DNA from: Minisyncoccota bacterium
Lineage (GTDB): Bacteria > Patescibacteriota > Minisyncoccia > Phycocordibacterales > UBA9973
NCBI GenBank assembly: GCA_041667145.1
Contig: JBAYFP010000002.1
Span: forward strand, 14,436 to 78,435
Reading direction: 5' to 3'
Length of the DNA: 64,000 nt
In this document: one piece after another, positions 1 through 64,000 of the stretch
How the letters are laid out: the number at the start of each line of letters is the position of its first letter
How positions within the stretch are numbered: the first letter of the stretch is position 1
The notes under the pieces: generated by a model
Seen by the model: only the letters and a program-made list of their open reading frames with translations
The model's database searches: none
Told to the model about the DNA's origin: nothing
Program-made: the position numbers and the translations under genes

Positions 1-516
1 AAAAATAATATCAGCACCTAAGTTGTGTTGTATCTCGATAGATTTCTCAGGAGTAATATAGTGTATAGACCCATCTAGGTGAGACTTGAAAGAAACCCCA
101 TCTTGTCCTATCTTGGCGAGTCTAGGAGCGTCGCTATCATCAAACCTTTCAGGAATCATCAGCGATGGATCAATTATTTTAGTAATTTTAGAAATATCTT
201 TTCCATAAGCAGCACCCAGAGAAAAAACTTGAAAACCACCAGAATCTGTCATCGTAGGTCCATTCCAATTCATAAATTTACCAATACCCCCTGCATCACG
301 CACTATTTCATCTCCCGGCTGTAAATACAGATGATAAGTATTACCGAGTACTACTTGCACGCCAGCATCTTCGACCTGTTCTGGATTTAAAGATTTCACA
401 GTGGCCTTCGTACCGACAGCCACAAAAGCTGGAGTTTTAATTTCTCCGTGAGGTGTAGTGATTACTCCCACTCTCCCTAAACTATTTTCCAACTTTTTTT
501 CAATTTTAAATTGCAT
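1..516 (-). CDS. tgt: queuine tRNA-ribosyltransferase, N-terminal part (gene continues past the window start)
   Basis: Manual minus-strand translation from ATG (plus 'cat' 514-516) gives MQFKIEKKLENSLGRVGVITTPHGEIKTPAFVAVGTKATVKSL...VVLGNTYHLYLQPG, a classic Tgt N-terminus. There is no stop before position 1, so the ORF track did not list it. Confidence 0.8.
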   Translation of the reverse strand, partial: MQFKIEKKLENSLGRVGVITTPHGEIKTPAFVAVGTKATVKSLNPEQVEDAGVQVVLGNTYHLYLQPGDEIVRDAGGIGKFMNWNGPTMTDSGGFQVFSLGAAYGKDISKITKIIDPSLMIPERFDDSDAPRLAKIGQDGVSFKSHLDGSIHYITPEKSIEIQHNLGADIIF

Positions 517-520
517 TAAA

Positions 521-2296
521 TTAATATACTTCCTGCTGATAACATTTTTCACAATAAATAATTTCTTGCCTGTCTGGAGAATAAGAAGTCTCAAATTCAT
601 TGGGACAAGATTGTATATCATGAAAATGTTTTGTAGTATTTTTATATATCTTATTAGAAGAAATAATGCCATTACAATTACACTTTTGATGATAAAAATT
701 AATAGGATTTAGTTGTTTTATTCTTTCACTAAAACGACAATTTGGACAAAGACGTGGAATGGGTAAATTGAATTTTTTATAAAATTGGAATTCTCCCTCA
801 ATTATTTTAAAGGCAGAAGAACAATTACATTCACATAAACCATCATGAGCACAAGCAATCGTTTTATTTATGATTTCTTCATTAATATTTTTAATATCAT
901 CAGGTAATTCATTTAACATAATTTCAATCTTATAGTCTCTTTTAAAAGGATCTCTCCATATATAACCTTGATTTAATACTTCTTCTTTAGAAGTTGGAAA
1001 ATATTCTAATGCCAGTGTTTCATTATAAGCGAAAGATGAAAATTCTAATGGAAAAAATTCACCATATTTATAAATTCTATTTTCCTCGTCAATATACGGC
1101 ATATGGTACATATGTTTAATTATCTTCTCTCGCAATGTTATATATTCTTCTTTTGAATATTGTTTGTTAAAAATACTATATTGTTTTTTCTTTAACCCAA
1201 CACAACCAAAACAATCAGAACACGAATGACATTCTATACAATACTCTAAGTTATTAGAATTAGGCCAACATTCTAAACAAAATTTTAAATTAGAACAATT
1301 TTTACCACATGAAGTACATTCATATATGAGTTCTGAATTCCATCCTGAAATAGTATAATCATATGAATCTTTTGCTTTATATAGACTCTGGGAAAATTTC
1401 AAGTTTTCGGATTTAAATATATGGAAAGATTTTTTAATATTTTTTGAACCATAAATATAATCCCCAGAACAATTTGGACTTTGCATAGTATGCATGAATT
1501 TAATAGGGAACTTTTTTCTGAATTCTTTAACTTTTTCTTTTATATCAAGTAAAAAAGAGTAAGACCCTAAATTAAATTCACTTATTCTATCTCTATACTC
1601 TTCTTTTGTATATTGTTCGTTGAAAATACAATATTTTTTATGATTTAAATTTACACATCCAAAACAATCAGAGCAATCACGACAATTCAAAGAAAACCAA
1701 ACATTTCTACATCCTCCACATTCTATACTAAAAAAAACTTCATAAGAATCAATCACAGAAAAAGTCTCATAACATGAAATAGAATCTTTTGTATAATAAA
1801 AGTCCATTGAATCTTTTAAACTATTTGCCCCTACTCCATAAAATAAATTCTCACCAATACCTCCAGAAAAAGTCATGTAACAATTTTTAAAATCTAAAAC
1901 ATTATTACAGTAATCACTATTCACACTATTTTCAATCAATCTAGAACATGATGGTACTGATATACGTAATTCATTAAATTGTTCAAAAAATGATCGAGAA
2001 AAATCATAAGAACGTCCATATTCCATAGCGTCCCAATTATCACTCCACCAAAAATTATGATCATATATTTTTAAAACTGAATCTCTTGGATATGCTGAAA
2101 AAATTTCTTTACCAGTTTTAAAATCGGTTTTTTTAAAAAGAAAACGTTCATTTCTAAAAATAACTCTGCGAATAGCTCGACAACGAGAACACCAGGTCGG
2201 TGCTGGTACTTTTAGTTTTTCATAAAAATTAAAATCTTCGGGTTCTATTATGAAGTCCTTTTTGCAATTTTGACAATTTCTTGTTTCAGATTCCAT
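521..2296 (-). CDS. large cysteine-rich protein (~50 Cys) with an internal ~140-aa tandem duplication and two zinc-ribbon-like CxxC...CxxCR modules; function unknown
   Basis: 591-aa ORF. The N-terminal module NCQNCKKDFIIEPEDFNFYEKLKVPAPTWCSRCR recurs near the C-terminus as CECNCSSAFKIIEGEFQFYKKFNLPIPRLCPNCR. The middle holds two copies of C(R/H)xCSDCFGCVxLxxKxY(C/S)IFNxQYxKEEY. I cannot assign it to a named family. Confidence 0.6.
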   Translation of the reverse strand: MESETRNCQNCKKDFIIEPEDFNFYEKLKVPAPTWCSRCRAIRRVIFRNERFLFKKTDFKTGKEIFSAYPRDSVLKIYDHNFWWSDNWDAMEYGRSYDFSRSFFEQFNELRISVPSCSRLIENSVNSDYCNNVLDFKNCYMTFSGGIGENLFYGVGANSLKDSMDFYYTKDSISCYETFSVIDSYEVFFSIECGGCRNVWFSLNCRDCSDCFGCVNLNHKKYCIFNEQYTKEEYRDRISEFNLGSYSFLLDIKEKVKEFRKKFPIKFMHTMQSPNCSGDYIYGSKNIKKSFHIFKSENLKFSQSLYKAKDSYDYTISGWNSELIYECTSCGKNCSNLKFCLECWPNSNNLEYCIECHSCSDCFGCVGLKKKQYSIFNKQYSKEEYITLREKIIKHMYHMPYIDEENRIYKYGEFFPLEFSSFAYNETLALEYFPTSKEEVLNQGYIWRDPFKRDYKIEIMLNELPDDIKNINEEIINKTIACAHDGLCECNCSSAFKIIEGEFQFYKKFNLPIPRLCPNCRFSERIKQLNPINFYHQKCNCNGIISSNKIYKNTTKHFHDIQSCPNEFETSYSPDRQEIIYCEKCYQQEVY

Positions 2297-2353
2297 ATTT
2301 TTAAATTCCTTAACTTATTATATATAAACATACTAAAGTTTTTTAGAAATATC

Positions 2354-3157
2354 TTACTTTTCTATCTCTACAAATTTAAGTTCCTGGATATTTACCGGAC
2401 TGGACAGAAGAGCTTTTTGGAAAGAATCACGTGGATCGGAGATAATTGTTTGAACAATGCCAACGACATAAGGAGTGATTCCAGGTAAAACTACTTCCGT
2501 CCCCTTTTCTAAAACAAAATCCCTAGGCAAGGTCATTTCAAAATTTCCTCCACCCCGACCAACTATTTGCATAAAAGTATCTTTGCCAGAAACAACGACT
2601 TCCGTTTTTTCTCCCGGATTTGAAAATAAAATAATTTTGGCAGTATTTGTATAAACTTCTGCTATACGTCCGATAGGGACATTGCCTAGAGCAAAAACTC
2701 TCTGTCCTACAAATATACCGTTTTTAGTACCAGAATCAACAATAAGTGTGTCATAAAGAGATTGATTGGGTTTTGATAAGATACCAGCCAAGATCATATC
2801 CACTTTCCCATTTTTTCTTCCCAAAATTTCTTTAATTTTTAAATTTTCGTCTAAAACAGAGTTATAATTAGAAATTCTGGCTTCTTGCTCATTTAGTTTT
2901 GTTTTTAAATTTTCATTTTCTGAGAGAAGAGAACTTTTAGAATAAAAATATGAACCAACGTTTGATAAACCTCCACCAATATTATTTCCAAAAATTAAGA
3001 CCGGACGGAAAACAAAAGATGAAACATAGGAAAATCCACTAAAAATACCATTCCTAAAATAAATCAAAAAAAGAAAAAACATAACAAGAATAATATATCT
3101 TATATATTTATTTTTTTTTATTTTTTTATCTAGGAGGTAACTCATCTTGATTCCCAA
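2354..3157 (-). CDS. mreC: rod shape-determining protein MreC
   Basis: N-terminal TM segment, coiled coil, then a beta-rich domain (NGKVDMILAGILSKPNQSLYDTLIVDSGTKNGIFVGQRVF). It lies immediately downstream of mreB, overlapping it by 32 nt. Confidence 0.8.
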   Translation of the reverse strand: MGIKMSYLLDKKIKKNKYIRYIILVMFFLFLIYFRNGIFSGFSYVSSFVFRPVLIFGNNIGGGLSNVGSYFYSKSSLLSENENLKTKLNEQEARISNYNSVLDENLKIKEILGRKNGKVDMILAGILSKPNQSLYDTLIVDSGTKNGIFVGQRVFALGNVPIGRIAEVYTNTAKIILFSNPGEKTEVVVSGKDTFMQIVGRGGGNFEMTLPRDFVLEKGTEVVLPGITPYVVGIVQTIISDPRDSFQKALLSSPVNIQELKFVEIEK

Positions 3158-4172
3158 TTAAAACTTCTTTGTAAGCTGAAAGATCATCTAAAATAACCCC
3201 CGTTCCACGAGCAACAGCTGTAAGTGGATCATCCACTACATATACAGGTATTTTCAAAACACTTTGTAAAAGCTCTCCGAGGCCCATTAATAAAGCTCCC
3301 CCACCAGAGAGTGTGATCCCCTTATGCATTATGTCTGATAAGATTTCCGGAGGTGTTGTCTCTAGCACATCTTTCACTCCTTCTATGAGTTCTTTTATTG
3401 AAAGTGAGAAAGCCTCACGAATATCTGAATCAGTCACTACCACTTCACGAGGTAGCCCCGTCAACAAATCACGTCCACGCACCTCTGTCTCCATATATTC
3501 TCCTGGAATAACAGAACCAATCACAATTTTTACCATCTCAGCTGTAGTCTCGCCAATCAGAATCTTAAATTCATCACGCATGTAAGTAATGATGTCAGTA
3601 TTAAATCTATCACCTGCCACTTTTAAATTTTTTGATTTTACGATTCCTCCTAAAGAAATCACAGCGACATCTGTCGTGCCACCTCCGATATCTATAATCA
3701 TAGAACCGACAGGATCTTTAATGGGAAGTCGTATACCAATAGCAGCCGCCATAGGTTCTTCTACTAAAAATACTTCTCTCGCTCCTGCCGAACGTGCGGC
3801 ATCATAGACGGCCCGTGTCTCAACATTTGTCGTACCAGAAGGAACACCTACAAGTACTCTCGGACGAACAAACTTTTTAGACATTTTGTCTGCTTTATTT
3901 ATCAAATATGAAAGCATTTCTTCTGTCACTTCAAAATCTGATATCACACCATCCACCAGCGGACGAACCGCTTTGATGTGTCCTGGAGTACGTCCGAGCA
4001 TCTCTTTCGCTTTTTCTCCCACAGCGAGAATTTGATTTGTTTTGATATTTACTGCCACGACAGATGGCTCGTTAATTACAATACCGCGTCCTTTTAAATA
4101 CACTAAAGTATTCGAGGTACCTAGGTCTATACCGATGTCATTCGAAATTAATTTGTAAAATTTATCAAACAT
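3126..4172 (-). CDS. mreB: rod shape-determining protein MreB (actin homolog)
   Basis: IGIDLGTSNTLVY... and DIGGGTTDVAVIS actin/MreB phosphate motifs; 348 aa. Confidence 0.92.
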   Translation of the reverse strand: MFDKFYKLISNDIGIDLGTSNTLVYLKGRGIVINEPSVVAVNIKTNQILAVGEKAKEMLGRTPGHIKAVRPLVDGVISDFEVTEEMLSYLINKADKMSKKFVRPRVLVGVPSGTTNVETRAVYDAARSAGAREVFLVEEPMAAAIGIRLPIKDPVGSMIIDIGGGTTDVAVISLGGIVKSKNLKVAGDRFNTDIITYMRDEFKILIGETTAEMVKIVIGSVIPGEYMETEVRGRDLLTGLPREVVVTDSDIREAFSLSIKELIEGVKDVLETTPPEILSDIMHKGITLSGGGALLMGLGELLQSVLKIPVYVVDDPLTAVARGTGVILDDLSAYKEVLIGNQDELPPR

Positions 4173-5421
4173 TTTTTATCAAATTTAACAATTCTTCTAA
4201 AGAAATAACTTTCCCTTTCTCTTCGTTCCTCTTTTTTACCTCTACACCATTCTCTTTCATGCTTCTTGTAGAAACAACTATACGAAAAGGCATACCTAAT
4301 AAATCAGCATCAGCAAATTTCTCTCCTGGAGAAACTTCACTTCTATCATCAAATAAAACTTCAATATTATTTTTTCTTAAAGTGTCATAAACTTTATCTG
4401 CTTCTTTTTTTACATCTTCACTTTCACCTAAAGAAAGAAGGTGCACTTGAAATGGAGCAACAGATTCTGGCCAGATTATGCCTTTATCGTCTGCTAAAGC
4501 TTCCACAATAGTCCCCATGACTCTTGTCGGCCCCATACCATAAGAACCCATAAATACTGGTTTTTTGTCTCCATTTTCTGTTTGGTAATTTAAATCAAGA
4601 GCGTCAGAAAAACGAGTACCTAAAGTAAAGATATTGCCTACTTCCACTGCTCTTTTTTCTACTAAGTCTTCCCTCTTTAAATCTAGTTTTCCTAGGGTCT
4701 CATCATCGAGAACTTCTTTATTAACTGCAATATTTTTATTTTCATCTACATATATTGTATCTTCTCCTGTGGAAGTGACTGTTTGAAACTCATGAGAAAA
4801 CTTTGAAAAAGATCCACCTGAAGCAAAAGTTAAATACGTCAAATGTCCTATTCCCAATCTTTGGAAAATATTTTTATAAGCTCCTTTCGCTTTTTCATAA
4901 AATTCATTATGTTCAACCTCGTCTTTTGAAAAAGAGTATAAATCCTTCATACTGAATTCTCGAGTACGCATTATTCCGCTCTTTGCTCGCGCTTCATTGC
5001 GAAACTTTGTTTGAAATTGATAAACAGAACATGGCAAATCTCGATAAGAATTAATATAACTTTTCATTATATTAGTCAAAGGTTCTTCATGAGTAAATCC
5101 TAAACCAACTTCTGTATCATTTTTTAATTTTGTTTTAAACCAAATATCTACTTTCTCATCTTCCCAACGATCAGTTTTTTTCCAGAGTTCAGGATTTTGA
5201 AGTGCTGTCATCGTGATTTCTTGCCCACCAATAGCATTCATTTCCTCTCGAATAATCTTTTCAATGTTTTTTAAAACACGCAAACCAAGTGGTAAATAAG
5301 AATATACCCCAGCCATTTCTTTATGAATAAAACCTCCTCGAATAAGAAGTTCCGCATTTTTTGACACTTCATCCGTAGGAACCTCTTTTTTCGTTTTAGT
5401 AAAAAGTTTAGATTGTCTCAT
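4165..5421 (-). CDS. proS: prolyl-tRNA synthetase (short form lacking the insertion/editing domain)
   Basis: N-terminus FTKTKKEVPTDEVSKNAELLIRGGFIHKEMAGVYSYLPLGLRVLKNIEKIIREEM matches the ProRS class II signature. It has a C-terminal anticodon-binding domain and is 418 aa. Confidence 0.8.
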   Translation of the reverse strand: MRQSKLFTKTKKEVPTDEVSKNAELLIRGGFIHKEMAGVYSYLPLGLRVLKNIEKIIREEMNAIGGQEITMTALQNPELWKKTDRWEDEKVDIWFKTKLKNDTEVGLGFTHEEPLTNIMKSYINSYRDLPCSVYQFQTKFRNEARAKSGIMRTREFSMKDLYSFSKDEVEHNEFYEKAKGAYKNIFQRLGIGHLTYLTFASGGSFSKFSHEFQTVTSTGEDTIYVDENKNIAVNKEVLDDETLGKLDLKREDLVEKRAVEVGNIFTLGTRFSDALDLNYQTENGDKKPVFMGSYGMGPTRVMGTIVEALADDKGIIWPESVAPFQVHLLSLGESEDVKKEADKVYDTLRKNNIEVLFDDRSEVSPGEKFADADLLGMPFRIVVSTRSMKENGVEVKKRNEEKGKVISLEELLNLIKNV

Positions 5422-5539
5422 TTCACCATCTTACCCGAAAAAAGTCCTTTTGGCAAAGTTGCAAAAGGGTAAAGATTCTGCTAGAATAACCCTTATGCAA
5501 ACTACGAACTTGAAGTCACAGAAGGTGGAAAATAAAAAT

Positions 5540-6247
5540 ATGAGTGTTGCCACAAGCGTTGAAAAAATGTTTGAAGCAGGAGCACATTATGGTTATGGAA
5601 AGAGCCGAAGACACCCTTCCGTCTCTTCATATATATATGCCACCAAAAATAACGGGGATATTATTGACCTTGAGAAAACAAGCGTCATGTTAGAAAAGGC
5701 TACAGAATTTATTAAAAATCTAGGTGCTCAAAATAAAACTATCCTTTTTGTTGGGACTAAGCCAGAAGCCAGAGAAATAATCAAAAATACAGCATTAAGT
5801 TTAAATATGCCTTACGTAAATATCCGCTGGATAGGAGGTACTTTGAGTAATTTTGTAGAAATTAAAAAAAGAATAGCTGAACTTGAAAAATACAACAAAG
5901 AAAGTGTAGAAGGTGGACTTGAAAAATACACAAAGAAAGAAAGAGTCGTTATGGCCAAAAAGATGGAAAAACTATCTAAATACTACAGCGGTTTGATTGG
6001 TCTCAAGAAAGCCCCTGACGTATTGTTTGTCATTGACTCAAAAGCAGAGCACATAGCAGCTACTGAGGCTAGAAAATCAGGCGTAATAGTCATCGCATTG
6101 GCCAATTCTGATTCAAATATTAAAGGTATAGATTATCCTATCGTTGCTAATGATTCCGGAATACCATCCATTAAACTTTTCACTAATTCTATTGCAACTG
6201 CTTATAAAGAAGGTACAATGTCTGTACCTAATAAGATTGAGAAATAA
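5540..6247 (+). CDS. rpsB: 30S ribosomal protein S2
   Basis: FEAGAHYGYGKSRRHPSVSSYIYATKNNGDIIDLEKT... is the S2 signature. The ORF track starts it at 5450. I prefer the ATG at 5540, which is in frame and preceded by the SD-like 'gaaggtgga'. Confidence 0.85.
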   Translation: MSVATSVEKMFEAGAHYGYGKSRRHPSVSSYIYATKNNGDIIDLEKTSVMLEKATEFIKNLGAQNKTILFVGTKPEAREIIKNTALSLNMPYVNIRWIGGTLSNFVEIKKRIAELEKYNKESVEGGLEKYTKKERVVMAKKMEKLSKYYSGLIGLKKAPDVLFVIDSKAEHIAATEARKSGVIVIALANSDSNIKGIDYPIVANDSGIPSIKLFTNSIATAYKEGTMSVPNKIEK

Positions 6248-6252
6248 AAACT

Positions 6253-7032
6253 ATGTCTAATATTATAACCACTGAACTAATAAAAGAACTTAGAGATGCT
6301 ACTGGCATTTCTGTAATGCAATGCAGAAACGCATTAAAAGAAGCAGATGGAAATATGGAAAAAGCGATAGCTATCTTGAAAAAGACAAGCTCTGATATCG
6401 CCTTAAAAAAAGCCGGACGTGACGCAAAAGACGGAAGGGTTTGTATAAAATCTGGAGATAAGAGATCTCTACTAGTCGCATTACACTGTGAAACTGATTT
6501 CGTATCTAAAAATGAAGATTTTGTAAATTTACTTTCTAAACTAGGAGACATCGCACTCAATGAAGGTATAGACAAAATGAAAGAAAAAGCAAAAGATATG
6601 ATCGACCCTATTATCCAAAAAACTGGAGAAAAAATAGAGCTCGGAGAAGTATCTGAAATAAAAGGAGACATCTTAGGAAATTACGTACACAATAATAAAG
6701 TCGCTGTGATAGTGTCACTCGAAGGTGGTAATGAAGAACTCGCAAAAGATATAGCTATGCATATCACTGCTATGAAACCTGAATATATCTCTCAAGCTGA
6801 TATCACAGATGAAATTAAAAATACAATGAATGAAATCTTCCAGAAAGAAGTAGCATCTATAAATAAACCAGAAGACATAAAGAAAAAGATGTTAGATGGT
6901 AAAATGGCTACTTATTTCAAAGAGAAAACTTTGCTTGATCAAATATTTATAAAAGATCCAAATGAAACGATCAACAGTCTTTTAAATAAAAATAAAGCAA
7001 AGATCAAGGAAGTAAAACGTTATTCCATTTAA
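6253..7032 (+). CDS. tsf: elongation factor Ts
   Basis: N-terminal UBA-like ELRDATGISVMQCRNALKEADGNMEKAIAIL, plus the conserved rpsB-tsf gene order. Confidence 0.9.
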   Translation: MSNIITTELIKELRDATGISVMQCRNALKEADGNMEKAIAILKKTSSDIALKKAGRDAKDGRVCIKSGDKRSLLVALHCETDFVSKNEDFVNLLSKLGDIALNEGIDKMKEKAKDMIDPIIQKTGEKIELGEVSEIKGDILGNYVHNNKVAVIVSLEGGNEELAKDIAMHITAMKPEYISQADITDEIKNTMNEIFQKEVASINKPEDIKKKMLDGKMATYFKEKTLLDQIFIKDPNETINSLLNKNKAKIKEVKRYSI

Positions 7033-7038
7033 AATAAC

Positions 7039-7452
7039 ATGTCTATACCACTAATTTCATTTTTTTTGTCACTTTTGGGCATCATTGTGATGGTGTGGCG
7101 TGAACTCATCCTTGTTAGAAATGGGCAAGTAGCAGTAGCGCAACATTCTCACCCATTTGTCCCTGATTTACACAAATTAAAACATATAACATTAAAGGGA
7201 ACCAAAAAATTTGGATACATAGTACTTTTTGTAATTCTTAGATTTTTTATAAGATCTTCTAATTTTATAAAAACTATAAGCAAAATACTCATAAAAGAAT
7301 TAAAGAACAAGTTTAAAAAAATTGTTCATGATTCTAAAGAAGAGATTACAGAAAAAAAAGAAGCATCAAAATATCTAAAAATAATTTCAGAATATCAGCA
7401 CAAAATCAGACAAATGAAACACAGGATAAAAGAGGAAGAAGGAATAGAATAA
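7039..7452 (+). CDS. hypothetical small membrane protein (Lys-rich C-terminus)
   Basis: 137-aa ORF with an N-terminal hydrophobic segment and no recognisable domain. Confidence 0.4.
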   Translation: MSIPLISFFLSLLGIIVMVWRELILVRNGQVAVAQHSHPFVPDLHKLKHITLKGTKKFGYIVLFVILRFFIRSSNFIKTISKILIKELKNKFKKIVHDSKEEITEKKEASKYLKIISEYQHKIRQMKHRIKEEEGIE

Positions 7453-7483
7453 GTATGATAGTATAAAGACAGTTAAATACAAT

Positions 7484-7556
7484 GCCGCTTTAGCTCAGTT
7501 GGTAGAGCAACGCTTTTGTAAAGCGAAGGTCCTCAGTTCGAATCTGAGAAGCGGCT
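7484..7556 (+). tRNA. tRNA-Thr (anticodon TGT)
   Basis: 73-nt cloverleaf: acceptor GCCGCTT/AAGCGGC, D-arm GCTCAGTTGGTAGAGC, anticodon loop TTTGTAA (U33, A37), T-arm CTCAGTTCGAATCTGAG. CCA is not encoded. Confidence 0.8.
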
Positions 7557-7565
7557 CACGGATAA

Positions 7566-8285
7566 TTAGAGACTCTTTTGAGTCGTTGCCTTAATAATAG
7601 ACTTTGTGTTTATGGGTTTTGTTTCTAGAAATTTAAATAATTCTTTCACTCGAGATTCAAGACTTTCTATACTCTGGAAACCCGTCAATACATTATCGTC
7701 AACAACTAATGCGGGGAGTTTAGTGTCCTCAATCTTATATATTTGAAGCATCGCTTTTACAGCAGAAAGATCAATACTATAGTCAAAAGAATAAACACGA
7801 AGTTCTGGGTATTTTTCTCGTAGGACAGAAAGTGCTAACCCTTGTCTTTGACATTCACTACAATTTTCTGCCGTCGTATAGAAATACAAAATAAATGCTG
7901 ATTTTGTACCACAACGTGCATAAATTTTTTTTGTTAATAAATAATCTTTTATCTCCAAAAGAGAATAATATTTTTTTAAATACAAAACCTCATCGGTCAT
8001 ACCTAAGTTTTGTTGTCCCCACTCTAATTTACTTGCTAACTCTCCAAGCTCACCAGAGATAACAGAATCAGAAATATTTTTACATGAAAGCTCTGAAAGC
8101 AAAGAAAACTGAGTCTCTGAAGATAAAATATCTATCGATATTTTATCTTGAATCGCTTTTAATTGATCAATCTTCTTATTACCAAAATAATTGCTAATAT
8201 AAGTGGCACTTAAAAAAAGTCCTATGGTAAACAAAAAAACAATCAAATATTTTTTCCAATCTATATTGTTGTTATTATTATACAT
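7566..8285 (-). CDS. membrane-anchored protein with a possible thioredoxin-like fold (CSEC motif)
   Basis: N-terminal TM helix, then YFYTTAENCSECQ and ...LPALVVDDNVLTG, which resemble a thioredoxin fold. Weak assignment. Confidence 0.4.
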   Translation of the reverse strand: MYNNNNNIDWKKYLIVFLFTIGLFLSATYISNYFGNKKIDQLKAIQDKISIDILSSETQFSLLSELSCKNISDSVISGELGELASKLEWGQQNLGMTDEVLYLKKYYSLLEIKDYLLTKKIYARCGTKSAFILYFYTTAENCSECQRQGLALSVLREKYPELRVYSFDYSIDLSAVKAMLQIYKIEDTKLPALVVDDNVLTGFQSIESLESRVKELFKFLETKPINTKSIIKATTQKSL

Positions 8286-8292
8286 ATATTTT

Positions 8293-9534
8293 TTATCTCC
8301 AAGCTGGTTTCCTGGATATAATCGTATTATAAACCGCTTTTAGAAACCAAAAAGGTCCAACAATGCCAAATATAAAAAGAAAAAAGAATATATCGAAAGA
8401 AAAACCCCATTTACCTTCAGACATTTTTCTTCCTATAATTATCGACAAAATCGTTAACAAAATTAAAACCAAAGCCATAAGTGAAACTGCTTGTGTATTA
8501 ATAAAAAAAGAATCAAAATTTACCTTTGAAAAAAAACTAAAACCCATCGTTTCTATTTCAAGCACTTTTTGAAACACCGAATTTACAAAAGTATAAATAG
8601 TCTTTCCAAAAAGAAAACCAACACCTAATATGGAAAGAATGTTAAAAGGTACTGTAAAAAGTGAAAAATTACCATATCTTCTCTTAAAAATTATTTTTCT
8701 GTAATCAATAGTATTATTTATAAAACCGTAAACCCAACGTGATCTCTGTCTATACAATTTCTTAATAGTTTTAGGGGTATTGGTATAAACATAAGCGTCA
8801 TTACATTGCTCTATTTTATAATGATTCTTTTGCATCCTATAAGCAATCTCTAAATCCTCCGTGTTATGAGCATGGTGATAAGGACCTAAATCATCAAAGA
8901 CTTTCTTACGAAAAATAGTCAACGGACCAGGAGTCACATGTATTGCCCCTAAAAAACCAAGCATTTTTTTAATATAAACTGACATATCATAATCAGCTTT
9001 TTGGGCGGATTGAACAAAGCTATTATTGTTAATAGTAAGGACAGAAGGAGACACAGCCATAGTATCTTGATCCTTTTCAAAATAACTCATAATTCGCACC
9101 AAGGACTCTCTGTCTGCCATAGAATCAGCATCGAGACAACCAATAAACTCAGTATCTAGGTGTTCCAAACCTAAATTAAGTGCAGTATACTTACCACCAT
9201 TTTCTTTATGAAAAACTTTCACATTTGAAAACTTAGAAAACCTTGATATAACATCCAATGTTTTATCCGTGGATCCATCATCAATTAAAAAAATGTTCAC
9301 CTTATCTTTAGGATAATTTAAATCAAGAAGTGAACGTACGGTCTTATACACTGTCTTTTCTTCATTCCAACATGGAACAATAATGGTTACTTTTGGATAC
9401 TTTGAAAGTTCAATATGTCCTTCTCTAACCATTATTCTTTTTCTATTTTCTAGAAAAGTGATAAGGAAAAAAACCTGCACATAGACAGAAAGAAAGGTCA
9501 AGATATAGAAGACTATATTTGAAACTGAAGCCAT
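8293..9534 (-). CDS. family-2 glycosyltransferase, processive type (QxxRW motif) with C-terminal TM helices
   Basis: TIIVPCWNEEKTVYKTVRSLLDLNYPKDKVNIFLIDDGST (GT-A DxD region), the QRSRW motif, and multiple TM segments. This resembles NodC/cellulose-synthase-like enzymes. Confidence 0.8.
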   Translation of the reverse strand: MASVSNIVFYILTFLSVYVQVFFLITFLENRKRIMVREGHIELSKYPKVTIIVPCWNEEKTVYKTVRSLLDLNYPKDKVNIFLIDDGSTDKTLDVISRFSKFSNVKVFHKENGGKYTALNLGLEHLDTEFIGCLDADSMADRESLVRIMSYFEKDQDTMAVSPSVLTINNNSFVQSAQKADYDMSVYIKKMLGFLGAIHVTPGPLTIFRKKVFDDLGPYHHAHNTEDLEIAYRMQKNHYKIEQCNDAYVYTNTPKTIKKLYRQRSRWVYGFINNTIDYRKIIFKRRYGNFSLFTVPFNILSILGVGFLFGKTIYTFVNSVFQKVLEIETMGFSFFSKVNFDSFFINTQAVSLMALVLILLTILSIIIGRKMSEGKWGFSFDIFFFLFIFGIVGPFWFLKAVYNTIISRKPAWR

Positions 9535-9576
9535 ATTATATGCTTACAATATACCATTTTGCCCTTAAAAAGCAAG

Positions 9577-9604
9577 CCCCACGCCGACATAAGTCGACGT
9601 GGGG
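9577..9604 (-). terminator. intrinsic terminator hairpin downstream of the DUF378 gene
   Basis: GC-rich near-perfect palindrome ccccacgccgac-ataa-gtcgacgtgggg, followed on the minus strand by cttgcttttta. Confidence 0.55.
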
Positions 9605-9627
9605 AAAGCTCGAAAATAACTACAAAA

Positions 9628-9918
9628 TTACATATTACCTCCTACTTTTTCTGCCCCTGATGGAGTACATGCGCCATCCATACACTTTCCACACTTACAA
9701 CCAAAAATCATCATCACTGCAGCAATACCTACGAGTACATAAACAACAGCTTCAAGCACCGGTATAGAGCCCAAGATCATATTAACAACATTCCATCCTC
9801 CTACTGTACCTAAAAGCATCCCTAAACCTACTAACCCCCAATTTATACCTCCTATGATTACAAGAATTTTGGCAATCATAGCCATAGTGCAACCACCCTT
9901 ACAACAATTTTTACACAT
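9628..9918 (-). CDS. DUF378-family small membrane protein with Cys-rich N- and C-terminal tails
   Basis: Core IGGINWGLVGLGMLLG...GSIPVLEAVVYVLVGIAAV is typical of DUF378. The tails are CKNCCKGGC and CKCGKCMDGAC. Confidence 0.6.
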   Translation of the reverse strand: MCKNCCKGGCTMAMIAKILVIIGGINWGLVGLGMLLGTVGGWNVVNMILGSIPVLEAVVYVLVGIAAVMMIFGCKCGKCMDGACTPSGAEKVGGNM

Positions 9919-10012
9919 AATATTAATAAAGCTAACTTATAATATTTCCGCCCGAACGACTATTCAGCCGGATAGTTAAAATAATACTAGATAATTATAG
10001 CATAAACACAAA

Positions 10013-11248
10013 TTAGTCAAAGTAGTTTTTCAACCTGGCTATTTTTTCGTGTTGACGAAGTTTTTCGTGCACTTTCGCCTCTATTTGACGAATACGTTCA
10101 CGAGTAACGCCAAACTCTTCCCCTACTCTTTCAAGGGTGTGTTGGATGCCATCTACAAGTCCATAACGCATTTCTAAAATTTTACATTCCTTGGGATTCA
10201 ACTCGTTCAAAACTTCACGAATCTGATCAGACAAAATACGTCTTGAAGATTCCTGGTCTGGACGTAATATCTTATCATCAGGAATAAAGTTTTCAAGAGT
10301 TGATTTATCATCATCATCCCCTACTGGTTGCTCTAAAGAAATAGTTTCTTGACTAATATTTTCAATAACATGTATCTTCTCAACAGGGATACCCATTTCT
10401 GTAGCTATCTCTTCTGCTAATGGTTCTCGGCCTAGATCCTGACTTAACTTTCTATATGTCTGCTTATATTTTGAAATGGTTTCCACCATATGCACTGGTA
10501 TACGTATAGTTCTACTTTGATCAGCGAGCGCACGAGTAATGGATTGACGTATCCACCAAGTAGCATAAGTAGAGAATTTATATCCTTTAGTCCAATCAAA
10601 TTTCTCAACTGCTTTAAACAAACCTAAATTCCCTTCTTGAATCAAATCCAAAAGACTTAAGTTCGCACTTCTTCCCACATATTTTTTCGCAATAGAAACA
10701 ACCAAACGTAAATTTGCTCTAGCCAATAAATTCTTTGCTTCCATATCTCCTAATTCAATGCGTTTCGCAAGGTCTTTTTCATCAATAGCATGGATTAAAG
10801 CATATTGTCCTATCTCCTTTAGATACATCTGGATAGAATCATGTATTGTAGATTTATTCAAATCCTTGTCGGTAGCATCATTGTCTAAATTAAGTAAGTT
10901 ACCTCCTTCTAATACATCTATGCCTATAACTGCAAATTTCTCATAAAGCTCATCTAAAAGAAAAATATTGTTCTCAATATCAGGAAAAGTCTTCAATATC
11001 TCGTCATAAGTAATAAATCCTCTTTTGCGTCCTTTTTCTATAAGTTCATTAGAAAGTTTATTAAAACCCTCTGCTTTTTTCTCTGACACTGTCAGTTTTT
11101 TATTGATTTTTATTTTTTCTGATTTATGCAGTTTTTTAACAGTCTTTTTTTTCTGAACTTTTTTCTTAGCTGTTATCTTTTTTACTTTTTTTACCTTAGC
11201 TTTTGCATTTTTTTTATTTATTTTTTTCATTTTTTTATTTTTTTTCAT
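10013..11248 (-). CDS. rpoD: RNA polymerase sigma-70 factor RpoD with a Lys-rich N-terminal extension
   Basis: Regions 1.2-4 are present ([32 protein letters not shown]; C-terminal region 4). The N-terminal ~55 aa are poly-Lys. It sits immediately downstream of dnaG. Confidence 0.9.
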
Positions 11249-11266
11249 ATAATTTTTAATCTATAA

Positions 11267-13009
11267 CTAAGGTTTGCGACTACGACTATTTTTAATTTCT
11301 TCCTTTCTTTTATCTATCTCATTTATTTTCTTTAAAATTTCTATCTCTCCCTTTTTTTCTTTTAAATTTTGAAGCTCCATTGTCTTTTTAAAACGTTCTT
11401 CATTCAAATATTCTTCCTCTATATTCAACAACATTTCATCTACATCTTTTTGTAAATTTTCTCTATTTGAATAAAACTCTTCTGCTTCATAGATTAAATC
11501 TTCTTTTATATTTTCAAAATCTTTTTTTATGTTTCCAAGCTTTTTAAAAATTATTTCTGGATCTATTGTTTTATCTTTTATTCCCTCCTGCCAAAAAGCT
11601 ATACCCATGAGTCTACGTTCTATAGGGTCTTTCCTTACTCTATTTTCAACATTTTCTTTAGCAATTTTTGTTTCTTCTGTTTCAGATTTCAACTCGATTT
11701 CTACCTTTTTTAAATCTTCCAGAAGTGCATTCTCTGGTATACCTGACTTATTGCTAATAAGCGTAATAAAGTGTGATTTTTCTATTGAACTTTCTAAAGA
11801 ACCTAAATATGGCAATACTTTTTCTCTTATTTCTCTTCCAGCTTTTCGTGCATCTTCCTTACAATTGATTAAAACTTTTTCTAAAAGAAATTCTATTATA
11901 TGCTTCGAATTACGTACAGCCCCTCGCCATGCATCTGCCCCACTCTTTGAAATCAAATCAGCTGGATCTATCCCCTCTGGCATAGAAACTACTTTTACAT
12001 CCATACCAAAAGAAAGAGCAATCTTCCCAGCACGCGAAGAGGCATTGAAACCCGCCTTGTCTGCATCAAAAGCAAGAACAATATTTGAAGACAAACGACG
12101 TAATAATCCTAGGTTTGAAACAACATTTTCTTTTGAAACTGTAGAATCTGAAAGAGCAGTACCTGAAGTCGCGACTGTATTTCTAAACCCTGCTTGATGA
12201 GACAAAACTAAATCTATTTGCCCTTCAACTAAAATAGAAAAATTATTTTTCCTTATTGAATCTTTCGCTTTATCTATACCATAAAGCACAGAAGACTTAT
12301 TAAATATTGGAGTTTCTGGACTGTTTAGATATTTAGCTGATTTTCCATCATCTTTAAAAATCCTCCCGGAAAAAGCTATCACCCTCCCACTCGAATCAGA
12401 AATTGGAAACATAATCCTACCTCGAAATCTATCATACATACCCTTGTCTGTCCCGCCTAGACTCGGCGAGGCTGGCTTTTTTGCAAGACCAGCTTTTTCT
12501 ATCTCTACATCATTAAAACCTATCTTTTGAAGATGCGAATATAACAAACGCCAATCATCTTTTATAAATCCAATCCTGAAATCTTTTATCGTCTTATCTT
12601 CTAACCCCCTAGATTTTAGATACTTTAATGCCTCCACATCATCTGCTAAACTTCTCTCAAAAAACTTAGCCGACTCTTCCATAGCTCTATACAACCTTTC
12701 TTTTTCTCCTTCTTTTTCTTTATTGAATGTAGTTAAGGAAACTCCTGCTCTCTCTGCTAAAATTTTTAATGCTCCTTTAAAATCAAGCCCCTCAAATTCT
12801 TCAACAAAAGTAAATATATCTCCCTTAGCTGCACAACCAAAACAATAATAGGTACCACGGTCGACCGACACAAAAAAGGACGGCGTTTTTTCGTTGTGAA
12901 ATGGGCATTTGGCTTTAAAATTTGCACCTGCCCTATCTAACTTTATGTAAGAAGAGAGTACTTCTTCGATTGAAAGTCTCTCCTTAATCTGTTCTACGGG
13001 AGAGTTCAT
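11267..13009 (-). CDS. dnaG: DNA primase DnaG
   Basis: Zinc-binding CPFHNEKTPSFFVSVDRGTYYCFGC, followed by a TOPRIM domain. The stop codon is TAG. Confidence 0.9.
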   Translation of the reverse strand: MNSPVEQIKERLSIEEVLSSYIKLDRAGANFKAKCPFHNEKTPSFFVSVDRGTYYCFGCAAKGDIFTFVEEFEGLDFKGALKILAERAGVSLTTFNKEKEGEKERLYRAMEESAKFFERSLADDVEALKYLKSRGLEDKTIKDFRIGFIKDDWRLLYSHLQKIGFNDVEIEKAGLAKKPASPSLGGTDKGMYDRFRGRIMFPISDSSGRVIAFSGRIFKDDGKSAKYLNSPETPIFNKSSVLYGIDKAKDSIRKNNFSILVEGQIDLVLSHQAGFRNTVATSGTALSDSTVSKENVVSNLGLLRRLSSNIVLAFDADKAGFNASSRAGKIALSFGMDVKVVSMPEGIDPADLISKSGADAWRGAVRNSKHIIEFLLEKVLINCKEDARKAGREIREKVLPYLGSLESSIEKSHFITLISNKSGIPENALLEDLKKVEIELKSETEETKIAKENVENRVRKDPIERRLMGIAFWQEGIKDKTIDPEIIFKKLGNIKKDFENIKEDLIYEAEEFYSNRENLQKDVDEMLLNIEEEYLNEERFKKTMELQNLKEKKGEIEILKKINEIDKRKEEIKNSRSRKP

Positions 13010-13015
13010 ACCTTT

Positions 13016-16000
13016 TTATTCTTCTTCAGGCACTTTTACCCTACTTTTAAATCCAGTTCCTGCTGGAATTAATCGCCCAATAATAACATTTTCTTTTAAT
13101 CCTCTCAACGAATCTATCCCACCCTTAACTGCATTTTCAATAAGGACACGATTTGTATTCTGAAATGATGCCGCAGAAAGCCAACTTTTTGTACGTAGAG
13201 ATACTTCAGTAATACCGAGTACTATTGTTTCAGCTTTTGCTTCTGTCTGATTAATTTTTTCTACTCTATTATTTTCTTCAATAAATGCAGTGTTCTCAAC
13301 TATATCTCCAACAGAGAAATTAGTCTCACCAGCATCTTTTATTTTTCTTCGTGAAAACATTTGACGAATAATTATTTCAGTATGTTTTCTAGAAATAGAA
13401 GCACTCTGAAGTTCATAAACTTTGTTTATTTCTCGAATAATATATTCCTCAACCATTTCTTTAGTTCCAAACTTAAATATCTCAGCGATATCTGCTGATC
13501 CATCAGTAAGAAGTTCACCTTTTTTCACTTTTTGACCAACTTTTACTATTGGTAATCTGCGGAATGGTACAAGATATTCTATTTCGTTTGGCTTACCATC
13601 AATTTTACTATCAGAAAGAATCTTAATTATTTTTTCTCCGCCTTGGCTAGACGAAGCAGGTTTCCCATCTTTATCTTTTATCTCAAAAACCTCTCCATCA
13701 GTTTCAGAAATTATTGCTGGATTTTTAGGGATACGTCTTTCAAAAATTTCTTCAATACGAGGCAACCCCGTAGTAATATCTGTTCCAGCGACACCTCCAG
13801 CATGAAAAGTTCGAAGTGTAAGCTGTGTACCTGGCTCCCCGATAGCTTGTGCGGCAATAATACCTACTGCCTCCCCTAGATCGACAAGATGATTTCGTCC
13901 TAAGTCTAATCCATAACACATCTGACAAAGACCATGGGTAGTGTGACATGTCAAAGGAGAACGAACATAAACCTCTTCGAAACCCATACCTTCAATATTG
14001 TACGCTTCTTCTTTTGTGACTAAAAATCCCTTTTTATAAATAATCTTTCCATCTCTATCTTTAAGATCAGCAGCGAGAACTCTTCCACGAATATTTTTTG
14101 AAAGTGGGATTTCAATACCAGAAATATTTTCTTTCCTTACCATTTTCCCATCTTTTGTGCCACAATCCTCCTCGGTAACAACAACATCCTGTGCAACGTC
14201 GACTAATCTACGAGTCAAATATCCCGCTTTAGCAGTATTGAGTGCAGTATCTGAAGCACCTTTACGAGCACCATGAGTAGTAACGAAATATTCGATAGGA
14301 GAAAGCCCCTCATGGTAAGAAGGTATAATAGGAAATTCCAACGTCTTACCTTGGTTATTTTGGATAAGTCCTTTCATCCCCATCATTTGAATTAAAGAAG
14401 TCACTGTACCTCTTGCTCCTGAAGTAACCAGGTCATAAGTAGGGCCGTTTTTATCAAGTGCCTTAAGAAGAACTTTTTCTAATTCTTTTTTAGCATGTGT
14501 CCAGATTTCAATAATCTTTTGATACCTTTCTTCTTCCGAGAGAAGACCTTCATTCCATTCTAATATTACTTTCTCTTCCAATTTTCTACCTTCTGATATA
14601 ATTTTTTCTTTTTCAATTGGAACTTTTATATTATCAAAACCCCAGGTCGTACCAGAAACTGTTGAATATTGAAAACCAAAACTTTTTATTTTATCCAAGA
14701 TAGGTGGAGTCTCGTCTACACCATAGTGCATAATAAGTTCATCTACAAGAGAAGATATTCTCTTTTGAGTCATCTCATCACTTATGTATGAAAAATCACT
14801 TGGCAAGATACTGTTAAAAAGAAGTTTCCCAACAGAGGTATCAAAAAAACCTCCATCAAATTTTCTATATTTATGTTTATCTGTCGCTAAAACTTTTATT
14901 TTTGCACGAAGAGATACGATACCATATTCGTAAGCAGTTATGGCGACATTCGGACTCGAAAAATATTTACCTTCTCCTATTTCACCGTCAACAAGTTTCG
15001 TCATCCAATAAGATCCAAGCACAATGTCTTTACTGGGATGCACGATAGGATCACCGTTTTGAGGTTTCAATAAATTTTTATTTGCAGCCATCAATTCTTT
15101 TGCTTCAGCTTGAGCCTCTTCAAGAAGAGGAACATAAACAGCCATTTGGTCTCCATCGAAGTCAGCATTAAAAGCCTGACAAACTAATGGATGTACTTGA
15201 ATAGCATTTCCCTCAATAAGAATAGGATTGAAAGCTTGAATACCTAAACGGTGAAGAGTAGGTGCGCGGTTCAAAAGAACATATTTACCTTGAATCACTT
15301 CTTCAAGCATTGCCCAAACTTCTGGGGTACGTTCTTCTATGAGTTTATTTGCTCCACGAATATTAAATGCTAGCTCTGCTTGTAAAATTTTAGAAATAAC
15401 AAATGGTCTAAAAAGTTCGAGAGCCATGTGTTTTGGCAAACCACATTGATTGAGTTTAAGTTCTGGACCAACCACAATAACACTACGGCCCGAGTAGTCA
15501 ACACGTTTACCAAGTAAATTTTGACGGAACAACCCTTGCTTTGATTTTAAGTTGTCAGATAAAGATTTAAGAGGACGCTTTTGGGATTGACTCATTGCTG
15601 CACTATCATTTTGTTTTGCAATAGAGTTATCAATAAGAGCATCCACTGCCTCCTGAATAATTCTTTTTTCATTTCGCAAAATTACATCTGGAGCATTTAT
15701 CTCTTTTAACTTTTTTAAACGATTATTTCTGTTTATAACTCGACGATAAAGATCATTCAAATCACTCGTTGCATGACGACCTCCATCTAGGGCTACCATT
15801 GGGCGCAAAACTGGAGGAATAACTGGAATAACTGTCAAAAACATCCACTAAGGCCTTATTCCTGCATAAGTCATAGCTCTGATAAGTGAAAGTCTTTTTT
15901 GTAATTTCTCTTTTTCAATCACACTTGCTTTTTCAATCATTTTCTCAGTGTGAATTTTTAATTTATTTAAATCAAGATTCTTAAAAATAGAATATATAGC

Positions 16001-16648
16001 CTCAGCTCCTATATTGGCCTCAAAACAAGTACCGTATTTCAAAGAATAATGATGAAAAGAAATTTCATTTAATACTTTTCCTTCATAGATTTCTAAGATT
16101 TCTTTTTTAGTACTAGAAAATAAATTCTTTAATTTTTCACGAGTCTCATCATCAGCTGAATTCTTCAATTTAGCTTTATATTCTTTTTCCAAATTCTGAA
16201 CTATTATCTCTTTTTCATTTTCATGAACCTTTGTGATTATGTATCCAGCAAAATATATTACCTTTTCAAGGTCAGATACAGAAATATTAAGAAGAATACT
16301 CATTCTAGATGGCACTCCACGTAAAAACCAAATATGAGCGACGGGTGTAGAGAGCTCAATGTGCCCCATTCTTTCTCGTCTCACGATAGAACGTGTCACT
16401 TCTACTCCACATTTTTCACAGATAATATCTTTATAACGAATACGACGATATTTTCCACAATAACATTCATAATCTTTTTCTGGCCCGAATATTTTCTCAT
16501 CAAAAAGGCCACCACGTTCAGATCTACCAGTACGGTAATTTATCGTTTCGGGTTTAGTCACTTCTCCATAAGACCAATCTTTTATTTGCTCGGGAGATGC
16601 GAGCTTGAGTGAAATATAATCAAAATCAGTTTTATTTAATGTTTTCAT
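13016..16648 (-). CDS. rpoC: RNA polymerase beta' subunit, interrupted by a single in-frame TAG (plus 15848-15850); predicted as two ORFs (16648-15848 and 15844-13016)
   Basis: Minus-strand translation across the junction reads ...[25 protein letters not shown]. coli has ...[21 protein letters not shown] at this point, so the stop replaces a conserved Glu (GAG to TAG) and both halves stay in the same frame. The total is ~1210 aa. Confidence 0.85.
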
Positions 16649-19600
16649 ATTTTTTCAAGTTAACATCAAGCGCAAGTCCTCGTAAATAATTTAACAAAAC
16701 ATTGAATGAGGCAGGAGAATTTGGTGGTCTGATACTTTCATTTTTAATAATAGAATCAAAAGTCTGAGAACGACCTAAAATGTCATCAGACTTAATAGTG
16801 AGCATCTCTCGTAATGTATACGCTGCACCATACCCCTCGAGTGCCCAGACTTCCATTTCTCCAAATCTTTGTCCTCCACCCTGAGCTTTTCCTCCCAATG
16901 GTTGCTGAGTAATAAGAGAATAAGGTCCAATAGAACGCATGTGTATTTTGTCTTCTACCATATGGTGAAGTTTCAACATATACATATATCCTACTGCGAT
17001 ATCTTTATCAAAAGCTTCTCCAGTACGTCCATCAAAAAGCTTCATTTTACCATTCTCTGGAAATCCTGCTTTTTTTAATTCTCCTTGTATCTCCTCATGA
17101 CTTGCTCCCAAAAATGGAGGAACGATGGCTTGGTATCCGAGAGTATTAGCTGCCATACCAAGATGCATTTCTAAAATTTGTCCCAAGTTCATACGAGAAG
17201 GAACACCGAGTGGAGAAAGTATAATATCAACTGGCGTACCATCTGCCGTATAAGGCATATCTTCTTCTGGAAGAATTTTTGAAATAACTCCTTTATTCCC
17301 ATGTCTTCCCGAAAGCTTATCTCCCACTGATATATTTCTAATTTGAGCAACTTCTATTACAATCTTCTTTATTATTCCTGCTTCAAGAGTATGGCCTAAA
17401 TCACGAGAGAAAATCTTGACACCGATGATACGTCCACGTTTACCATGTTCCATGCGAAGTGACGTATCTTTTACATCACGTGCTTTTTCAGCAAAGATCG
17501 AACGCAAAAGTCTTTCTTCTGGAGTAAGTTCAGTCTCTCCTTTAGGTGTAATTTTACCAATCAAAATATCATTCTCTCTTACCTCAGCTCCAATACGAAT
17601 AATGCCATCTTCATCTAGATCTTTAAGTTTTAATTCTCCAACATTTGGAATATCGCGAGTAGTGATTTCGGGTCCAAGTTTTGTATCACGGACAGTACAA
17701 ACGAATTCTTCTACATAAACACTTGTAAATTTACTCTTTTTTATAAGACGTTCAGAAATAATTATCGCATCTTCATAGTTTGACCCAGACCAAGACAAAA
17801 ATGCTATAAAAACATTTTGCCCAATTGAGATTTGTCCATCTACAGTACTCGTCGTGTCAGCTAATATATCCCCTTTCTTTATCTTTTGTCCGACATCTAC
17901 CGATGGACGTTGATGAAATGCAGAAAAATTATTATTTCTCAAAAAATTAACAAGGGAATAAGTTTTTTCATTTTTACCTTTAACTACTATTTTTCTTGCA
18001 TCTAAATATGAAACAATGCCATCTTCTTCTGCTATAACCATTCTCCCAGAATAACGAGAAGCCAAAGCTTCTATCCCTGTCGCTACAAGGGGTGCTTCAG
18101 GAACGATACAAGGAACAGCTTGTTTCTGCATGTTACTTCCCATGAGCGCACGGTTAGCATCGTTGTGTTCTAAGAATGGGATCATAGAAGTTGCAATAGA
18201 AAAACCTTGATTTGCAGCAACATCAATAAAATCAACCTCTTCGCGACTAATCATGCCCGGATTGGTTTTTACTCTAGCCGCTACTTTTTCATCTGCTATT
18301 TTTCCATCTTCATTGTAAGAAATACCAGCGTGTGCGATATTATATTTTTCTTCTTCAAGTGCATTTAAATACTGCATCTCTCCAGTTATTTTTCCATTTT
18401 TTACTTTTATGTATGGGGTTTCAATAATTCCAAAGTCATTTATCTTTGCATAGGTAGAAAGTTGTAAAATAAGTCCAATGTTCGGACCTTCAGGAGTATG
18501 TATAGGACAAACTCTCCCATAGTGAGAAGGATGCACATCTCGAACTTCGAGTCCTGCACGCTCACGAGTGAGACCTCCAGGTCCAAGAGCAGAAAGTAAA
18601 CGAATGTGTTCTATTTCTGCCAACACATTTTCTTGCGACATAAACTGTGAAAGCTGGTTGGTTGTAAAAAATTCTTTTATACGGGCTTGAAGTGGACGTT
18701 GATTAATGATATGTATCGGCATGGCAGTGTCAACATCAATAATAGACATTCTATCTTGAATGTTCCTCTTTATTTGCATCATACCTGTACGTACTTTTTG
18801 CTGGAGCATCTCTCCGACAAAACGTACACGTCGCTGTCCTAAGTGATCTATATCATCTGATTTAGCATTTGGAGTGTTGTTCAAAACAATGATATTTTCA
18901 ACTACGGTCATCAAATCTTCCTTAGAAATAGTCCTGCGAGCAAGCTCTTCTTCCTCTAAGGATTTCTCAAAGCGTTTATTGAATCTATATCGCCCAACAG
19001 GAGAAAGGTCATATCTTTCAGGGGTAAATAGAGAATTAATAAACTCTTTTGCGTTTTCAGCTGTGGCCATATCTCCATCTCGTAAACGTTTATATATCTC
19101 AATATATGCATCATTTAAAGTTTTAGCTACGTCCTTTGCTAGACATGCCTCTACCGCTTCTTTACAGCCAGGAGTCTTTTCAAATGCTTTCAGCATCTTT
19201 TCATTTGTGTCATAACCCATAACACGAAGCAATGCTGTCGCAGGGAATTTTCTTTTTTTGTCTATTCTTATATAAATCGCTCCATCAGACTCAGATTCTA
19301 TCTCAATCCAAACTCCACGAGCTGGAATAATTTTTGCACCAAAATATCTTTTACCTTTACTTTCAGACTCAGTAAAAAAAACTCCGAAACTCCTTGCAAG
19401 CTGAGGCACAATGATTCGCTCTACTCCATTTATAATAAATGTGCCATGTGGAGTCATCAGAGGAAGCTCAGACATAAAAATCTCCTGCTCTTTGACAGTT
19501 CCTAAAATTTTATTAGTTAATTTTACTCGAGCCTTGAGAAGTCCTTGATATGAGAGTTTGTTTATCTTCGCATCATTCTCTCCACAGTTAGCTTCACTCA

Positions 19601-19823
19601 AAGAAAAAGAAGTAAATTCAAGTTCAAACTTTTTTCCAGAATAATCTATAATCGGAGAAAATTCTTTAAAAACTTCTTTGATTCCCTCTTCAACGAGCCA
19701 CTTGTAAGACTTTGTCTGAGCCTCAATCAAATTTGGAAATTCGATCAAAGGATCTTTATGTCTTGCAAAATATTTCTTCGGACGTTTTTCTGTTAACATA
19801 ATGAGTTTTTCTAAACAAAACAA
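16632..19823 (-). CDS. rpoB: RNA polymerase beta subunit
   Basis: 1063-aa ORF with rpoB hallmark segments (e.g. [20 protein letters not shown]). The TAA stop overlaps the rpoC start by 17 nt. Confidence 0.95.
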
Positions 19824-20076
19824 AAAGAGAACTACTCTTTAAGCTTCTTTTTAAAATTATTTAGATATTTATGATTAAGCTCTATTAATACAAACGAGAG
19901 AGTACATCCGAAACTCAATCAATCTCTTACTACCAGTATACTTATATTAAAACTTTTGTCAAATTCAAAACAATAATCCACAAAATTTTTATTTTTACAC
20001 AAAAACAAAAGGCCTTCTCTCTATAAAAAATTACAGAAAAGGCCAAACAACACAACATTAGAAACATATTATCTTC

Positions 20077-20271
20077 TTATCTTCCCTTTCTATACCCTTC
20101 TTCTCTTTCAATAGACTTGAGTCTATCGAGATGAATTTCGTCGGAAGTTAACTTCCGCGAATCTCCTGAACTGGAAGACCCCGAAGATCTTCTTCCCTCA
20201 TTTTCTGCTGCTCTTTTTGAGAATTCAACAGAAACAACAGGGGAGTTATCATATCCTAATATCCCTGACAT
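20077..20271 (-). CDS. hypothetical small protein (Ser/Arg-rich)
   Basis: 64-aa ORF between rpoB and the transposase, with no recognisable similarity. Confidence 0.25.
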   Translation of the reverse strand: MSGILGYDNSPVVSVEFSKRAAENEGRRSSGSSSSGDSRKLTSDEIHLDRLKSIEREEGYRKGR

Positions 20272-20419
20272 AAAAATGCCCTTTATATTATATTTAAAAA
20301 ATTAATTTTAATTGCGAGAACTATTACAACCTATATTGTATATAATACAATTGACTCTGTCAACTTTTTTCTGTCCTTTTATATCAACAAAATAAAGTCC
20401 ATCTGGGTTTGTTCACCTC

Positions 20420-20435
20420 TAGGCCTTGCCTAGCT
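20420..20435. repeat. REP-like GC-rich hairpin, left copy flanking the transposase (taggccttgcctagct)
   Basis: Exact reverse complement of the right copy at 21123-21138. Its internal stem is ctagg/cctag. It contains the transposase stop codon. Confidence 0.8.
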
Positions 20436-21096
20436 AAATTTCATTCTTATAGTTTAACCATTCAAAAATCTCACTTAAAAAATCTCTCCCTGTTGGGAAA
20501 TATTTCGGAAATGATTTTGTATTTAATATTTTATTTTGTATTCTTTGTATCCCTATATAATCTAAATAACTCGAGTAAAGATAATCATATAAATATCTTT
20601 CAGATTCTTTTCTGTTTTTAATCCCCTTTTCCTTCCAATCCTTTTGTATAAGTTTCATTGGATTCAAATGAATATAAGAAAACATATATTTAAGATATTT
20701 ATCTTTGTCTATATGCTGTGATTTAAATTTGCCTTCAAATAAGCTACCCGTTCTTTTATATTTTTTATTAAAATACATCGAATAAGAAGTACTCAATTTC
20801 TGCATAAAATTACTTATATTATTGTCTCCCGATTGTGTTATTAATAAATGAAAGTGATTAGACATTAAACAATACGCACCAATATAAACAATCGGTTCTT
20901 CTTGTTCAATCTCATATAAAGTTTGACCCTTATTTAAATTACTAACTTTCAAACTACCCGTTTGGTTACAAGCATATAAAAGACTTATAAAACGCAAATA
21001 GTCCTCTTCGTCAAGAAAGATTTTCTGCTTACTATTTCCTCTATTGTAAATGTGATAATACTCACCTGAGACTAAACTTACTTTTCGTATAGACAT
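20434..21096 (-). mobile_element. IS200-like / REP-associated tyrosine transposase (RAYT, COG1943-type HUH Y1 transposase)
   Basis: YHIYNRGNSKQKIF..DYLRF..LL, the AYCLMSNHFHLL HUH motif, and LSTSYSMYFNKKYKRTGSLFEGKFKSQHIDKDKYLKYMFSYIHLNP. The gene is flanked by perfectly inverted 16-nt GC-rich repeats. Confidence 0.8.
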
Positions 21097-21122
21097 AAAT
21101 ATATAATACCAAAATACTATTC

Positions 21123-21140
21123 AGCTAGGCAAGGCCTAGA
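21123..21140. repeat. REP-like GC-rich hairpin, right copy (agctaggcaaggcctaga)
   Basis: Inverted copy of 20420-20435. It overlaps the 3' end of the patatin-like gene. Confidence 0.8.
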
Positions 21141-22009
21141 CGGAGGTTTCACATCTTTTAAAAAAATCTTCGAGCTCTGTATGATTAATCGTATCTTCAT
21201 ATCCTTGATTTATTGTTTTTTTAAGCAAGTTTACTTTTAAACCTATTCTACCAATCGGTAATTCTTTCTTAGGTTGTATAATTACAACATTATTTCGTTT
21301 TTTATATTCAAGTATCTCTTTTCTATCTTTCTCATAATTTTTAGGCATATCCCAAATTGCTTTTTTAACAAGTTCAGACTCATTTCTTATCCATAGAAAT
21401 TCAAGTATCTTCCTTAAAAAGATATATTTAGGAAGCTCTTTTGCTGGTCTCGTTAATATCACTAGTAAATTTTTAGGTTTTAATTCTAATGTTTTTCTGA
21501 CACCAAAATTTTCTGTTACTGTCCCATCAACATACTCAATTATTTAATTTAACTCTTTTACCAAAAAAATACGGCACAGCACAAGCCGCTCTGATAATTT
21601 CATAAGGATCTTCCGATTCGTGGTTTGTAAAATAAATTCCCTTACAATCAGAATACCTTAAAAGAGGTATATAAAGTTCAGTTTTTGAAGATTTTAGAGA
21701 ATTTATATCAAGCGGAAATTTCTTTTTGAGGACTGTGTCAACTAAAAAATCTATGTCCATTATTGGACCTCTTAGAAAAAAATTTCTTATTTTTATAAAT
21801 TCCCCTGATTTTACCAACTCAATCCATATTTTTTCAATATAATCATATTGTTTCGTTATGAAATAGGCAAAAGTACTCCCTGCCCCAGAAGATCCAACAA
21901 TCAAATCTACTTCATCTAAAGAATATTTTTCTCTCAGTCCCTTTATAACTCCCACACTATAAGCTGATTTTAAACCACCGCCTTGGGCAGTTATACAAAT
22001 ATTTTTCAT
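21136..22009 (-). pseudogene. patatin-like phospholipase, disrupted by a frameshift around 21536-21546 (two ORFs: 22009-21536 and 21462-21136)
   Basis: The N-terminal ORF has GGGLKSAYSVGVIKGLREKY (the GGGxK/R oxyanion motif) and IVGSSGAGS (a degenerate GxSxG). The downstream ORF, extended upstream in another frame, begins IEYVDGTVTENFGV, which is the patatin Asp (DG) motif. The combined ~290 aa matches patatin length. Confidence 0.6.
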
Positions 22010-22040
22010 TATTATTTTATAATATTATATTTTTATGCTT

Positions 22041-22760
22041 TTATCTACTAAATAATCTTTCAGCTAGGCAAGGTCTAGATGAATTTTTCCATTCCTCTAT
22101 CTTTTTATGATTCCCAGACAGTAATACTTTTGGAACTTTGTAATTTTTGTTTTTATATTTTAAAATTTCTGGACGAGTATAAACTTCGCTTGAAGATATT
22201 CTTTCTTCTTCTCGTGAATCGAAATTACCAAGTACACCTTCTATTTGACGAGAAATGCAGTCTACTAAAATCATGGCTGGGATTTCTCCACCAGTCAAAA
22301 CATAATCTCCTATTGATAATTTTTTGGTCTTTAATATTTTATCAACTCTTGCATCTATCCCCTCATATCTTCCACAAATCAAAATAATATCAGTATATTT
22401 TTTAGAAATTAATTTGGCATAAGTAGTTGTGAATTTTTCTGCACTAGGAATGAAATTAATTATTAAAATTTTTTTATTCCCCTCTTGAGGGGTGGCTCGC
22501 TTACGAGACGGGGTGGATATTTTTTTTACTACTGTTCTCACTGTTTCAAGCAGTGGCTCGGCTCTCATGACCATCCCCGGACCTCCACCATAGGGCTTAT
22601 CATCTACTGGTTTATAGTTAGTTTTATTTCCCTTAATAAAATCTCTGGGATTATAAAACTTCACAGAAATAAGCTTGTTTTTTATTGCCCGACCAATAAT
22701 AGACTCACTCAAATATGAATCAAATATGTCTGGGAAAATTGTAATTATATGAAAACGCAT
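22041..22760 (-). CDS. trmD: tRNA (guanine37-N1)-methyltransferase TrmD
   Basis: MRFHIITIFPDIF... and the SPOUT-knot region ILICGRYEGIDARV. The ORF track starts at 22781 with TTG; I take the ATG at 22758-22760. It contains a GC-rich insertion at 22474-22520. Confidence 0.85.
   Translation of the reverse strand: MRFHIITIFPDIFDSYLSESIIGRAIKNKLISVKFYNPRDFIKGNKTNYKPVDDKPYGGGPGMVMRAEPLLETVRTVVKKISTPSRKRATPQEGNKKILIINFIPSAEKFTTTYAKLISKKYTDIILICGRYEGIDARVDKILKTKKLSIGDYVLTGGEIPAMILVDCISRQIEGVLGNFDSREEERISSSEVYTRPEILKYKNKNYKVPKVLLSGNHKKIEEWKNSSRPCLAERLFSR
22062..22079. repeat. REP-like hairpin, third copy (agctaggcaaggtctaga, 1 mismatch)
   Basis: Same orientation as the copy at 21123. It lies inside the 3' end of the trmD ORF (encoding ...RPCLAE...). 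Confidence 0.75.
22474..22520. repeat. GC-rich hairpin element inside trmD (ttattcccctcttgaggggtg-N15-ggggtggatat); a paralogous copy lies in pheT
   Basis: Stem cccctc/gagggg plus the inner hairpin ctcg-ctta-cgag. It encodes STPSRKRATPQEGNKK in frame. It shares 22+11 identical nt with 37859-37901. Confidence 0.75.
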
Positions 22761-22784
22761 ATACAAAACATCATAATACAAAAA

Positions 22785-22815
22785 GAGCCCCGACGCACGT
22801 CGGGGCTCTTTTTAA
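22785..22815 (-). terminator. bidirectional intrinsic terminator hairpin (gagccccgacg-ca-cgtcggggctc) flanked by A5/T5 runs
   Basis: Perfect 11-bp GC-rich stem followed by tttttaa. It sits between the KH-protein gene and trmD. Confidence 0.7.
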
Positions 22816-22819
22816 TTCA

Positions 22820-23155
22820 TTAAATTCCTTTTAGATCTTCCATAGCCTGATCAACAGTTTTAGTTGTCATACCCTCATTAGCAGATCTTGGTTCTGGCCT
22901 CATACCACCTTCAGGTTCATTGATCTTCAAGTTCACACGAGCATTATTCTTCATACCTATTATACGTAATAGTGTACGAATAGCTTTTGCTGTGTTTCCC
23001 ATCCTTCCGATAATCTTACCCATATCAGCAGGATTTACCGTAAGAGAAATGAGCACGCCCATTTCATCGACAGTACGATCGAGTTTTACATCGTTCGGAT
23101 TGTCTACCAATGCCTTTACCACATACTCTAGAAATACTTTATCAGCGTCTTGCAT
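22820..23155 (-). CDS. KH-domain RNA-binding protein (KhpA/YlqC-like)
   Basis: GKIIGRMGNTAKAIRTLLRII is the KH GxxG motif. It lies between rpsP and trmD, as in the rpsP-khpA-(rimM)-trmD operon. Confidence 0.75.
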   Translation of the reverse strand: MQDADKVFLEYVVKALVDNPNDVKLDRTVDEMGVLISLTVNPADMGKIIGRMGNTAKAIRTLLRIIGMKNNARVNLKINEPEGGMRPEPRSANEGMTTKTVDQAMEDLKGI

Positions 23156-23267
23156 ATTATCTTAATATTTTAACCTTTTAATCAAAAATCTTTTGCAGCG
23201 TTACGACCTTAAGAAATTATTTATCACTGCTTTCCGTATTATACACAACCATCCAAAGGCGGGCAAG

Positions 23268-23576
23268 TTATTTTTTAGCTTTCAACTCTTTTCTTTTTAT
23301 AGTAGGTTTTTTCTTAGGCAACACATTCCTCTTCTTCCCTTCTATCACTTTCTGATGCACCATAAAATTATGCATCGTATCAGAAAGCTGAGCACCTTTT
23401 GAAACCCAATACTGTATTCTTTCAGTCTTAAAATTTGTCTCACCTGCCTTTGGATTATAAGTACCAACTATTTCTAAAAATCTTCCACTTTTTGTACTAT
23501 TTTTTGAATCAGTCAAAACCGCCCGAAACGATGGGTCGTTCTTTCTGCCTATCCTTTGTAATCTAATTTTTAACAT
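23268..23576 (-). CDS. rpsP: 30S ribosomal protein S16
   Basis: MLKIRLQRIGRKNDPSFRAVLTDSKNSTKSGRFLEIVGTYNP. Confidence 0.9.
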   Translation of the reverse strand: MLKIRLQRIGRKNDPSFRAVLTDSKNSTKSGRFLEIVGTYNPKAGETNFKTERIQYWVSKGAQLSDTMHNFMVHQKVIEGKKRNVLPKKKPTIKRKELKAKK

Positions 23577-23662
23577 AAAGACAGTCTAACATAACTTACA
23601 AAAAAGGCAACACGAAACATAAAAAATGTTTGTTTTTATGCTTTATGTTATATTTAATAATA

Positions 23663-25609
23663 ATGAAGAAAAAAATAACTAACAAAGCAGAGGGCATAAT
23701 ATCCATCTCCTCAAAAGGTACGGGGTATGTTAAAGTCCTTTGTTTTGAAGAAGACCCAGAGATAGACTTTAAACACTTAAATACCGCACTTCATGGCGAT
23801 ACAGTCGAGATAATACTCCATCCAAAAGGTAAAAAACGACTTACCGGAGAAGTATTGAAAGTAATCTCACGAATAAAAGTCGGTTTTTCGGGGGTATTAG
23901 AAAAAGAAAATGGTTTTTATTTCTTAAAGCCAGATGACACAAAAATGTATACCGATATTTTAATACCAGAAAAATTACTAAATAGCGCAAAAGTTGGTCA
24001 AAAAGTTTATGTAAAAATAACATCATGGGAAGATTCAAAGAAAGCACCAGAGGGTGAAGTAATAAAAATTTTAGGACAACCTGGTGATAATAATACAGAA
24101 ATGCATGCTATAGCTATTGAGAAAGGCTTTGATAGCGAACTACCTAAAAAAGTGGAAGAAGAGGCTAAAAAAATAAAAAATCTAGGAATAAAAAACGAAG
24201 ATTTCTTGGGACGACGAGATTTTAGGAAAACTCTTACATTTACTATTGACCCTGAAGATGCAAAAGATTTTGATGATGCTATATCGTTTAGGATTCTTCC
24301 CCCTCTCCTTAATGAGGAGAGGGGGCTAGGGGGTGAGGTGTATGAAATAGGCATCCACATAGCCGACGTCACTCACTATGTAAAAGTAGGAAGTGAAATC
24401 GATCATGAAGCAAAGAATAGAGGAACTTCTGTATATTTAGTGGACAGAACGATACCCATGCTTCCAGAAACACTTTCTAATGATTTATGTTCCCTGCTCC
24501 CTCATAAAGATAGACTCACAATGAGTGCTGTATTTATCATAGACAAGAATGCACATGTAAAAAAAGAATGGCATGGACGCACAGTAATACATTCACAAAA
24601 AAGATTTACTTATGAAGAGGCAGAAGAAACTATAAAAAAAATCGACGCACCACTGCATAAAGAACTTTCTATTTTAAATAATTTAGCAAAAAAATTAACA
24701 AAAGAAAGATTTGCCAATGGTGCTATCTCTCTCGAACAAGAAGAAGTGAAGTTCGTCTTGGATAAAAATGGAGTACCAATAAAAGTAATAAAAAAGGTAC
24801 GTGGTGATTCAAATAAATTAATTGAAGAATTTATGCTTCTCGCAAATAAAAAAGTTGCAGAGACAATCTCAAAAGGCACTAAAAAGGAAGGTGGTGTATT
24901 TGTATATAGAATACACGATAACCCTAGTAAAGAGAAAATGACCGACCTTGCATTCTTTTTGAGAAGTCTAGGACATAAAATATCATTAGTAGACGGAGTA
25001 ATACCAACCAATGAAATAAATGCCCTTTTAAAAAGTTTAGAAGGTAAAAGTGAAGAAAATACAGTGAATAGAGCAGTAGTACGTTCTATGGCAAAAGCCA
25101 TTTATTCTACAAAAAATATCGGACATTATGGACTTGCTTTTCCATATTACGCTCATTTTACTTCCCCCATCAGGCGTTATCCTGACATAGTAGTTCACAG
25201 ACTTTTGAACGATTATTTAAAGGGTATAAAAGTAGGAAAGGAAAAATTGAATATTTACGAAGAAATCTCTTTAAAAGCATCAGAGAGAGAGAAATATGCT
25301 TCCGATGCCGAAAGAGCATCTATAAAATATAAACAAGTTGAATACATGTCTTCTCGTATTGGAAAAACATTCAAAGGAATCATAAGTGGAATAACAGAGT
25401 GGGGTATATATGTGGAAGAAATAGAGACAAAATGTGAAGGCCTCGTACGAGTGAGAGATATGGAAGATGATTTTTATATCTATAATGAAAAGAAGTTAGA
25501 ATTACTTGGACAGAAAAAGAAAAAGAGATATAGGTTAGGAGATAACGTAAAAATAAAAGTAAAAAGTGTTGATTTAAAAAGAAAAACAATTGATTACACA
25601 TTGGTATGA
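23663..25609 (+). CDS. rnr: ribonuclease R / RNase II-family exoribonuclease
   Basis: An RNB catalytic domain (DPEDAKDFDDAIS...HIADVTHYV) and a C-terminal S1 domain. I prefer the ATG at 23663 (the ORF track starts at 23630). It contains a GC-rich hairpin insertion at 24299-24340. Confidence 0.85.
   Translation: MKKKITNKAEGIISISSKGTGYVKVLCFEEDPEIDFKHLNTALHGDTVEIILHPKGKKRLTGEVLKVISRIKVGFSGVLEKENGFYFLKPDDTKMYTDILIPEKLLNSAKVGQKVYVKITSWEDSKKAPEGEVIKILGQPGDNNTEMHAIAIEKGFDSELPKKVEEEAKKIKNLGIKNEDFLGRRDFRKTLTFTIDPEDAKDFDDAISFRILPPLLNEERGLGGEVYEIGIHIADVTHYVKVGSEIDHEAKNRGTSVYLVDRTIPMLPETLSNDLCSLLPHKDRLTMSAVFIIDKNAHVKKEWHGRTVIHSQKRFTYEEAEETIKKIDAPLHKELSILNNLAKKLTKERFANGAISLEQEEVKFVLDKNGVPIKVIKKVRGDSNKLIEEFMLLANKKVAETISKGTKKEGGVFVYRIHDNPSKEKMTDLAFFLRSLGHKISLVDGVIPTNEINALLKSLEGKSEENTVNRAVVRSMAKAIYSTKNIGHYGLAFPYYAHFTSPIRRYPDIVVHRLLNDYLKGIKVGKEKLNIYEEISLKASEREKYASDAERASIKYKQVEYMSSRIGKTFKGIISGITEWGIYVEEIETKCEGLVRVRDMEDDFYIYNEKKLELLGQKKKKRYRLGDNVKIKVKSVDLKRKTIDYTLV
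24299..24340. repeat. GC-rich hairpin element inside rnr (cccctctcc-ttaatga-ggagagggg + gctagggggtgagg)
   Basis: A 9-bp perfect stem. It encodes the extra loop LPPLLNEERGLGGE between the DDA and HIADV motifs, where orthologs have ~10 fewer residues. Confidence 0.7.
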
Positions 25610-27492
25610 GATCTATTTTAAACAAAAAAATTAAAATTGGTTTTTGGGTGATAATTGTTGTTGCCATAGGCATATCTTTTACATCTGTCATTCTAGACAA
25701 TATTAAATTTGAAGGAATAATAAAACCACAGGAAAATACTGCGACAGCGGTAGAATCTCTAACAGCAAAAAAACCTGAATATTTTTATTTCACAAAAGAC
25801 CCAAAACAAATTCCAAAAGTAGGAGCACAGGCATATCTAGTAGGTGATCTAGATACAGGAGAAATAATTATAAGAAAAAATCAGGACCAACAACTTCCCA
25901 TAGCTTCAGTCTCCAAACTCATGACAGCACTTACAGCGAAAGAATTAACAAACACAAATAATGCTACTGGCGTAACAAAAGTTTCGAAAAAAGCTCTAGC
26001 CACTTATGGAGAAAACGGTAACTTTAAATTAGGAGAAAAAGTGAAAGTTGCTGATCTATTTTATCCCCTACTTTTAGAATCAAGTAACGATGCTGCAGAA
26101 ATAATAGCCGAATTTTTCAATCGCGACACATTCTTAAAAAAGATGAATCAGGTAGCACTCAAATTAGATTTAACTAAAACTACATTCGATGACCCTAGTG
26201 GTTTGTCATCTAAAAATCAATCAACAGTTTCTGATTTATTTAAACTAACAGGATATATCAATCAAAAAAATCCAGATTTATTCCAAATCACCACGAAACG
26301 AAGCTACACCAATAAGGTACATACCTGGTTTAGCAATAATCAATTCCTACAAGAAGATGGATATATTGGTGGTAAAAGTGGTTATACTGACCCTGCATTA
26401 CAGACAGTGGTTTCTCTCTTTTCTCTTCCCCTGGGAGAAACGGGGACAAGAAATATAGCTATAACACTACTCCATAGCAAGGATCGCTTTAAAGATGTAG
26501 AAAACATACTGAAATATTTAAATAAAAATATTTATTATGGAGGAGAAGCTGATGCAAATACTGCTTGGGTAAAAGAAAGGACTGACTTGCCTCCTATCTA
26601 TGATCAAGATTTTGTAAATCTCACATTTGGTGGAGATATGATGCTCGATCGCGGAGTTAGAAATTCTATAAATAAAAATTTCCAGGGAGACTACTCAGCA
26701 CTTTTTGATAAATTAGGTATTTTGAAAAAATCAGATATAACTTTCGCAAACCTTGAAGGTCCGGCATCTGACGTTGGTAAAGATATGCGCAACCTATATT
26801 CATTTAGGATGGATCCATCAATTGTACCCGCTTTAAAAGGCGCAGGAATATCTGTGGTTTCGCTTGCAAATAATCACGTCGGAGATTGGGGACGTGATGC
26901 ATATATAGACACATTCGCACATTTAAAAGAAAACGAGATACTCTATACTGGAGGAGGACTAGCTTCATATGAAGCTGAACAACCTGTGATTATCGAAAAA
27001 TACGGAATTAAAATAGGATATCTAGGATTTTCAGACGTAGGGCCCAATTGGATGGTGGCAGGCGAAAACAAAGCTGGCCTACTCCTCGCCAACAATCCAC
27101 GTTTCGATGAAATAGTACAAAACGCCTCAAAACAAGTTGATTATCTTATAGTCACTATGCATTTCGGTGATGAATATAAGATTAAACACAATACTAGACA
27201 ACAATATTTAGCGCATAAAGCAATCGATGCCGGCGCAAAAATAGTCATTGGTACACACCCACATGTGATAGAAGATACAGAAGTGTATAAAAATGGTTTT
27301 ATCGCTTATTCTTTAGGTAACTTTATCTTTGATCAAGGATTTTCAACAAACACTATGGAAGGAATGCTTCTTGAAATTAAATTGAATAGAGATGGAAATA
27401 TGTCCATCAAAAAAGACATTGTTAAATTAAACAAATTTTTCCAACCAGATAAAGTGTTGATAGGAAAAGAAGAGAAATTAAAGTTAAAATAA
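25606..27492 (+). CDS. fusion protein: N-terminal D-alanyl-D-alanine carboxypeptidase (S11 PBP, SVSKLMT = SxxK) and C-terminal CapA/PgsA-like metallophosphatase domain
   Basis: TM anchor, then ASVSKLMTALTA, SSN, KSG-type motifs. The C-terminal half has FANLEGPASDVG...SLANNHVGDWG...GTHPHV, typical of the CapA family. Confidence 0.7.
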   Translation: MRSILNKKIKIGFWVIIVVAIGISFTSVILDNIKFEGIIKPQENTATAVESLTAKKPEYFYFTKDPKQIPKVGAQAYLVGDLDTGEIIIRKNQDQQLPIASVSKLMTALTAKELTNTNNATGVTKVSKKALATYGENGNFKLGEKVKVADLFYPLLLESSNDAAEIIAEFFNRDTFLKKMNQVALKLDLTKTTFDDPSGLSSKNQSTVSDLFKLTGYINQKNPDLFQITTKRSYTNKVHTWFSNNQFLQEDGYIGGKSGYTDPALQTVVSLFSLPLGETGTRNIAITLLHSKDRFKDVENILKYLNKNIYYGGEADANTAWVKERTDLPPIYDQDFVNLTFGGDMMLDRGVRNSINKNFQGDYSALFDKLGILKKSDITFANLEGPASDVGKDMRNLYSFRMDPSIVPALKGAGISVVSLANNHVGDWGRDAYIDTFAHLKENEILYTGGGLASYEAEQPVIIEKYGIKIGYLGFSDVGPNWMVAGENKAGLLLANNPRFDEIVQNASKQVDYLIVTMHFGDEYKIKHNTRQQYLAHKAIDAGAKIVIGTHPHVIEDTEVYKNGFIAYSLGNFIFDQGFSTNTMEGMLLEIKLNRDGNMSIKKDIVKLNKFFQPDKVLIGKEEKLKLK

Positions 27493-27588
27493 AAGTAGCT
27501 TCTGAAAAAATTCAAAAGCTACAAGATGAAAAATGACAAATTTCAAAAATAAACACCAGCCTAAGAAGTGAACATCTTATCTTTACTA

Positions 27589-28182
27589 TTAAAATTTGGG
27601 AAGATAAATTTTGTGTAGGCCACAAGAATAATATCCTACCTGCGAAACGAACGTTGACAAAGAAACACTCTCATCTAAAGAGGGAGTCTTCTTTGTCCCT
27701 GAAAATCCCAAATCATTATGCCAGGGATACTCAGTCTGCTCAGTCCCATCCAGCGTAAAGTAACGCCCGCTTATTTCATGCTTTTTTTCATACATTGCAT
27801 GAAAAGCCAATATAAGCCCTTCTTTTGGAAGAAGAAACTTAATCCCTTTTTTTTCAGCTCCTTCATACGTCTCCTCAGATAAATCAGGGCTAGGGTATCC
27901 CTCACCTTTAATGAAAAAAGCATAATTACCAACTGGACGTGGTTGTTCTAACTTAAATTTTTGAGACTCACAGAAATCTGTAAAAACACGATCTTCACAA
28001 AAAAAGTGATAATAAGCATCAATTATCCTTTTTTCTGAAATGGCCGGAATTACTACTTCAAAATAATTCATGCCTCCTATCTCAGAAGGCATAGAAATCG
28101 AATCCCAGTCAATGGGATAATTAAAGATATTTAAGTAAAACAACTCGATTTCCTTTTTAAGCAATTCTAAACTCTTTCCCAT
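27589..28182 (-). CDS. hypothetical protein
   Basis: 197-aa ORF with no recognisable domain. Convergent with the PBP-CapA gene. Confidence 0.45.
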   Translation of the reverse strand: MGKSLELLKKEIELFYLNIFNYPIDWDSISMPSEIGGMNYFEVVIPAISEKRIIDAYYHFFCEDRVFTDFCESQKFKLEQPRPVGNYAFFIKGEGYPSPDLSEETYEGAEKKGIKFLLPKEGLILAFHAMYEKKHEISGRYFTLDGTEQTEYPWHNDLGFSGTKKTPSLDESVSLSTFVSQVGYYSCGLHKIYLPKF

Positions 28183-28303
28183 ATTTCGCTCCTTTTATGT
28201 GATGAACAAGGTTCTGAATTTCCGTTTTGTATATTATATCATAACATCAGAAAAAAGCAACCACCAGTTTACACATATACGCCATGACTGATACGTGTAT
28301 ACG

Positions 28304-28720
28304 TTAAAATTTTTCTATATAGGATTTTGCTAGCTTAAATGTTTTAAATTTATCCCCCATCTTAATTTCTTTTAAATAATCCAAAAAATCCCTCGGCAAT
28401 GGGGATGGCCCAACCCAGACACTTTTTTGAATCATTATATAATCAAACTTTATTAATTGTCGTCTAAACCAGTCACGTTCTTTTTTCATTGAATGTGGAA
28501 TATCATACATCACCATCAAATTTTTAGAAGAATCTTTTTTAAAAGGTGAAGAAAAAGTAATATGATAAAAAGTCCTTTTTCTGTTTTCTTTTTTTACACG
28601 ACTTTTTCTTCCTTGTGAAAAAATAGGAATCCCAAAAGAATTTACTTCCACTCCTTTATAAAATAATTTCTTTTTGGGATTCATATACAAACTATACCAC
28701 CCCATCCCCATATACGCCAT
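28304..28720 (-). CDS. hypothetical protein with a Cas2/VapD-like C-terminal motif (LMVMYDIP...RRQLIKFDYIMIQKSVWVG)
   Basis: The pattern (hydrophobic)-YDI ... R..L...(G/D)...Q.SVW resembles the Cas2/VapD ferredoxin-like fold. There is no CRISPR array nearby. The start is uncertain because the first codons lie inside a perfect 28-nt palindrome. Confidence 0.35.
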   Translation of the reverse strand: MAYMGMGWYSLYMNPKKKLFYKGVEVNSFGIPIFSQGRKSRVKKENRKRTFYHITFSSPFKKDSSKNLMVMYDIPHSMKKERDWFRRQLIKFDYIMIQKSVWVGPSPLPRDFLDYLKEIKMGDKFKTFKLAKSYIEKF

Positions 28721-28734
28721 GGCGTATATGGGGA
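28707..28734. repeat. perfect 28-nt GC-rich palindrome ccccatatacgccatggcgtatatgggg; its half-site 'catatacgccatg' recurs at 28274-28286
   Basis: Read directly from the sequence. The two copies bracket the Cas2/VapD-like ORF. Confidence 0.7.
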
Positions 28735-28763
28735 TTAGTTAAAATTCTTTTATAATCTATTAG

Positions 28764-31043
28764 CTATTTCGCAATTGCGACTGCGTCGTCGAGTTTTACG
28801 GATAGAAGTTTAGAAGCACCGTCATTACCTATCGTGACACCATACAAAATGCCCGCTCGAGACATTGTTTCTCTATTGTGAGTAACGACAATAAGTTGAG
28901 AATGATGGGATAACTTTTCCAACATATCCCCATATTTACGAGAATTCGCTTCGTCGAGTGCAGCATCCGTCTCATCTAAAACCAAAAATGGAGGTGGGTT
29001 TACTTGCGACATTGCAAAAAGAAGAGCAATAGATGTAAGGGACCTTTCTCCCCCTGAAAGTGCATTAAGTTCTTTTACCTTTTTATGTGGTAGAGAAACA
29101 TTAATATCGATACCTTGTTCAAAGACTATCTCTGATTCAGTAGAATCATCCCGAGCATCTTCGAGGGATTCATCTGCTTTTTTCTTTTTATTCTCAACAA
29201 CTACAGAAAGATGTGCTTCCCCGCCTCCAAACATTAATGAAAAGAAATTATTAAATTCAACATTTATTTTTTTAACACCTTCTTTAAATTCAACATCGAT
29301 CTTCTCTTTTAAATCTGCCATAAGCGTACGAAGTGACTCTATACTTTTTGCTAAATCTTCCATTTCTTTAGCAAGAAAATTATCCCTTTGTGTTACCTCT
29401 TCGAATTCTTTTATGACTTCAGACCCTCCACCCGATCCAATGTCTTCTAATTTTATTTTAATACGTTCTATTTTTCTTCTTAATTCTTCCTGTAAATTCT
29501 TATCAATTTGTTCATTCACTTCAAAATTCCTATAAGAAAATATATCACTACCAATCAAAGCTCCACCTTCTTTTATTTCATTTTCAAAGGCCTCTGTCTC
29601 TTTTGACAAACTTTCTTCTTTTATTGAAATAAGCTCTAAAGCAGAAGATAGTTCTTGATGCTTTACTCTGAAATTAAATTTTTCCTTTTCTTTTATATGT
29701 AGAGCTTCATTTTCTTGTGTGATTTCATTTTTTAATTCCGTTATTTTTTCTATAATCTTACTTTCTTCATTTTCTACATTCTGCATCTCAGCCATAATTT
29801 CTTGTTGGTTTTTCTTCAACATCAAATTTTCAGAAGATATAGTTTCTGAATGGTCTGGCTGGGAGAGGGACCCGGGGAACCGAGGACCTGAAGAAACTAT
29901 GCCTTCTGAAAATTCTTTTAAAATATCTTTAATCCTCAAAAGGATATATTTTATTTCTGCTATGTTTTCTTCAGAAATAGCCAAATCTATTTCTGAATTA
30001 ATTTCATTAAATACTTCTTTTATTTCTCCAGGATTTTTTACCACGATTTCAACTTCGGATGTTTTTTGACTTCTCCTTTCCTCCATTTCTATCATTCCCT
30101 CGATTCTTCCCAATTTACGTCCTATTTCATTTTTGACTGAACGAATTTCGCTAACTTTTTTTTCAAAGTTTTTTAATTCCTTTTCTTTTTCACTTTCTTC
30201 TTTTCTATCTGTTTCCTCAACATCAAAAATCTTTGTTTTGATACTTTCTAATTCTACTAAAATCTTATTTCTTTCTACTTGCAGATTAGATTTTTCTTTT
30301 TCCAAATACACACTTTCTTTCTTTAGATACTCTTTATAAATGGATAAAAGTGTTACCTGCATTTCTTTGGCTTTTTCAAATTTATCTACTTGTTTTTTAA
30401 GAAAATTGAGATGTGGAGCGTTCTCTCGACGCAAAAGTGACACTTCTTTCATATTGTTAGTGGTCCTCTCCAATTTTCGTTGAGATTCTTTTATTTTATA
30501 TTGATATATTTTAAGTCCAAGAGCATCTTCTACCATTTCTCTTTTATCTTTAGAATTTGCATTTAAAATCCTGTCTGCTTCACCCTGAGAAATGATATGA
30601 TGACCCGAAGAACCTATATTTACCGAAGCTAAAAGATTATTAATGTCTTTTAGTCTTACTTCAGCGCCATTTAAGATATACTTATTCAACCCATCAGAAT
30701 AGACCTCACGAGAAATCGAAATAACATCATAATTTAAATTAATATTTTCTCCCGTTTCATTTGAAAGTTTAAAAACTTTATCAGAGTTGTCAAAATAAAT
30801 CGTAACTGTCGCACGAGAGCTTTTAGGTAAATTCTTAGATCCTTTAAAAATCAAATCAGAACCAGAAGACCCTCGCATCGATTTGATAGACTGTTCACCC
30901 AACACGAAACGAAGTGCTTCTACTACGTTTGATTTACCAGACCCATTAGGTCCTACGATAGAAACAATAGGATTTTGAAATTCTAAAACAGTTTTTTTAG
31001 AAAATGATTTAAAGCCATTTATCTCAAGATTCTTCAATCGCAT
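28764..31043 (-). CDS. smc: SMC-family chromosome segregation ATPase (short form)
   Basis: N-terminal Walker A VGPNGSGKSNVVEALRFVLGEQS, a long coiled coil, and the C-terminal signature LSGGERSLTSIALLFA...LVLDETDAALD. It is 759 aa. It contains a GC-rich insertion at 29855-29893. Confidence 0.8.
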   Translation of the reverse strand: MRLKNLEINGFKSFSKKTVLEFQNPIVSIVGPNGSGKSNVVEALRFVLGEQSIKSMRGSSGSDLIFKGSKNLPKSSRATVTIYFDNSDKVFKLSNETGENINLNYDVISISREVYSDGLNKYILNGAEVRLKDINNLLASVNIGSSGHHIISQGEADRILNANSKDKREMVEDALGLKIYQYKIKESQRKLERTTNNMKEVSLLRRENAPHLNFLKKQVDKFEKAKEMQVTLLSIYKEYLKKESVYLEKEKSNLQVERNKILVELESIKTKIFDVEETDRKEESEKEKELKNFEKKVSEIRSVKNEIGRKLGRIEGMIEMEERRSQKTSEVEIVVKNPGEIKEVFNEINSEIDLAISEENIAEIKYILLRIKDILKEFSEGIVSSGPRFPGSLSQPDHSETISSENLMLKKNQQEIMAEMQNVENEESKIIEKITELKNEITQENEALHIKEKEKFNFRVKHQELSSALELISIKEESLSKETEAFENEIKEGGALIGSDIFSYRNFEVNEQIDKNLQEELRRKIERIKIKLEDIGSGGGSEVIKEFEEVTQRDNFLAKEMEDLAKSIESLRTLMADLKEKIDVEFKEGVKKINVEFNNFFSLMFGGGEAHLSVVVENKKKKADESLEDARDDSTESEIVFEQGIDINVSLPHKKVKELNALSGGERSLTSIALLFAMSQVNPPPFLVLDETDAALDEANSRKYGDMLEKLSHHSQLIVVTHNRETMSRAGILYGVTIGNDGASKLLSVKLDDAVAIAK
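29855..29893. repeat. GC-rich element inside smc; shares the 13-mer ccgaggacctgaa with a pheT element (39171-39204)
   Basis: ctggctgggagagggacccggggaaccgaggacctgaag encodes SSGPRFPGSLSQPD. The shared 13-mer is read as SGPR in smc but as QVLG in pheT. Confidence 0.65.
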
Positions 31044-31044
31044 A

Positions 31045-31740
31045 TTATTCCATCCAATTCTTTATTTTTAATGCCATTTCAGCTGCTTTTTGTTCTGCTT
31101 CTTGTTTTGATTTTCCCTTTCCCTCTGCTATCAAATCGGCACCAAAAAAAATACCCACTGTAAAATGTCTATCATGGTCAGGGCCTGATTCATGTAAAAC
31201 CTTATAAGAAGGAGTAACGCCAACAAATTCCTGGACTTTTTCTTGTATTAAACTTTTCGCATCACGCCAAAGTTTCTTTGAAACAATTTCTTCAGTATGT
31301 GGCAAAAGAGTCATTGCAATAAACTTATTTGCAACATTATATCCTTGATCCAAAAAAACAGCCCCGACATATGCTTCATAAGTGTTTGCCAAAATATACT
31401 GTCTCGCTTTCCCGTTATCTTTAGCTTCACCTTTTGATAAAAGCAAAAAATTATTCATCCCTATTTTAGAAGCAACTTCAGAAATTATGATGGCATTTAC
31501 TAAAGCTGAACGAATCGCTGTCAATTCTCCTTCTGTATAATTTGGATATTTTTTATAAAGAAAATCAGTGACAATAAGCTCTAGTACAGCATCTCCTAAA
31601 AATTCTAAGCGCTCATTATGGGAAAGTATAGAACCGGTGTTCTCGTTAATATAAGAACGGTGAATAAAAGCCTGTTTTAATAAGTCTTTATTTTTAAAAG
31701 TCACTTTTGTATTTTTTTCAAAATCTGAAAATTGAATCAT
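31045..31740 (-). CDS. rnc: ribonuclease III
   Basis: ERLEFLGDAVLELIVTDFLY is the RNase III signature. There is a C-terminal dsRBD. Confidence 0.9.
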   Translation of the reverse strand: MIQFSDFEKNTKVTFKNKDLLKQAFIHRSYINENTGSILSHNERLEFLGDAVLELIVTDFLYKKYPNYTEGELTAIRSALVNAIIISEVASKIGMNNFLLLSKGEAKDNGKARQYILANTYEAYVGAVFLDQGYNVANKFIAMTLLPHTEEIVSKKLWRDAKSLIQEKVQEFVGVTPSYKVLHESGPDHDRHFTVGIFFGADLIAEGKGKSKQEAEQKAAEMALKIKNWME

Positions 31741-31762
31741 ATTTATGCCGCCATGGCGGTGA

Positions 31763-32683
31763 CTACTTTTTGCTAATTATTTCTATTGCTTTTGTAATAA
31801 GTGGAATAATATCATTATAGATGCGAAGTTCTGGAATCTCTGAGAGTTGGAACCACCTAGCATTATCTAACCCACCAGAAGCTCCAAGCACTAATTCATG
31901 ATATTCACTCTCTGCTAAAAAATATACTACTTTCTTTAAGGTTTTGCCATTCTCCGGGTGAGTAGCCACATATTCATTTTCTCCGATTTTTTCTTTAATA
32001 GAAATATCTAGCCCAATTTCTTCTTTTATTTTTTTAATCGTTCCACTTTCTACATTTTCTCCTTCTTCTATTCTACCTTTAGATAAGGTCCAATAACCAA
32101 AAACATCATGCACAAGAGCAAATAACGTATTTCCATCTTTTTTTGAATATATGAGTGCTCCACCTAATTTCTCAACTGGCAGTTTTGTAATGTCTAATGG
32201 TTCTTCTGCTTTTTTCTTTTTACTTATCTGTTCTTTACCCGGCTCACCTATTTCTTTATAGACTGCCCCTAAAACTCCATTCACAAATTTGCTAGAATTT
32301 TCTCCACCAAAAGTCTTTGCTAATTCTATGGCTTCATTGATGGCTACTTTAGGGGGCACTTCTTTTCTATCACCAAAAAGGAGCTCTGTTAAACCAATTC
32401 TTAAAATATTCCTATCCACAACAGATATTTTATCAAGTGGCCAATCTGGTGCTGCTTTTCTAATTATTTCATCGATTACTCCACAGTTTTTCAAAACTTC
32501 TTTTACAAGCATAAATACAAAAACATCATCCTCTAGTCCAGGAGCAAATTCTTTTAAATTTCTATTGAGAGCTTCTTTTGTTTTTTCTTCAGTCCAAGAA
32601 CTGACTCCTTCATTTGAAGTCATAAAATCCCACTCAAAAAGCGTTTGGAGTACTATTGATCTTGAAAGGTGCCTATTTGCCAT
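31763..32683 (-). CDS. nusB: fusion of NusB-like antitermination domain (N-terminal) and NUDIX hydrolase domain (C-terminal)
   Basis: [13 protein letters not shown]...[22 protein letters not shown] is NusB. After it comes [18 protein letters not shown]...[22 protein letters not shown], a Nudix box (GX5EX7REUXEEXGU). Confidence 0.75.
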
Positions 32684-32754
32684 AAATTAATGAACGAAGC
32701 GAATATAATTTATGAGCAATCCCATAGACGCTTGCGTCCTTTGGAATGCCATGA

Positions 32755-32979
32755 TTATTTTTCTGCTTTTTTAGCTTTTTCTTTCTTTTGCTTCTTTTCC
32801 ATCTTTTTTACTAAATCCAACACTTTTATACCACGGTAAAAACCGCAAGATGAACAAACTGTATGCTTTTTCTTAAAATTTGAACAATTCTCGCATTTAG
32901 TAAGACCTGTACTCATCAATGCATGATGGGAACGTCGATTTGCTGTATGCGATTTTGTATGTCTCATTCGTACTACCAT
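32755..32979 (-). CDS. rpmF: 50S ribosomal protein L32 (zinc-ribbon type)
   Basis: MVVRMRHTKSHTANRRSHHAL..., followed by CENCSNF...CSSCG. Confidence 0.8.
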   Translation of the reverse strand: MVVRMRHTKSHTANRRSHHALMSTGLTKCENCSNFKKKHTVCSSCGFYRGIKVLDLVKKMEKKQKKEKAKKAEK

Positions 32980-33114
32980 AATGGGTTTATGTTAGCATGA
33001 AAATTAAGCAAAGGCAATTTTTCCTCGGGTCCTCGAGGCAGAGCCCCAGACCAGCTCGAAAAAACTCCTTTGTTTAATTTTCATCAAATAAAAAAATATG
33101 ATACTATAAGATAT

Positions 33115-34860
33115 ATGTCAGAAACTGATAAATTACACAATCTAAGACACTCACTGGCACACCTTTTAGCAGCTGCTGTTTTGGAAATGTACCCAGATAC
33201 AAAAAACACTATCGGTCCTTCTATAGAAGATGGTTTTTATTACGACTTTGAATTTAAAGAACCTATTTCTGATAAAGATTTACCAAAAATTGAAAAGAAA
33301 ATGAAAGAGATTTTAAAATCCTGGAAACAATTTGAAGGTATTGAAAAGACAGAAAAGGAAGCAAAAGAATATTTCTCAAAAAACGAATACAAATTAGAAC
33401 TTATAGATGAAATTACTGGCAAAGGTGAAAAAATAACCTTTTACACATGTGGAGCTTTTACGGACCTTTGTCGAGGTGGACATCTAGAAAATCCAAGCAA
33501 AGAAATATCATCCGACTGTTTTAAGCTCGATCGCGTAGCCGGAGCATATTGGCGTGGAAATGAAAAAAACAAAATGCTTACCCGCATCTATGGACTAGCT
33601 TTTGAAAATAAAGAGGAATTAGAGAAATATATAAACCAAAGAGAAGAAGCTAAAAAAAGAGACCATAAGAAAATCGGCAAAGACTTAGATCTCTTCACAT
33701 TCTCTGAATTAGTTGGTTCTGGCCTTCCTCTCTGGACGCCAAAAGGCACACTAATAAGAAATCTTTTAGACGATTACGTTTGGGAACTTCGTAAACAATA
33801 TGGATACATGAAAGTAGAAATTCCACATATTACTAAAAAGGATTTATATATAACAAGTGGACATTGGGATAAATTTAAAGATGAACTTTTTCGCATAACA
33901 ACACGTGAGGGTCATGAATTTGCAATGAAACCAATGAATTGTCCTCATCATACACAAATCTACGCCAGAAAAGCATGGAGTTATCAAGAACTTCCACAAA
34001 GATATGCTAATACAACTACATGTTATCGTGATGAACAGTCAGGGGAATTAGCAGGGCTATCAAGAGTTCGTTCTTTTGCACAAGATGACGCTCATGTTTT
34101 CTGCAGAATGGAACAAACAAAAAATGAATTTCTAAAGATATGGGATATAGTATATGATTTCTATAAAGTTTTTGGTTTTAAACTACAAGTAAGACTTTCA
34201 ACCCATGATCCAAAATATATGGAGAAATATTTAGGAGAAGAAGAAAAATGGCAAGAGGCTGAAAATATACTTAGAGATATAATAAAAGAAAAAAAAGTAG
34301 AAGCAATAGACGGATTAGGGGAAGCAGCATTTTATGGACCAAAATTAGATTTTATGGCAAAAGATTCTTTGGGACGAGAATGGCAAGTCGCCACAATTCA
34401 ACTTGATATGAATATGCCTGAGCGTTTTGATCTAAGTTGCACAAGTGAAAAAGGAACAAAAGAAAGAATAGTAATGCTCCACGCTGCTATCATGGGTTCT
34501 ATTGAAAGATTTATGTCTATCCTAATAGAACATACAGCTGGCAATTTCCCTCTTTGGCTTTCTCCTGTACAAGTAAAAGTGATTCCTGTCAGAGAAAATC
34601 ATAATGAATATGCGAAAAAGATTTTTAATTTATTAAAAGAAAATAATATTCGTGCAGAGCTTGATGATAAAGGAGCAAATCTCGGTGGAAAAGTTCGCGA
34701 TGCTAAGAATAACAAAATCCCTTATTGGATCGTCATTGGAGATAAAGAAATAGAAGCAAATAAAATTACCTTAGAATCTCGCGATGCTGGTCAACTTGGT
34801 CAAATTTTGCAAGAAGAACTCCTAGAAAAATTCAATAAGGAAATTAGAGAGAAAAAGTAA
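33115..34860 (+). CDS. thrS: threonyl-tRNA synthetase
   Basis: HSLAHLLAAAVLEMYP (second additional domain), class II motifs and a C-terminal anticodon-binding domain. The ORF track starts at TTG 33070; I prefer the ATG at 33115. Confidence 0.88.
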   Translation: MSETDKLHNLRHSLAHLLAAAVLEMYPDTKNTIGPSIEDGFYYDFEFKEPISDKDLPKIEKKMKEILKSWKQFEGIEKTEKEAKEYFSKNEYKLELIDEITGKGEKITFYTCGAFTDLCRGGHLENPSKEISSDCFKLDRVAGAYWRGNEKNKMLTRIYGLAFENKEELEKYINQREEAKKRDHKKIGKDLDLFTFSELVGSGLPLWTPKGTLIRNLLDDYVWELRKQYGYMKVEIPHITKKDLYITSGHWDKFKDELFRITTREGHEFAMKPMNCPHHTQIYARKAWSYQELPQRYANTTTCYRDEQSGELAGLSRVRSFAQDDAHVFCRMEQTKNEFLKIWDIVYDFYKVFGFKLQVRLSTHDPKYMEKYLGEEEKWQEAENILRDIIKEKKVEAIDGLGEAAFYGPKLDFMAKDSLGREWQVATIQLDMNMPERFDLSCTSEKGTKERIVMLHAAIMGSIERFMSILIEHTAGNFPLWLSPVQVKVIPVRENHNEYAKKIFNLLKENNIRAELDDKGANLGGKVRDAKNNKIPYWIVIGDKEIEANKITLESRDAGQLGQILQEELLEKFNKEIREKK

Positions 34861-34881
34861 AATAATACAACTATTATTTTT

Positions 34882-35460
34882 ATGGAAGAAAAAAGTGAAG
34901 AGTTAAAGAAAATTCATGAAAAATGGTTCGTGAATTGCAAATGTGAGCTTAAAAAAACAGCTATTCAGCCCGTTCCTGGAGATGGTAGCCCTGTTTCAGA
35001 AATAGTATTTATAGGTGAAGCTCCAGGCAAAGAAGAAGACAAACAGGGTAGACCGTTTGTCGGAGCTGCTGGAAAATTTTTAGCAGAAATGCTAGAGAAT
35101 ATTAAATTAAAAAGAGAGGAAATTTATATAACAAACATCGTAAAATATCGTCCACCAAATAATCGCGATCCCCTTCCAGAAGAAAAAGATGCTTGTCGAG
35201 AATGGCTCATAGAAGAATTAAATTTAATCAATCCTAAGCTTATAGTATTTCTAGGTAGACATTCTATGAACGATTTCTTCCCTCTTGAAAAGATTTCAAG
35301 CGTTCATGGGAAATTATTGATAAAGAAATTTAATCATATAAATACAAGACATTTTCTTCCTCTTTATCATCCAGCCGCCGCACTTTACAATGGTGGTATG
35401 CGAGAAACCTTGATGGAAGATTTTAACAAAATCCCAAAAATTTTAGAGAAAATAAAATAA
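34882..35460 (+). CDS. uracil-DNA glycosylase, family 4 (Fe-S type)
   Basis: [23 protein letters not shown] is the family-4 motif. Cys residues are at C19/C21 and C105. Confidence 0.75.
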
Positions 35461-35465
35461 ATATT

Positions 35466-37547
35466 TTAGATATCAATCTCTGCTAATTTGGCATTGGATT
35501 GAATGAATGATTTTCTTGGAGGAACTTCCGAGCCCATAAGAATTTCAAAAACTTTATTAGCTTCTTCAGCATCTTCTATATTTACTTTTTTGAGAATACG
35601 ATTGGCTGGATCCATTGTCGTCTCCCAAAGCTCTTCTGGATTCATTTCTCCGAGACCTTTATAACGTTGAATATGTATCTTATTTGATTTTGCTTTTTCT
35701 TCGACAGGTTCAGAACCTTCAGCTTCTTCTCCTTCGACAAGTTCGGTTCCTTCAACTTCTTGTATTTCGCTCACATCTTTTTCTTTTCCAATAATTTTTA
35801 CTTTTTCTTCATCCGAATAAGCATAATTAATTTCTTTGCCTTTTTTTATTTTATAAAGAGGGGGTTGAGCAATATAGATGTACCCTGCATCCACAACTTG
35901 TCTAAAGTATCTGTAAAAAAGAGTAAGAAGAAGCGTACGAATATGCGCACCGTCGACATCAGCATCTGTCGCGATAATTATTTTATGATAACGCATTTTG
36001 GAAAGATCAAAAGTATCTCCAATAGATGTACCCATAGCTATGACAAGAGCTCGCACTTCTTTTGAAGCAAGCATCTTATCTATGCGAGCACGTTCAACAT
36101 TTAAAATCTTTCCACGAAGAGGAAGAATAGCTTGAGTACGTCTATCTCTTCCCTGCTTTGCTGAACCACCTGCTGAATCTCCCTCTACTAAAAACAATTC
36201 AGATTCTTCTGCACTTTTACTTTGACAATCTGCCAATTTACCAGGAAGCGTCATTCCCTCAAGGGCGCCTTTGCGAAGTACAGAATCTTTTGCTGCTTTA
36301 GCTGCCTTACGAGCCTTCAGGGCAAGAATGGATTTATTGATTATCGCTTTTGCTTCATCTGGATTTTCCTCTAAAAAGCTTGCAAAAGCTTCTCCAAACA
36401 CAGTACCGACAGCACCTTGAGCCTCCATAGAACCCAATTTCGCTTTTGTCTGACCTTCAAATTGTATTTCTCGAAGCTTTACAGAAATGACGCATGTCAA
36501 ACCTTCCAATACGTCATCACCTGTGAATCCCCCTTCTGACTCTTTCATCATCTCATTCTTTTTACAGTAAGTATTGAGTGTACGAGTGAGAGCAGTTTTA
36601 AAACCAGTCACATGTGTACCACCTTCTCCAGTATAAATATTGTTTGCAAAAGGAATTATTCTGTCTACAATGTCATCTACATATTGCAAAGCTATTTCCA
36701 CTCCAACGTTGTCTAATTCTTTCTCAACATAAAAAATACTGCTGTGTAATGGCTTTTGAAATTTGTTGTAATATTTTACTAGAGAAATTAATCCACCTTC
36801 AAAATAAAAAGAAGTAGACGGCAATTCTAAACCAAGATCTCTAAAATAAAAGACATCTGAATCATCAAGCCCTTTTTTGTTATCCCATCCTCTAGCATCT
36901 ATTATTGAAACTTTTAATTTCTTGACTAAATAAGCTTGCTGGCGAATATGGTTCACCACAGTATTTAAATCAAATTTAATATCTTTAAAGATTTCTTGAT
37001 CTGGCTCAAAAGTGATGATAGTACCTTGCAATTTTGAAGAGCCAATTTTCTTTACAGACGCTTTTTTCTTCCCCTGAGAATATTCTTGCACATATCTGCC
37101 ACCATCTTTGTGTACTTCTGCTTTACAATAAATAGAAAGTGCATTTACAACAGACGCACCTACCCCATGAAGACCTCCAGAAACTTTATACCCTTCTCCA
37201 CCAAATTTTCCTCCAGCGTGAAGAGTCGTCATCACAGTTTCTAGTGCAGAGACTTTTGTTTTCTTGTGAATATCAATAGGGATACCTCGGCCATTGTCGG
37301 CGACACGTATGCGATTGTTTGGTAAAAGAACAACTTCAATGTCATCACAAAAACCACCCATGGCTTCATCGCGTGAGTTATCAAAAATTTCCCAAATTAA
37401 ATGATGCAATCCTTCAGGGCCAGTAGTCCCTATATACATTCCTGGACGACGTCTGACAGGATCAAGTCCTTCCAAGACCGAAATATCACTGGCATCATAA
37501 TGATGCCCATTTCCAGCATCTTTTTTAGCTTCTTTTTCTTTAGCCAT
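35466..37547 (-). CDS. gyrB: DNA gyrase subunit B
   Basis: GHKL ATPase motifs (HHLIWEIFDNSRDEAMGG; GLHGVGASVVNALS), a TOPRIM domain (EGDSAGGSAKQGRDR), and the GyrB-type C-terminus ...RKSFIQSNAKLAEIDI. Confidence 0.88.
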   Translation of the reverse strand: MAKEKEAKKDAGNGHHYDASDISVLEGLDPVRRRPGMYIGTTGPEGLHHLIWEIFDNSRDEAMGGFCDDIEVVLLPNNRIRVADNGRGIPIDIHKKTKVSALETVMTTLHAGGKFGGEGYKVSGGLHGVGASVVNALSIYCKAEVHKDGGRYVQEYSQGKKKASVKKIGSSKLQGTIITFEPDQEIFKDIKFDLNTVVNHIRQQAYLVKKLKVSIIDARGWDNKKGLDDSDVFYFRDLGLELPSTSFYFEGGLISLVKYYNKFQKPLHSSIFYVEKELDNVGVEIALQYVDDIVDRIIPFANNIYTGEGGTHVTGFKTALTRTLNTYCKKNEMMKESEGGFTGDDVLEGLTCVISVKLREIQFEGQTKAKLGSMEAQGAVGTVFGEAFASFLEENPDEAKAIINKSILALKARKAAKAAKDSVLRKGALEGMTLPGKLADCQSKSAEESELFLVEGDSAGGSAKQGRDRRTQAILPLRGKILNVERARIDKMLASKEVRALVIAMGTSIGDTFDLSKMRYHKIIIATDADVDGAHIRTLLLTLFYRYFRQVVDAGYIYIAQPPLYKIKKGKEINYAYSDEEKVKIIGKEKDVSEIQEVEGTELVEGEEAEGSEPVEEKAKSNKIHIQRYKGLGEMNPEELWETTMDPANRILKKVNIEDAEEANKVFEILMGSEVPPRKSFIQSNAKLAEIDI

Positions 37548-37569
37548 TATTAGTTAATTATATCAGAAA

Positions 37570-39441
37570 CTATCTTACTTGCCAATCATTTTTCTCCTTG
37601 ATTTTATTGGTTATTTTAGTCATAATTTCGTTTATTTCATCGTCAGTAAGAGTCCTTTCATAAGATTGGAAAACTAGCCTAAAAGCATACGAAGTCTTAC
37701 TATCTTTAGTGAAAGAATCAAAAAGATATGGCTCCTTAATTAAAAGTTCTGTACCATTTTCTATAAGTATCTTCTTCAATTCTTTCACATTCCCTCCTTC
37801 CGGCATCCAGACAGCAATATCACGAGAAATAAAAGGATAAATTGACCAAGGAAGAAATTTATTCCCCTCTTGAGGGGTGACGCCTGCGCCGGGGTGGATA
37901 TATTTTCCACCTCCCCCTAAAGGGTACTCCTCAAGAAGAGAATCTTTACAAAATTCGTTGAGTGTCATTTCTTTTATTTCTTTTTTATCTCCATAAGCGA
38001 CATGCATTTCTTCCCCACTTTTCTTGAACACAGTACCTATTTCAAAAATCTTTATTTCTTTCATTTCAAGAAGTGGTAAATTGATCTGATTTAATTTCAA
38101 GCTTTCTTTTAATCCATCAGTCAGATTTGTTCTTAAAAACTTTTTATCCGACGCAGAAGCCAATACTTCCACTTCCCCTTTATCTTTAAACGAGTAAGTC
38201 ATAACTTCACTATACCCGCTATTTAAAAGCTTACTACGTGTAAAAATAATTTCTGAAAATATTTCATTCATTTTTGTTTTAGTTTTTATTTCAGGCATTT
38301 TTTCTTTAAGCTTGTCATACCCTAAAATTCGAATCACTTCTTCAGTCAAATCATGAGGACCTGTTATATCAATTCTAAAAAAAGGAACTTCAATCTCAAA
38401 TTCGTCTCCTTTCTTTAAATATTTAAAATTTAATTTTTTCCATACATCTTCTATCTCTTTTTGAGAAAAATCAGAACCCAAATGTTTATTTATATAATTT
38501 ACAGAAACAAAAACCTTTTTTTGTTCAACTTTTTTTGGATAAATATCTATGATAGATTCTGCTTCCCCTCCAGCTAATTCAAAAACCAAATCAGTAATGG
38601 CATTCATAGCCATGGTGCAAAGTTCTGGGGTAATTTCATTTTCATATCTCTTCACAGCATCAGTTAAAATATTTATTTTCTTGGAAGTTTTTCTTGTAGA
38701 AGTTTTATCAAAATTTGCCACTTCTATAACTAGATTTTTTGTCTTATCGTCAACCTCAGCCTTTATTCCTCCTTTTATCCCCGCAATGGCTAAAGGAGTT
38801 TTTTCATCCGCAATTACCAAAATCGATTCATCTAAAATGATCTCTTTTTTATCAAGGGTAGTGAGTTTTTCTCCAACTTTTCCATTTCTTACAATTATTT
38901 TTGCACTTTCTAATTTATCTAAATCAAAACAATGAATCGGTTGACCCAAATCAAACATTACAAAATTGGCAGCATCTACAATATTATTTATTGATTTTTG
39001 TCCTATCGCTTCTAATTTTTCCCTTAGCCAATCTGGGCTTTTACTAATTTTTATATTTCTAACAATTCGGCCCATATAACGAAGACACTTATCTGACTGA
39101 ATTTCAATTTTTAAATCTGGGCCAAAATGGCTTTTTGAACGGTCTGGTTGAGCCTGTTCTTTTAAAGAATCCTGCACAGGCGACCCGAGGACCTGAAAAA
39201 AGCCATTTGGCGAGGATATCTTTAAATTAAAAATAGCAGAAATTTCTTTAGCTATCCCGAAATGAGAAAGGCAATCGTGTGCTCTATCTGGAAGAATTTT
39301 AATATCAAAAATAACGTCATCCCCAATCTTTACAATTTCTTCTACTTCAAAAGAGTGAAAAATAATACCCTCAGATAATTTCTCTGGTTCAGGTAATTTT
39401 TCTTTGAAATAATTTTGTAACCAATTATAACTAACTTTCAT
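37570..39441 (-). CDS. pheT: phenylalanyl-tRNA synthetase beta subunit (short form)
   Basis: B3/B4 and B5 domain similarity, adjacent to pheS. It is 623 aa. It contains GC-rich insertions at 37859-37901 and 39171-39204. Confidence 0.8.
   Translation of the reverse strand: MKVSYNWLQNYFKEKLPEPEKLSEGIIFHSFEVEEIVKIGDDVIFDIKILPDRAHDCLSHFGIAKEISAIFNLKISSPNGFFQVLGSPVQDSLKEQAQPDRSKSHFGPDLKIEIQSDKCLRYMGRIVRNIKISKSPDWLREKLEAIGQKSINNIVDAANFVMFDLGQPIHCFDLDKLESAKIIVRNGKVGEKLTTLDKKEIILDESILVIADEKTPLAIAGIKGGIKAEVDDKTKNLVIEVANFDKTSTRKTSKKINILTDAVKRYENEITPELCTMAMNAITDLVFELAGGEAESIIDIYPKKVEQKKVFVSVNYINKHLGSDFSQKEIEDVWKKLNFKYLKKGDEFEIEVPFFRIDITGPHDLTEEVIRILGYDKLKEKMPEIKTKTKMNEIFSEIIFTRSKLLNSGYSEVMTYSFKDKGEVEVLASASDKKFLRTNLTDGLKESLKLNQINLPLLEMKEIKIFEIGTVFKKSGEEMHVAYGDKKEIKEMTLNEFCKDSLLEEYPLGGGGKYIHPGAGVTPQEGNKFLPWSIYPFISRDIAVWMPEGGNVKELKKILIENGTELLIKEPYLFDSFTKDSKTSYAFRLVFQSYERTLTDDEINEIMTKITNKIKEKNDWQVR
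37859..37901. repeat. GC-rich hairpin element inside pheT (tttattcccctcttgaggggtg-N11-ggggtggatat)
   Basis: Same flanks as the trmD copy with a different-length core. It encodes YIHPGAGVTPQEGNK; part of it is read in a different frame than in trmD. Confidence 0.75.
39171..39204. repeat. GC-rich element inside pheT sharing ccgaggacctgaa with the smc element
   Basis: cctgcacaggcgacccgaggacctgaaaaaagcc; an island of ~65% GC inside an AT-rich gene. Confidence 0.6.
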
Positions 39442-39445
39442 TTTT

Positions 39446-40156
39446 TTAAAACTGATTAAATCTTAGATCACCCTGATAAGCTTGTCGTATGTCTGGCATT
39501 ATATATTTTATAACCATTAGTCTTTCAAGACCTGGACCAAAAGCAAAACCTTGGTACTTTGAAGAATCAATCCCACAGTTTTCCAAAACTTTAGGATGTA
39601 CCATTCCCGCTCCACCCATTTCAATCCAACGACCTTTGTACTTTAAATCAAATTCGATCGCCGGTTCAACAAAAGGGAAAAAACTAGGACGGAAACGAAG
39701 GTTTGTGTCTTGGCCGAGAACCTTTTTATAAAAATGAGATAAAACCCCTTTTAAATTTGCCATAGAAATATCTTCCCCAATCATCAACCCCTCAATTTGA
39801 TAAAATTGCATCTCATGGGTTGCGTCAGTCGCTTCATTACGAAAACATTTACCAATTGAAATGACAGCAAAAGGAGGCTTCCTATCTGATTTAGCAAATT
39901 CCTCCATATATCTAATCTGAACATTCGAGGTATGTGTTCTTAAAACTTTTCCCTCTTGATCCTTAATCCAAAAAGTGTCCTGCATATCACGTGCAGGATG
40001 ATCTTTCGGCATATTTAACGCATCAAAATTATGCCAGACATCTTCAAGTTCAGGGCCAGTTGCAACTTCAAAACCTAAATCTGTAAAAATTTTTACAGCT
40101 TCATTTATAACCATAGAGAGTGGATGCTCTCTGCCCCTTTTTATTTCTTCACTCAT
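39446..40156 (-). CDS. pheS: phenylalanyl-tRNA synthetase alpha subunit (short form)
   Basis: Class II core motifs (FRPSFFPFVEPAIEFDL; GAGMVHPKVLE). The ORF track starts at 40192; I prefer the ATG at 40154-40156. Confidence 0.85.
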   Translation of the reverse strand: MSEEIKRGREHPLSMVINEAVKIFTDLGFEVATGPELEDVWHNFDALNMPKDHPARDMQDTFWIKDQEGKVLRTHTSNVQIRYMEEFAKSDRKPPFAVISIGKCFRNEATDATHEMQFYQIEGLMIGEDISMANLKGVLSHFYKKVLGQDTNLRFRPSFFPFVEPAIEFDLKYKGRWIEMGGAGMVHPKVLENCGIDSSKYQGFAFGPGLERLMVIKYIMPDIRQAYQGDLRFNQF

Positions 40157-40307
40157 TATTAAAAATATATCACAAAAAGAGCTTTTTCCCAATATTTGGT
40201 ATAATAAAAATATGAAAAAGACTTACTGGATTTTAGTCAGTTTAACTATATTTTTTATCGCCTTGGGGCTTCTTTTAGGCTGGCTAGACAACGGTCCTAG
40301 ATTTTAA

Positions 40308-43238
40308 CTACTTATAAATTTCTGCCATTTTACAATATTCACATTCAGTATTTTTACCATATGAATTATAATTGCAGGGTCTATTTATCCATTCTCCTTT
40401 CTTCACATAATCATCGTAATCTTTAATGTCTTTAATTAAAAGCTCAATCTGTCCTTCATTTATCACAGTATTGTAAAAACTTTCTTTATCATTTTTTGCT
40501 TCCAAAAATTCTAGCAAGGATTCTTGCACATTTACTTTTTTTCTACTTTCTCCTAGAAGGAAAGAATACATAGCAAGCTGACGCATATAATCACTCATTC
40601 TCCCCTCTTCATCTATTTTTTCTATATCTGTCTTTTTACGAGCATGACCTGTTTTAAAATCTGTTACTCGCACATTTTCTTTATCGATTTCTTCTATTAG
40701 ATCTATCTTCCCATAAATATTCAAATGCGGAAATTCTTTAGAATGAATAGAGATGATTTTTTCGTTCTCTCTTTTTTTACTTATTTCTCCCAACCTATCT
40801 TTTACCCATTTTAGAACAATACTGAAAGCTGTTTTATTCCCCTCAGTTATCTTTCCTATTTCTTTTTCAGTGGGACTCTTATCTAATTTTAATATTTTAT
40901 CAATAGCACTATGTACAAGATTGCCAAATTCTAAACTTTCGCTTTTAGGTTCTGGTAATTTTAATAAATTTCTAAAATACCATTTACGTGGGCATTCGAA
41001 AAAATTATTAAGCATAGATACAGAAACATTAACATCCACATATTCTTTAGAAACCATTTCAATTAATTTTTCCAAAACATTAGAAGAATCTTTTTCTTTA
41101 TTAGATATAACATAGGTTTTTAGATCATGAGATAGAATCTTATCTTCTGTATCTTTAAAAGAAGATTTTTCAAAAACATTCCCCTGGGCTTCTAAATCAG
41201 AAACTATTTTTGCTATCTCTTGATTTTGTCCCCCGTAGGAAAATCTTGAATAAGATAATGCACAAAATCTTTTTGCTCGGGTTATCGCCACATAAAGCTC
41301 TCTTTTAGCAGCCAGTTCATCTTTTTCCTCCACTTTTGAGGCAACAGATTCCGGTAATTTAAAATTTCTACGTTTGCCTCTCATTAACCCATTTTCATCG
41401 AGGTGCGCTATCCACACAAAATCAAATTCGAGACCCTTAGAACCATGTAAGGTCATCACCTTCACGCCTTCATCACTCTGAAATACAGCTAATGGAACAT
41501 CTTCTCCGTATTCTTCTAATCTTTCAATAAAAGCAATATATTCTCCGATTGAATTTTTATTCTTTTCAGAAAAAGAAAGCGCTAAATGAAGTAGACTTCG
41601 GATTACTTCTATTCTACGGACAAGTTCTTCATGGCCTTTAGCAGTCTTTAATAAAACTTCTTCTCCGACAATTTGTATCAAGCCATAGATATCTACAGAA
41701 GAAGAATCCAAAACTATTCTCTCTAAATTTTCTGCCCAGACTTTTATTTCTTTATTTTTATTAAAAAGATCACCTTGCAGAGAAAGCATATCTTGTAAAC
41801 TAATATCCTTTCCGTGTTTTTTATACAAATATTCATGAGCAGAAAGAACAGGTATACCTATAATAGGGTCCAAAATACTTTCTGAAATTGAAATTGCATC
41901 ACTGCTATTTGCACAAATTTTTAAAACTCGCAATATGGTTTCAAACTCTTTTGTTTCAAAAAGAGATAAATTCTGCATTGAAGCAACCCTTATCCCCATA
42001 TCTTTTAACACTCTGATAGTAGAGATAACTTGCCTATTTTTGGGGACGAGAATGGCACAATTGTTTATATCGATTTTTTTGTCCTTTATCTTTTCTTTTA
42101 TTTCAAGACCACAAGCTATTATTTCATCACGTGGATAATCACATTCTATTAATTTCAAATTGTGGTTCTCTTTTAAAGTAGCTATCAACTTTTCTTTTGA
42201 AAAAGAACTAGAAAGTAAAGCATCGGCTGTATTTAAAATATTTTGAGTAGATCGATAATTATCAGTCAGAAATATAACTTTCGTCTTACCAAACATAGTT
42301 TTAAATTCTTCAAAATGCGATATTTTCGCTCCACCGAAAGCATAAATAAGCTGACGATCATCTCCTACGGCAAAAATATTTGGCATATCTATCTTTTGCC
42401 AAATCGCTTTTAATAAATTATTCTGTGCCCCACTTGAATCTTGATGTTCATCAATTAAAACATATAAATATTTTTCACAAACTCCTGCTCGAGCCTCTTC
42501 TGAATTTTCAATTATTTCTAATGCATATTTTATAGTGTCATCATAATCCATCAGATCTTCTTCTCTCTTTTTCTGTTCATATAATTTATAAAAATCAACA
42601 ATTTCTTTCGTTCTTTCTAAGCTTTCTATTTTACTGATAAACTCTTTTTTCATTTTTCCCTTACTTTCCCCACGAGTAGAAATATTTTCCGGATCTTTTT
42701 TAATTTCTGATATTTCACCCTCAATTTCTATCATAAATTCTTCTGGAGTTAATCTTTCTCGTTTTAACAGAGAAATGAGAGATTTCAATTCTTTAAAATG
42801 TCTACCTATGTCTCCTCTCGGACGGATATGTTTCCATTCATTTTCTCTCAAAATTTGATCACAAATAGAAACGCTTTCTGCATCTTCTAAAATTCTTGGT
42901 GCCGTATCAAAATCAAGTACAGAATAAAATTCATCTATTATTGAAGCTGAGAATTTATGAAAAGTGACAACCTGCACGCGAGAAGCTTCATTGCCTATAT
43001 ATTTATACAATCTATCCCTCATCGCGTGTACAGCCGAATTGGTAAAAGTGAGACACAAAACACCATCTGCTCCCACATCAGTTTTCTTTAGGATATTCCC
43101 TATCCTGAGCGCTAAAATCTGAGTTTTCCCTGTCCCGGGACCTGCCACCACCATCACTGGGCCATCTATGGTATCCACTGCTTCTTTTTGAGCCTTATTT
43201 AGTTTTTTATATTCTTCTTCAAAAATTTCACCTGACAT
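40308..43238 (-). CDS. UvrD/PcrA-family DNA helicase fused to a C-terminal PD-(D/E)xK (Cas4/RecB-like) nuclease domain with a 4-Cys cluster
   Basis: N-terminal AQKEAVDTIDGPVMVVAGPGTGKTQILALRI (Walker A). The C-terminus has GKIDLIEEIDKENVRVTDFKTG (nuclease motifs II/III), CPRKWYF, and CNYNSYGKNTECEYCK. Confidence 0.75.
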   Translation of the reverse strand: MSGEIFEEEYKKLNKAQKEAVDTIDGPVMVVAGPGTGKTQILALRIGNILKKTDVGADGVLCLTFTNSAVHAMRDRLYKYIGNEASRVQVVTFHKFSASIIDEFYSVLDFDTAPRILEDAESVSICDQILRENEWKHIRPRGDIGRHFKELKSLISLLKRERLTPEEFMIEIEGEISEIKKDPENISTRGESKGKMKKEFISKIESLERTKEIVDFYKLYEQKKREEDLMDYDDTIKYALEIIENSEEARAGVCEKYLYVLIDEHQDSSGAQNNLLKAIWQKIDMPNIFAVGDDRQLIYAFGGAKISHFEEFKTMFGKTKVIFLTDNYRSTQNILNTADALLSSSFSKEKLIATLKENHNLKLIECDYPRDEIIACGLEIKEKIKDKKIDINNCAILVPKNRQVISTIRVLKDMGIRVASMQNLSLFETKEFETILRVLKICANSSDAISISESILDPIIGIPVLSAHEYLYKKHGKDISLQDMLSLQGDLFNKNKEIKVWAENLERIVLDSSSVDIYGLIQIVGEEVLLKTAKGHEELVRRIEVIRSLLHLALSFSEKNKNSIGEYIAFIERLEEYGEDVPLAVFQSDEGVKVMTLHGSKGLEFDFVWIAHLDENGLMRGKRRNFKLPESVASKVEEKDELAAKRELYVAITRAKRFCALSYSRFSYGGQNQEIAKIVSDLEAQGNVFEKSSFKDTEDKILSHDLKTYVISNKEKDSSNVLEKLIEMVSKEYVDVNVSVSMLNNFFECPRKWYFRNLLKLPEPKSESLEFGNLVHSAIDKILKLDKSPTEKEIGKITEGNKTAFSIVLKWVKDRLGEISKKRENEKIISIHSKEFPHLNIYGKIDLIEEIDKENVRVTDFKTGHARKKTDIEKIDEEGRMSDYMRQLAMYSFLLGESRKKVNVQESLLEFLEAKNDKESFYNTVINEGQIELLIKDIKDYDDYVKKGEWINRPCNYNSYGKNTECEYCKMAEIYK

Positions 43239-43431
43239 ACATATATATTATACTCTATAAAAAAACAAAAAATAAACCCCCACAAAGAATAATTTTTAGA
43301 AAGCCTTGCGCAGGAGTTTAGAAAATAAAAATGGTACTCCATTTATTATTTTCTTGAACAACGAGCAGTTCGCTGGTGAAGCTTCGCCAGATAGATTGCT
43401 TTATAAAAATTGATTCTTTGTGGGGATTTCT

Positions 43432-43827
43432 CTATTCAGTAGTTACCCCATCAAATTCTGGGCCATTTTCTGCCTCTGCTTTTGTAGCTTTTACTATTCC
43501 ATCCTTATGATGAGCTGGAGAATAAATGGTGTAAAGTTTCAAATCTTCTGCACTCGAAACATTTATAATATTATGCTGCGCTCCAGATGGAACGATAATC
43601 ACAGAACCATCTGTAAGATCATAAGAATTGCCATCAATAATGCATTTCCCTTGCCCTTTTTCAAAACGAAAAAATTGGTCGTTATCAGGATGAACTTCCA
43701 TCCCAATTTCTTCGTTTGGCTTTAAACTCATTAAAACCAATTGACTGTGCTTCCCAGTGTACAAAACTTTACGAAAATTTGTATTTGCTAAAGTTTCTTT
43801 TTCTATATTCGCATTAAATCCTTTCAT
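43432..43827 (-). CDS. cupin-domain protein
   Basis: GMEVHPDNDQFFRFEKGQGKCIIDG...VIIVPSGAQHNIIN shows the two-His cupin motifs. Confidence 0.65.
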   Translation of the reverse strand: MKGFNANIEKETLANTNFRKVLYTGKHSQLVLMSLKPNEEIGMEVHPDNDQFFRFEKGQGKCIIDGNSYDLTDGSVIIVPSGAQHNIINVSSAEDLKLYTIYSPAHHKDGIVKATKAEAENGPEFDGVTTE

Positions 43828-43896
43828 AATATTTTATCCTAAATTATAATAATCTTTCGACTTACTTATAATTTTAACACAAAATAAAAATTCTTG

Positions 43897-43981
43897 CGGA
43901 GGCGGAGAGATTCGAACTCTCGGTGGGTTTCCCCACACAGACTTTCCAGGTCTGCGCACTAGACCGCTATGCGACGCCTCC
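43897..43981 (-). tRNA. tRNA-Ser (anticodon GGA), with a long variable arm
   Basis: The reverse complement folds as GGAGGCG/CGCCTCC acceptor, a 3-bp D-stem with GG loop, the anticodon loop CUGGAAA, a 17-nt variable arm, the T-loop TTCGAAT, and discriminator G. Confidence 0.8.
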
Positions 43982-43995
43982 AAGTTCCTACTATA

Positions 43996-44520
43996 TTAAA
44001 CTTTTAATCCCAAAGAGCAAGAATTAGTTTTTAATGCAAAAAAATCTTCAGACATCACCCATTTATTTATAAGCGGACTCAAGGTGAGAGCAAAACCTAT
44101 ATTCCCTGCTAGGTGAAGCACGGTGAAAGGAATTTGCATCACTAAAGCATTTAAAATATTTTGCCCAAACATCGGAGCAGATAAGACTCCAGTCACTAGG
44201 TCAAAAAAAATCGTAGCAAAAAATGCAAACAATGCAAAATTAAAAATTGAAGAATTAAACCTTTTAAAATAGAAAAAGGAAGCTACTCCCACAAGCCCGT
44301 AAGTAACACCTGCCGTCCATGTCCAAGAGCCAAAATGAGTAAAAAGGTCATATATGGCAATACTAAGGAACCCAAACAAAAACCCCCATATAGCCCCATA
44401 TTTGCGTCCTAGAGGCATTATAGAGGCCATTATAGGCTCCACGTTTGGTGCTCTTAGGGGAAGCAAACGAAAAAGCAGACAGCCAGTAAAAACGACAAAA
44501 ATTTTTAATTTACTTCTCAT
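43996..44520 (-). CDS. polytopic membrane protein (possibly ECF-transporter S-component-like)
   Basis: 174 aa with ~5 hydrophobic helices. The functional guess is weak. Confidence 0.45.
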   Translation of the reverse strand: MRSKLKIFVVFTGCLLFRLLPLRAPNVEPIMASIMPLGRKYGAIWGFLFGFLSIAIYDLFTHFGSWTWTAGVTYGLVGVASFFYFKRFNSSIFNFALFAFFATIFFDLVTGVLSAPMFGQNILNALVMQIPFTVLHLAGNIGFALTLSPLINKWVMSEDFFALKTNSCSLGLKV

Positions 44521-44526
44521 GAATTT

Positions 44527-47290
<2,764 letters not shown>

Positions 47291-47303
<13 letters not shown>

Positions 47304-47710
47304 TTAAATAAATTTTCTGAAAGAACAACTTTGTATTTTGCGGTATCACAATTTGCCGGTTGCCAACAAACAGTAGAAGAAACTTTTATTTCATTTGCAT
47401 TAGTCAGAGATACATTCGTGGATACTATTCGCTGAAAATTTGAATCAAAAGAAGGAGGTATCATATCTATCTGAAGATTACCCCATGTAGATCCATTTAA
47501 GGTATCATTATCTCTAAAATTTCTTGCATACTCTATTCCCTCTTGTGCCAAATATGAAGCGATTAATTTATTTTTCGCATAATTTGTATCTGAAATTCCA
47601 CTACCTAATACAGACATTACAGCAACAATTGATATAGAAAAAATTGAAATAGCCACAAGTGTTTCAACTAAAGTAAAACCTTTATTTTTATTTGTTAAAA
47701 ATTTTATCAT
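47291..47710 (-). CDS. type IV minor pilin (prepilin-type N-terminal motif)
   Basis: KGFTLVETLVAISIF is the class III signal peptide G|FTLxE. Confidence 0.7.
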
Positions 47711-48306
47711 TGTGTTCTATCTAATTGTCTTTGTGACACTGAAGTTTGCAATGAAAATGGTGTGTCCGTACCTTTGTAAGTTATTTTACCAACTAACTTA
47801 ATCGTCACAAATGGTTGTAAATTATCTTCTGCACCTACCTTTGCTCCAGTCACAAAGAATTGAGAAGTCCCATCTAAATTTATTTCTTCTGGAGTTAATC
47901 GTACAAAACTATCTAAAATTCCACCTGCAGTGGATTTTTCAATATAACCAAACCCATTATCATCTACCAACATCATATATACCCATTGTTCACCCTGAGG
48001 AGTTTTAAAAGAAATTCCCCTTCCTGTCCCAACACAATTATGAGGACCAGTTTCAGTCGGAACACCATTATCTATACAATGATAATCATACCCAATTCTT
48101 AAATTTCTAGACATATCCTCCATAATAAAACTCAAGTTGTCCATAATTGAACGCATATTTTGAGATTTGTTATGAATTAAACTAGCATTCAAGAGAGCCC
48201 CCATTCCAATCATCACAACAATTAAAAAAACTGCAATTGCAATCATTGTTTCTATAATTGTAAATCCACTTTCTTTATTATTTTTTTTAAATATATTTTT
48301 CTTCAT
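47707..48306 (-). CDS. type IV minor pilin (prepilin-type N-terminal motif)
   Basis: SGFTIIETMIAIAVFLIVV. Confidence 0.7.
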   Translation of the reverse strand: MKKNIFKKNNKESGFTIIETMIAIAVFLIVVMIGMGALLNASLIHNKSQNMRSIMDNLSFIMEDMSRNLRIGYDYHCIDNGVPTETGPHNCVGTGRGISFKTPQGEQWVYMMLVDDNGFGYIEKSTAGGILDSFVRLTPEEINLDGTSQFFVTGAKVGAEDNLQPFVTIKLVGKITYKGTDTPFSLQTSVSQRQLDRTQ

Positions 48307-48307
48307 T

Positions 48308-48928
48308 TTAATTTATTTGAATCCTTCCTGAAGGATAAACTTTTATATATGCCTTAACTGACCTATCAGAAGAAGAGACAGTGATTTGCATATAATCAAA
48401 ACTAGCAAGTGGTAAACCATCATCATATCTAAAAATGGCACTTGAGCTTGGTCTCGTAAAAGAAATAGAAAAAGATTCTGTAATTGAAGTAGCTGTAGAA
48501 CCTATATAACTTTCTATTTTAAATATAGAATTCCCTTTAGTTATTTTAAAAGAATCTAGTGTTTCTCCTACATCTGGAATATAATTTAAGGGACTACTCA
48601 AATCATTAAAATAAACTATCGTCGTATAATCGGACTTATCAAGATATACACCATAGGTTGGTTTCCAATCAGAATTTATAACAACAGGGTTCCACTTCCC
48701 AGAAACCGCTGCCTTTTGAGCCTCAACTATTTTTAAAGCAATATCATTTGCTAGATTTTTTATATCTACTTTCGCTTGGAATGTATTGTAATTGAAAAGA
48801 ACGATAGAAGTCATCGTGGCAAAAATACTTAAAACCACAATGAGCTCTACATAAGTCATGCCCATATTTAGCTTATAGCTTTTAGCTTTTAGCTTATAGG
48901 ATTCTAAATTTTTAAAAAAATAAATCAT
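48308..48928 (-). CDS. type IV minor pilin-like protein
   Basis: NMGMTYVELIVVLSIFATM is a prepilin-like motif. The leader-coding region holds a short tandem repeat at 48858-48892. Confidence 0.6.
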   Translation of the reverse strand: MIYFFKNLESYKLKAKSYKLNMGMTYVELIVVLSIFATMTSIVLFNYNTFQAKVDIKNLANDIALKIVEAQKAAVSGKWNPVVINSDWKPTYGVYLDKSDYTTIVYFNDLSSPLNYIPDVGETLDSFKITKGNSIFKIESYIGSTATSITESFSISFTRPSSSAIFRYDDGLPLASFDYMQITVSSSDRSVKAYIKVYPSGRIQIN

Positions 48929-48939
48929 TTTTTACTAGA

Positions 48940-49731
48940 TTAAAACCCCAACGGAAAAAGGTGTAACTCAAAAAGAAATGCAATCAATATGCCAAAGACG
49001 AGGAATGGAGCAAAAGGAATCTCACTTTTAATTCCGTGATTTTTTGAAAAAGCCATAAGAATGAGCCCTACTATCGCTCCTGACCAGAAGGCCACTACTG
49101 CACCAGAAAGCAACCTAGAAAGCCCTAAAAGCCATCCTAACCCCAATGCAAGCTTTGCATCCCCAAGACCCATCCAAGTGCCTTTAGAAACAAGCCATAA
49201 AAGAGCAAAAGGCAAAGCTAGAAATATCCCTGAAAGAAATTCTAGAACAGTTGGAAAATGAGGATAAAATTCAAAATTAGAAAAGAAAAATAAACCAACG
49301 AAAGCTATAAAACCAAAAATAATAGAAAGCATATCTGGAATTATTTTGTGTTTATAATCATAAACTGCAATAACTAAGAGAACTGAAAACATCGTCACAT
49401 AATAAGCATAAGAGATCGAAAAAGCCAAAGTATTTATAAGAAACACATCTTGAAATTTCAAAAAGACTCCAGCAAAAACTAAACCTGATATAAGTTCCAC
49501 TATCGGGTATTGCATTGAGATCTTCGTCTTACAATGCTTACATCTTCCCTTTAATGCAAAAAAGCTGACAAGAGGAATAAGCTCGTACCAACAGAGAGTG
49601 TTTTGACAGGTCATGCATCCACTTCTGCCACCAAAAGAACGAGAAGTATTGAATCTAAAAATAACAACATTCAAAAAGCTCCCGATAATGAGACCCAAGA
49701 TGAAAAAAATAATTGTAGGGATTAGGATCAT
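48940..49731 (-). CDS. pilD: prepilin peptidase (A24 family)
   Basis: The Zn-binding CMTCQNT...CKHCKT pairs, polytopic topology, and catalytic Asp regions (AVYDYKHKIIPD). Confidence 0.85.
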   Translation of the reverse strand: MILIPTIIFFILGLIIGSFLNVVIFRFNTSRSFGGRSGCMTCQNTLCWYELIPLVSFFALKGRCKHCKTKISMQYPIVELISGLVFAGVFLKFQDVFLINTLAFSISYAYYVTMFSVLLVIAVYDYKHKIIPDMLSIIFGFIAFVGLFFFSNFEFYPHFPTVLEFLSGIFLALPFALLWLVSKGTWMGLGDAKLALGLGWLLGLSRLLSGAVVAFWSGAIVGLILMAFSKNHGIKSEIPFAPFLVFGILIAFLFELHLFPLGF

Positions 49732-49753
49732 AAAATTTAATTAAAAATATTGA

Positions 49754-50236
49754 CTAAAGACAATCATAATCAGTGCCACCAGAAAGTTTTGAAGCTGTCG
49801 TTTGTAAAGATCTTCCTGTGCTATCCACGCACCACATTTTGGGAGACGCAACCGTACTCCCACTCAAGGGTGCCTCCACCGCAAAAGCCGTAGCACTTTG
49901 GTTACAAGTTGCAGTTAATGCCGTACCAGTAGCATCAGTAGAGAAACCCACTAACCCTGAAGCCTTAGCAGCAGCTTGGACTTGTAAACCAATCCCCGAA
50001 ACACCAAGAGTACCACTAGTACAAACACTGGTATAAGTATTTGGAATAGAAGTATTCATATTATAAAAAATTTCTGCCTGCTTCATGGCGTTATTTAAAT
50101 TTGATTTCACTGCTGCATCAACACCCTTCTTCCTAGCATCACTTAAGGACGCCAAGACGACTGAAGCTAAGATACCAATAATAGCGACAACAACTAACAA
50201 TTCGATTAATGTAAAACCTTTTTTAAAATTCTTCAT
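49754..50236 (-). CDS. pilA: type IV major pilin (PilA-like), paralog 1
   Basis: MKNFKKG|FTLIELLVVVAIIGILASVVLASL. The C-terminal Cys residues are consistent with a disulfide loop. Confidence 0.85.
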   Translation of the reverse strand: MKNFKKGFTLIELLVVVAIIGILASVVLASLSDARKKGVDAAVKSNLNNAMKQAEIFYNMNTSIPNTYTSVCTSGTLGVSGIGLQVQAAAKASGLVGFSTDATGTALTATCNQSATAFAVEAPLSGSTVASPKMWCVDSTGRSLQTTASKLSGGTDYDCL

Positions 50237-50289
50237 AATTTTATTTAAATTAATACTTAATAACTTCTTTTATTATATCATATCCACAC

Positions 50290-50335
50290 AAAACAAAAAC
50301 CACCCTGAGGATACTCGACGGGTGGTTTTTGTTTT
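50290..50335 (-). terminator. strong intrinsic terminator between the two pilin genes
   Basis: A 16-bp stem aaaacaaaaaccaccc / gggtggtttttgtttt with a 14-nt loop. On the minus strand it is followed by a T-rich tract. It lies just 3' of pilin paralog 2. Confidence 0.65.
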
Positions 50336-50349
50336 GTTATCACTTAAGT

Positions 50350-50910
50350 CTATGAAGTTGGTGTACCTGAACAAGTTAATCCCACAGTTGTAGAAGGTGC
50401 TGCTGGATTTGCTGTACAGCCATGAGACGTACATGCCGTAATTTGTGCTGCCGTGGTAGAACTTCCTCCTGTAGAATATGAAGTACATGCTGCTAAACTA
50501 GAAGCCGTACAACCTGTAGCAGTACTTAGTGCTACTGTAGTAGTCATTGCAATTCCAGTACTATCTACACAATAGTAATTTGCAGAATTCGTTTTTAATT
50601 GTCCTGACATCGCCCATGCACCTGCAATGGAATTACAATCAACAACTGCAGAACCAGCATTGGTTGCTGCTGATTTCATATTTGCTATACCCCCTGTAGC
50701 CGTACAAACATTAAGATATGATTGACTATTACCATCATAGAAAAGTTCTGCTTGTGCACGAGCACTTGTTATATTTGCCTTAATAGCTGCATCTGCGCCC
50801 TTCATTCTAGCAGAGTTCAACGATGCCAAAACGACTGAAGCCAAAATACCAATAATAGCGACAACAACTAATAATTCAATCAATGTAAAACCTTTTTTAA
50901 AATTCTTCAT
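50350..50910 (-). CDS. pilA: type IV major pilin (PilA-like), paralog 2
   Basis: The first ~31 aa are identical to paralog 1 (~95 nt of near-identical DNA). The C-terminal region is Thr/Ser/Cys-rich and variable. Confidence 0.85.
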   Translation of the reverse strand: MKNFKKGFTLIELLVVVAIIGILASVVLASLNSARMKGADAAIKANITSARAQAELFYDGNSQSYLNVCTATGGIANMKSAATNAGSAVVDCNSIAGAWAMSGQLKTNSANYYCVDSTGIAMTTTVALSTATGCTASSLAACTSYSTGGSSTTAAQITACTSHGCTANPAAPSTTVGLTCSGTPTS

Positions 50911-51135
50911 AATTTTTCGTTTCGTTTATAACGAAACAACTAATAAATATTACCTAATAATTTTTACCGCTCTTTGGCGGAAATTTCGACTATTTTTTAA
51001 TACATATATTATAACTTTTACAACTATAAAAAGACAACAAGGTTATCCACATTCTAAAATACAACCCCCTTTGTCCCCCTTATCAGGGGGAATTTTTTCC
51101 TCCCCTGACAAGGGGAGGTCAGAAGGGGTTTTTCT

Positions 51136-52344
51136 TTACGATATCCCTCCGGCAAGATTGTAAATAGGCATCAAGATAGATACTAGAAGCAACCCGACAC
51201 CAAGACCTAAAACCACTATCATGATAGGCTCAATAAGGCCAACGAGAGTGTCCACAGCATCATCTACCTCTCTTTTAAAGAAATCAGCTAAAGTTTTTAA
51301 AATTGTCCCCAATGAACCCGTCTCCTCTCCTATCTTTATCATTTGCACCATAATACCTGGCACTTCTTTTTGATGTTTTTCAAAAGCGAGTGAAAAAGAA
51401 AGCCCGGACTTTACTCCATCTGCCACATCCTTTAAGACATCTCTATAAACTCTACTACCGACGACATCTGCAGTGATATCTATCGCTCGGACAATAGGGA
51501 CGCCAGAAGTAAGCATCGTATCCATATTGTCGGCAATTCTCGAAAGATAAAGCTTAGTGTAAAGAGTACCTACTGCAGGAATAGAAAGACGTAATTTATC
51601 AAGATATACTTTCCCTGCCTCTGTTCTTGTAAGTCTCCATGTCCATATACCTAAAAGTATTAAAAATATAATCACAAGAAAACCATAATTAACAAAAAAG
51701 TTCGAAAGTCCAATGACTATCTTAGTATAGATAGGTGGCTCTTGTCCTGATTCAAGAATAATAGCTGATAGCTTCGGAATGACAACGACGAACATAAGTC
51801 CCATCACGACAAAAAATGTACAAATAACGAATATCGGATAAATAAGAGCATTTCTCGTCTTGGAAGTAAGAGAATATTGGCGATTTAAATAATCTGCCAA
51901 ATGATTAAAAATCTCATTCAATTTACCCGTCTCTTCTCCGACTCGCACCATGTTTACGTAAAAATCAGAAAAAACATCTGGGTGTTTGGATAACGCTTCT
52001 GAAATAGAAAGCCCGGCCTGAAGATCGTCACTTATCTCTGTAAGTTTAAATGATAAAATTTTATTCTCTGTATTAGCCGCCAACATAGAAAAAGCTTTAA
52101 GGGCAGAAACTTGCGCTTCAAATAAAGTAGAAATCTGACGAGATAGGACAACCACGTCTTTAGTCTTCACTCTATCAAAAAAAGACAAAGAGAAAATAGA
52201 TTTGCTTTTGCCTTCTTCTTTTATAGAAACAATAATAAACCCTCTTCGTTGAAGACCAGTAATAGCCGCGTCACGGTTTTGTGCATCGATTTCTCCTTCC
52301 TTGCTTATTCCTTTGTCATCTACTACTTTATATTTGAATAACAT
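51136..52344 (-). CDS. pilC: type IV pilus platform protein PilC (GspF family)
   Basis: Two GspF repeats and three TM segments; 402 aa. Confidence 0.85.
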   Translation of the reverse strand: MLFKYKVVDDKGISKEGEIDAQNRDAAITGLQRRGFIIVSIKEEGKSKSIFSLSFFDRVKTKDVVVLSRQISTLFEAQVSALKAFSMLAANTENKILSFKLTEISDDLQAGLSISEALSKHPDVFSDFYVNMVRVGEETGKLNEIFNHLADYLNRQYSLTSKTRNALIYPIFVICTFFVVMGLMFVVVIPKLSAIILESGQEPPIYTKIVIGLSNFFVNYGFLVIIFLILLGIWTWRLTRTEAGKVYLDKLRLSIPAVGTLYTKLYLSRIADNMDTMLTSGVPIVRAIDITADVVGSRVYRDVLKDVADGVKSGLSFSLAFEKHQKEVPGIMVQMIKIGEETGSLGTILKTLADFFKREVDDAVDTLVGLIEPIMIVVLGLGVGLLLVSILMPIYNLAGGIS

Positions 52345-52426
52345 ATTTAAGTTCTTAAAGTTTATAATGTTATAAAGTTAAAAGTATTTTCTTGATAACT
52401 TTATGAACTTGATAACTTTCAACTAC

Positions 52427-53485
52427 TCATATCATCCTCTCAAGACCTTTTGGATTGAGTGAATATTGATAAGCACTCTCTATAGTGATCTCTCCTGCAC
52501 GAACAAGCTCCATAAGAGAATGGTTTAAATCTATCATACCTCCCTCTGAACCTGTCTCTATTATCACATCTATCTCTTGAGTGCGTTTTTCTCGAATCAA
52601 ATTCGAAACTGCACTATTATTTAAAAGAAGCTCACAAGCTGGAATGAGCCCGCCGGTGATTCTAGGAATAAGTCTCTGAGAAAAAATACCAAGCAAACTT
52701 GAAGCGAGCTGAAGACGAATCTGATCTTGCTGACTACCGGGGAAAGAATCGATGATTCTATCTATCGTCTGTGAAGCATTGTTCGTATGAAGCGTCGAAA
52801 ATACTAAATGTCCTGTCTCTGCAGCTGTGACAGCTGTCGCAATGGTTTCTGGAGTACGCATCTCACCTATCATTATCACATTCACATCTTCACGAAAAAC
52901 TGATCTTAAGGCCGTAGAAAAATCTTTAGTATCAATACCGACTTCACGTTGGTCAATCATGGATTTATTTGGTGTATAAACATACTCGATAGGGTCTTCA
53001 ATGGTAATGATATGGCGAGCTTGTTCATTGTTTATAAGATTTATCATTGATGACAGAGTGGTAGATTTACCTTGCCCAACAGGACCAACCACTAAGAAAA
53101 AACCTTGTTTCTTGCGAGCCAGGTCAGCAATAATAGGAGGCAAATGTAAATCTTCGAGGGTCTTTACTTTAGGTACCAACCTGAAAGCAACACTAATCAA
53201 ACCTTTTTGGAAAAAAGCATTTCCACGTAGACGAGCTTCTCCTCGAAAATCATAAGAGAAATCTACTTCTTGATCTTCCATAAATTTATCTAATTTCTTT
53301 TTACCTAAAATCTCACCTAAAATACCAAGAACATCTTCTTGTGTCAAAACAGCATGCTTTAAAAGAAAAGTGAGCTCCCCTGCCACACGAATAGCCGGGA
53401 CCTTCCCGACACCTAAATGTAAATCTGACCCACTCGCATGGATAACAGTTAAAATAAGTTCTTCAAGTTCTTTTTTATAGTCCAT
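52427..53485 (-). CDS. pilT: twitching-motility retraction ATPase PilT
   Basis: GFFLVVGPVGQGKSTTLSSMI (Walker A), Asp box, and His box. It is 352 aa, typical of PilT. Confidence 0.85.
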   Translation of the reverse strand: MDYKKELEELILTVIHASGSDLHLGVGKVPAIRVAGELTFLLKHAVLTQEDVLGILGEILGKKKLDKFMEDQEVDFSYDFRGEARLRGNAFFQKGLISVAFRLVPKVKTLEDLHLPPIIADLARKKQGFFLVVGPVGQGKSTTLSSMINLINNEQARHIITIEDPIEYVYTPNKSMIDQREVGIDTKDFSTALRSVFREDVNVIMIGEMRTPETIATAVTAAETGHLVFSTLHTNNASQTIDRIIDSFPGSQQDQIRLQLASSLLGIFSQRLIPRITGGLIPACELLLNNSAVSNLIREKRTQEIDVIIETGSEGGMIDLNHSLMELVRAGEITIESAYQYSLNPKGLERMI

Positions 53486-53496
53486 ATTTATAATTT

Positions 53497-53898
53497 TTAT
53501 TTTTTATCAATACCCTTTTTTGATAAAATCTCTATTACTTGGTTTACTACCTCTGTAGGAGTGGAATTCGCTTTTACTATATATCCAGACACTCCTAGAC
53601 TATTCCCTTTATCGATATCTTCCTGCTGGCTTTTGTTAGACAAAATTATCTTTATGGAATCAGGAGATAGATTCTCTTTATTTATTTTACTCAACATTTC
53701 AAAACCATCCATAAGAGGCATAATAACATCCAATAAAATGATCTCAGGTTTTAATCCATCTTGAAGCTTTTCGATAGATTGCAATCCACTTAAAGCAGTA
53801 TAAACTTCAAAATTGTTCTGACTAAACTTAAATGCATACATATCTAAGAGAAATGTATCGTCATCAACTATTAAAATTTTTCTTTTTTCACCTTCCAT
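53497..53898 (-). CDS. single-domain response regulator (CheY/PilH-like receiver)
   Basis: KILIVDDDTFLLDMY...ILLDVIMPLMDGFEM shows a receiver domain with the phospho-acceptor Asp. Confidence 0.8.
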   Translation of the reverse strand: MEGEKRKILIVDDDTFLLDMYAFKFSQNNFEVYTALSGLQSIEKLQDGLKPEIILLDVIMPLMDGFEMLSKINKENLSPDSIKIILSNKSQQEDIDKGNSLGVSGYIVKANSTPTEVVNQVIEILSKKGIDKK

Positions 53899-53970
53899 AT
53901 ATTATATAGGACTAATTATATTATAAAATGACCTTTAATAAAAGAGCTCTCTATCTCCTCTGTGGACAAC

Positions 53971-55725
53971 TTAATCATTTTCACTTATAAAATTAAAGGC
54001 TTCTTTGAGAGGAATGACGCCCTCGATAGCTTTGAGTAATGCATCTTCTTTCATCATAAGCATACCATTACTACGAGCCGACTTATAAATCTCAGAACCG
54101 ACTGGGTGTTTCAAAATTACTTCTTGCATTTCTTTATTTATCTTAAACATTTCAAATACAGCGATACGACCACGTGTGCCAGAAGGACATTCTGGAGATG
54201 GAACAGTATCATACATCTCATCTTTAATAATTATTTCTTTTCTAAATTCTTCTGGTAAATCTTTTAATTCATCTTCAATTTGCAACTTAATACTTGGATC
54301 TAATTTGATAAGTTTACGGGAAGCAGGATAAGTCATCCTAGCTAGACGTTGAGCAACAGATAAAATAAGTGTCGGTGCTATAAGATACGGATCGACACCC
54401 ATATCTACAAGTCTAGGGATAGCTCCTATCGCATTGTTTGTATGAAGCGTCGAAAGCACGAGGTGCCCTGTCAAAGCTGCCTGAATAGCAAGCTGTGCCG
54501 TCTCTTTATCTCGTATTTCTCCGACCATGATCACATCAGGATCTTGACGAAGGATGGAACGAAGTCCAGAGGCAAATGTATACCCTATCTCTGGCATCAT
54601 TTGGGACTGGTTTATATCAGGCATATGATACTCGACTGGATCTTCTAGAGATACGATATTACTTTTCTCTTTATTGAGTTCATTCATCATTGAATACAAT
54701 GTCGTAGACTTACCAGACCCTGTAGGACCGGTAATCAAAATAAGTCCGTATGGTTTAGTCAAAGCTTCCCTCAACATTTCGAGATTTCTTTTTGATAACC
54801 CTAATTGGTCAAGAGGCTTGACCCCCTTCTCTGCATCCAAGATACGAATAACTACTTTTTCACCATAATATGCAGGCATCGTAGAAACACGGAAATCGAT
54901 CTTATGTCCGTCGAGAGTAGTACTAAAAGCTCCGTCTTGAGGTTTTCTCTTTTCATCCAAACGTAATTTAGCTAATATTTTTATACGAGCCACTATCCCA
55001 TTGTAAACATTTGGTGGTAAAACTATACTCGTATAAAGAGAGCCGTCTAAACGAAAACGTACTTTCACTTTTTCTCCCGTATTTTCTATGTGTATATCAG
55101 AAGCATTACCTTCTATCGCATTACGCAAAATAACTGCTACGATCTTTATCACTGGAGCATCTTCTACTATCTTTGTTTCATCCTTTAATTTTGGATTTCT
55201 AATTTCTTTATCTAAAGTATTGAGTTCACTAGAACTTTTCTCTTCAGTCGTCTCATCTTTATTGAGCTCTTGAAGCGCTTCTTCCACTTGGACAGATACA
55301 CCCCTATAACTCTCCATTATATTTTTATAATCTTTATTGGAAATAAGAAAAATCTTAAAAGGAATTCCGAGCTTGGCTGAAATAAATTGCAATGCATCAA
55401 AAGCTTGCGTATTTTCTCCATCAGTAATACCAACTTCGAGCACTCCCTCTTTTAATTCAATCGGTACAAAACGATAATGTATCGCCGCATCTTCGGGAAT
55501 ATATTTCAAGGCGTTAAAAAAAGATCCATCTTTAGCATCTACTTTTTTTATTGGCATGTGTAAATACTCACCCTTAGATTCAAGTATTTTCTCTTCTGTA
55601 ATACCAATCTCAATCAAAGCATCATCTAAATTACCCGCATACTTTTCTTTAGCAAGATTTTTAATCTCATTTATTTGGCTACTATTGATTATGCCTTTTT
55701 TTACTAATTCTTCTAATAGACTCAT
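53971..55725 (-). CDS. pilB: type IV pilus assembly ATPase PilB (GspE family)
   Basis: N1/N2 domains, LITGPTGSGKSTTLYSM (Walker A), and a tetra-Cys zinc motif region. It is 584 aa. Confidence 0.88.
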   Translation of the reverse strand: MSLLEELVKKGIINSSQINEIKNLAKEKYAGNLDDALIEIGITEEKILESKGEYLHMPIKKVDAKDGSFFNALKYIPEDAAIHYRFVPIELKEGVLEVGITDGENTQAFDALQFISAKLGIPFKIFLISNKDYKNIMESYRGVSVQVEEALQELNKDETTEEKSSSELNTLDKEIRNPKLKDETKIVEDAPVIKIVAVILRNAIEGNASDIHIENTGEKVKVRFRLDGSLYTSIVLPPNVYNGIVARIKILAKLRLDEKRKPQDGAFSTTLDGHKIDFRVSTMPAYYGEKVVIRILDAEKGVKPLDQLGLSKRNLEMLREALTKPYGLILITGPTGSGKSTTLYSMMNELNKEKSNIVSLEDPVEYHMPDINQSQMMPEIGYTFASGLRSILRQDPDVIMVGEIRDKETAQLAIQAALTGHLVLSTLHTNNAIGAIPRLVDMGVDPYLIAPTLILSVAQRLARMTYPASRKLIKLDPSIKLQIEDELKDLPEEFRKEIIIKDEMYDTVPSPECPSGTRGRIAVFEMFKINKEMQEVILKHPVGSEIYKSARSNGMLMMKEDALLKAIEGVIPLKEAFNFISEND

Positions 55726-55732
55726 AATTAAT

Positions 55733-56353
55733 TTATGGCTGTGCTGGAGGTGGCGTGATACAGGTATTGGTTTCTACGTCTAAAATCTTTGGTGACTTGC
55801 AGACTAGTGGGGTAACACATTTATTTGTAGAAGGATTTAAAACCTTCGGTGATTTACAGACTGGAGCCGGAGCAACACAAGTATTTGTGACAAGATCTAA
55901 AACTTCAGGGAGAACACAAGTAAGTACTGCTGGAGTAGCACAGGTATTGGTAGAAGTATCCAACACTTGAGGTGGTGTACAAGTAATAACTGCTGGCGCT
56001 ACAGGTACAACAACAGGATCAGAACCAATCGGGGCAAAAGGATTTGGCCTCCCTTCGTCCCCAGAGGCAACGAGCAAAATGCTAGAATCACGAAGATTAT
56101 TAAAAGAAGCATCTGAAAAAATAGCATCATCTAATTTTATATTTTTAACATTTAACAAAACAGAAAGAAAATCTCTAGTGAGGGCAGAATTCTGATCAAT
56201 GGTACTTGTATCTCCAGATGTACTAGTAGTAGTAATCGGGGAGGAAGTTAAATTAGCCTCTTCGGGGGCTTTCTTAATAAAGAAAATATAAATCAAAATC
56301 AAAACAGCTGCTATCACCGTAAATAATATTATGTTTTTTATTTTTGAAGCCAT
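55733..56353 (-). CDS. membrane-anchored protein with C-terminal tandem Cys repeats (CxxPxVLDxxTNxC), inside the pilus operon
   Basis: N-terminal TM helix, then about 5 tandem ~13-aa repeats (CTPPQVLDTSTNTC / CVLPEVLDLVTNTC / CKSPKVLNPSTNKC / CKSPKILDVETNTC). There is a matching ~39-nt DNA periodicity at 55755-55990. Confidence 0.6.
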   Translation of the reverse strand: MASKIKNIILFTVIAAVLILIYIFFIKKAPEEANLTSSPITTTSTSGDTSTIDQNSALTRDFLSVLLNVKNIKLDDAIFSDASFNNLRDSSILLVASGDEGRPNPFAPIGSDPVVVPVAPAVITCTPPQVLDTSTNTCATPAVLTCVLPEVLDLVTNTCVAPAPVCKSPKVLNPSTNKCVTPLVCKSPKILDVETNTCITPPPAQP

Positions 56354-56354
56354 T

Positions 56355-56945
56355 TTAATTTTTTAACCAATAAGTTTTAATTTTAAAACTATACTTATAA
56401 GCCTCAGACTGTAGAGACGACTTCGTATCTGTCCCTGTGCTTGAAGAAAATTGAATAGAAAATATATCTACAATTCTTAAATTACTCTCTAAATCTTTTA
56501 TAAAATTAATAAAATTGTTATAAGTCCCTTGAGTAGAGAATTCTAGATCCCAGGTACCATAATCTTTATTGGAAGAATTTGCCACCGTAGTCTGGGTAGT
56601 AGTGCCCGCAGTATCTTTCGTAGTAAACGTACTATATTTGACATCCTTAAGAACCATACCATAAGGTGATGCTATCTTTTCTATCTCTAAAATCAAACGA
56701 ATGTTGTCGACACTATCTGGCAAAAACTTCTGAAGCTTAGACAAATTTTCTAAATCAAATGAATTATATTTTTGTGTTAATTTATCTCTTTCAGCTTCAA
56801 GGGCTTTCGAATTATCAAGTGCCTCATTGTAAGATGCTACCTGGTCTCTTTCTAAAGTAATATTTTTATAATAAGGACTGGCAATAGTAAAAAACCCTAC
56901 TACTGCGACTCCTATTAAAATGGTTGGCAATATATATCTAAACAT
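56355..56945 (-). CDS. pilO: PilO-like pilus assembly protein
   Basis: N-terminal TM helix, a coiled coil, and its position downstream of pilN. Confidence 0.6.
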   Translation of the reverse strand: MFRYILPTILIGVAVVGFFTIASPYYKNITLERDQVASYNEALDNSKALEAERDKLTQKYNSFDLENLSKLQKFLPDSVDNIRLILEIEKIASPYGMVLKDVKYSTFTTKDTAGTTTQTTVANSSNKDYGTWDLEFSTQGTYNNFINFIKDLESNLRIVDIFSIQFSSSTGTDTKSSLQSEAYKYSFKIKTYWLKN

Positions 56946-56948
56946 AAA

Positions 56949-57617
56949 TTAATTTAATATCCCCTCTGTGTTTAAGGGTGCATCTATAGGATTGTCTGTC
57001 GTGACTTTTTGTGTCTGTTTGTAATTAACAAAATCTGGATCGACCGAAAAATCTAAATCAAAATTGACATTACCTTTGTCATCGAGAGAAAGATTGGAAA
57101 ATACTGGATCGATAAAAGATTTAGCTTTCGCTGTAAAAAGATCTGATTGAAGTGCTACAGAACGATAGCCATCTGAGGTACCACTCATCTTTATAACAAT
57201 TTTCGAATTTTTACTACCGTCAAAATCATAACTAAACTTCGTATAGCTAATGGTCTTCATTGTGATCAATTGAAGTTCTTTGAAAATAGGAGAAATAGCA
57301 ATGTGTTTAGATAAAATCTCATTTGAAGCATTCAAACGTTTGTCTAGGACTTGGAGTTGAACTATTTTTGATGGTTCAAAACGTGTTTTGGCTAGGTTCA
57401 AATCATTCTCCATTTGAACAATGTTCTTTTTTAAAATACCATCATAGAAATAAAGACCACCTGATGCGATAAGCATTGTAAAAAAAACAAAAATGGAAAA
57501 AATAGTCAGAAGACCAATCGGTCGCGAAGATACTGCCCGTTCCTCAATCATCGGTTTTTTAGGTATAAAAGATGTTTGAAAATTTTGCTCCATTTTATTT
57601 ATTATATTCTCCCTCAA
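56949..57617 (-). CDS. pilN: PilN-like pilus assembly protein
   Basis: N-terminal TM helix plus a periplasmic-type domain; immediately after pilM. Confidence 0.6.
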   Translation of the reverse strand: MRENIINKMEQNFQTSFIPKKPMIEERAVSSRPIGLLTIFSIFVFFTMLIASGGLYFYDGILKKNIVQMENDLNLAKTRFEPSKIVQLQVLDKRLNASNEILSKHIAISPIFKELQLITMKTISYTKFSYDFDGSKNSKIVIKMSGTSDGYRSVALQSDLFTAKAKSFIDPVFSNLSLDDKGNVNFDLDFSVDPDFVNYKQTQKVTTDNPIDAPLNTEGILN

Positions 57618-57626
57618 TTATCGCAT

Positions 57627-58763
57627 TTATTGCAATTTACGCAAGGCTAATCCTAATGCAACTGCAAATTCTGGACCCGTAGTCTCCAAAACCTTCCCCA
57701 AAAACTCAGGTGCACCAACTTTTGAAAAAGGATGTCCTATTTCTACCTCTGCCCTGAAGTTATTTGCTGCTACTTCTTTTAATCCTTTTAAGAGTGACCC
57801 ACCACCTGTAAATATTACTTTGCTGATAGTTCTGTTGTACTTCTTCTCGTACCCTAATAATACATTATTTGTCTCTGAAAAGATATAATCGATATGCACT
57901 TTTATGATATCTGCCAAGGTTTTATCATCTGGATTTTCAAAAAGACCAAATTCTTTCTTCATTTCTTCAGCTTTCGCAAATGTTACATCTAAAGATTTAG
58001 AAATAGACGAAGAAATGTCAGCTCCACCACGATTTATCGTGTGATAACTTTTTACCATACCAAACTCTACGAGAGAAAGCTTCGTACTCAATGCACCAAA
58101 ATCCATCAAAAGTACTAGAGAGAGCTCATGTTCAAAATTTGCCCGAACTGAAGAAAAAATCTCGATTTCGAAAAATCCAGCTTCTAGGTTTGACTGAGAA
58201 ACAATAGAGCGATATTTTGAAATTGCATCATTTTGAATAGCAACAACGAAAACTTCCGTCTTCTCGGGTAATAGTGCGGAAGGATCAGGATTGTTGGCCT
58301 CTTCAAAAGAGGATTGTTTTTTAGGAATTATAAAGTAATCTAACGAAACTTCTGTGATGGGTACTGGAATATATTTACGAGCTTCTGTGGGTATGATAGA
58401 GGCTATCTCACTCTCTTTCACTTGAGGAGGAAGCTCTATAGAAAAAATCAAACTTGATTGCACTGGGATAGAAAAAGCAGAAGAAGTAGTCGTCACTCCA
58501 GATTGTTTTAAAACTTCTTTCAAGGCTTCGGCTATCTTTTCGACAGGGAGATTTGTGACACGCCCTACATCAAGCTCTCCGTACGAACCTAAAGAAATTG
58601 ATCCATAGGTCTCAAGGACAGCTTTACCTCCTTTCTTTTTTATCTCCACCACTTTAATGGCAGAAGAACCGATGTCTATACCGACAGCGCTATCTCCTCC
58701 ACCACCTTTGAAAAGGTTTAAATTCGAAATAAAATTTTTGACTTGATTAACTGGATTATCCAT
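57627..58763 (-). CDS. pilM: type IV pilus assembly ATPase-fold protein PilM
   Basis: An actin-like fold (VGIDIGSSAIKVVEI...; DFGALSTKLSLVE). The ORF track extends to 58892; I prefer the ATG at 58761-58763. Confidence 0.8.
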   Translation of the reverse strand: MDNPVNQVKNFISNLNLFKGGGGDSAVGIDIGSSAIKVVEIKKKGGKAVLETYGSISLGSYGELDVGRVTNLPVEKIAEALKEVLKQSGVTTTSSAFSIPVQSSLIFSIELPPQVKESEIASIIPTEARKYIPVPITEVSLDYFIIPKKQSSFEEANNPDPSALLPEKTEVFVVAIQNDAISKYRSIVSQSNLEAGFFEIEIFSSVRANFEHELSLVLLMDFGALSTKLSLVEFGMVKSYHTINRGGADISSSISKSLDVTFAKAEEMKKEFGLFENPDDKTLADIIKVHIDYIFSETNNVLLGYEKKYNRTISKVIFTGGGSLLKGLKEVAANNFRAEVEIGHPFSKVGAPEFLGKVLETTGPEFAVALGLALRKLQ

Positions 58764-58767
58764 TTTC

Positions 58768-59469
58768 TTGAAAGAATTTATGTTAAAATACTCCTTAATT
58801 ATAACATATATGCATTTTTTAAACACCATACTTAATGTCGTTTTCCCTGTGAATTGCATTTCTTGCGGGAAGAATGGCTCAGATTTATGCAAAAAATGTC
58901 TCGTAGATTCTCCTTATGCTGAAAGAGAAAGTGCCAACTGGATATTCCCACTTTTTGATTATCGTCATATACCTATCAAAAAATCAATTTGGCTTTTAAA
59001 GTACAAGGGTAAAAAGAAATTAGCTGGCATCTTCGCAGAAATCATTTATGAAAAAATAATTGAAGAGCTTTCGGAGTTAAGTGTAATGAAAAACTTTCGT
59101 GAACCAATATTGATTCCTATTCCCCTATCTCCTAAAAGACATAGAGAGCGTGGATATAATCAAGCAGAACTAATTTGTAAAGAATTAATGAAAGTAAACG
59201 ATCTACGCCATGGCGTAAATATGCAATTAGAGAAAAATATTTTAATAAAAATAAAAGAAACAGAACATCAAGCAAATATAAAAGAAAGAAAAGATAGACT
59301 AAAAAATCTTTCAGGCTCTTTCGCTGTAAAAAATGGAGAAACTATAAAAGGGAGAAATATAATACTGATAGATGATGTGCTGACTACTGGGGCAACATTG
59401 AGTGAAGCTAAAAAAACATTGAAACAATACGGCGCTAAAAAAGTAATTGCCTTTACTGTGGCACATTAA
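58768..59469 (+). CDS. comFC: ComF family competence protein (ComFC-like phosphoribosyltransferase)
   Basis: N-terminal zinc ribbon (CISCGKN...CKKC) and the PRTase motif IILIDDVLTTGATL. The start is uncertain; in-frame ATGs lie at 58780 and 58810. It is divergent from the pilus operon. Confidence 0.8.
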   Translation: MKEFMLKYSLIITYMHFLNTILNVVFPVNCISCGKNGSDLCKKCLVDSPYAERESANWIFPLFDYRHIPIKKSIWLLKYKGKKKLAGIFAEIIYEKIIEELSELSVMKNFREPILIPIPLSPKRHRERGYNQAELICKELMKVNDLRHGVNMQLEKNILIKIKETEHQANIKERKDRLKNLSGSFAVKNGETIKGRNIILIDDVLTTGATLSEAKKTLKQYGAKKVIAFTVAH

Positions 59470-59537
59470 TAAATTAAATAAATCAAAATGTCTCTCCAAA
59501 TCATTTAACTTGGAGAGACATTGGGAAAACTAATTAC

Positions 59538-59864
59538 TTACACAGTCACATTTTCTTCATTCTCGATTGTGATTCCGAAAAATTTGAGATGTTCCCGTAC
59601 CACATCCGAATGAATAAATGTACTCGGCATTGATACCCCTGCAATATTAGCATGGTGGACAAAATAATCATCTCCACCATGAGTATCAAACAGAGTTATT
59701 GACTCTCTTGCAAAGTGAACCGCCTCTGATCGATCGCCTCTTTTGGCATACAGTATCGAAAGGGCATATGCAAGCTCTGCAGCTTCACGTGGATTGACAT
59801 TCTTTGAAGATTCGAATTTATTTTTCAGAATGTCGCGTGAAAATTCTTCTACTTTTTCAATCAT
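59538..59864 (-). CDS. hypothetical protein
   Basis: 108-aa ORF with no recognisable domain. Confidence 0.4.
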   Translation of the reverse strand: MIEKVEEFSRDILKNKFESSKNVNPREAAELAYALSILYAKRGDRSEAVHFARESITLFDTHGGDDYFVHHANIAGVSMPSTFIHSDVVREHLKFFGITIENEENVTV

Positions 59865-60288
59865 AGTAATTTTCCTTCTTTGGATAATTTATGAAAAATG
59901 TGGACTTCAAGGTACCAAACTTCTTAGAATTAGAAGATTTTTATGGTTTGCTTAATTATACACTCTTAAATAGAAAAGTAAAGGGTTCTTATGGTTCGCT
60001 ATCCTTGAAATTAAACAAATTTTAGATAATAAATTGCATAAAAAATTGAATATGCTATCATAAACTTATGTTATTGAAGCGAAAAATTAACCTTTGCCCC
60101 GTCCTCCATCCTACAATTGGGTGGTTGGTTTTTGCGCTTAAAAATTCTCTCTAAAAATATCTTGATTGCAAACACGGACCACTCAAATGGTCCTTTTTTG
60201 TTCTTCAAATATTTTTGTTCTTATCTGTTCTTTCAAAAAATTTATTTCTAAATAAAATAATATATAACTAAATATAAAGGGTTACGCT

Positions 60289-60435
60289 ATGAAAAAAAGA
60301 TTATCTATACTAATCGTGTTCACCTCTTGTTTAATCTATGTTTCAATTTTTGAGGAATGCATAATAAAATTATGTGCCCCGAAGATGTATTCACAAATTA
60401 AGAGAAAAAGAGATGTTGGATGCGGGTGGACGTGA
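60289..60435 (+). CDS. candidate small secreted Cys-containing peptide (48 aa)
   Basis: ATG at 60289 translates to MKKRLSILIVFTSCLIYVSIFEECIIKLCAPKMYSQIKRKRDVGCGWT*. It is not in the ORF track (under the length cut-off). It has a signal-peptide-like N-terminus and a strong terminator 10 nt downstream. Confidence 0.3.
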   Translation: MKKRLSILIVFTSCLIYVSIFEECIIKLCAPKMYSQIKRKRDVGCGWT

Positions 60436-60445
60436 GGTTAATCAC

Positions 60446-60488
60446 AATTGCCTCGGCTGGTTTCCAGCCGAGGCAATTTATTTTTTAA
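60446..60488 (+). terminator. strong intrinsic terminator
   Basis: Perfect 15-bp stem aattgcctcggctgg-ttt-ccagccgaggcaatt, followed by tattttttaa. Confidence 0.8.
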
Positions 60489-60541
60489 AGATCAAAAAAA
60501 TATAACTTTGTAAAAATTTTACTACGAGGTATACTTAGTAT

Positions 60542-61294
60542 ATGGAAAATGAAACAAAAGTGGAAAGTAAAAAATTATCAATCCCCATGGCTATTATCAT
60601 AGCTGGTTTTTTAATTGCAGGAGCAGTATATTTTTCTTCAGACAAAACACTAAATATTCCTACGAATAACAATGGATTAGCCATCACAACCTTAGCCCCA
60701 GTCAGTAAAGAAGACAGAGTGCTCGGTAACAAAAACGCAAAAATTACTTTGATAGTGTATGCCGACTTTCAATGTCCATATTGTGGAGCAGTCTCTGGGC
60801 TTTTAAAACCAAATTCCCCAGCAATTCAATATTTAAAAAAAATAGACCCTACATGGATTCCTTTTATGTCTGAAGTAAATAATTATATAAAGAATGGAGA
60901 TGTAAAGTTTGTTTATCGTGATTGGGCATTTCTAGGGGCAGAATCCGTAAAGTCTGCTGAAGCAGCAAGATGTGCAGGAGATCAAAATAAATTTTGGGAA
61001 TATCATGATTACCTTTACTCACACCAAAATGGAGAAAATGAAGGAGGTTTTTCTGATTCTAATTTAAAATCTTTTGCAAAAAACCTCAGTTTGGATACAA
61101 CAACCTTCGATCAATGTCTCGATAGTAATAAATATCAACAAGCAGTTACAAATTCCAAAAATGAAGGTATGACTGCTGGTGTAACAGGAACACCAAAAGG
61201 ATTTATACTAAAAAATGACAAAATTGTCGGCACCATCGATGGGGCAGAATCAGGAACTACCGTAAAACAAAAAATAGACACTGCCCTTAAATAA
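60542..61294 (+). CDS. DsbA/BdbD-family thiol:disulfide oxidoreductase, membrane-anchored
   Basis: N-terminal TM helix; the thioredoxin-fold active site is FQCPYCGAV (CPYC). Confidence 0.8.
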   Translation: MENETKVESKKLSIPMAIIIAGFLIAGAVYFSSDKTLNIPTNNNGLAITTLAPVSKEDRVLGNKNAKITLIVYADFQCPYCGAVSGLLKPNSPAIQYLKKIDPTWIPFMSEVNNYIKNGDVKFVYRDWAFLGAESVKSAEAARCAGDQNKFWEYHDYLYSHQNGENEGGFSDSNLKSFAKNLSLDTTTFDQCLDSNKYQQAVTNSKNEGMTAGVTGTPKGFILKNDKIVGTIDGAESGTTVKQKIDTALK

Positions 61295-61298
61295 TAAA

Positions 61299-61904
61299 AT
61301 GTTAGATTCTATATTAAACTTAGATTTGGCGATGTTGATAAAGACTATCGGTTATCTTGGAATATTCTTTGTAATATTTGCTGAGTCAGGATTATTTTTT
61401 GGATTCTTTTTCCCTGGAGATTCACTTCTATTCACCGCTGGGCTGCTCGCATCCCAAGGATATTTCGACATTTCTATTTTAGCTTTACTCACTACTTTTG
61501 GTGCAATCTTAGGAGATCAAGTCGGATATTTTTTTGGCAAAAAAGTAGGACCTAAGATTTTCACTCGTGATGATTCATTTTATTTCAAAAAAAGATATAT
61601 CACTGATGCAGAAAATTTCTACCAAAAATACGGAAAGAAAACTATCATTTTAGCTCGTTTTGTTCCTGTCATTCGTACCTTTGTACCGATACTTGCTGGT
61701 GTAGGGAAAATGCATTACAAAACTTTCGTCACCTATAACATCATCGGAGGGCTGATATGGGGACTAGGTATTCCCCTACTGGGATATTTCTTAGGAGAGG
61801 CTATCCCAAACGTTGATAAGTATTTATTACCAATAATTTTATTGATAATTTTTACTTCTTTCTTGCCTACAATTTTCTCATTTATCCACAAAACTCAAAA
61901 ATAA
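61299..61904 (+). CDS. DedA-family (SNARE-associated) membrane protein
   Basis: GDSLLFTAGLLASQGYF...GDQVGYFFGKKVGPKIF are the DedA motifs. Confidence 0.8.
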   Translation: MLDSILNLDLAMLIKTIGYLGIFFVIFAESGLFFGFFFPGDSLLFTAGLLASQGYFDISILALLTTFGAILGDQVGYFFGKKVGPKIFTRDDSFYFKKRYITDAENFYQKYGKKTIILARFVPVIRTFVPILAGVGKMHYKTFVTYNIIGGLIWGLGIPLLGYFLGEAIPNVDKYLLPIILLIIFTSFLPTIFSFIHKTQK

Positions 61905-61979
61905 ATATCCCCGATGAACATTTCTATTCATCGGGGATGATTATTAAAAAAAATAAACAATTCACAATCTAATAGTGAA

Positions 61980-63980
61980 TTATTTTAGAAGAATCATTTT
62001 TCTAACTAACAAATAATCCTCCCCTATACTCATATGATAAAAATAAATTCCGGATGGAAATTTACTCCCATCAAATGTTATCATCTTATATCCTGCGTCT
62101 TCCATTCCATCGACTAATGTCGTCACTTTCTGACCGAGCATATTATAAACTTCTAGAGTCACATGTCTCGCTTCAGGGAGTTCATAATTAATCATGGTTG
62201 TGGGATTGAACGGATTAGGGTGGTTCTGTGAAAGAGAAAACTCTTTTGGAATTATTTTCTCTTCATCCACAAAATCACCCGGAGGCAGAGGAGGCAGCTC
62301 GTTTATTGGAACGACATGAATGGTTTTTTGTTGGGGCTCACTACCATCGCTAAGAGCCATTATTATGGCCCCTTCACTGCTCGCATGAACCCAGTAAGCA
62401 CAACCAGGTGCAATAGTGTCGGATTTTACATACTCTCCATCAATAAAAACGTAAAAATCCGATAGTTGCATATCTGTCGGTATGCTTTTAATATTACCCA
62501 ATGTCACCGAATCAACTAAAGATCCGATGAAATTCCATCCTGTCTTCACAAAAAACGTGTCCAACATTTTTGGTTGATAACCACCATACCAACCAAAAAA
62601 ACTTTTCTTCGTTTTTATCCAATATCCCTTTCTAGGGTAAAGGGTATCTGTTGTTTGATACCCCATTGTGTACATAAAAAACGGTTTTAGAAAAACAGAC
62701 GAATCCGAATCAAAACCGTCCGTATACAACTTAATGGGATAAAACGGGAAAGAAAACGATGTCCAACCAGGGGCTGTAAATATATTTTGGTATCTTACAC
62801 CACTTACCTTCGTCTTAAATTTCCATTCTTCGGACCACAACCCTGTATCTGCACCAAAAATAACGCGAACTTTCCAAGTATGCCATAATCCAGACGGATA
62901 TTGACTGGATGGAACACAACTTGTGTCGGTACCAGATACTATTCCGTCGTAATAAGTAACCGTGTCCGAAGTCGAAATATAATCTATTTGTGAAGGAATT
63001 ATGGTTATTTTTATCTGATATGCGGTAGCTCCTTCTACCGCATTCCACATGAATTTCAAATAGGAATACGGGTATGGGGGGGTTGGCTCAACTAGTCTCC
63101 TGCCGTTTTGTGGCGATACAAGTGCCACAATTCTTGAAACTAAATTCACCCTAATTGGTGAATCGTCTCCATTATAGTAAATATATAACGACCCCGAAAC
63201 ACCACCAGGATTACCAGTCGGCTGGAACTTTACTAAGACGTTTTTTGTCATACCCGGCAACAAACTTACACGCTCTGCGTAAGGTCCACCTATTATAACA
63301 AAATTACTATTATTAATTCTTATAGCCCCCGGATAGTAAATGGTATCGGAACTTATATTTTCCAACACCAGTGTATCGATCTCTCCGACAACATTGTAAT
63401 TCAATTCTTTTTTGGACACATTTAATTGTGCCCGAGAAACATGAAAATCCGCTCTCTGATAAAAAAGAGCCAACTTACCTGACGAAACTTTCGCAGGTTT
63501 CATCATATGAATTGAATTATCTGATACTCCCAATTGAATTCCATAATGGAATTCATAACCGGAGCTGGATCCAACGCCATTCATTGCTGAGAACTTACGC
63601 CAATCTAAAGAATTAAATGTATAACTAACAACATCGGCAACTTCATCTTGGATTAGTGACACAGCGTGAATATTGTTGGTATTGCCAGCGTAAAACCAGT
63701 AAATAGCCATACCATTACAATCATACGGCCCATTCTCTAGAAGCCAACTTACGCCAGCATCTGGAGAAATTCTGACGCTTGGACTATAATTCCCCAGCCC
63801 GTCACTTTGTTGCCAAGTAACCATCAAGTTGTTGCCAACACCAGTGATAAATGGATTAAGCCCAGGACGGTTATCAAGATTCGAGAGTATGATCGACTCA
63901 CTCCAACCACCATTAGCATAGTTTTTATAATAGATCTCCTCTGTATTGCCATTCAAAGGAGGATATCCAGTAAAAACCAT
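61980..63980 (-). CDS. large secreted beta-rich protein with a T9SS-type (Por secretion) C-terminal sorting domain; the N-terminus may continue beyond the window end
   Basis: The C-terminal ~85 aa, SQNHPNPFNPTTMINYELPEARHVTLEVYNMLGQKVTTLVDGMEDAGYKMITFDGSKFPSGIYFYHMSIGEDYLLVRKMILLK, match the type-A CTD consensus (NPFNP...V.L.VYN.LGQ.V.TLV......G.Y...FD.S...SGIYFY......V.KM.LLK). Confidence 0.7.
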   Translation of the reverse strand: MVFTGYPPLNGNTEEIYYKNYANGGWSESIILSNLDNRPGLNPFITGVGNNLMVTWQQSDGLGNYSPSVRISPDAGVSWLLENGPYDCNGMAIYWFYAGNTNNIHAVSLIQDEVADVVSYTFNSLDWRKFSAMNGVGSSSGYEFHYGIQLGVSDNSIHMMKPAKVSSGKLALFYQRADFHVSRAQLNVSKKELNYNVVGEIDTLVLENISSDTIYYPGAIRINNSNFVIIGGPYAERVSLLPGMTKNVLVKFQPTGNPGGVSGSLYIYYNGDDSPIRVNLVSRIVALVSPQNGRRLVEPTPPYPYSYLKFMWNAVEGATAYQIKITIIPSQIDYISTSDTVTYYDGIVSGTDTSCVPSSQYPSGLWHTWKVRVIFGADTGLWSEEWKFKTKVSGVRYQNIFTAPGWTSFSFPFYPIKLYTDGFDSDSSVFLKPFFMYTMGYQTTDTLYPRKGYWIKTKKSFFGWYGGYQPKMLDTFFVKTGWNFIGSLVDSVTLGNIKSIPTDMQLSDFYVFIDGEYVKSDTIAPGCAYWVHASSEGAIIMALSDGSEPQQKTIHVVPINELPPLPPGDFVDEEKIIPKEFSLSQNHPNPFNPTTMINYELPEARHVTLEVYNMLGQKVTTLVDGMEDAGYKMITFDGSKFPSGIYFYHMSIGEDYLLVRKMILLK

Positions 63981-64000
63981 GTGAACTTTTCCTCCCGGGG

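What the first reader, a model, noticed from the sequence alone, without database searches (positions are those of the whole stretch)
20420..22079. RAYT-type HUH transposase flanked by inverted REP hairpins, with a third REP and a REP-like core inside ligA; a candidate mobiliser for the intragenic elements
The 220-aa IS200-like/COG1943 transposase (HFHLL HUH motif) is bracketed by perfectly inverted 16-nt copies of taggccttgcctagct at 20420-20435 and 21123-21138, a REPIN-like doublet. A third copy (1 mismatch) lies at 22062-22079. The ligA insertion at 44898-44952 ends with the same cagctaggcaa core. RAYT/REP systems are classically extragenic in Proteobacteria. Here the associated hairpins are GC-rich islands in an AT-rich genome and apparently invade coding sequence. 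All three local REP copies overlap the 3' ends or stop codons of ORFs.
Basis: partly seen in the sequence, partly recalled or inferred. Interest (0 to 1): 0.8.

Follow-up and report, generated by a model that had tools for sequence, protein, structure and literature searches.

The report
Tamed transposase gene with flanking hairpins
A conserved, single-copy relative of the REP-associated (RAYT) transposases in a tiny groundwater bacterium sits between two inverted copies of its own DNA hairpin; a few more copies lie nearby and in frame inside essential genes such as DNA ligase, making this a low-copy version of a known system, with no evidence that it moves the other palindromes found inside genes.

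Summary
TAGGCCTTGCCTAGCT occurs at 20420-35 (+), 21123-38 (-) and, with one mismatch, 22062-77 (-). The ligA element at 44896-44952 carries the same hairpin foot.

It belongs to a very large Paceibacteria (Patescibacteria) family. In 61 of 79 distinct homologous genes, a hairpin with the apex AGG-YCTTG-CCT and a covarying stem brackets the gene. The upstream copy supplies the -35 box of a leaderless promoter.

In the closest relatives the gene sits at the same place, trmD-RAYT-rpoB. It is therefore inherited and domesticated, not a recent insertion.

The hairpin is low-copy: 1-2 exact copies per species genome and roughly 1 per 75 kb away from the gene. Several dispersed copies are in frame inside housekeeping genes.

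The ligA copy is old. Between lineages it changes stem type by compensatory, frame-preserving changes. In this window its loop is split by an unrelated, separately dispersed 36-nt palindrome.

Nothing supports the idea that this enzyme mobilises the other intragenic palindromes. Verdict: a real, new low-copy variant of the RAYT/REP ("REPtron") kind.

The parts
20418..20437 (+). Hairpin copy 1, downstream of the RAYT gene: TCTAGGCCTTGCCTAGCTAA, stem 20419-24 / 20428-33. It overlaps the RAYT stop codon (20434-36).
20434..21096 (-). RAYT-like Y1 HUH gene, 220 aa. H81-F-H83 and Y141 (SYIHLNP) are invariant in the family. It carries a conserved C-terminal extension of about 70 aa.
21103..21132 (-). 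Promoter-like site of the RAYT gene. The -35 TTGCCT (21132-27) lies inside hairpin copy 2, followed by an 18-nt spacer and TG-TATTAT (21108-03) 6 nt before the ATG. This predicts a leaderless mRNA.
   Evidence: the same geometry is found in 57 of 79 homologous loci
21122..21140 (+). Hairpin copy 2, upstream of the RAYT gene: CAGCTAGGCAAGGCCTAGA, inverted relative to copy 1. It holds the stop codon of the patatin C-terminal ORF.
   Evidence: (I2)
21136..22009 (-). Patatin-like gene split by a frameshift into two ORFs (21536-22009 Patatin; 21136-21462 DUF6363). It lies between hairpin copies 3 and 2 and is absent from this position in relatives.
22061..22079 (+). Hairpin copy 3: CAGCTAGGCAAGGTCTAGA, with a G-to-A change in the stem. 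It lies in the last 12 codons of trmD and is orthologous to the upstream hairpin at the trmD end in relatives. It forms a 44-nt direct repeat (75%) with copy 2.
   Evidence: (D13)
44896..44952 (-). In-frame hairpin of the same family inside ligA: TCAGCTAGGCAA | 36 nt | GGCCTAGAT, encoding [19 protein letters not shown].
44905..44940 (-). Separate 36-nt palindromic element, CCTGCCCGCAATGCTTCGCATAGCGATGCAGGCGGG, inserted at AA|G of the ligA hairpin loop. This corresponds to C|T on the complementary (top) strand.

Best explanation
The ORF at 20434-21096 encodes an intact single-strand-DNA nuclease/strand-transferase of the Y1 HUH class, of the RAYT (TnpA-REP) kind. The 18-20-nt repeats are its cognate hairpin. 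Gene plus two inverted hairpins form one conserved unit, a 'REPtron', found throughout Paceibacteria.

Shown:
- The protein has the HUH and Tyr residues, and its fold is closest to E. coli RAYT.
- The hairpin apex AGG-YCTTG-CCT is conserved, while the outer stem varies by compensatory changes.
- The upstream hairpin lies at a fixed distance from the ATG and contains a -35-like hexamer. A -10 box sits 6 nt before the ATG.
- In the close clade the unit sits at the same chromosomal site, and the protein is as conserved as neighbouring housekeeping genes.
- A few extra hairpins exist. Most bound one accessory gene next to the unit, as with patatin here. Others are scattered at about 1 per 75 kb, several of them in frame in housekeeping genes.
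- The ligA copy is one of these. It is old, and in this window its loop is split by an unrelated 36-nt palindrome.

Inferred:
- The protein binds the folded 'top' strand (AGGYCTTGCCT, whose Y-G closing pair tolerates T.G).
- It cuts and rejoins at a C|T, probably the loop C|T. This would generate the local duplications, and binding its own promoter hairpin would repress its own transcription.
- It is a domesticated, low-activity enzyme rather than a spreading transposon.
For: Protein:
- Pfam Y1_Tnp scores 38.6 bits against a cut-off of 23.
- H81, H83, Y141 and N145 are invariant in 30 homologues of 65-83% identity.
- The AF2 model has pLDDT 81.

Family: more than 7900 homologues, with source names from Paceibacterota, Nomurabacteria and Patescibacteria.

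Flanking hairpins:
- They are present in relatives with identical sequence.
- 64 of 79 genes have one upstream, 69 of 79 downstream and 61 of 79 both. Shuffled flanks give 0 of 1580.
- The distance from apex to ATG is 28-31 nt in 50 of 60.

Covariation: in the outer stem, 78% of pairs are Watson-Crick, against 19-27% when the partner is slid. Up to four pair types occur per position. The closing pair is T.G in 68% and C-G in 32%.

Promoter: TTGCCT-18-TGnTATTAT ends 6 nt before the ATG, and the same geometry is found in 57 of 79 loci.

Inheritance: the order KH-trmD-hairpin-RAYT-hairpin-rpoB is seen in the window, L003, L010, L011, L023 and L101. Identities there are RAYT 73-84%, trmD 66-79% and rpoB N-terminus 68-88%.

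Dispersed copies: the apex motif gives 163 hits in 752 kb, 138 of them at RAYT flanks and 25 elsewhere. About 0.2 would be expected by composition (my estimate). Twelve lie 165-970 nt from the gene.

Intragenic copies: pheT, tgt, rnhB and a reverse transcriptase. In ligA there are three stem types, each identical to a type that flanks RAYTs elsewhere. The type matches in the two genomes where both can be seen.

Loop as a breakage site: 14 half-hairpin tandem duplications. Of the twelve 5'-half duplications, 7 have junctions compatible with loop C|T (and my reading). The 36-nt element is inserted exactly at that C|T in ligA of two lineages.

Published parallels: E. coli TnpA-REP cuts between C and T at a TGCC|TGAT site beside the inverted REP, and cuts sites in the linkers (PMC3333891). 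CT is described as the common cleavage dinucleotide, and loop bases are essential for the small-REP group (PMC8266576).
Against: - No activity has been shown. The cleavage site, strand choice and autoregulation are all inferences.
- The NCBIfam RAYT equivalog model scores 47 bits, below its cut-off of 80. Sequence searches against PDB do not reach 4ER8.
- The hairpin is not amplified. The exact 18-mer occurs 1-2 times per species genome.
- There is no conserved GTAG-type tag 5' of the stem.
- The window's own copies have only a 6-bp stem, with z about -2.
- Distant copies within one genome usually have different outer stems from the flanking copies. Homogenisation is therefore not general.
- The half-hairpin duplications always lie on the side away from the gene. 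Their polarity could reflect selection rather than strand-specific cutting, and 5 of the 12 junctions do not fit C|T.
- The conserved apex upstream could be explained partly by its promoter role.
Confidence: 0.8

Rival explanations
1. The hairpins are purely cis-regulatory parts of this one gene: a promoter/operator upstream and an mRNA 3' end or terminator downstream. The protein no longer moves DNA, and the few other copies are relics of local duplication.
For: - The -35 box lies in the upstream hairpin at a fixed distance from the ATG.
- The downstream hairpin overlaps the stop codon.
- Copy number is very low.
- Most extra copies lie within 1 kb of the gene.
Against: - Copies with the same 11-nt apex but different stems lie 5-10 kb away and in frame inside pheT, tgt, rnhB and ligA, where they cannot serve this gene.
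- The catalytic residues are invariant across the 30 aligned homologues of 65-83% identity, and the gene stays intact down to 58%, which argues for retained catalysis.
- No T-run follows the downstream hairpins, apart from a chance one at copy 3.
Confidence: 0.12
2. It is an autonomous IS200/IS605-type insertion sequence that recently inserted between trmD and rpoB.
For: - It is a Y1 transposase fold with hairpins at both ends.
- In more distant genomes the gene is in other contexts, and the trmD-rpoB spacer holds other genes.
Against: - It sits at the same site, with the same hairpins, in several species whose housekeeping genes have diverged 12-35%.
- There is one copy in the window.
- The ends are inverted copies of one hairpin, not two different same-strand hairpins.
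- There is no tnpB.
- The protein is as conserved as rpoB and KhpA and more conserved than trmD.
Confidence: 0.03
3. One reading: this enzyme is the mobiliser of the many G+C-rich palindromes inserted in frame in ligA, pheT, trmD and other genes.
For: - It is the only HUH gene seen in the window.
- One such palindrome (36 nt) sits exactly in the loop C|T of the ligA hairpin in two lineages.
- HUH enzymes act on folded single strands.
Against: - None of the other palindromes carries the conserved apex AGGYCTTGCCT. In characterised RAYTs, recognition is specific to the cognate hairpin (PMC8266576).
- The 36-nt element occurs in other genes without any hairpin nearby, including a 36/36 identical copy in a genome whose RAYT is only 67% identical.
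- The palindrome families share no sequence with each other.
Confidence: 0.07

Closest known systems
E. coli REPtron: TnpA-REP (RAYT, PDB 4ER8) with flanking REP/BIME (Ton-Hoang 2012, PMC3333891; Messing 2012, PMC3479197)
   Same: - The gene is bracketed by inverted copies of a short G+C-rich hairpin.
- It is single-copy and inherited vertically.
- An unpaired or mismatched feature (here the T.G closing pair and the loop) marks one strand.
   Different: - Only 12% sequence identity, and below the NCBIfam RAYT threshold.
- 220 aa against 165 aa, with a conserved extra C-terminal region of about 70 aa.
- No GTAG tag 5' of the stem; conservation lies in the apex instead.
- A handful of copies rather than hundreds.
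- No BIME arrays.
- Several copies are inside genes.
- The promoter is built into the upstream hairpin.
Low-copy RAYT Groups 1 and 4 of Bertels, Gallie & Rainey 2017 (PMC5581495)
   Same: These are housekeeping-like, about one copy per replicon. Their flanking 16-mers are only modestly repeated (12-14 occurrences, against 57-140 for Groups 2 and 3).
   Different: Patescibacteria were not in that survey, which covered complete genomes only. That study reports no intragenic copies or conserved apex.
Group 3 small-REP RAYTs (Stenotrophomonas, Marinomonas; Corneloup 2021, PMC8266576)
   Same: Small hairpins in which specific loop bases are indispensable for recognition. The stem co-evolves with the enzyme, and cleavage occurs at CT (or CA).
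   Different: Those REPs keep a GTAG motif and are high-copy and extragenic. Their cleavage sites lie beside the hairpin, not in the loop as inferred here.
IS200/IS605 insertion sequences (IS608, ISDra2)
   Same: Y1 HUH transposase acting on folded single-stranded hairpins, strand-specifically.
   Different: IS ends are two different hairpins on the same strand. The elements are multi-copy and mobile, often carry tnpB, and their transposases are dimers of about 130-150 aa.
Rickettsia palindromic elements (my own knowledge: Ogata et al. 2000, Science)
   Same: Palindromic repeats that persist in frame inside essential protein-coding genes of a small, A+T-rich genome.
   Different: RPEs are 100-150 nt and have no known dedicated enzyme. 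Here the in-frame unit is 18-24 nt and is the cognate site of a neighbouring HUH gene.

Membership tests
RAYT / TnpA-REP | Y1 HUH fold with an HUH metal-binding motif and one catalytic Tyr | tested here: met
   - HFH at residues 81-83 and Y141 in SYIHLNP are invariant.
- Pfam Y1_Tnp scores 38.6 bits against a cut-off of 23.
- The equivalence of Y141 to the catalytic Tyr rests on motif position, not on a residue-level superposition.
RAYT / TnpA-REP | Gene flanked by its cognate palindromes in inverted orientation | tested here: met
   - Window copies 1 and 2.
- 61 of 79 distinct homologous genes have hairpins on both sides.
- 41 of 55 scored pairs are inverted; 8 are direct, 2+2 are other arrangements and 2 were unclassified.
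RAYT / TnpA-REP | About one copy per genome, inherited vertically | tested here: inconclusive
   - One copy in 64 kb.
- Same site in the clade with at least 73% identity.
- No complete genome was available.
- Some contigs carry a second, divergent paralogue with a different hairpin.
RAYT / TnpA-REP | Flanking 16-mers strongly over-represented genome-wide (Bertels 2017, Groups 2/3) | tested here: not met
   - The exact 18-mer occurs 1-2 times per species genome in 185,579 species.
- There are three local copies plus the split ligA copy in 64 kb.
- Away from the gene there is about 1 apex motif per 75 kb.
RAYT / TnpA-REP | Reaches the curated NCBIfam equivalog score (NF047646) | tested here: not met
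   47.4 bits against a cut-off of 80, E 1.8e-12.
Classical REP | 20-40 nt G+C-rich imperfect palindrome able to fold as a single strand | tested here: met
   - In the family the stem is 10-13 bp with a 3-nt loop and shows covariation.
- In the window the stem is only 6 bp, at -4.5 kcal/mol.
Classical REP | Conserved GTAG or CGTC tetranucleotide at one end | tested here: not met
   Positions outside the stem are unconserved and A/T-rich. Conservation lies in the apex.
Classical REP | High copy number and extragenic location | tested here: not met
   Low copy number. In-frame copies occur in ligA, pheT, tgt, rnhB, a reverse transcriptase and the trmD tail.
REPIN | Two inverted REPs separated by a short spacer that replicate together as a unit | tested here: not met
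   The inverted pair in the window is separated by the whole gene (687 nt). Only one close inverted doublet was seen in 752 kb (L063:429/449).
IS200/IS605 | Distinct left and right subterminal hairpins on one strand; multi-copy; often with tnpB | tested here: not met
   The same hairpin is inverted at both ends, there is no tnpB, and the site is conserved.
RAYT / TnpA-REP | Binds and cleaves the cognate single-stranded REP | not testable with these tools
   Needs biochemistry. The only indirect signs are loop-centred duplications and one insertion.

The most novel reading that the evidence does not exclude
The enzyme is still active at a low level and nicks the loop C|T of its hairpin. This one activity would explain several observations:
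- the half-hairpin tandem duplications;
- the recurrent capture of single accessory genes between hairpins next to the gene (patatin here);
- the long-term maintenance and stem-type switching of an in-frame hairpin inside essential genes such as ligA;
- the use of the nicked loop as an entry point for other palindromic mini-elements.

The unit would then be a self-regulated, hairpin-specific recombination module shaping coding sequences in ultra-small genomes.
Probability: 0.25. Interest if true: 0.75.

Novelty: new variant of a known kind. Interest (0 to 1): 0.5.

Why it matters
RAYT/REP systems have been studied almost only in Proteobacteria, as high-copy extragenic repeats, and their cellular role is still unknown.

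Here a very large Patescibacteria family shows the system in minimal form: one gene, two hairpins and a handful of extra copies. Three features make it tractable:
- The recognition element is clear: a conserved 11-nt apex on a covarying stem.
- The promoter is built into the hairpin.
- Copies are tolerated in frame inside essential genes.

This gives a simple substrate for biochemistry. It also offers a natural test of whether domesticated HUH enzymes regulate themselves through their own hairpin, and an example of hairpin repeats co-evolving with protein-coding sequence.

The finding also separates this system from the other, more numerous in-frame palindromes of these genomes, whose mobiliser remains unknown.

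Tried and rejected
- **Sequence searches against PDB.** The single sequence and a 30-sequence profile did not reach E. coli RAYT. The profile gave only a weak HUH-motif alignment to ISDra2 TnpA (E 0.7). Fold comparison was needed.
- **Rfam.** Nothing matched the hairpins; the only hits were terminator-like matches near 22780.
- **Genome-wide amplification.** Rejected by the genome-contig scan: 10 loci in all, 7 of them Patescibacteria.
- **Literature.** No paper in the library links RAYT or REP to Patescibacteria, Parcubacteria or CPR.
- **Concordance test in a genome with a different stem type.** Only two genomes, both of the same type, could be compared.
- **General within-genome homogenisation.** Rejected, because distant copies usually have other stems.
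- **Antisense promoter from the downstream hairpin.** Copy 1 has TTGCCT-16-TATAGT, but the spacing is not conserved in relatives (12 nt in L003), so I dropped it.
- **The 36-nt ligA insert as part of the hairpin family.** Rejected after identical or near-identical copies turned up in other genes without a hairpin.
- **AlphaFold-database fold search.** The library was unavailable.
Full report
**1. The observation**

The 16-mer TAGGCCTTGCCTAGCT is at 20420-20435 (+) and 21123-21138 (-) without mismatch, and at 22062-22077 (-) with one. No further copy appears at up to 3 mismatches. The expected count is 0.20, and no shuffle out of 100 reaches 3. The 11-mer CAGCTAGGCAA also occurs at 44941-44951 (-) inside ligA.

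Read in register, the unit is TCTAGGC-CTT-GCCTAGCT(G): a 6-bp stem with a 3-nt loop. As single-stranded DNA it folds at -4.5 kcal/mol, z about -2, for the two perfect copies. The third copy carries a stem mutation.

The ORF 20434-21096 (-) is 220 aa with HFHLL at residues 81-85. Each of the three copies touches an ORF end: the RAYT stop, the stop of the patatin C-terminal ORF, and the last 12 codons of trmD.

**2. The protein**

Pfam assigns Y1_Tnp (38.6 bits, cut-off 23) over residues 69-143. The NCBIfam RAYT equivalog is hit at E 1.8e-12 but scores 47 bits, below its cut-off of 80.

More than 7900 homologues were found. The best 120 are 64-100% identical, and all but one of those that carry a source name come from Paceibacterota, Nomurabacteria or Patescibacteria MAGs (one is labelled 'archaeon'). 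The window's own protein is on record from a Candidatus Paceibacterota MAG, on a 114.8-kb contig.

In 30 homologues, H81, H83, Y141 (in SYIHLNP) and N145 are invariant. So are many residues of a C-terminal extension of about 70 aa: W154, Y172, S176, D179, R185, F196, P197, Y199, F200 and W213.

**3. The hairpins belong to the gene**

In relatives whose protein is 73-84% identical, the same hairpin sequence lies on both sides of the gene.

A metagenome scan gave 80 further loci with 58-84% identity. Among 79 distinct genes with enough flank:
- 64 have a hairpin with apex AGG-5nt-CCT and a paired stem within 100 nt upstream;
- 69 have one at the stop codon;
- 61 have both;
- shuffled flanks give 0 of 1580.

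Over 158 distinct copies, the outer stem changes from clade to clade. Examples are CAGCTAGG, CTCCGCTAGG, CTGCGTTAGG, GTGCGAGG, CCTGCAAGG and ATCGTGAGG. It stays 78% Watson-Crick paired, against 19-27% when the partner column is slid, with up to four pair types per position.

The copies were collected by the 11-nt apex AGG-Y-CTT-G-CCT, so its constancy within that set is by construction. Its real conservation shows, where nearly every flank carries it or a near variant, such as AGGACTTTCCT with a compensatory A-T closing pair.

The closing pair is T.G in 68% of copies. One strand therefore folds better than its complement, which is a strand asymmetry. Orientation is inverted in 41 of 55 pairs. 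No Rfam family matches.

**4. Promoter**

On the gene's strand, the upstream hairpin provides TTGCCT (21132-27). It is followed by 18 nt, then TG-TATTAT (21108-03), then 6 nt, then the ATG. The geometry TTGCCT, 16-18 nt, TAnnnT, 4-9 nt, ATG recurs in 57 of 79 loci. The apex ends 28-31 nt before the ATG in 50 of 60.

I infer a leaderless mRNA and a promoter that the protein could occlude by binding its hairpin. This is an inference only.

**5. Inheritance and mobility of the gene**

The order KhpA - trmD - hairpin - RAYT - hairpin - rpoB holds in the window and in L003, L010, L011, L023 and L101. L016 and L059 also have rpoB just downstream. In these loci RAYT is 73-84% identical, trmD 66-79% and the rpoB N-terminus 68-88%.

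The gene is thus as conserved as its housekeeping neighbours and sits at a fixed site.

More distant homologues lie elsewhere. In L022 and L083 the trmD-rpoB spacer holds unrelated genes and no hairpin. Over long times the unit, always with its hairpins, has therefore changed place.

**6. Copy number**

A scan of one genome for each of 185,579 species with AGCTAGGCAAGGYCTAGA found only 10 loci. Seven are Patescibacteria: four are RAYT flanks and three are solitary copies.

In 752 kb of fetched sequence the apex motif occurs 163 times. Of these, 138 are at RAYT flanks and 25 elsewhere; 4 of the 25 came from loci selected by the pattern itself. Twelve lie 165-970 nt from the gene, and 8 lie more than 5 kb away with other stems.

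In the window, a relaxed search finds only the two perfect copies and the split ligA copy. The mutated third copy does not meet the relaxed pattern. This is a low-copy family, comparable to the 12-14 occurrences reported for RAYT Groups 1 and 4 and unlike Groups 2 and 3 (PMC5581495).

**7. The third copy and patatin**

In relatives, trmD ends in the upstream hairpin and RAYT follows directly. In the window a frameshifted patatin-like gene lies between them, with a hairpin on each side. The two hairpins, plus the 16 nt adjoining each on the side toward the gene it precedes, form a 44-nt direct repeat (D13). The split is identical in two independent assemblies.

The same layout, one accessory gene between the flank hairpin and an extra hairpin, recurs in L026, L027, L049, L050, L055, L072, L087 and L090. 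The intervening genes are unrelated: transporter-like membrane proteins, a kinase-like protein and others.

**8. Copies inside genes and the ligA element**

In-frame copies occur in:
- pheT (L027, APRQGLGE);
- tgt (L069, GAQGLALR);
- rnhB (L072, FAIGLAYGK);
- a reverse transcriptase (L012, SARQGLD).

At the ligA site, about half of 50 orthologues are 3 aa longer and carry a hairpin-derived peptide. At the DNA level three types appear:
- L100 has TCAGCTAGGCAAGGCCTAGCTGAA;
- L099 has TCCGCTAGGCAAGACCTAGCGGAG;
- L103 has TTGCGTTAGGCAAGACCTAACGCAA.

These three stem types differ by compensatory, frame-preserving changes. Each is identical to a type that flanks RAYT genes in other loci. In the window, and on the one other contig where both can be seen (L100/L101), the ligA type and the flank type agree.

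The window and L098 have, exactly between AA and G of the loop, a homologous 36-nt insert encoding [12 protein letters not shown] / PARNVTQRDSGG.

**9. The second element is independent**

The 36-nt sequence is 36/36 identical in L050, a genome whose RAYT is 67% identical. It is 89% identical in pheS of L103, and 39-nt variants occur in L103 and L085. It is always read in the same frame, and none of these copies has hairpin halves around it.

The other in-frame palindromes are:
- ligA 46432-46482, with a 22-bp perfect stem;
- ligA 46204-46278, 45340-45420 and 45112-45147;
- trmD 22476-22520 and pheT 37861-37906.

The ligA inserts at 46432-82, 46204-78 and 45112-47 are absent from most orthologues; 45340-45420 lies in a stretch that varies in most. 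None of the six carries the hairpin apex, and apart from the trmD/pheT pair they share no sequence with one another. Characterised RAYTs are specific for their cognate hairpin (PMC8266576). I therefore find no support for this enzyme as their mobiliser.

**10. Signs of breakage in the loop**

Fourteen of 162 full hairpins have an adjacent tandem half copy. Twelve of these are the 5' arm plus 2-5 loop bases in the top orientation. By my reading of the junctions, 7 of the 12 are compatible with a break between C and T of the loop.

The 36-nt insert lies at that same C|T. E. coli TnpA-REP cuts between C and T beside the inverted REP (PMC3333891), and CT is described as the common RAYT cleavage dinucleotide (PMC8266576).

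There are two caveats. The half copies always lie on the side away from the gene, so selection could explain the polarity. Replication errors at a hairpin tip are an alternative cause.

**11. Comparison and verdict**

The locus works like, and is laid out like, a REPtron. It fails several criteria of the classical family:
- copy number;
- a GTAG tag;
- extragenic location;
- the curated sequence threshold.

It also adds features: the C-terminal extension, a conserved apex, a promoter inside the hairpin, and in-frame copies in essential genes. I found no paper linking RAYT or REP to Patescibacteria, although automatic annotation already names some members RAYT.

I rate it a new variant of a known kind, of moderate interest.

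Noticed in passing
window 44905-44940 (-); L050:18165-18200; L103:20354-20389 and ~20567; L085:~67; L098 ligA: A 36-nt palindrome, CCTGCCCGCAATGCTTCGCATAGCGATGCAGGCGGG, always read as PARNA..AGG, is inserted in frame in different genes (ligA, pheS and unknown ORFs) of different Paceibacteria genomes. One copy is 36/36 identical in a genome whose housekeeping genes are well diverged. Such identity suggests active copying or strong DNA-level constraint. The mobiliser is unknown.
   Followed up: partly
window 46432-46482, 46204-46278, 45340-45420, 45112-45147 (all inside ligA, - strand): Four more G+C-rich palindromes lie in frame in ligA. One has a perfect 22-bp stem (-44 kcal/mol as RNA). Three of them (46432-82, 46204-78, 45112-47) are absent from most of 49 orthologues; ligA length varies from 665 to 784 aa among close relatives.
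   Followed up: partly
window 22476-22520 (trmD) and 37861-37906 (pheT): Two in-frame inserts share ATTCCCCTCTTGAGGGGTG...GGGGTGGATAT, encoding ..TPQEGN. The pheT site is the same variable site that holds a RAYT-type hairpin in L027.
   Followed up: partly
L016, L025, L029, L038, L039, L045, L051, L057, L058, L082, L083, L096 (RAYT flanks): Tandem duplications of half a hairpin (one arm plus 2-5 loop bases) lie next to the full hairpin. Twelve of 14 are the 5' half in the top orientation, and most junctions fall in the C-T-T loop. LigA protein P0138 has DLTQDLTQ, which looks like the same event inside a gene.
   Followed up: partly
window 21136-22079; L026, L027, L049, L050, L055, L072, L087, L090: A recurrent layout places a single, unrelated accessory gene between the RAYT-flanking hairpin and one extra hairpin of the same stem type, on either side and in either orientation. 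Hairpin density within 1 kb of the gene is about ten times that elsewhere.
   Followed up: partly
window 21103-21132 (-); 57 of 79 homologous loci: The -35 box TTGCCT of the RAYT promoter is part of the conserved hairpin apex. The -10 box ends 6 nt before the ATG, implying a leaderless transcript.
   Followed up: partly
L034, L047, L052, L069, L076, L088, L091, L093 (both top); L060, L070 (both bottom); L074, L097 (reversed): In about a quarter of loci the loop orientation of one flank hairpin is flipped. The two copies are then direct, or inverted the other way, while the stems stay palindromic.
   Followed up: no
L103:5743-6423; L072:3082-3822; L089:10293-10961; L043:17030-17707: Divergent paralogous Y1 genes (41-54% identity) are each flanked by their own, different hairpin, for example TAGCAAGAACCGTTCTTGCTA or CAGATAGAGCCTTAGACTCTATCT. 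Several enzyme/hairpin pairs therefore coexist in this lineage.
   Followed up: partly
window 21136-21462 and 21536-22009 (-): The patatin-like phospholipase gene is split by a frameshift into Patatin and DUF6363 ORFs. The split is identical in two other assemblies (L001, L002), so it is not an assembly error.
   Followed up: partly
window 22779-22815: A perfect G+C-rich palindrome flanked by A- and T-runs, CAAAAAGAGCCCCGACGCACGTCGGGGCTCTTTTTAA, lies between the KhpA-like gene and trmD. It looks like a two-way terminator and accounts for all the weak Rfam sRNA hits.
   Followed up: no
window, whole: CTAG is under-represented: 122 observed against about 198 expected from base composition. Yet it is part of the stem of most hairpins of this family.
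   Followed up: no

What the first reader, a model, noticed from the sequence alone, without database searches (positions are those of the whole stretch)
22474..22520. The same GC-rich hairpin element sits inside trmD and pheT and is partly read in different frames
trmD (22474-22520) and pheT (37859-37901) share 'tttattcccctcttgaggggtg' (22 nt) and 'ggggtggatat' (11 nt) around a variable, itself palindromic core of 15 vs 11 nt. Downstream both encode TPQEGNK. Upstream, the shared nucleotides are translated in different frames (ISTP vs YIHP). Identity maintained at DNA level irrespective of reading frame argues for a repeated or mobile nucleotide element rather than protein homology.
Basis: seen in the sequence. 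Interest (0 to 1): 0.85.

Follow-up and report, generated by a model that had tools for sequence, protein, structure and literature searches.

The report
Translated hairpin repeat from DUF559 cassettes
The GC-rich hairpin inside trmD and pheT is a small repeated DNA module, found in many bacterial phyla, that normally forms the inverted ends of a tiny cassette carrying a DUF559 endonuclease gene; here orphan copies sit in frame in essential genes and are apparently translated as extra surface-loop peptides.

Summary

**What the unit is.** It is about 42 nt: ATT-CCCCTCTTGAGGGG-TG-[variable hairpin]-GGGGTGG-A.
- trmD holds one unit (22476-22517).
- pheT holds two inverted units, a MITE-like doublet (37861-37943).
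- Weaker variants lie in rnr, ligA and one spacer.

**It is an insertion.** Close TrmD relatives (73-92% identical) either carry the insert, have an empty site, or carry unrelated repeats at the same loop. TPQEGN is therefore not ancestral.

**Distribution.** The exact boxes occur in at least 119 stretches from more than 10 phyla, including cultured Bacteroidota.

**Structure.** The variable hairpin shows compensatory changes.

**Frame.** In-ORF doublets keep one length class (2 mod 3), so the reading frame is under selection.

**New link.** Inverted copies of the unit bracket small cassettes (about 430-580 bp) that encode a DUF559 (Vsr-like) endonuclease. This also holds in 80 loci chosen by the protein alone. 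In the window's own lineage, units supply the start and the stop of that ORF.

**Limits.**
- The neighbouring RAYT-like gene has different hairpins and is not the obvious mobiliser.
- Mobilisation by DUF559 is inferred, not shown.
- The behaviour resembles Rickettsia palindromic elements, but this is a different family.
- I found no description of it in the literature searched.

The parts
22476..22517 (+). Solo hairpin unit inside trmD: ATT-CCCCTCTTGAGGGG-TG-GCTCGCTTACGAGAC-GGGGTGG-A. The gene reads its reverse complement as STPSRKRATPQEGN.
   Evidence: sequence; covariance model R1, 58.3 bits, E 2.8e-18; empty-site orthologues.
22479..22492 (+). Hairpin 1 of the trmD unit (CCCCTC-TT-GAGGGG).
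22495..22509 (+). Variable hairpin (hp2) of the trmD unit: CTCG-CTTA-CGAG stem-loop.
   Evidence: family-wide covariation.
22510..22516 (+). Inner conserved box GGGGTGG of the trmD unit.
22041..22760 (-). trmD, the host gene. The insert is residues S82-N95 of the 239-aa protein.
   Evidence: solved TrmD structures; the insert falls in an alignment gap; identical protein P0001; model: the insert lies between helix 67-82 and strand 98-109; pLDDT below 50 at residues 86-94.
37861..37898 (+). Unit A of the pheT doublet: ATT-CCCCTCTTGAGGGG-TG-ACGCCTGCGCC-GGGGTGG-A.
   Evidence: (45.9 bits, E 8.2e-14).
37906..37943 (-). Unit B of the pheT doublet, inverted and diverged (ATTCTCTTCTTGAGGAGT-ACCCTTTAGGGG-GAGGTGGA on the minus strand). 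It encodes LEEYPLGGGG.
   Evidence: 26.6 bits, E 7.5e-7; the same doublet architecture in 22 other loci.
37861..37943 (.). Complete 83-nt MITE-like doublet in pheT: two units facing each other across a 7-nt AT loop. Outer inverted ends are ATTC(C/T)C(C/T)TCTTGAGG(G/A)GT.
37570..39441 (-). pheT, the host gene. The doublet lies in the linker between ..MTLNEFCK.. and ..FLPWSIYPFISRD..
46187..46279 (.). Probable diverged doublet of the same design inside ligA (TCTCCTCCTTGTTGAGGAGG..GAGGTGG - loop - CCACC..CCCCCTCCTTATCAAGGCGGGGGGAT). Peptides: [25 protein letters not shown].
   Evidence: (right half only, E 0.32, weak); the same peptides fill the PheT linker of relative P0239.
24293..24340 (+). 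Probable variant solo unit inside the RNase R gene (ATTCTT-CCCCCTCTCCT-TAAT-GAGGAGAGGGGG-CTA-GGGGGTGAGGTG). Peptide: PPLLNEERGLGGEV.
   Evidence: (E 2.6, weak); an exact unit sits at the same place in RNase R of L070 (DFDDAISFRVIN-SPLEGWPKDGVE).
51061..51128 (.). Intergenic pair of C-arm/G-arm hairpins of related design (TCCCCCTTATCAGGGGGA, CCTCCCCTGACAAGGGGAGG-TCAGAAGGGG).
   Evidence: E 1.9, weak. Similar hairpins flank DUF559 ORFs in L040 and L047.

Best explanation
The trmD and pheT sequences are orphan copies of a modular, GC-rich double-hairpin DNA repeat of about 42 nt. The module is ATT, then a C-arm/G-arm hairpin (CCCCTC-TT-GAGGGG), TG, a second hairpin of free sequence, and GGGGTGG-A.

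**Origin.** In its complete form, inverted copies of this module bracket a 430-580 bp cassette whose only gene is a DUF559 endonuclease (Vsr-like, PD-(D/E)XK fold). Loss of the gene leaves a doublet of two inverted modules (MITE-like, as in pheT) or a single module (as in trmD).

**Why copies persist in genes.** Copies land, or survive, in AT-rich stretches that encode tolerant surface loops of housekeeping proteins. The module has no stop codon in five of its six frames. Only frame-preserving lengths survive, so the module is read through and adds 14-28 hydrophilic Pro/Gly/Ser/Thr-rich residues to the protein.

**Shown:**
- repeat family and its cross-phylum spread;
- insertion, with empty sites in close relatives;
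- hairpin covariation;
- frame-preserving length classes;
- physical linkage of the module to DUF559 genes.

**Inferred:**
- the DUF559 nuclease acts on the modules and drives their copying, by nicking or cleavage followed by host repair or replication; no target-site duplication is seen;
- the inserts are translated rather than removed.
For: **1. Repeat family.**
Roughly 0.2 would be expected by chance; this is my estimate from the 596 Gb database size and 23 fixed bases.
- Hosts include Patescibacteria, Bacteroidota, Kapabacteria/Ignavibacteria, Bacillota, Thermotogaceae, Brocadia, Limisphaerales, Cloacimonadota, Nitrospirota and others.
- Cultured isolates are among them: Pedobacter, Flavobacterium, Parasediminibacterium.
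- The outer flank is ATT in 126-140 of 141 copies. Conservation ends at position -4.

**2. Insertion.** DNA of trmD relatives:
- filled: aaaaaaaATA|TCCACC..GGGGAAT|AAAAAAAtt;
- empty: aaaaaaATAAAAAGCAAAAAG.

**3. Hairpin 2.**
- Across 107 distinct cores, the mean perfect stem is 3.9 bp against 2.4 bp in shuffles. Stems of at least 5 bp occur in 39 of 107 against about 1 expected.
- In 28 sequences with 16-nt cores, 5 of 6 pairs show changes on both sides. The covariation score is 0.282 against 0.078 for shuffles (0 of 500 reach it) and at most 0.072 for slid controls.

**4. Frame selection.**
- In-ORF doublets measure 80, 83, 83, 83, 83, 86, 86, 86, 92 and 98 nt, all 2 mod 3.
- Doublets outside long ORFs fall in all three classes.
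- Orthologous copies differ by multiples of 3.

**5. DUF559 link.**
- DUF559 is the only ORF family that recurs next to units across phyla. Pfam PF04480, E 1e-18 to 1e-32.
- Units flank it in inverted orientation.
- Independent test on 80 metagenome loci chosen by DUF559 protein only: a forward unit within 400 nt upstream in 20, a reverse unit within 400 nt downstream in 18, both in 11, and only 4 matches in the outer flanks.
- Of 17 'negative' loci sampled, about 10 have inverted repeats of the same design with a variant hairpin 1, for example a 40-nt perfect repeat ATTCCCCTCCTTTGGAGGGGTGCCCAACGGGCGGGGTGGT.
- Of the 120 closest DUF559 homologues, those with a source name being Nomurabacteria/Paceibacterota (the window's lineage), 99 begin with a unit-encoded peptide (..STPSRLKSSHPSRGE..). 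In 85 the ORF ends ..KFPS*, the stop being the TGA in the loop of a forward unit.
- A DUF559 cassette in L210 carries a unit whose stem matches that of the trmD copy.

**6. Protein context.** The TrmD insert lies in an alignment gap against all solved TrmD structures. In the model it is a low-confidence loop between a helix and a strand.

**7. Precedent.** Vsr-like nucleases are known as free-standing homing endonucleases inserted in protein-coding genes, with hairpins upstream (PMC2677866; PMC3239194). 'DUF559 domain-containing protein' is enriched among genes flanked by inverted repeats (PMC9881135).
Against: - No DUF559 gene lies in this 64-kb window. I could not scan the rest of this genome.
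- No biochemical activity is known for DUF559 on such hairpins. Association alone cannot tell a mobilising enzyme from cargo, or from a gene that attracts the repeats.
- Two opposite arrangements exist. In non-CPR cassettes the ATT ends are outermost. In CPR cassettes (Candidate Phyla Radiation, i.e. Patescibacteria) the GGGGTGG ends are outermost. The true element termini are therefore not settled.
- No target-site duplication or excision footprint was found.
- The trmD copy is old and vertically inherited: about 35 homologues carry it, and it is 38/42 identical between genomes whose trmD genes are 82% identical. Recent mobility in this lineage is not shown.
- Translation of the insert is inferred only from open frames and length classes.
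- The exact-match search inflates the apparent conservation of the boxes; variants of hairpin 1 are common.
Confidence: 0.7

Rival explanations
1. REP/REPIN-like elements mobilised through single-stranded DNA by the Y1 (RAYT/IS200-like) transposase encoded about 1 kb from trmD.
For: - The units are short GC-rich palindromes that also occur as inverted doublets, like REPINs.
- Loops of hairpin 2 are mostly GAA, GTA or GCA triloops (47 of 107). From my own knowledge these are typical of very stable DNA hairpins.
- ORF 20434-21096 is a Y1_Tnp protein (PF01797, E 1.4e-9). It weakly matches REP-associated tyrosine transposase (47 bits against a cut-off of 80).
- The gene is syntenic next to trmD in relatives (L125).
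- No target-site duplication is seen, as expected for HUH enzymes.
Against: - The Y1_Tnp gene is bracketed by its own, different hairpin, AGCTAGGCAAGGCCTAG (20419-20435, 21123-21139, and the same in L125), not by the CCCCTCTTGAGGGG unit.
- Only 1 of 119 unit-bearing loci holds a strong homologue of it.
- The units lack the GTAG or CGTC tag that defines most REP superfamilies (PMC3733652).
- The unit is tightly linked to a different gene, DUF559.
Confidence: 0.1
2. A host-beneficial structured nucleic-acid signal, such as a terminator or mRNA-stabilising hairpin or a protein-binding site. It would be conserved for that function and only incidentally located in genes.
For: - Compensatory changes keep hairpin 2.
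- The boxes are identical across phyla.
- In some genomes (Bacillota WRLT01) every copy has AAAAAATT upstream. On the opposite strand this reads as a GC hairpin followed by AATTTTTT, which looks like a terminator.
Against: - No Rfam family matches.
- The trmD site is filled, empty, or filled by unrelated repeats in close relatives. No function is therefore tied to the position.
- Copies occur in both orientations, in coding and non-coding DNA.
- A terminator inside an essential gene on the sense strand would be harmful.
- Palindromic transposon ends show the same covariation.
Confidence: 0.08
3. The element is not translated. It is removed from the mRNA or bypassed by the ribosome, like the GC-rich 'byp' elements of yeast mitochondria.
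For: GC-rich hairpin inserts in an AT-rich genome resemble mitochondrial GC clusters and byp elements (my own knowledge). None of my tool results supports removal.
Against: - All copies inside long ORFs are open in the host frame.
- All in-ORF doublets share one length class, 2 mod 3.
- Orthologous copies differ by multiples of 3.

These constraints would not exist if the sequence were skipped.
Confidence: 0.03
4. Protein-level homology or gene conversion of a useful peptide motif (TPQEGNK) between TrmD and PheT.
For: Both proteins share TPQEGN. The trmD insert is retained in about 35 homologues.
Against: - The shared DNA extends into a part that the two genes read in different frames.
- The same DNA gives PLKRG, HPSRG, PLEG and PLLRG in other genes, and also lies in non-coding DNA.
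- Empty sites exist in orthologues.
Confidence: 0.01

Closest known systems
Rickettsia palindromic elements (RPEs)
   Same: Both are small palindromic repeats. Both are inserted in frame into unrelated housekeeping genes of an AT-rich, reduced genome. Both are read through as extra peptides and are thought to sit where the fold tolerates them (PMC10969869; PMC1779305).
   Different: - RPEs are about 100-150 bp and belong to families described only in Rickettsia. This unit is about 42 nt (83-98 nt as a doublet).
- This unit is GC-rich and modular, with a free-sequence inner hairpin.
- It is shared by more than 10 phyla.
- It is linked to a nuclease gene. From my own knowledge, no autonomous partner is known for RPEs.
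REP / REPIN elements with RAYT (Y1) transposases
   Same: Both are 20-45-nt GC-rich hairpins. Both occur singly and as inverted doublets, in many copies, with no target-site duplication. A single associated gene is flanked by the hairpins (PMC3116915, PMC3337134, PMC3733652).
   Different: - REPs are extragenic, carry GTAG or CGTC tags, and are lineage-specific. Their partner is a Y1 HUH transposase.
- Here the partner gene is a DUF559 PD-(D/E)XK-fold nuclease, and the tag is ATT / GGGGTGG.
- Copies lie inside genes.
- The RAYT-like gene of this window has unrelated hairpins.
Bacterial MITEs that make in-frame fusions (e.g. Coxiella QMITE, intragenic ERIC)
   Same: The pheT copy has inverted ends and no coding capacity of its own. 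It matches the ends of a larger gene-bearing element and creates an in-frame fusion (PMC10969869; PMC5896051).
   Different: - Classical MITEs derive from DDE-transposase insertion sequences and have target-site duplications. None is seen here.
- The presumed autonomous element encodes no known transposase.
Free-standing Vsr-like homing endonuclease genes (I-Bth0305I family; 'fractured genes')
   Same: Both involve a small Vsr-fold nuclease gene that invades conserved protein-coding genes, with hairpins next to the ORF (PMC2677866; PMC3239194). PMC3424549 places VSR, DUF559 and that homing endonuclease in one clade. The DUF559 cassette sits at the same site of hsdS in three loci (L112, L129, L130).
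   Different: - Those endonucleases split the host gene or sit in introns or inteins.
- Here the whole cassette can be in frame with the host gene.
- It carries inverted hairpin modules and leaves gene-less derivatives.
- DUF559 itself has no demonstrated homing activity.

Membership tests
MITE (miniature inverted-repeat transposable element) | Small, non-coding, multi-copy | tested here: met
   Units are 42-98 nt. There are 3 significant units in the window and 141 exact copies in other genomes.
MITE (miniature inverted-repeat transposable element) | Terminal inverted repeats | tested here: met
   The pheT doublet has units on + (37861-37898) and - (37906-37943). 22 further doublets have ends ATTC(C/T)CCTCTTGAGG(G/A)GT. 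The trmD copy is a single end only.
MITE (miniature inverted-repeat transposable element) | Target-site duplication | tested here: not met
   No consistent direct repeat lies outside ATT..AAT in 23 doublets or 9 cassettes. The empty and filled trmD sites lie in an A-run and cannot resolve this.
MITE (miniature inverted-repeat transposable element) | A larger autonomous element with the same ends that encodes the transposase | tested here: inconclusive
   Cassettes with the same ends exist and encode DUF559. Whether DUF559 is a transposase cannot be tested here.
REP / REPIN-RAYT system | Short GC-rich palindromes, also found as inverted doublets | tested here: met
REP / REPIN-RAYT system | Conserved GTAG or CGTC tetranucleotide at one end (PMC3733652) | tested here: not met
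   The ends are ATT and GGGGTGG-A.
REP / REPIN-RAYT system | RAYT gene flanked by the same repeat | tested here: not met
   The Y1_Tnp ORF 20434-21096 is flanked by AGCTAGGCAAGGCCTAG, as in L125, not by the unit.
REP / REPIN-RAYT system | Extragenic location | tested here: not met
   Both window copies, and about 35 of 143 copies overall, lie in open frames of at least 180 aa.
Rickettsia palindromic elements | In-frame insertion into unrelated ORFs with read-through | tested here: met
   Seen in trmD, pheT, RNase R, ligA and many genes in other CPR genomes. Translation itself is inferred.
Rickettsia palindromic elements | Sequence membership in RPE families 1-10 and occurrence in Rickettsia | not tested
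   No RPE sequence was compared. No Rickettsia genome appeared among the 119 hits. Size and composition differ.
Homing endonuclease gene (Vsr-like family) | Nuclease gene inserted at one conserved site of a conserved host gene | tested here: inconclusive
   The hsdS site is the same in L112, L129 and L130 (between FKEWFVDFRFP and GPIPKGWR), and there is one type III mod insertion. Most cassettes, however, are intergenic and in varied contexts.
Homing endonuclease gene (Vsr-like family) | Cleavage of the empty target site by the encoded nuclease | not testable with these tools
   Needs biochemistry.
Rfam RNA families | Match to a curated covariance model | tested here: not met
   No relevant hit in the window at gathering score or in six unit-rich loci at E <= 1.

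The most novel reading that the evidence does not exclude
The hairpin module and the DUF559 gene together form a previously undescribed, cross-phylum class of selfish element.

- A Vsr-fold nuclease would mobilise 42-nt double-hairpin modules without target-site duplication.
- The modules are built to be translatable (stop-free in five of six frames). Cassettes and their gene-less derivatives could therefore colonise coding sequence, including essential genes of CPR bacteria and restriction-modification genes.
- This would give the widespread orphan domain DUF559 a function. It would also explain the many 'PLEGW/PLLRGG/TPQEGN/HPSRGE' peptides in predicted proteins.
Probability: 0.4. Interest if true: 0.85.

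Novelty: new variant of a known kind. Interest (0 to 1): 0.7.

Why it matters
- **Protein evolution in reduced genomes.** Essential proteins of CPR/Patescibacteria are repeatedly remodelled by several families of tiny translated repeats at the same tolerant loops. This affects annotation, alignment, phylogeny and structure prediction for these organisms.
- **A testable role for DUF559.** The 42-nt module links to DUF559, a domain of unknown function present in very many genomes. This suggests a concrete hypothesis: a nuclease that services hairpin-ended mini-elements.
- **Cross-phylum spread.** The same module has identical boxes from Bacteroidota to Thermotogaceae. For a short repeat this is unusual and points to horizontal spread.
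- **Practical use.** The motif is an easy marker for spurious ORFs and for insert-bearing genes.

Tried and rejected
- **Rfam.** Scans of the window and of six unit-rich loci found no family.
- **The RAYT-like gene as mobiliser.** It has its own, different hairpins and is almost never near units.
- **Phage or plasmid vectors.** There was 1 hit in 2.9 million viral contigs and only one partial chance match in 72,556 plasmids.
- **'Split pheT' lead.** Short PheT hits on long contigs turned out to be a naturally short PheT (L127) or a frameshift unrelated to the element (L128).
- **Literature.** Full-text searches for the 14-mer, the peptides, REPIN/RAYT together with CPR, and DUF559 as a mobile element found nothing describing this.
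- **Strand folding.** Folding of the sites alone gave only modest z-scores (-0.5 to -1.8). The structure argument therefore rests on covariation, not on energy.
- **Target-site duplication.** A search at doublet and cassette borders found none.
- **Recurrent neighbours.** Clustering all ORFs of the 119 loci for a transposase found only DUF559.
Full report
**Observation**

On the plus strand, trmD (22041-22760, minus strand) and pheT (37570-39441, minus strand) share two stretches.
- TTTATTCCCCTCTTGAGGGGTG lies at 22473-22494 and 37858-37879.
- GGGGTGGATAT lies at 22510-22520 and 37891-37901.
- The cores between them are 15 and 11 nt.

The 14-mer CCCCTCTTGAGGGG occurs nowhere else in the window. 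A search allowing up to 2 mismatches returned 4 matches, both sites scored on both strands, against 0.12 expected.

The genes read the reverse complement: KKISTPSRKRATPQEGNKK in TrmD and KYIHPGAGVTPQEGNKF in PheT. The 4-nt difference in core length shifts the frame on the 5' side. The window has 34% G+C. Its TrmD is identical to a protein of a Candidatus Paceibacterota MAG.

**Real extent in the window**

I built a covariance model from 28 related units. It finds three significant copies:
- 22476-22517 on the plus strand (E 3e-18);
- 37861-37898 on the plus strand (E 8e-14);
- 37906-37943 on the minus strand (E 7.5e-7).

The pheT insert is therefore an 83-nt doublet of two inverted units facing each other across a 7-nt AT loop. 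Its outer ends form an inverted repeat, ATTC(C/T)C(C/T)TCTTGAGG(G/A)GT. The trmD insert is a single unit.

Weaker variants of the same design lie in three places:
- ligA (46187-46279);
- the RNase R gene (24293-24340);
- a spacer (51061-51128).

The RNase R and ligA assignments rest partly on relatives. An exact unit sits at the same RNase R position in L070. The ligA peptides recur in the PheT linker of another genome.

**It is an insertion, not an ancestral motif**

Among 120 TrmD homologues of 73-100% identity:
- about 35 carry KKI-STPSRKRATPQEGN-KK;
- many have an empty site (KKIK-SKKVLIINF);
- others carry unrelated repeat products at the same loop, namely TNYELRIK from an (ATTACGA)n tract, [11 protein letters not shown] from a second 36-nt GC palindrome, and several more.

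At DNA level:
- the filled site reads aaaaaaaATA|TCCACC...GGGGAAT|AAAAAAAtt;
- the empty sites read aaaaaaATAAAAAGCAAAAAG.

The insert falls in a gap against every solved TrmD structure. In an AlphaFold model of moderate quality it is a low-confidence loop between helix 67-82 and strand 98-109 (mean pLDDT 68).

The PheT linker between MTLxEFCK and FKMWSLFPF is similarly hypervariable in relatives. It is filled by at least five other repeat-derived peptide families, or is nearly empty.

**A cross-phylum family**

It returned 119 stretches with 141 copies.

Hosts:
- Nomurabacteria, Paceibacteria, Saccharibacteria and Gracilibacteria;
- Bacteroidota, including cultured Pedobacter, Flavobacterium and Parasediminibacterium;
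- Kapabacteria and Ignavibacteria, including complete chromosomes;
- a termite-gut Bacillota MAG and a Thermotogaceae MAG;
- Brocadia, Limisphaerales, Cloacimonadota, Nitrospirota and others.

The outer flank is ATT in about 90-99% of copies, and conservation stops there. The inner box is followed by A in 116 of 141.

Only one viral contig and no plasmid carry the unit. No Rfam family matches. Full-text searches for the sequence or its peptides found nothing.

**Structure**

The core between the boxes is a hairpin of free sequence.
- Over 107 distinct cores, the mean perfect stem is 3.9 bp against 2.4 bp in shuffles. Stems of at least 5 bp occur in 39 against about 1 expected.
- Loops are mostly GAA, GTA or GCA, or their complements.
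- In 28 units with 16-nt cores, five of six pairs change on both sides while staying paired. The covariation score is 0.282 against 0.078 in shuffles (0 of 500 reach it) and at most 0.072 when partners are slid.

Hairpin 1 is invariant in that set by ascertainment. It varies with compensation among variants: CCCCTCC/GGAGGGG, CTCCTC/GAGGAG, CCCCTTCTA/TAGAAGGGG. Folding energy of the two window sites alone is unremarkable.

**Coding copies are kept in frame**

About 35 of 143 copies lie in open frames of at least 180 aa, mostly in CPR genomes (Candidate Phyla Radiation, i.e. Patescibacteria).
- The reverse orientation dominates (TPQEGN, then PLKRG).
- Forward frames are PLEG or PLLRG. The third forward frame has a TGA.
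- In-ORF doublets all read LEEYP(L/K)G...TPQEGN. Their ATT..AAT lengths are 80, 83 (four times), 86 (three times), 92 and 98 nt, all 2 mod 3.
- Doublets outside long ORFs fall in all classes.
- Orthologous copies differ by multiples of three, and core and loop lengths compensate each other.

This indicates selection on the reading frame, hence translation. It argues against removal or bypass.

**Link to DUF559**

Clustering all ORFs of the 119 loci gave one family that recurs next to units across phyla. It is Pfam DUF559 (PF04480, E 1e-18 to 1e-32). Its closest solved structure is the endonuclease-like protein 3hrl. Units flank it in inverted orientation.

In L109 (a type III mod gene) and in L112, L129 and L130 (hsdS, same site), the whole cassette is in frame with the host gene.

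I then made an independent test on 80 metagenome loci chosen by DUF559 protein similarity only.
- A forward unit (16-mer, up to 2 errors) lies within 400 nt upstream in 20 loci.
- A reverse unit lies within 400 nt downstream in 18 loci.
- Both are present in 11 loci.
- Only four matches lie in the outer flanks. A partial recount gave 1.48 against 0.056 matches per kb.

Of 17 'negative' loci sampled, about 10 have inverted repeats of the same design with a variant hairpin 1.

A typical cassette (L183, 437 bp) has this layout:
- aaATT-CCCCTCCTTGGAGGGG-TG-hp2-GGGGTGG-TTT-ATG;
- then the DUF559 ORF;
- then CCACCCC-hp2'-CACCCCTCCAAGGAGGGG-AAT.

The last codons of the ORF (HPALRAPLQGGE*) are encoded by the right repeat.

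In the window's own lineage the arrangement is inverted. Of the 120 closest homologues, those named by a source being Nomurabacteria/Paceibacterota:
- 99 start with a unit-encoded peptide (MPKKN-STPSRLKSSHPSRGE-FWNPKS..);
- 85 end ..KFPS*, using the TGA in the loop of a forward unit. A unit-B partner follows in the two loci examined at DNA level (L209, L210).

The left unit of L210 has a stem matching that of the trmD copy.

**The neighbouring RAYT-like gene**

ORF 20434-21096 is a Y1_Tnp protein. It weakly resembles REP-associated transposases. Inverted copies of a different hairpin, AGCTAGGCAAGGCCTAG, bracket it. The same holds in relative L125, where the gene follows trmD directly. It is therefore a separate small system and not the evident mobiliser of the unit.

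**Interpretation**

The sequences in trmD and pheT are orphan ends of DUF559 cassettes: one solo end and one end-to-end doublet. They are retained in loop-coding, A-rich stretches of essential genes because they are stop-free and frame-preserving.

Shown:
- the repeat family and its spread;
- insertion polymorphism;
- the hairpin constraint;
- the frame constraint;
- linkage to DUF559.

Inferred:
- the DUF559 nuclease drives copying;
- the inserts are translated.

Open points:
- where exactly the element ends, since two arrangements exist;
- the target, since no duplication is seen;
- whether the elements are still active in this lineage. The trmD copy is old: it is shared by about 35 homologues and is 38/42 identical against 82% for the gene.

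**Comparison with known systems**

The behaviour matches Rickettsia palindromic elements and other in-frame MITEs (PMC10969869). Size, composition, distribution and partner gene all differ.

The unit shares hairpins and doublets with REP/REPIN elements. It fails three of their defining features: the GTAG/CGTC tag, extragenic position, and flanking of a RAYT gene.

The nearest enzymatic precedent is the Vsr-like family of free-standing homing endonucleases that invade coding genes and carry hairpins upstream (PMC2677866; PMC3239194). DUF559 is grouped with that family (PMC3424549). DUF559 genes were noted as enriched among genes flanked by inverted repeats (PMC9881135). None of the 25 papers that mention DUF559 describes such a cassette, and none links REPIN/RAYT to CPR.

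**Verdict**

It is best filed as a new variant of in-frame palindromic mini-elements. It has an unexpected, well-supported physical link to DUF559 endonuclease cassettes and an unusually wide phylogenetic spread. The mobilisation mechanism remains a hypothesis.

Noticed in passing
window 20419-21139 and 22062-22078: A Y1_Tnp (RAYT/IS200-like) ORF (20434-21096, minus strand) is bracketed by inverted copies of its own hairpin, AGCTAGGCAAGGCCTAG. A third copy lies in the 3' end of trmD, so the trmD ORF reads through it. Relative L125 has the same gene and hairpins directly after trmD.
   Followed up: partly
window 21136-22009: A patatin-like fragment (21536-22009) and a DUF6363 ORF (21136-21462) sit between two copies of that hairpin (44-nt repeat, 21107-21150 against 22046-22089, 75% identical). 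They are absent in relative L125. This looks like a segment inserted or rearranged at the hairpin.
   Followed up: no
window 44905-44940 (ligA); L124 trmD: A second family of GC palindrome, CCTGCCCGCAATGCTTCGCATAGCGATGCAGGCGGG (peptide [11 protein letters not shown]), is in frame in ligA. The identical 36-mer fills the trmD loop of another genome at the same nucleotide position as the unit.
   Followed up: partly
window 39118-39201 (pheT, residues about 81-108): A third kind of palindromic insert (AATGGCTTTTTTCAGGTC...GACCGTTCAAAAAGCCATT; peptide FFQVLGSPVQDSLKEQAQPDRSKSHFG). Related peptides (DAFAQVLGSP..PDHSQKHTG) fill the C-terminal PheT linker of many relatives.
   Followed up: partly
L123 and seven other TrmD homologues: An (ATTACGA)n heptamer tract, translated as TNYELRIK, occupies the same TrmD loop in 8 relatives.
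   Followed up: no
L109, L112, L129, L130: Whole DUF559 cassettes, units included, lie in frame inside restriction-modification genes (a type III mod gene, and hsdS at one conserved site). Continuous ORFs of 430-610 aa are predicted.
   Followed up: partly
L024 (Kapabacteria chromosome OY761611.1): Three units are spaced 2126 and 2120 nt apart in one orientation, with identical flanks. This is a tandem array of about 2.1-kb segments, each ending in a unit.
   Followed up: no
L028 1-560: A DUF559 cassette is flanked by a 21-nt direct repeat (CCAAGTTTTTGGTGTTGGAGT) just outside both units. This is the only case seen with a long flanking direct repeat.
   Followed up: no
L127, L128: Some relatives have a much shorter PheT (394 aa, starting with the usual N-terminus) than the 623-aa protein of the window. 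In L128 pheT is broken by a frameshift.
   Followed up: partly
window 50095-50242 and 50769-50916: A 148-nt repeat (84% identical) covers the 5' ends of two adjacent pilin-like genes with the same N-terminus (MKNFKKGFTLIELLVVVAIIGILASVVLASL). These are ordinary paralogues within a type IV pilus/pseudopilin cluster.
   Followed up: no

What the first reader, a model, noticed from the sequence alone, without database searches (positions are those of the whole stretch)
24299..24340. A hairpin element inside RNase R lengthens the loop between the DDA and HIADV catalytic motifs
The perfect 9-bp stem cccctctcc/ggagagggg with a 7-nt loop, followed by gctagggggtgagg, encodes LPPLLNEERGLGGE. RNase R orthologs have a ~10-residue shorter linker here. 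This is the same element class as in ligA, trmD and pheT (a stem built from cccctc/gagggg-type arms).
Basis: partly seen in the sequence, partly recalled or inferred. Interest (0 to 1): 0.55.

Follow-up and report, generated by a model that had tools for sequence, protein, structure and literature searches.

The report
Triplex-type repeat translated inside RNase R
A 40-base GC-rich repeat of the kind known from E. coli spacers as BoxC or the "intrastrand triplex motif" sits in frame inside the RNase R gene of a tiny-genome (CPR) bacterium, adds ten amino acids to a surface loop, and has relatives inside many other housekeeping genes.

Summary
A perfect 10-bp GC hairpin (24299-24325) plus CTA plus GGGGGTGAGG lies in frame in RNase R of a Candidatus Nomurabacteria genome (34% GC). 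It lengthens the DDA-HIADV linker from the near-universal 14 residues to 24.

The segment is therefore a three-arm "intrastrand triplex motif" (BoxC/PIT/TMECO class; Holder 2015). The same hairpin-plus-mirror-tail occurs across many phyla.

In these CPR genomes the repeat is dispersed and mostly intragenic. The window has 9 copies against 0 in shuffles, in trmD, pheT, ligA and one spacer. A ~96-nt inverted doublet occurs in the same frame in ligA, pheT, RNase R, and in five significant peptide matches (UvrB by source name; PurD, MnmA and TsaD by Pfam; one RNase R fragment). The RNase R copy is the left half and the trmD copy is the right half.

Orthologous RNase R sites are empty, doublet, singlet, nested or hairpin-deleted.

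The insert sits at a β-hairpin tip (low pLDDT) and is better conserved than the protein, which suggests nucleic-acid-level constraint. How it spreads is unknown. A nearby RAYT-like transposase has different cognate hairpins.

Verdict: a new variant of known kinds (BoxC/PIT repeats; in-frame intragenic REP/RPE-like elements).

The parts
23663..25609 (+). RNase R gene (648 aa from ATG 23663; the ORF opens at TTG 23630)
   Evidence: Pfam RNB, CSD2, OB_RNB and S1. 100% identical to P0001, 'ribonuclease R, Candidatus Paceibacterota'. AF2 model has TMq 0.85 to RNase R 8cdu_C and 0.84 to 5xgu.
24290..24340 (+). Segment that differs from the ancestral 7-codon loop: codons R I L P P L L N E E R G L G G E V in place of K E I x x x E
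   Evidence: Comparison with empty sites L081, L004, L001 and L002, and with the hairpin-deleted L084.
24299..24308 (+). Pyrimidine arm CCCCCTCTCC
   Evidence: Pairs with 24316-24325.
24309..24315 (+). Loop 1, TTAATGA. This is the variable part among orthologs (TTAATAA in L082) and the site of the 69-nt nested insertion in L083.
24316..24325 (+). Purine arm GGAGAGGGGG
24326..24328 (+). Loop 2, CTA (TTA in L082 and L083, as in E. coli TMECO type A)
24329..24338 (+). Third arm GGGGGTGAGG. It is the mirror of the purine arm (G.G, A.A and T.A triads, 10/10; 12/12 when extended to 24340).
   Evidence: The same tail follows 106 of 141 such hairpins from many phyla.
22479..22515 (+). Related element in trmD, antisense to the gene: CCCCTC TT GAGGGG [17-nt loop with its own mini-hairpin] GGGGTG. 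This is the right half of the doublet and encodes STPSRKRATPQEGN.
   Evidence: Polymorphic among orthologs: absent in L081 and L082.
37864..37940 (.). Inverted doublet in pheT (two motifs, 37864-37896 + and 37908-37940 -). Encodes SLLEEYPLGGGGKYIHPGAGVTPQEGNK.
46191..46276 (.). Inverted doublet in the ligA adenylation domain (46191-46229 + and 46242-46276 -). Encodes [32 protein letters not shown].
   Evidence: Collinear with the RNase R doublet of L206. The Pfam ligase adenylation domain is split into 2 stretches. The peptide recurs in other housekeeping proteins: UvrB fragment P0121 (source name only), and PurD, MnmA and TsaD by Pfam.
51063..51130 (.). Intergenic doublet with tails outward. 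About the same sequence as the 69-nt element nested in the RNase R hairpin loop of L083.

Best explanation
Window 24299-24340 is one copy of a dispersed GC-rich repeat of the BoxC / PIT / 'triplex motif' class. It has a pyrimidine arm, a loop, a complementary purine arm, a 3-nt loop, and a third arm that mirrors the purine arm. As single-stranded DNA such a sequence can fold into a hairpin with the third arm laid in by reverse-Hoogsteen G.G, A.A and T.A triads.

In this Nomurabacteria lineage the repeat family lives mostly inside genes. The copy in RNase R lies at the tip of the β-hairpin that joins the Asp-rich motif (DFDDA) to HIADV. It is read through in its only stop-free frame, so C-runs give Pro/Leu and G-runs give Gly/Glu/Arg. 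It adds a net 10 residues of disordered loop. The enzyme tolerates the insert rather than needing it.

Shown here: the anatomy, the in-frame translation frame, the polymorphism of the site, the dispersal of the family, the mirror covariation, the placement at a hairpin tip, and the higher conservation of the insert compared with the protein.

Inferred: (a) The element entered as a ~96-nt inverted doublet. It then lost its right half, and in one lineage also the hairpin, by slippage between G-runs. (b) Only insertions that are multiples of three, stop-free and at permissive surface turns survive. (c) The arms are held by a constraint on the nucleic acid (the fold needed for copying or persistence, or gene conversion among copies), not on the peptide. 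(d) Spread uses a single-strand, hairpin-dependent process, either transposition in trans or recombination. No enzyme has been identified for this.
For: Anatomy and significance. The finder gives 9 triplex-type hits in the window and 0 in each of 20 block shuffles.

Same hairpin with the same mirror tail in Chloroflexi, Cyanobacteria, Proteobacteria, Planctomycetes, Bacteroidota and others: 106 of 141 hairpins, against 80 of 24000 random positions. The full three-block pattern also occurs in at least 120 IMG/VR stretches.

Published description of the class: PMC4666352.

Mirror covariation of the purine and third arms:
- GGAGAGGGGG / GGGGGTGAGG (window, L082)
- GGAGGGGG / GGGGGTGG (L205, L207, ligA)
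- GGAGAGGG / GGGAGTGG (L206)
- GGGGAGG / GGAGGGG (L083 nested)
.

Site polymorphism: 14-aa empty; 24-aa singlet; 26-27-aa intermediates; 42-aa doublet; 47-aa nested; 14-aa hairpin-deleted footprint RILGGEV.

Dispersal: trmD, pheT, ligA and a spacer in the window; dus in L146 in the same frame; gyrB in L083. The doublet peptide recurs at 70-76% identity over 30-31 residues in five significant hits: PurD, MnmA and TsaD (Pfam), a UvrB fragment (source name only) and an RNase R fragment, plus one 52-aa ORF (86, 87, 93-95).

Density: 0.92 per 10 kb in Nomurabacteria-type loci against 0.03 per 10 kb in distant RNase R loci (75).

Structure: strands 205-212 and 226-234 flank the insert; pLDDT is below 50 at residues 218-223; the fold is otherwise RNase R (65, 82).

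Conservation: insert 91% aa identity, rest of the protein 78%, ancestral 7-aa loop 42%. Changes fall mainly on hairpin-loop codons (77, 24).
Against: Triplex formation was not tested here. Even for the E. coli element it was seen only on single-stranded oligonucleotides, not in duplex DNA or in vivo (PMC4666352).

No target-site duplication, terminal inverted repeats or dedicated enzyme were found, so 'mobile' rests on distribution alone.

The doublet-to-singlet-to-footprint order is inferred from a handful of alleles. The scatter of the singlet type among empty sites comes from an unsupported NJ ordering.

High conservation of the insert could reflect recent spread by recombination rather than constraint.

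The window element fails the strict E. coli TMECO regular expression because its G-runs are 2+5 instead of 3+3.
Confidence: 0.8

Rival explanations
1. REP/REPIN-type element mobilised in trans by the RAYT-like Y1 (HUH) transposase encoded 3 kb upstream (20434-21096, minus strand). The doublet would be the transposition unit and singlets would be remnants.
For: The ORF hits Pfam Y1_Tnp (E = 1.4e-9; 38.6 bits against a cutoff of 23). Its best NCBIfam hit is 'REP-associated tyrosine transposase'. It has HUH (NHFHLL) and YIHLNP motifs. Homologous genes sit at other places in the same neighbourhood in L205 and L207. The inverted doublets resemble REPINs. Intragenic REP dimers encoding 20-30 aa, often in replication and repair genes, are documented elsewhere (PMC3733652).
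Against: The hairpins flanking this gene are a different sequence: CTAGGCCTTGCCTAG at 20419-33 and 21125-39, with a third copy in the trmD 3' end. The L207 homolog has yet another hairpin. No triplex-type motif adjoins any Y1_Tnp gene. No Y1_Tnp homolog lies near the motif in 120 loci from other phyla. The NCBIfam score of 47 is below the cutoff of 80. The E. coli elements were not associated with mobile-element genes.
Confidence: 0.2
2. An RNA-level element: a stable hairpin inside the mRNA that slows ribosomes or blocks 3'-5' decay. In RNase R's own message it could give feedback control.
For: The RNA fold is -26 kcal/mol. Hairpin potential is kept in both orientations within genes.
Against: The RNA z-score is only -2.3, and 7 of 200 shuffles fold as well. 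An RNA hairpin does not explain conservation and mirror covariation of the third arm. Purine-motif triplexes are stated not to form in RNA (PMC4666352). The same element sits in at least 7 unrelated genes and in spacers, so nothing is specific to RNase R. E. coli copies showed no promoter or terminator activity.
Confidence: 0.1
3. The G-runs (GG, GGGGG, GGGGG, GG) form a G-quadruplex or a quadruplex/hairpin switch rather than a triplex. The mirror symmetry would be a by-product.
For: A preprint in the literature hit list, by its title, proposes a G-quadruplex-hairpin-duplex switch conserved in E. coli (10.1101/032615; not read here, so whether it concerns this element is not established). All copies have at least 3 G-runs.
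Against: Positions of A and T in the third arm track the A positions of the purine arm in mirror register. This holds even when the runs are asymmetric: GGGGAGG/GGAGGGG and GGAGAGGG/GGGAGTGG. A quadruplex does not require that. CD/NMR of the E. coli element indicated a triplex (abstract of PMC4666352).
Confidence: 0.1
4. An ordinary lineage-specific loop extension selected at the protein level. The hairpin would be a coincidence of Pro/Gly codons.
For: The site is a permissive β-turn that also holds unrelated inserts, such as ISGNEPTDTKAMAGM and CVIRPPRPSGTPPSQGETDL.
Against: There is a perfect 10-bp palindrome plus a mirror arm in a 34% GC genome. The same DNA occurs in other genes, in spacers and in other phyla. 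The allele lacking only the hairpin (L084) and the nested allele (L083) are DNA-level events. The model gives the loop low confidence and no structure.
Confidence: 0.04

Closest known systems
BoxC / PIT (potential intrastrand triplex) element / TMECO of E. coli and other bacteria (Hoyne et al. 2000, cited from own knowledge; Holder et al. 2015, PMC4666352)
   Same: Three consecutive blocks: C-rich arm, 3-7 nt loop, G-rich arm, 3-nt loop (TTA or CTA), second G-rich arm with a GTGAG core. Class II purine motif. Multi-copy and dispersed. Often in inverted pairs. Frequently deleted between relatives. Loops less conserved than arms.
   Different: E. coli copies are always intergenic. Here about 21 of 24 lie inside genes and are translated. 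The G-runs are asymmetric (2+5), so the strict TMECO pattern is not matched. The host is an AT-rich CPR bacterium. One subtype (trmD, pheT, right half of the doublet) has a 13-17-nt second loop with its own mini-hairpin, outside the loop range used to define the published class.
Rickettsia palindromic elements (RPE; Ogata et al. 2000, as summarised in PMC10969869) and intragenic GTAG/CGTC REPs (Di Nocera et al. 2013, PMC3733652)
   Same: Small palindromic repeats inserted in frame in many unrelated housekeeping genes, including uvrB and other replication and repair genes. Dimers encode 20-30 aa. Presumed to lie in loops without destroying function.
   Different: No sequence relationship was established. 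RPEs are about 100-150 bp. REPs carry GTAG or CGTC tags and two arms, not three. Those elements are from Proteobacteria, Verrucomicrobia and others, not CPR.
REP/REPIN-RAYT systems
   Same: Hairpin repeats occurring as inverted doublets. A RAYT-like Y1 transposase gene is present in the same genome neighbourhood.
   Different: The RAYT-like gene's own flanking hairpins are a different sequence, and no link to the triplex-type repeat was found.
GC clusters and double-hairpin elements of fungal mitochondrial genomes (from own knowledge, not checked here)
   Same: GC-rich palindromic mini-elements invading AT-rich genomes, sometimes in frame within protein genes or nested in one another.
   Different: Organellar rather than bacterial. 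No mirror third arm is known. This is a resemblance recalled from memory only.

Membership tests
Intrastrand triplex motif, class II purine type (ITxF definition, PMC4666352) | Pyrimidine arm, then a complementary purine arm, then a third arm able to form G.G, A.A or T.A triads in antiparallel (mirror) register. Stem 6-15 nt with at most 1 mismatch. | tested here: met
   10/10 Watson-Crick pairs and 10/10 triads. 12/12 triads with one G.T when extended.
Intrastrand triplex motif, class II purine type (ITxF definition, PMC4666352) | Loops of 1-6 nt | tested here: inconclusive
   Loop 2 is 3 nt, which meets the criterion. Loop 1 is 7 nt for the 10-bp stem, or 3-5 nt if the stem is extended. The trmD and pheT subtype has loop 2 of 13-17 nt, which is outside the range.
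Intrastrand triplex motif, class II purine type (ITxF definition, PMC4666352) | The single strand actually folds into a triplex (CD/NMR) | not testable with these tools
   Nearest-neighbour folding models handle hairpins only.
E. coli TMECO / BoxC consensus | Pattern CCCTCNCCC N3-6 GGGNGAGGG N3 GGGNGAGGG | tested here: not met
   The window arms are CCCCCTCTCC / GGAGAGGGGG / GGGGGTGAGG. The core GAGAG/GTGAG and the 3-nt loop 2 are shared, but the G-run lengths differ.
E. coli TMECO / BoxC consensus | Intergenic location | tested here: not met
   The element is inside the RNB domain of RNase R. Most family copies here are intragenic.
E. coli TMECO / BoxC consensus | Multi-copy, dispersed, partly in inverted pairs | tested here: met
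   9 hits in 64 kb. There are pairs in pheT, ligA and a spacer.
In-frame intragenic palindromic repeats (RPE / intragenic REP type) | The same repeat inserted in frame in several unrelated genes, leaving the ORFs intact | tested here: met
   rnr, trmD, pheT and ligA in the window; dus and gyrB in related loci; further peptide matches in PurD, MnmA and TsaD (Pfam) and a UvrB fragment (source name only).
In-frame intragenic palindromic repeats (RPE / intragenic REP type) | Sequence membership in a described RPE or GTAG/CGTC REP family | not tested
   No RPE or REP consensus library was available. No GTAG or CGTC tag is evident at the element ends.
REP-RAYT system | RAYT gene flanked by the cognate repeat | tested here: not met
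   The Y1_Tnp ORF 20434-21096 is flanked by CTAGGCCTTGCCTAG hairpins, not by the triplex-type repeat.
RNase R / RNB exoribonuclease (the host gene) | CSD-CSD-RNB-S1 architecture, conserved motifs, RNase R fold | tested here: met
   Pfam. Invariant DFDDA and HIADV. Foldseek TMq 0.84-0.85 to RNase R structures.

The most novel reading that the evidence does not exclude
The three-arm repeats are an active, self-propagating element of CPR bacteria that has become 'translatable'. Its arms are built from C-runs and G-runs that read as Pro/Leu and Gly/Glu in one open frame, so it can colonise the coding sequence that fills these tiny genomes. Its triplex-capable single-strand fold would be the substrate for copying, possibly by the RAYT-like Y1 transposases. 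The filled, empty, doublet, singlet, nested and footprint alleles at one RNase R codon would then be the first natural series from which the unknown mobilisation mechanism of BoxC/PIT elements could be worked out.
Probability: 0.25. Interest if true: 0.75.

Novelty: new variant of a known kind. Interest (0 to 1): 0.55.

Why it matters
BoxC/PIT/triplex-motif repeats have been known in E. coli since the 1990s and are abundant in many bacteria. Their origin, way of spreading and function remain unknown, and in E. coli they are strictly intergenic.

Here the same kind of element is found inside essential genes of a CPR bacterium. It is translated, and many alternative alleles occur at one orthologous codon. 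This matters in three ways:

1. It extends the 'selfish DNA inside protein genes' phenomenon (Rickettsia RPEs, intragenic REPs) to the Candidate Phyla Radiation and to a three-arm repeat class.
2. It offers empty and filled site pairs that could reveal the insertion and deletion mechanism.
3. It warns annotators and structural modellers that many odd Pro/Gly-rich loops in CPR proteins are repeat-encoded, not adaptive.

Tried and rejected
1. Rfam (gathering threshold) and tRNA scans of the window found only two tRNAs. No known RNA family covers the element.

2. The genome-collection scan with the bare stem pattern was too unspecific to map the element within Nomurabacteria. It did, however, reveal the pan-bacterial hairpin-plus-tail motif.

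3. The search for related loci in metagenomes returned mostly distant RNase R loci. These were useful only as the 14-aa baseline.

4. The link to the RAYT-like gene was tested and not supported. The flanking hairpins differ, and no Y1_Tnp lies near the motif elsewhere.

5. Target-site duplication: comparison of filled and empty sites in rnr, trmD and the nested L083 insertion gave no clean duplication or boundary.

6. Searching the 5.8-billion-protein index with a concatenated doublet peptide gave only 9 candidates and 1 hit, a limit of the word index. The exhaustive representative search gave 7 hits, 6 of them convincing.

7. The literature searches run here (PMC open-access papers and bioRxiv only) found no report of in-frame palindromic or triplex-type elements in CPR, Patescibacteria or Parcubacteria.

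8. The non-hairpin insert type at the same site (ISGNEPTDTKAMAGM, L005) showed no arm structure by eye and was set aside.
Full report
**Observation.**
The window is AT-rich (34% GC). From its RNase R protein, which is 100% identical to a 'Candidatus Paceibacterota' entry and 74-84% identical to Candidatus Nomurabacteria proteins, it comes from a CPR bacterium.

At 24299-24340 the plus strand reads CCCCCTCTCC TTAATGA GGAGAGGGGG CTA GGGGGTGAGG TG. The 25-nt hairpin is unique, with none expected by chance. It is the only perfect GC-rich stem of 9 bp or more in 64 kb. As DNA it folds at -13.3 kcal/mol, z = -3.7.

It lies in frame in ORF 23663-25609(+), which has the CSD2-OB-RNB-S1 architecture of RNase R. 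It encodes LPPLLNEERGLGGEV.

**Linker length.**
Between DFDDA[IL] and HIADV this protein has 24 residues. Seventy-nine of 80 RNase R loci from very diverse bacteria have 14, of the form SFxxLxNGxYEIGI. The three solved RNB structures whose alignments were printed (Dis3L2 chains) show a 10-residue gap exactly opposite PPLLNEERGL.

Among the 120 closest orthologs, 53 have 14 residues. The rest have 20-47 residues, of several unrelated sequence types.

An AlphaFold model built on 67 orthologs has mean pLDDT 76.6. It places strands at 205-212 and 226-234 with the insert between them, and pLDDT is below 50 at residues 218-223. The model superposes on RNase R structures with TMq 0.84-0.85. The insert therefore extends the tip of a β-hairpin and leaves the fold intact.

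**DNA-level polymorphism.**
Orthologous DNA was compared at this site:
- L081 has an AT-rich empty site (AAAGAAATAGAAAATGGCGAG).
- L082 has the same element as the window, differing only in the two loops (TTAATAA, TTA).
- L084 lacks exactly the 30 nt of hairpin plus loop 2 but keeps ...ATTCTT|GGGGGTGAGGTG (protein RILGGEV).
- L083 carries a further 69-nt element nested in the hairpin loop.
- L205, L207 and L208 carry variant singlets.
- L206 carries a ~96-nt doublet (42-aa linker).

These are insertion and deletion events on DNA, not gradual loop evolution.

**What the element is.**
The hits came from Chloroflexi, Cyanobacteria, Beta- and Gammaproteobacteria, Planctomycetes, Bacteroidota, Acidobacteria and others.

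Unexpectedly, 106 of 141 hairpins carried the same tail, GGGG[TA]G[TA]GG, within 7 nt. Only 80 of 24000 random positions in the same loci did. One example is Rivularia: CCCCTCTCCTTAATAAGGAGAGGGGatGGGGGTGAGGTT.

A literature search on the sequence strings led to Holder et al. 2015 (PMC4666352). That paper describes the BoxC / 'potential intrastrand triplex' / TMECO element, 5'-CCCTCNCCC N3-6 GGGNGAGGG N3 GGGNGAGGG. It is a class II purine-motif intrastrand triplex. The paper reports 3610 copies in 262 proteobacterial genomes and abundant G/C-rich triplex motifs in cyanobacteria. In E. coli the element is always intergenic, is not linked to known mobile elements, has no promoter or terminator activity, forms a triplex as single-stranded DNA in vitro, and is associated with local deletions.

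The window element has this architecture. Its third arm (GGGGGTGAGG) read backwards is GGAGTGGGGG. Against the purine arm GGAGAGGGGG this gives ten allowed triads (G.G, A.A, T.A), or twelve if both arms are extended.

Because the G-runs here are asymmetric (2+5), mirror symmetry can be told apart from direct repetition, and the relation is mirror. Across copies the two arms change together:
- GGAGGGGG / GGGGGTGG (L205, L207, ligA)
- GGAGAGGG / GGGAGTGG (L206)
- GGGGAGG / GGAGGGG (L083 nested element)
.

The strict E. coli regular expression is not matched. I therefore file the element under the structural class, not under the E. coli family.

**Family within these genomes.**
I wrote a simple finder requiring a pyrimidine arm, a purine arm of at least 6 nt, and a mirror third arm. 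It gives 9 hits in the window and 0 in each of 20 block shuffles. The hits are:
- trmD, 22479-22515
- RNase R
- an inverted pair in pheT, 37864-37940
- an inverted pair in ligA, 46191-46276
- an inverted pair in the spacer at 51063-51130
- one weak hit

In 261 kb of Nomurabacteria-type loci the density is 0.92 per 10 kb. In 951 kb around distant RNase R genes it is 0.03 per 10 kb. About 21 of 24 copies lie inside long ORFs, including gyrB (L083) and a dus-like gene (L146). In the dus-like gene the same hairpin is read in the same frame, as TSPPTPLLDKERGAKGEV.

The ligA insert ([32 protein letters not shown]) is collinear, in DNA and in peptide, with the 42-aa RNase R variant of other genomes ([32 protein letters not shown]). 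The window's RNase R copy aligns to the left half, the trmD copy to the right half, and pheT carries both halves.

An exhaustive HMMER search of 1.84 billion representative proteins with the 33-aa ligA insert gave 7 hits at E up to 0.001. Six of them match at 70-76% identity over 30-31 residues. These six are:
- a PurD protein (Pfam)
- an MnmA protein (Pfam)
- a TsaD protein (Pfam)
- a protein fragment named excinuclease ABC subunit B by its source, with no Pfam hit
- another RNase R fragment, at the same site
- a 52-aa ORF

The 69-nt element nested in L083's hairpin is about the same sequence as the window's intergenic doublet at 51063-51130.

This is therefore a dispersed repeat family.

**Constraint.**
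Among 12 orthologs that share the singlet, the 17 insert-region residues are 91% identical while the rest of the protein is 78% identical. Among 52 empty-site orthologs the 7-residue loop is only 42% identical.

Between the window and L082 the 40-nt element differs at 2 positions, both in loops. The flanking 33-nt stretches differ at 7 and 3 positions.

A disordered loop would not be expected to be conserved like this. The arms are being held at the nucleic-acid level, or the element spread recently by recombination.

Only one frame of this orientation is free of stop codons; the other two contain TAA and TAG (direct reading). This explains why independent genes show the same peptide.

**How it likely works (inference).**
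The element most probably entered as an inverted doublet and then decayed by deletion. The intermediate alleles support this. Linkers of 26-27 aa, such as [13 protein letters not shown]|SGEE, look like doublets with the right half removed. L084 looks like a singlet with the hairpin removed.

In an NJ ordering the singlet type is scattered among empty sites. That hints at repeated gain and loss or allele exchange, but the tree has no support values.

Survival requires a length that is a multiple of three, the open frame, and a permissive surface turn. The RNase R β-turn is such a spot, since it also hosts unrelated inserts.

**Mechanism of spread: unresolved.**
A RAYT-like Y1 transposase gene lies 3 kb away, at 20434-21096. 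It hits Pfam Y1_Tnp at 1.4e-9. Its NCBIfam hit to REP-associated tyrosine transposase scores 47 bits, below the cutoff of 80.

It is flanked by inverted CTAGGCCTTGCCTAG hairpins, with a third copy inside the trmD 3' end. Homologs in L205 and L207 have their own hairpins. None of these hairpins is the triplex type. No Y1_Tnp homolog lies near the motif in 120 loci from other phyla. I therefore keep RAYT mobilisation as a rival at about 0.2.

**Comparison with the known.**
In structure the element matches BoxC/PIT/TMECO. In behaviour it matches Rickettsia RPEs and the intragenic GTAG/CGTC REPs of Di Nocera et al. Those occur in frame, often as dimers encoding 20-30 aa, and often in replication and repair genes (PMC10969869 and PMC3733652).

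What appears new:
- a three-arm triplex-type repeat living mainly inside coding sequence
- its presence in CPR bacteria
- the rich allelic series at one codon

I found no report of this in the searchable literature.

**Verdict.**
The element is a new variant of known kinds. Interest is moderate (0.55), mainly because it could make the long-unexplained BoxC/PIT elements tractable.

Noticed in passing
window 20434-21096 (-), hairpins 20419-20433 and 21125-21139, third copy 22064-22078: A RAYT-like Y1 (HUH) transposase gene flanked by inverted CTAGGCCTTGCCTAG hairpins; one flank is preceded by CGTC. A solo copy of the hairpin lies inside the 3' end of trmD and gives it a longer C-terminus (..SSRPCLAERLFSR). 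In L205 the whole transposase unit sits at the trmD 3' end, with about 60 nt of trmD duplicated on both sides. L207 has a divergent homolog with a different hairpin, next to RNase R.
   Followed up: partly
window 15848-15850 (minus strand), between ORFs 15848-16648 and 13016-15844: rpoC is interrupted by an in-frame TAG inside a conserved-looking stretch of the protein (…[22 protein letters not shown]…). From memory of RpoC sequences, a Glu is expected at that position; this was not checked against orthologs here. TAG is used as a normal stop in 10 of 47 ORFs here. A point error or mutation, or a genuinely split rpoC, is therefore more likely than recoding. In L081, rpoB is similarly split.
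   Followed up: partly
window 29848-29891 in SMC (28764-31043, -); also 33022-33058 (intergenic) and 39171-39195: This is a different GC-rich insert family (…GGTCTGGCTGGGAGAGGGACCCGGGGAACCGAGGACC…). In SMC it encodes SSGPRFPGSLSQPDHSE and is flanked by a ~26-nt AT-rich inverted repeat. It is present in the window and L081 but absent from the SMC genes of L206 and L207 (L083 and L208 are gapped over a much longer stretch).
   Followed up: partly
RNase R linker site in orthologs (P0002, P0006 and others; L005:10664-10714; P0091; P0078; P0089): The same β-turn holds other, apparently unrelated GC-rich inserts (ISGNEPTDTKAMAGM, CVIRPPRPSGTPPSQGETDL, ILPNPLPLPRGSAQGARGSGEEL and others). The site is a general insertion hot spot.
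   Followed up: partly
L082:6003-6030, L005:122-149 and 10539-10567, L083:9538-9561; L083:10091-10125, 11992-12037 and 14440-14474: Two further GC-rich hairpin repeat families occur in related genomes: CCGCCAGAGGCGGATCCGCCTTTGGCGG, and GTCCCGACGCC…GGGGTCGGGATCCCGAC. Several copies appear to lie inside genes (by coordinates: trmD in L082; RNase R and SMC in L083).
   Followed up: no
L209-L328 (IMG/VR viral contigs): The full three-block triplex pattern occurs in at least 120 viral-contig stretches. Some are dense: 5 copies in 7.3 kb in L221, and 4 copies in 3.3 kb in L225.
   Followed up: no
P0123 (MnmA) residues ~141-171 and ~311-322: One MnmA protein carries both a doublet insert ([31 protein letters not shown]) and a second singlet-like stretch (RPPLTGEGWGEV).
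   Followed up: no
L081:18103-19501; L206:12532-14395: A reverse transcriptase (RVT_1) lies next to a bAvd-like gene in L081, which looks like a diversity-generating retroelement. The gyrB of L206 contains an intein-splicing domain.
   Followed up: no
window 28304-28720 (-); 12446-12477 (dnaG); 43128-43164 (UvrD/PD-(D/E)XK helicase-nuclease); 56046-56075: A small ORF has a Cas2-like / PaaX_M domain. Three more GC-rich islands lie inside genes and do not fit the triplex pattern; they were not examined.
   Followed up: no
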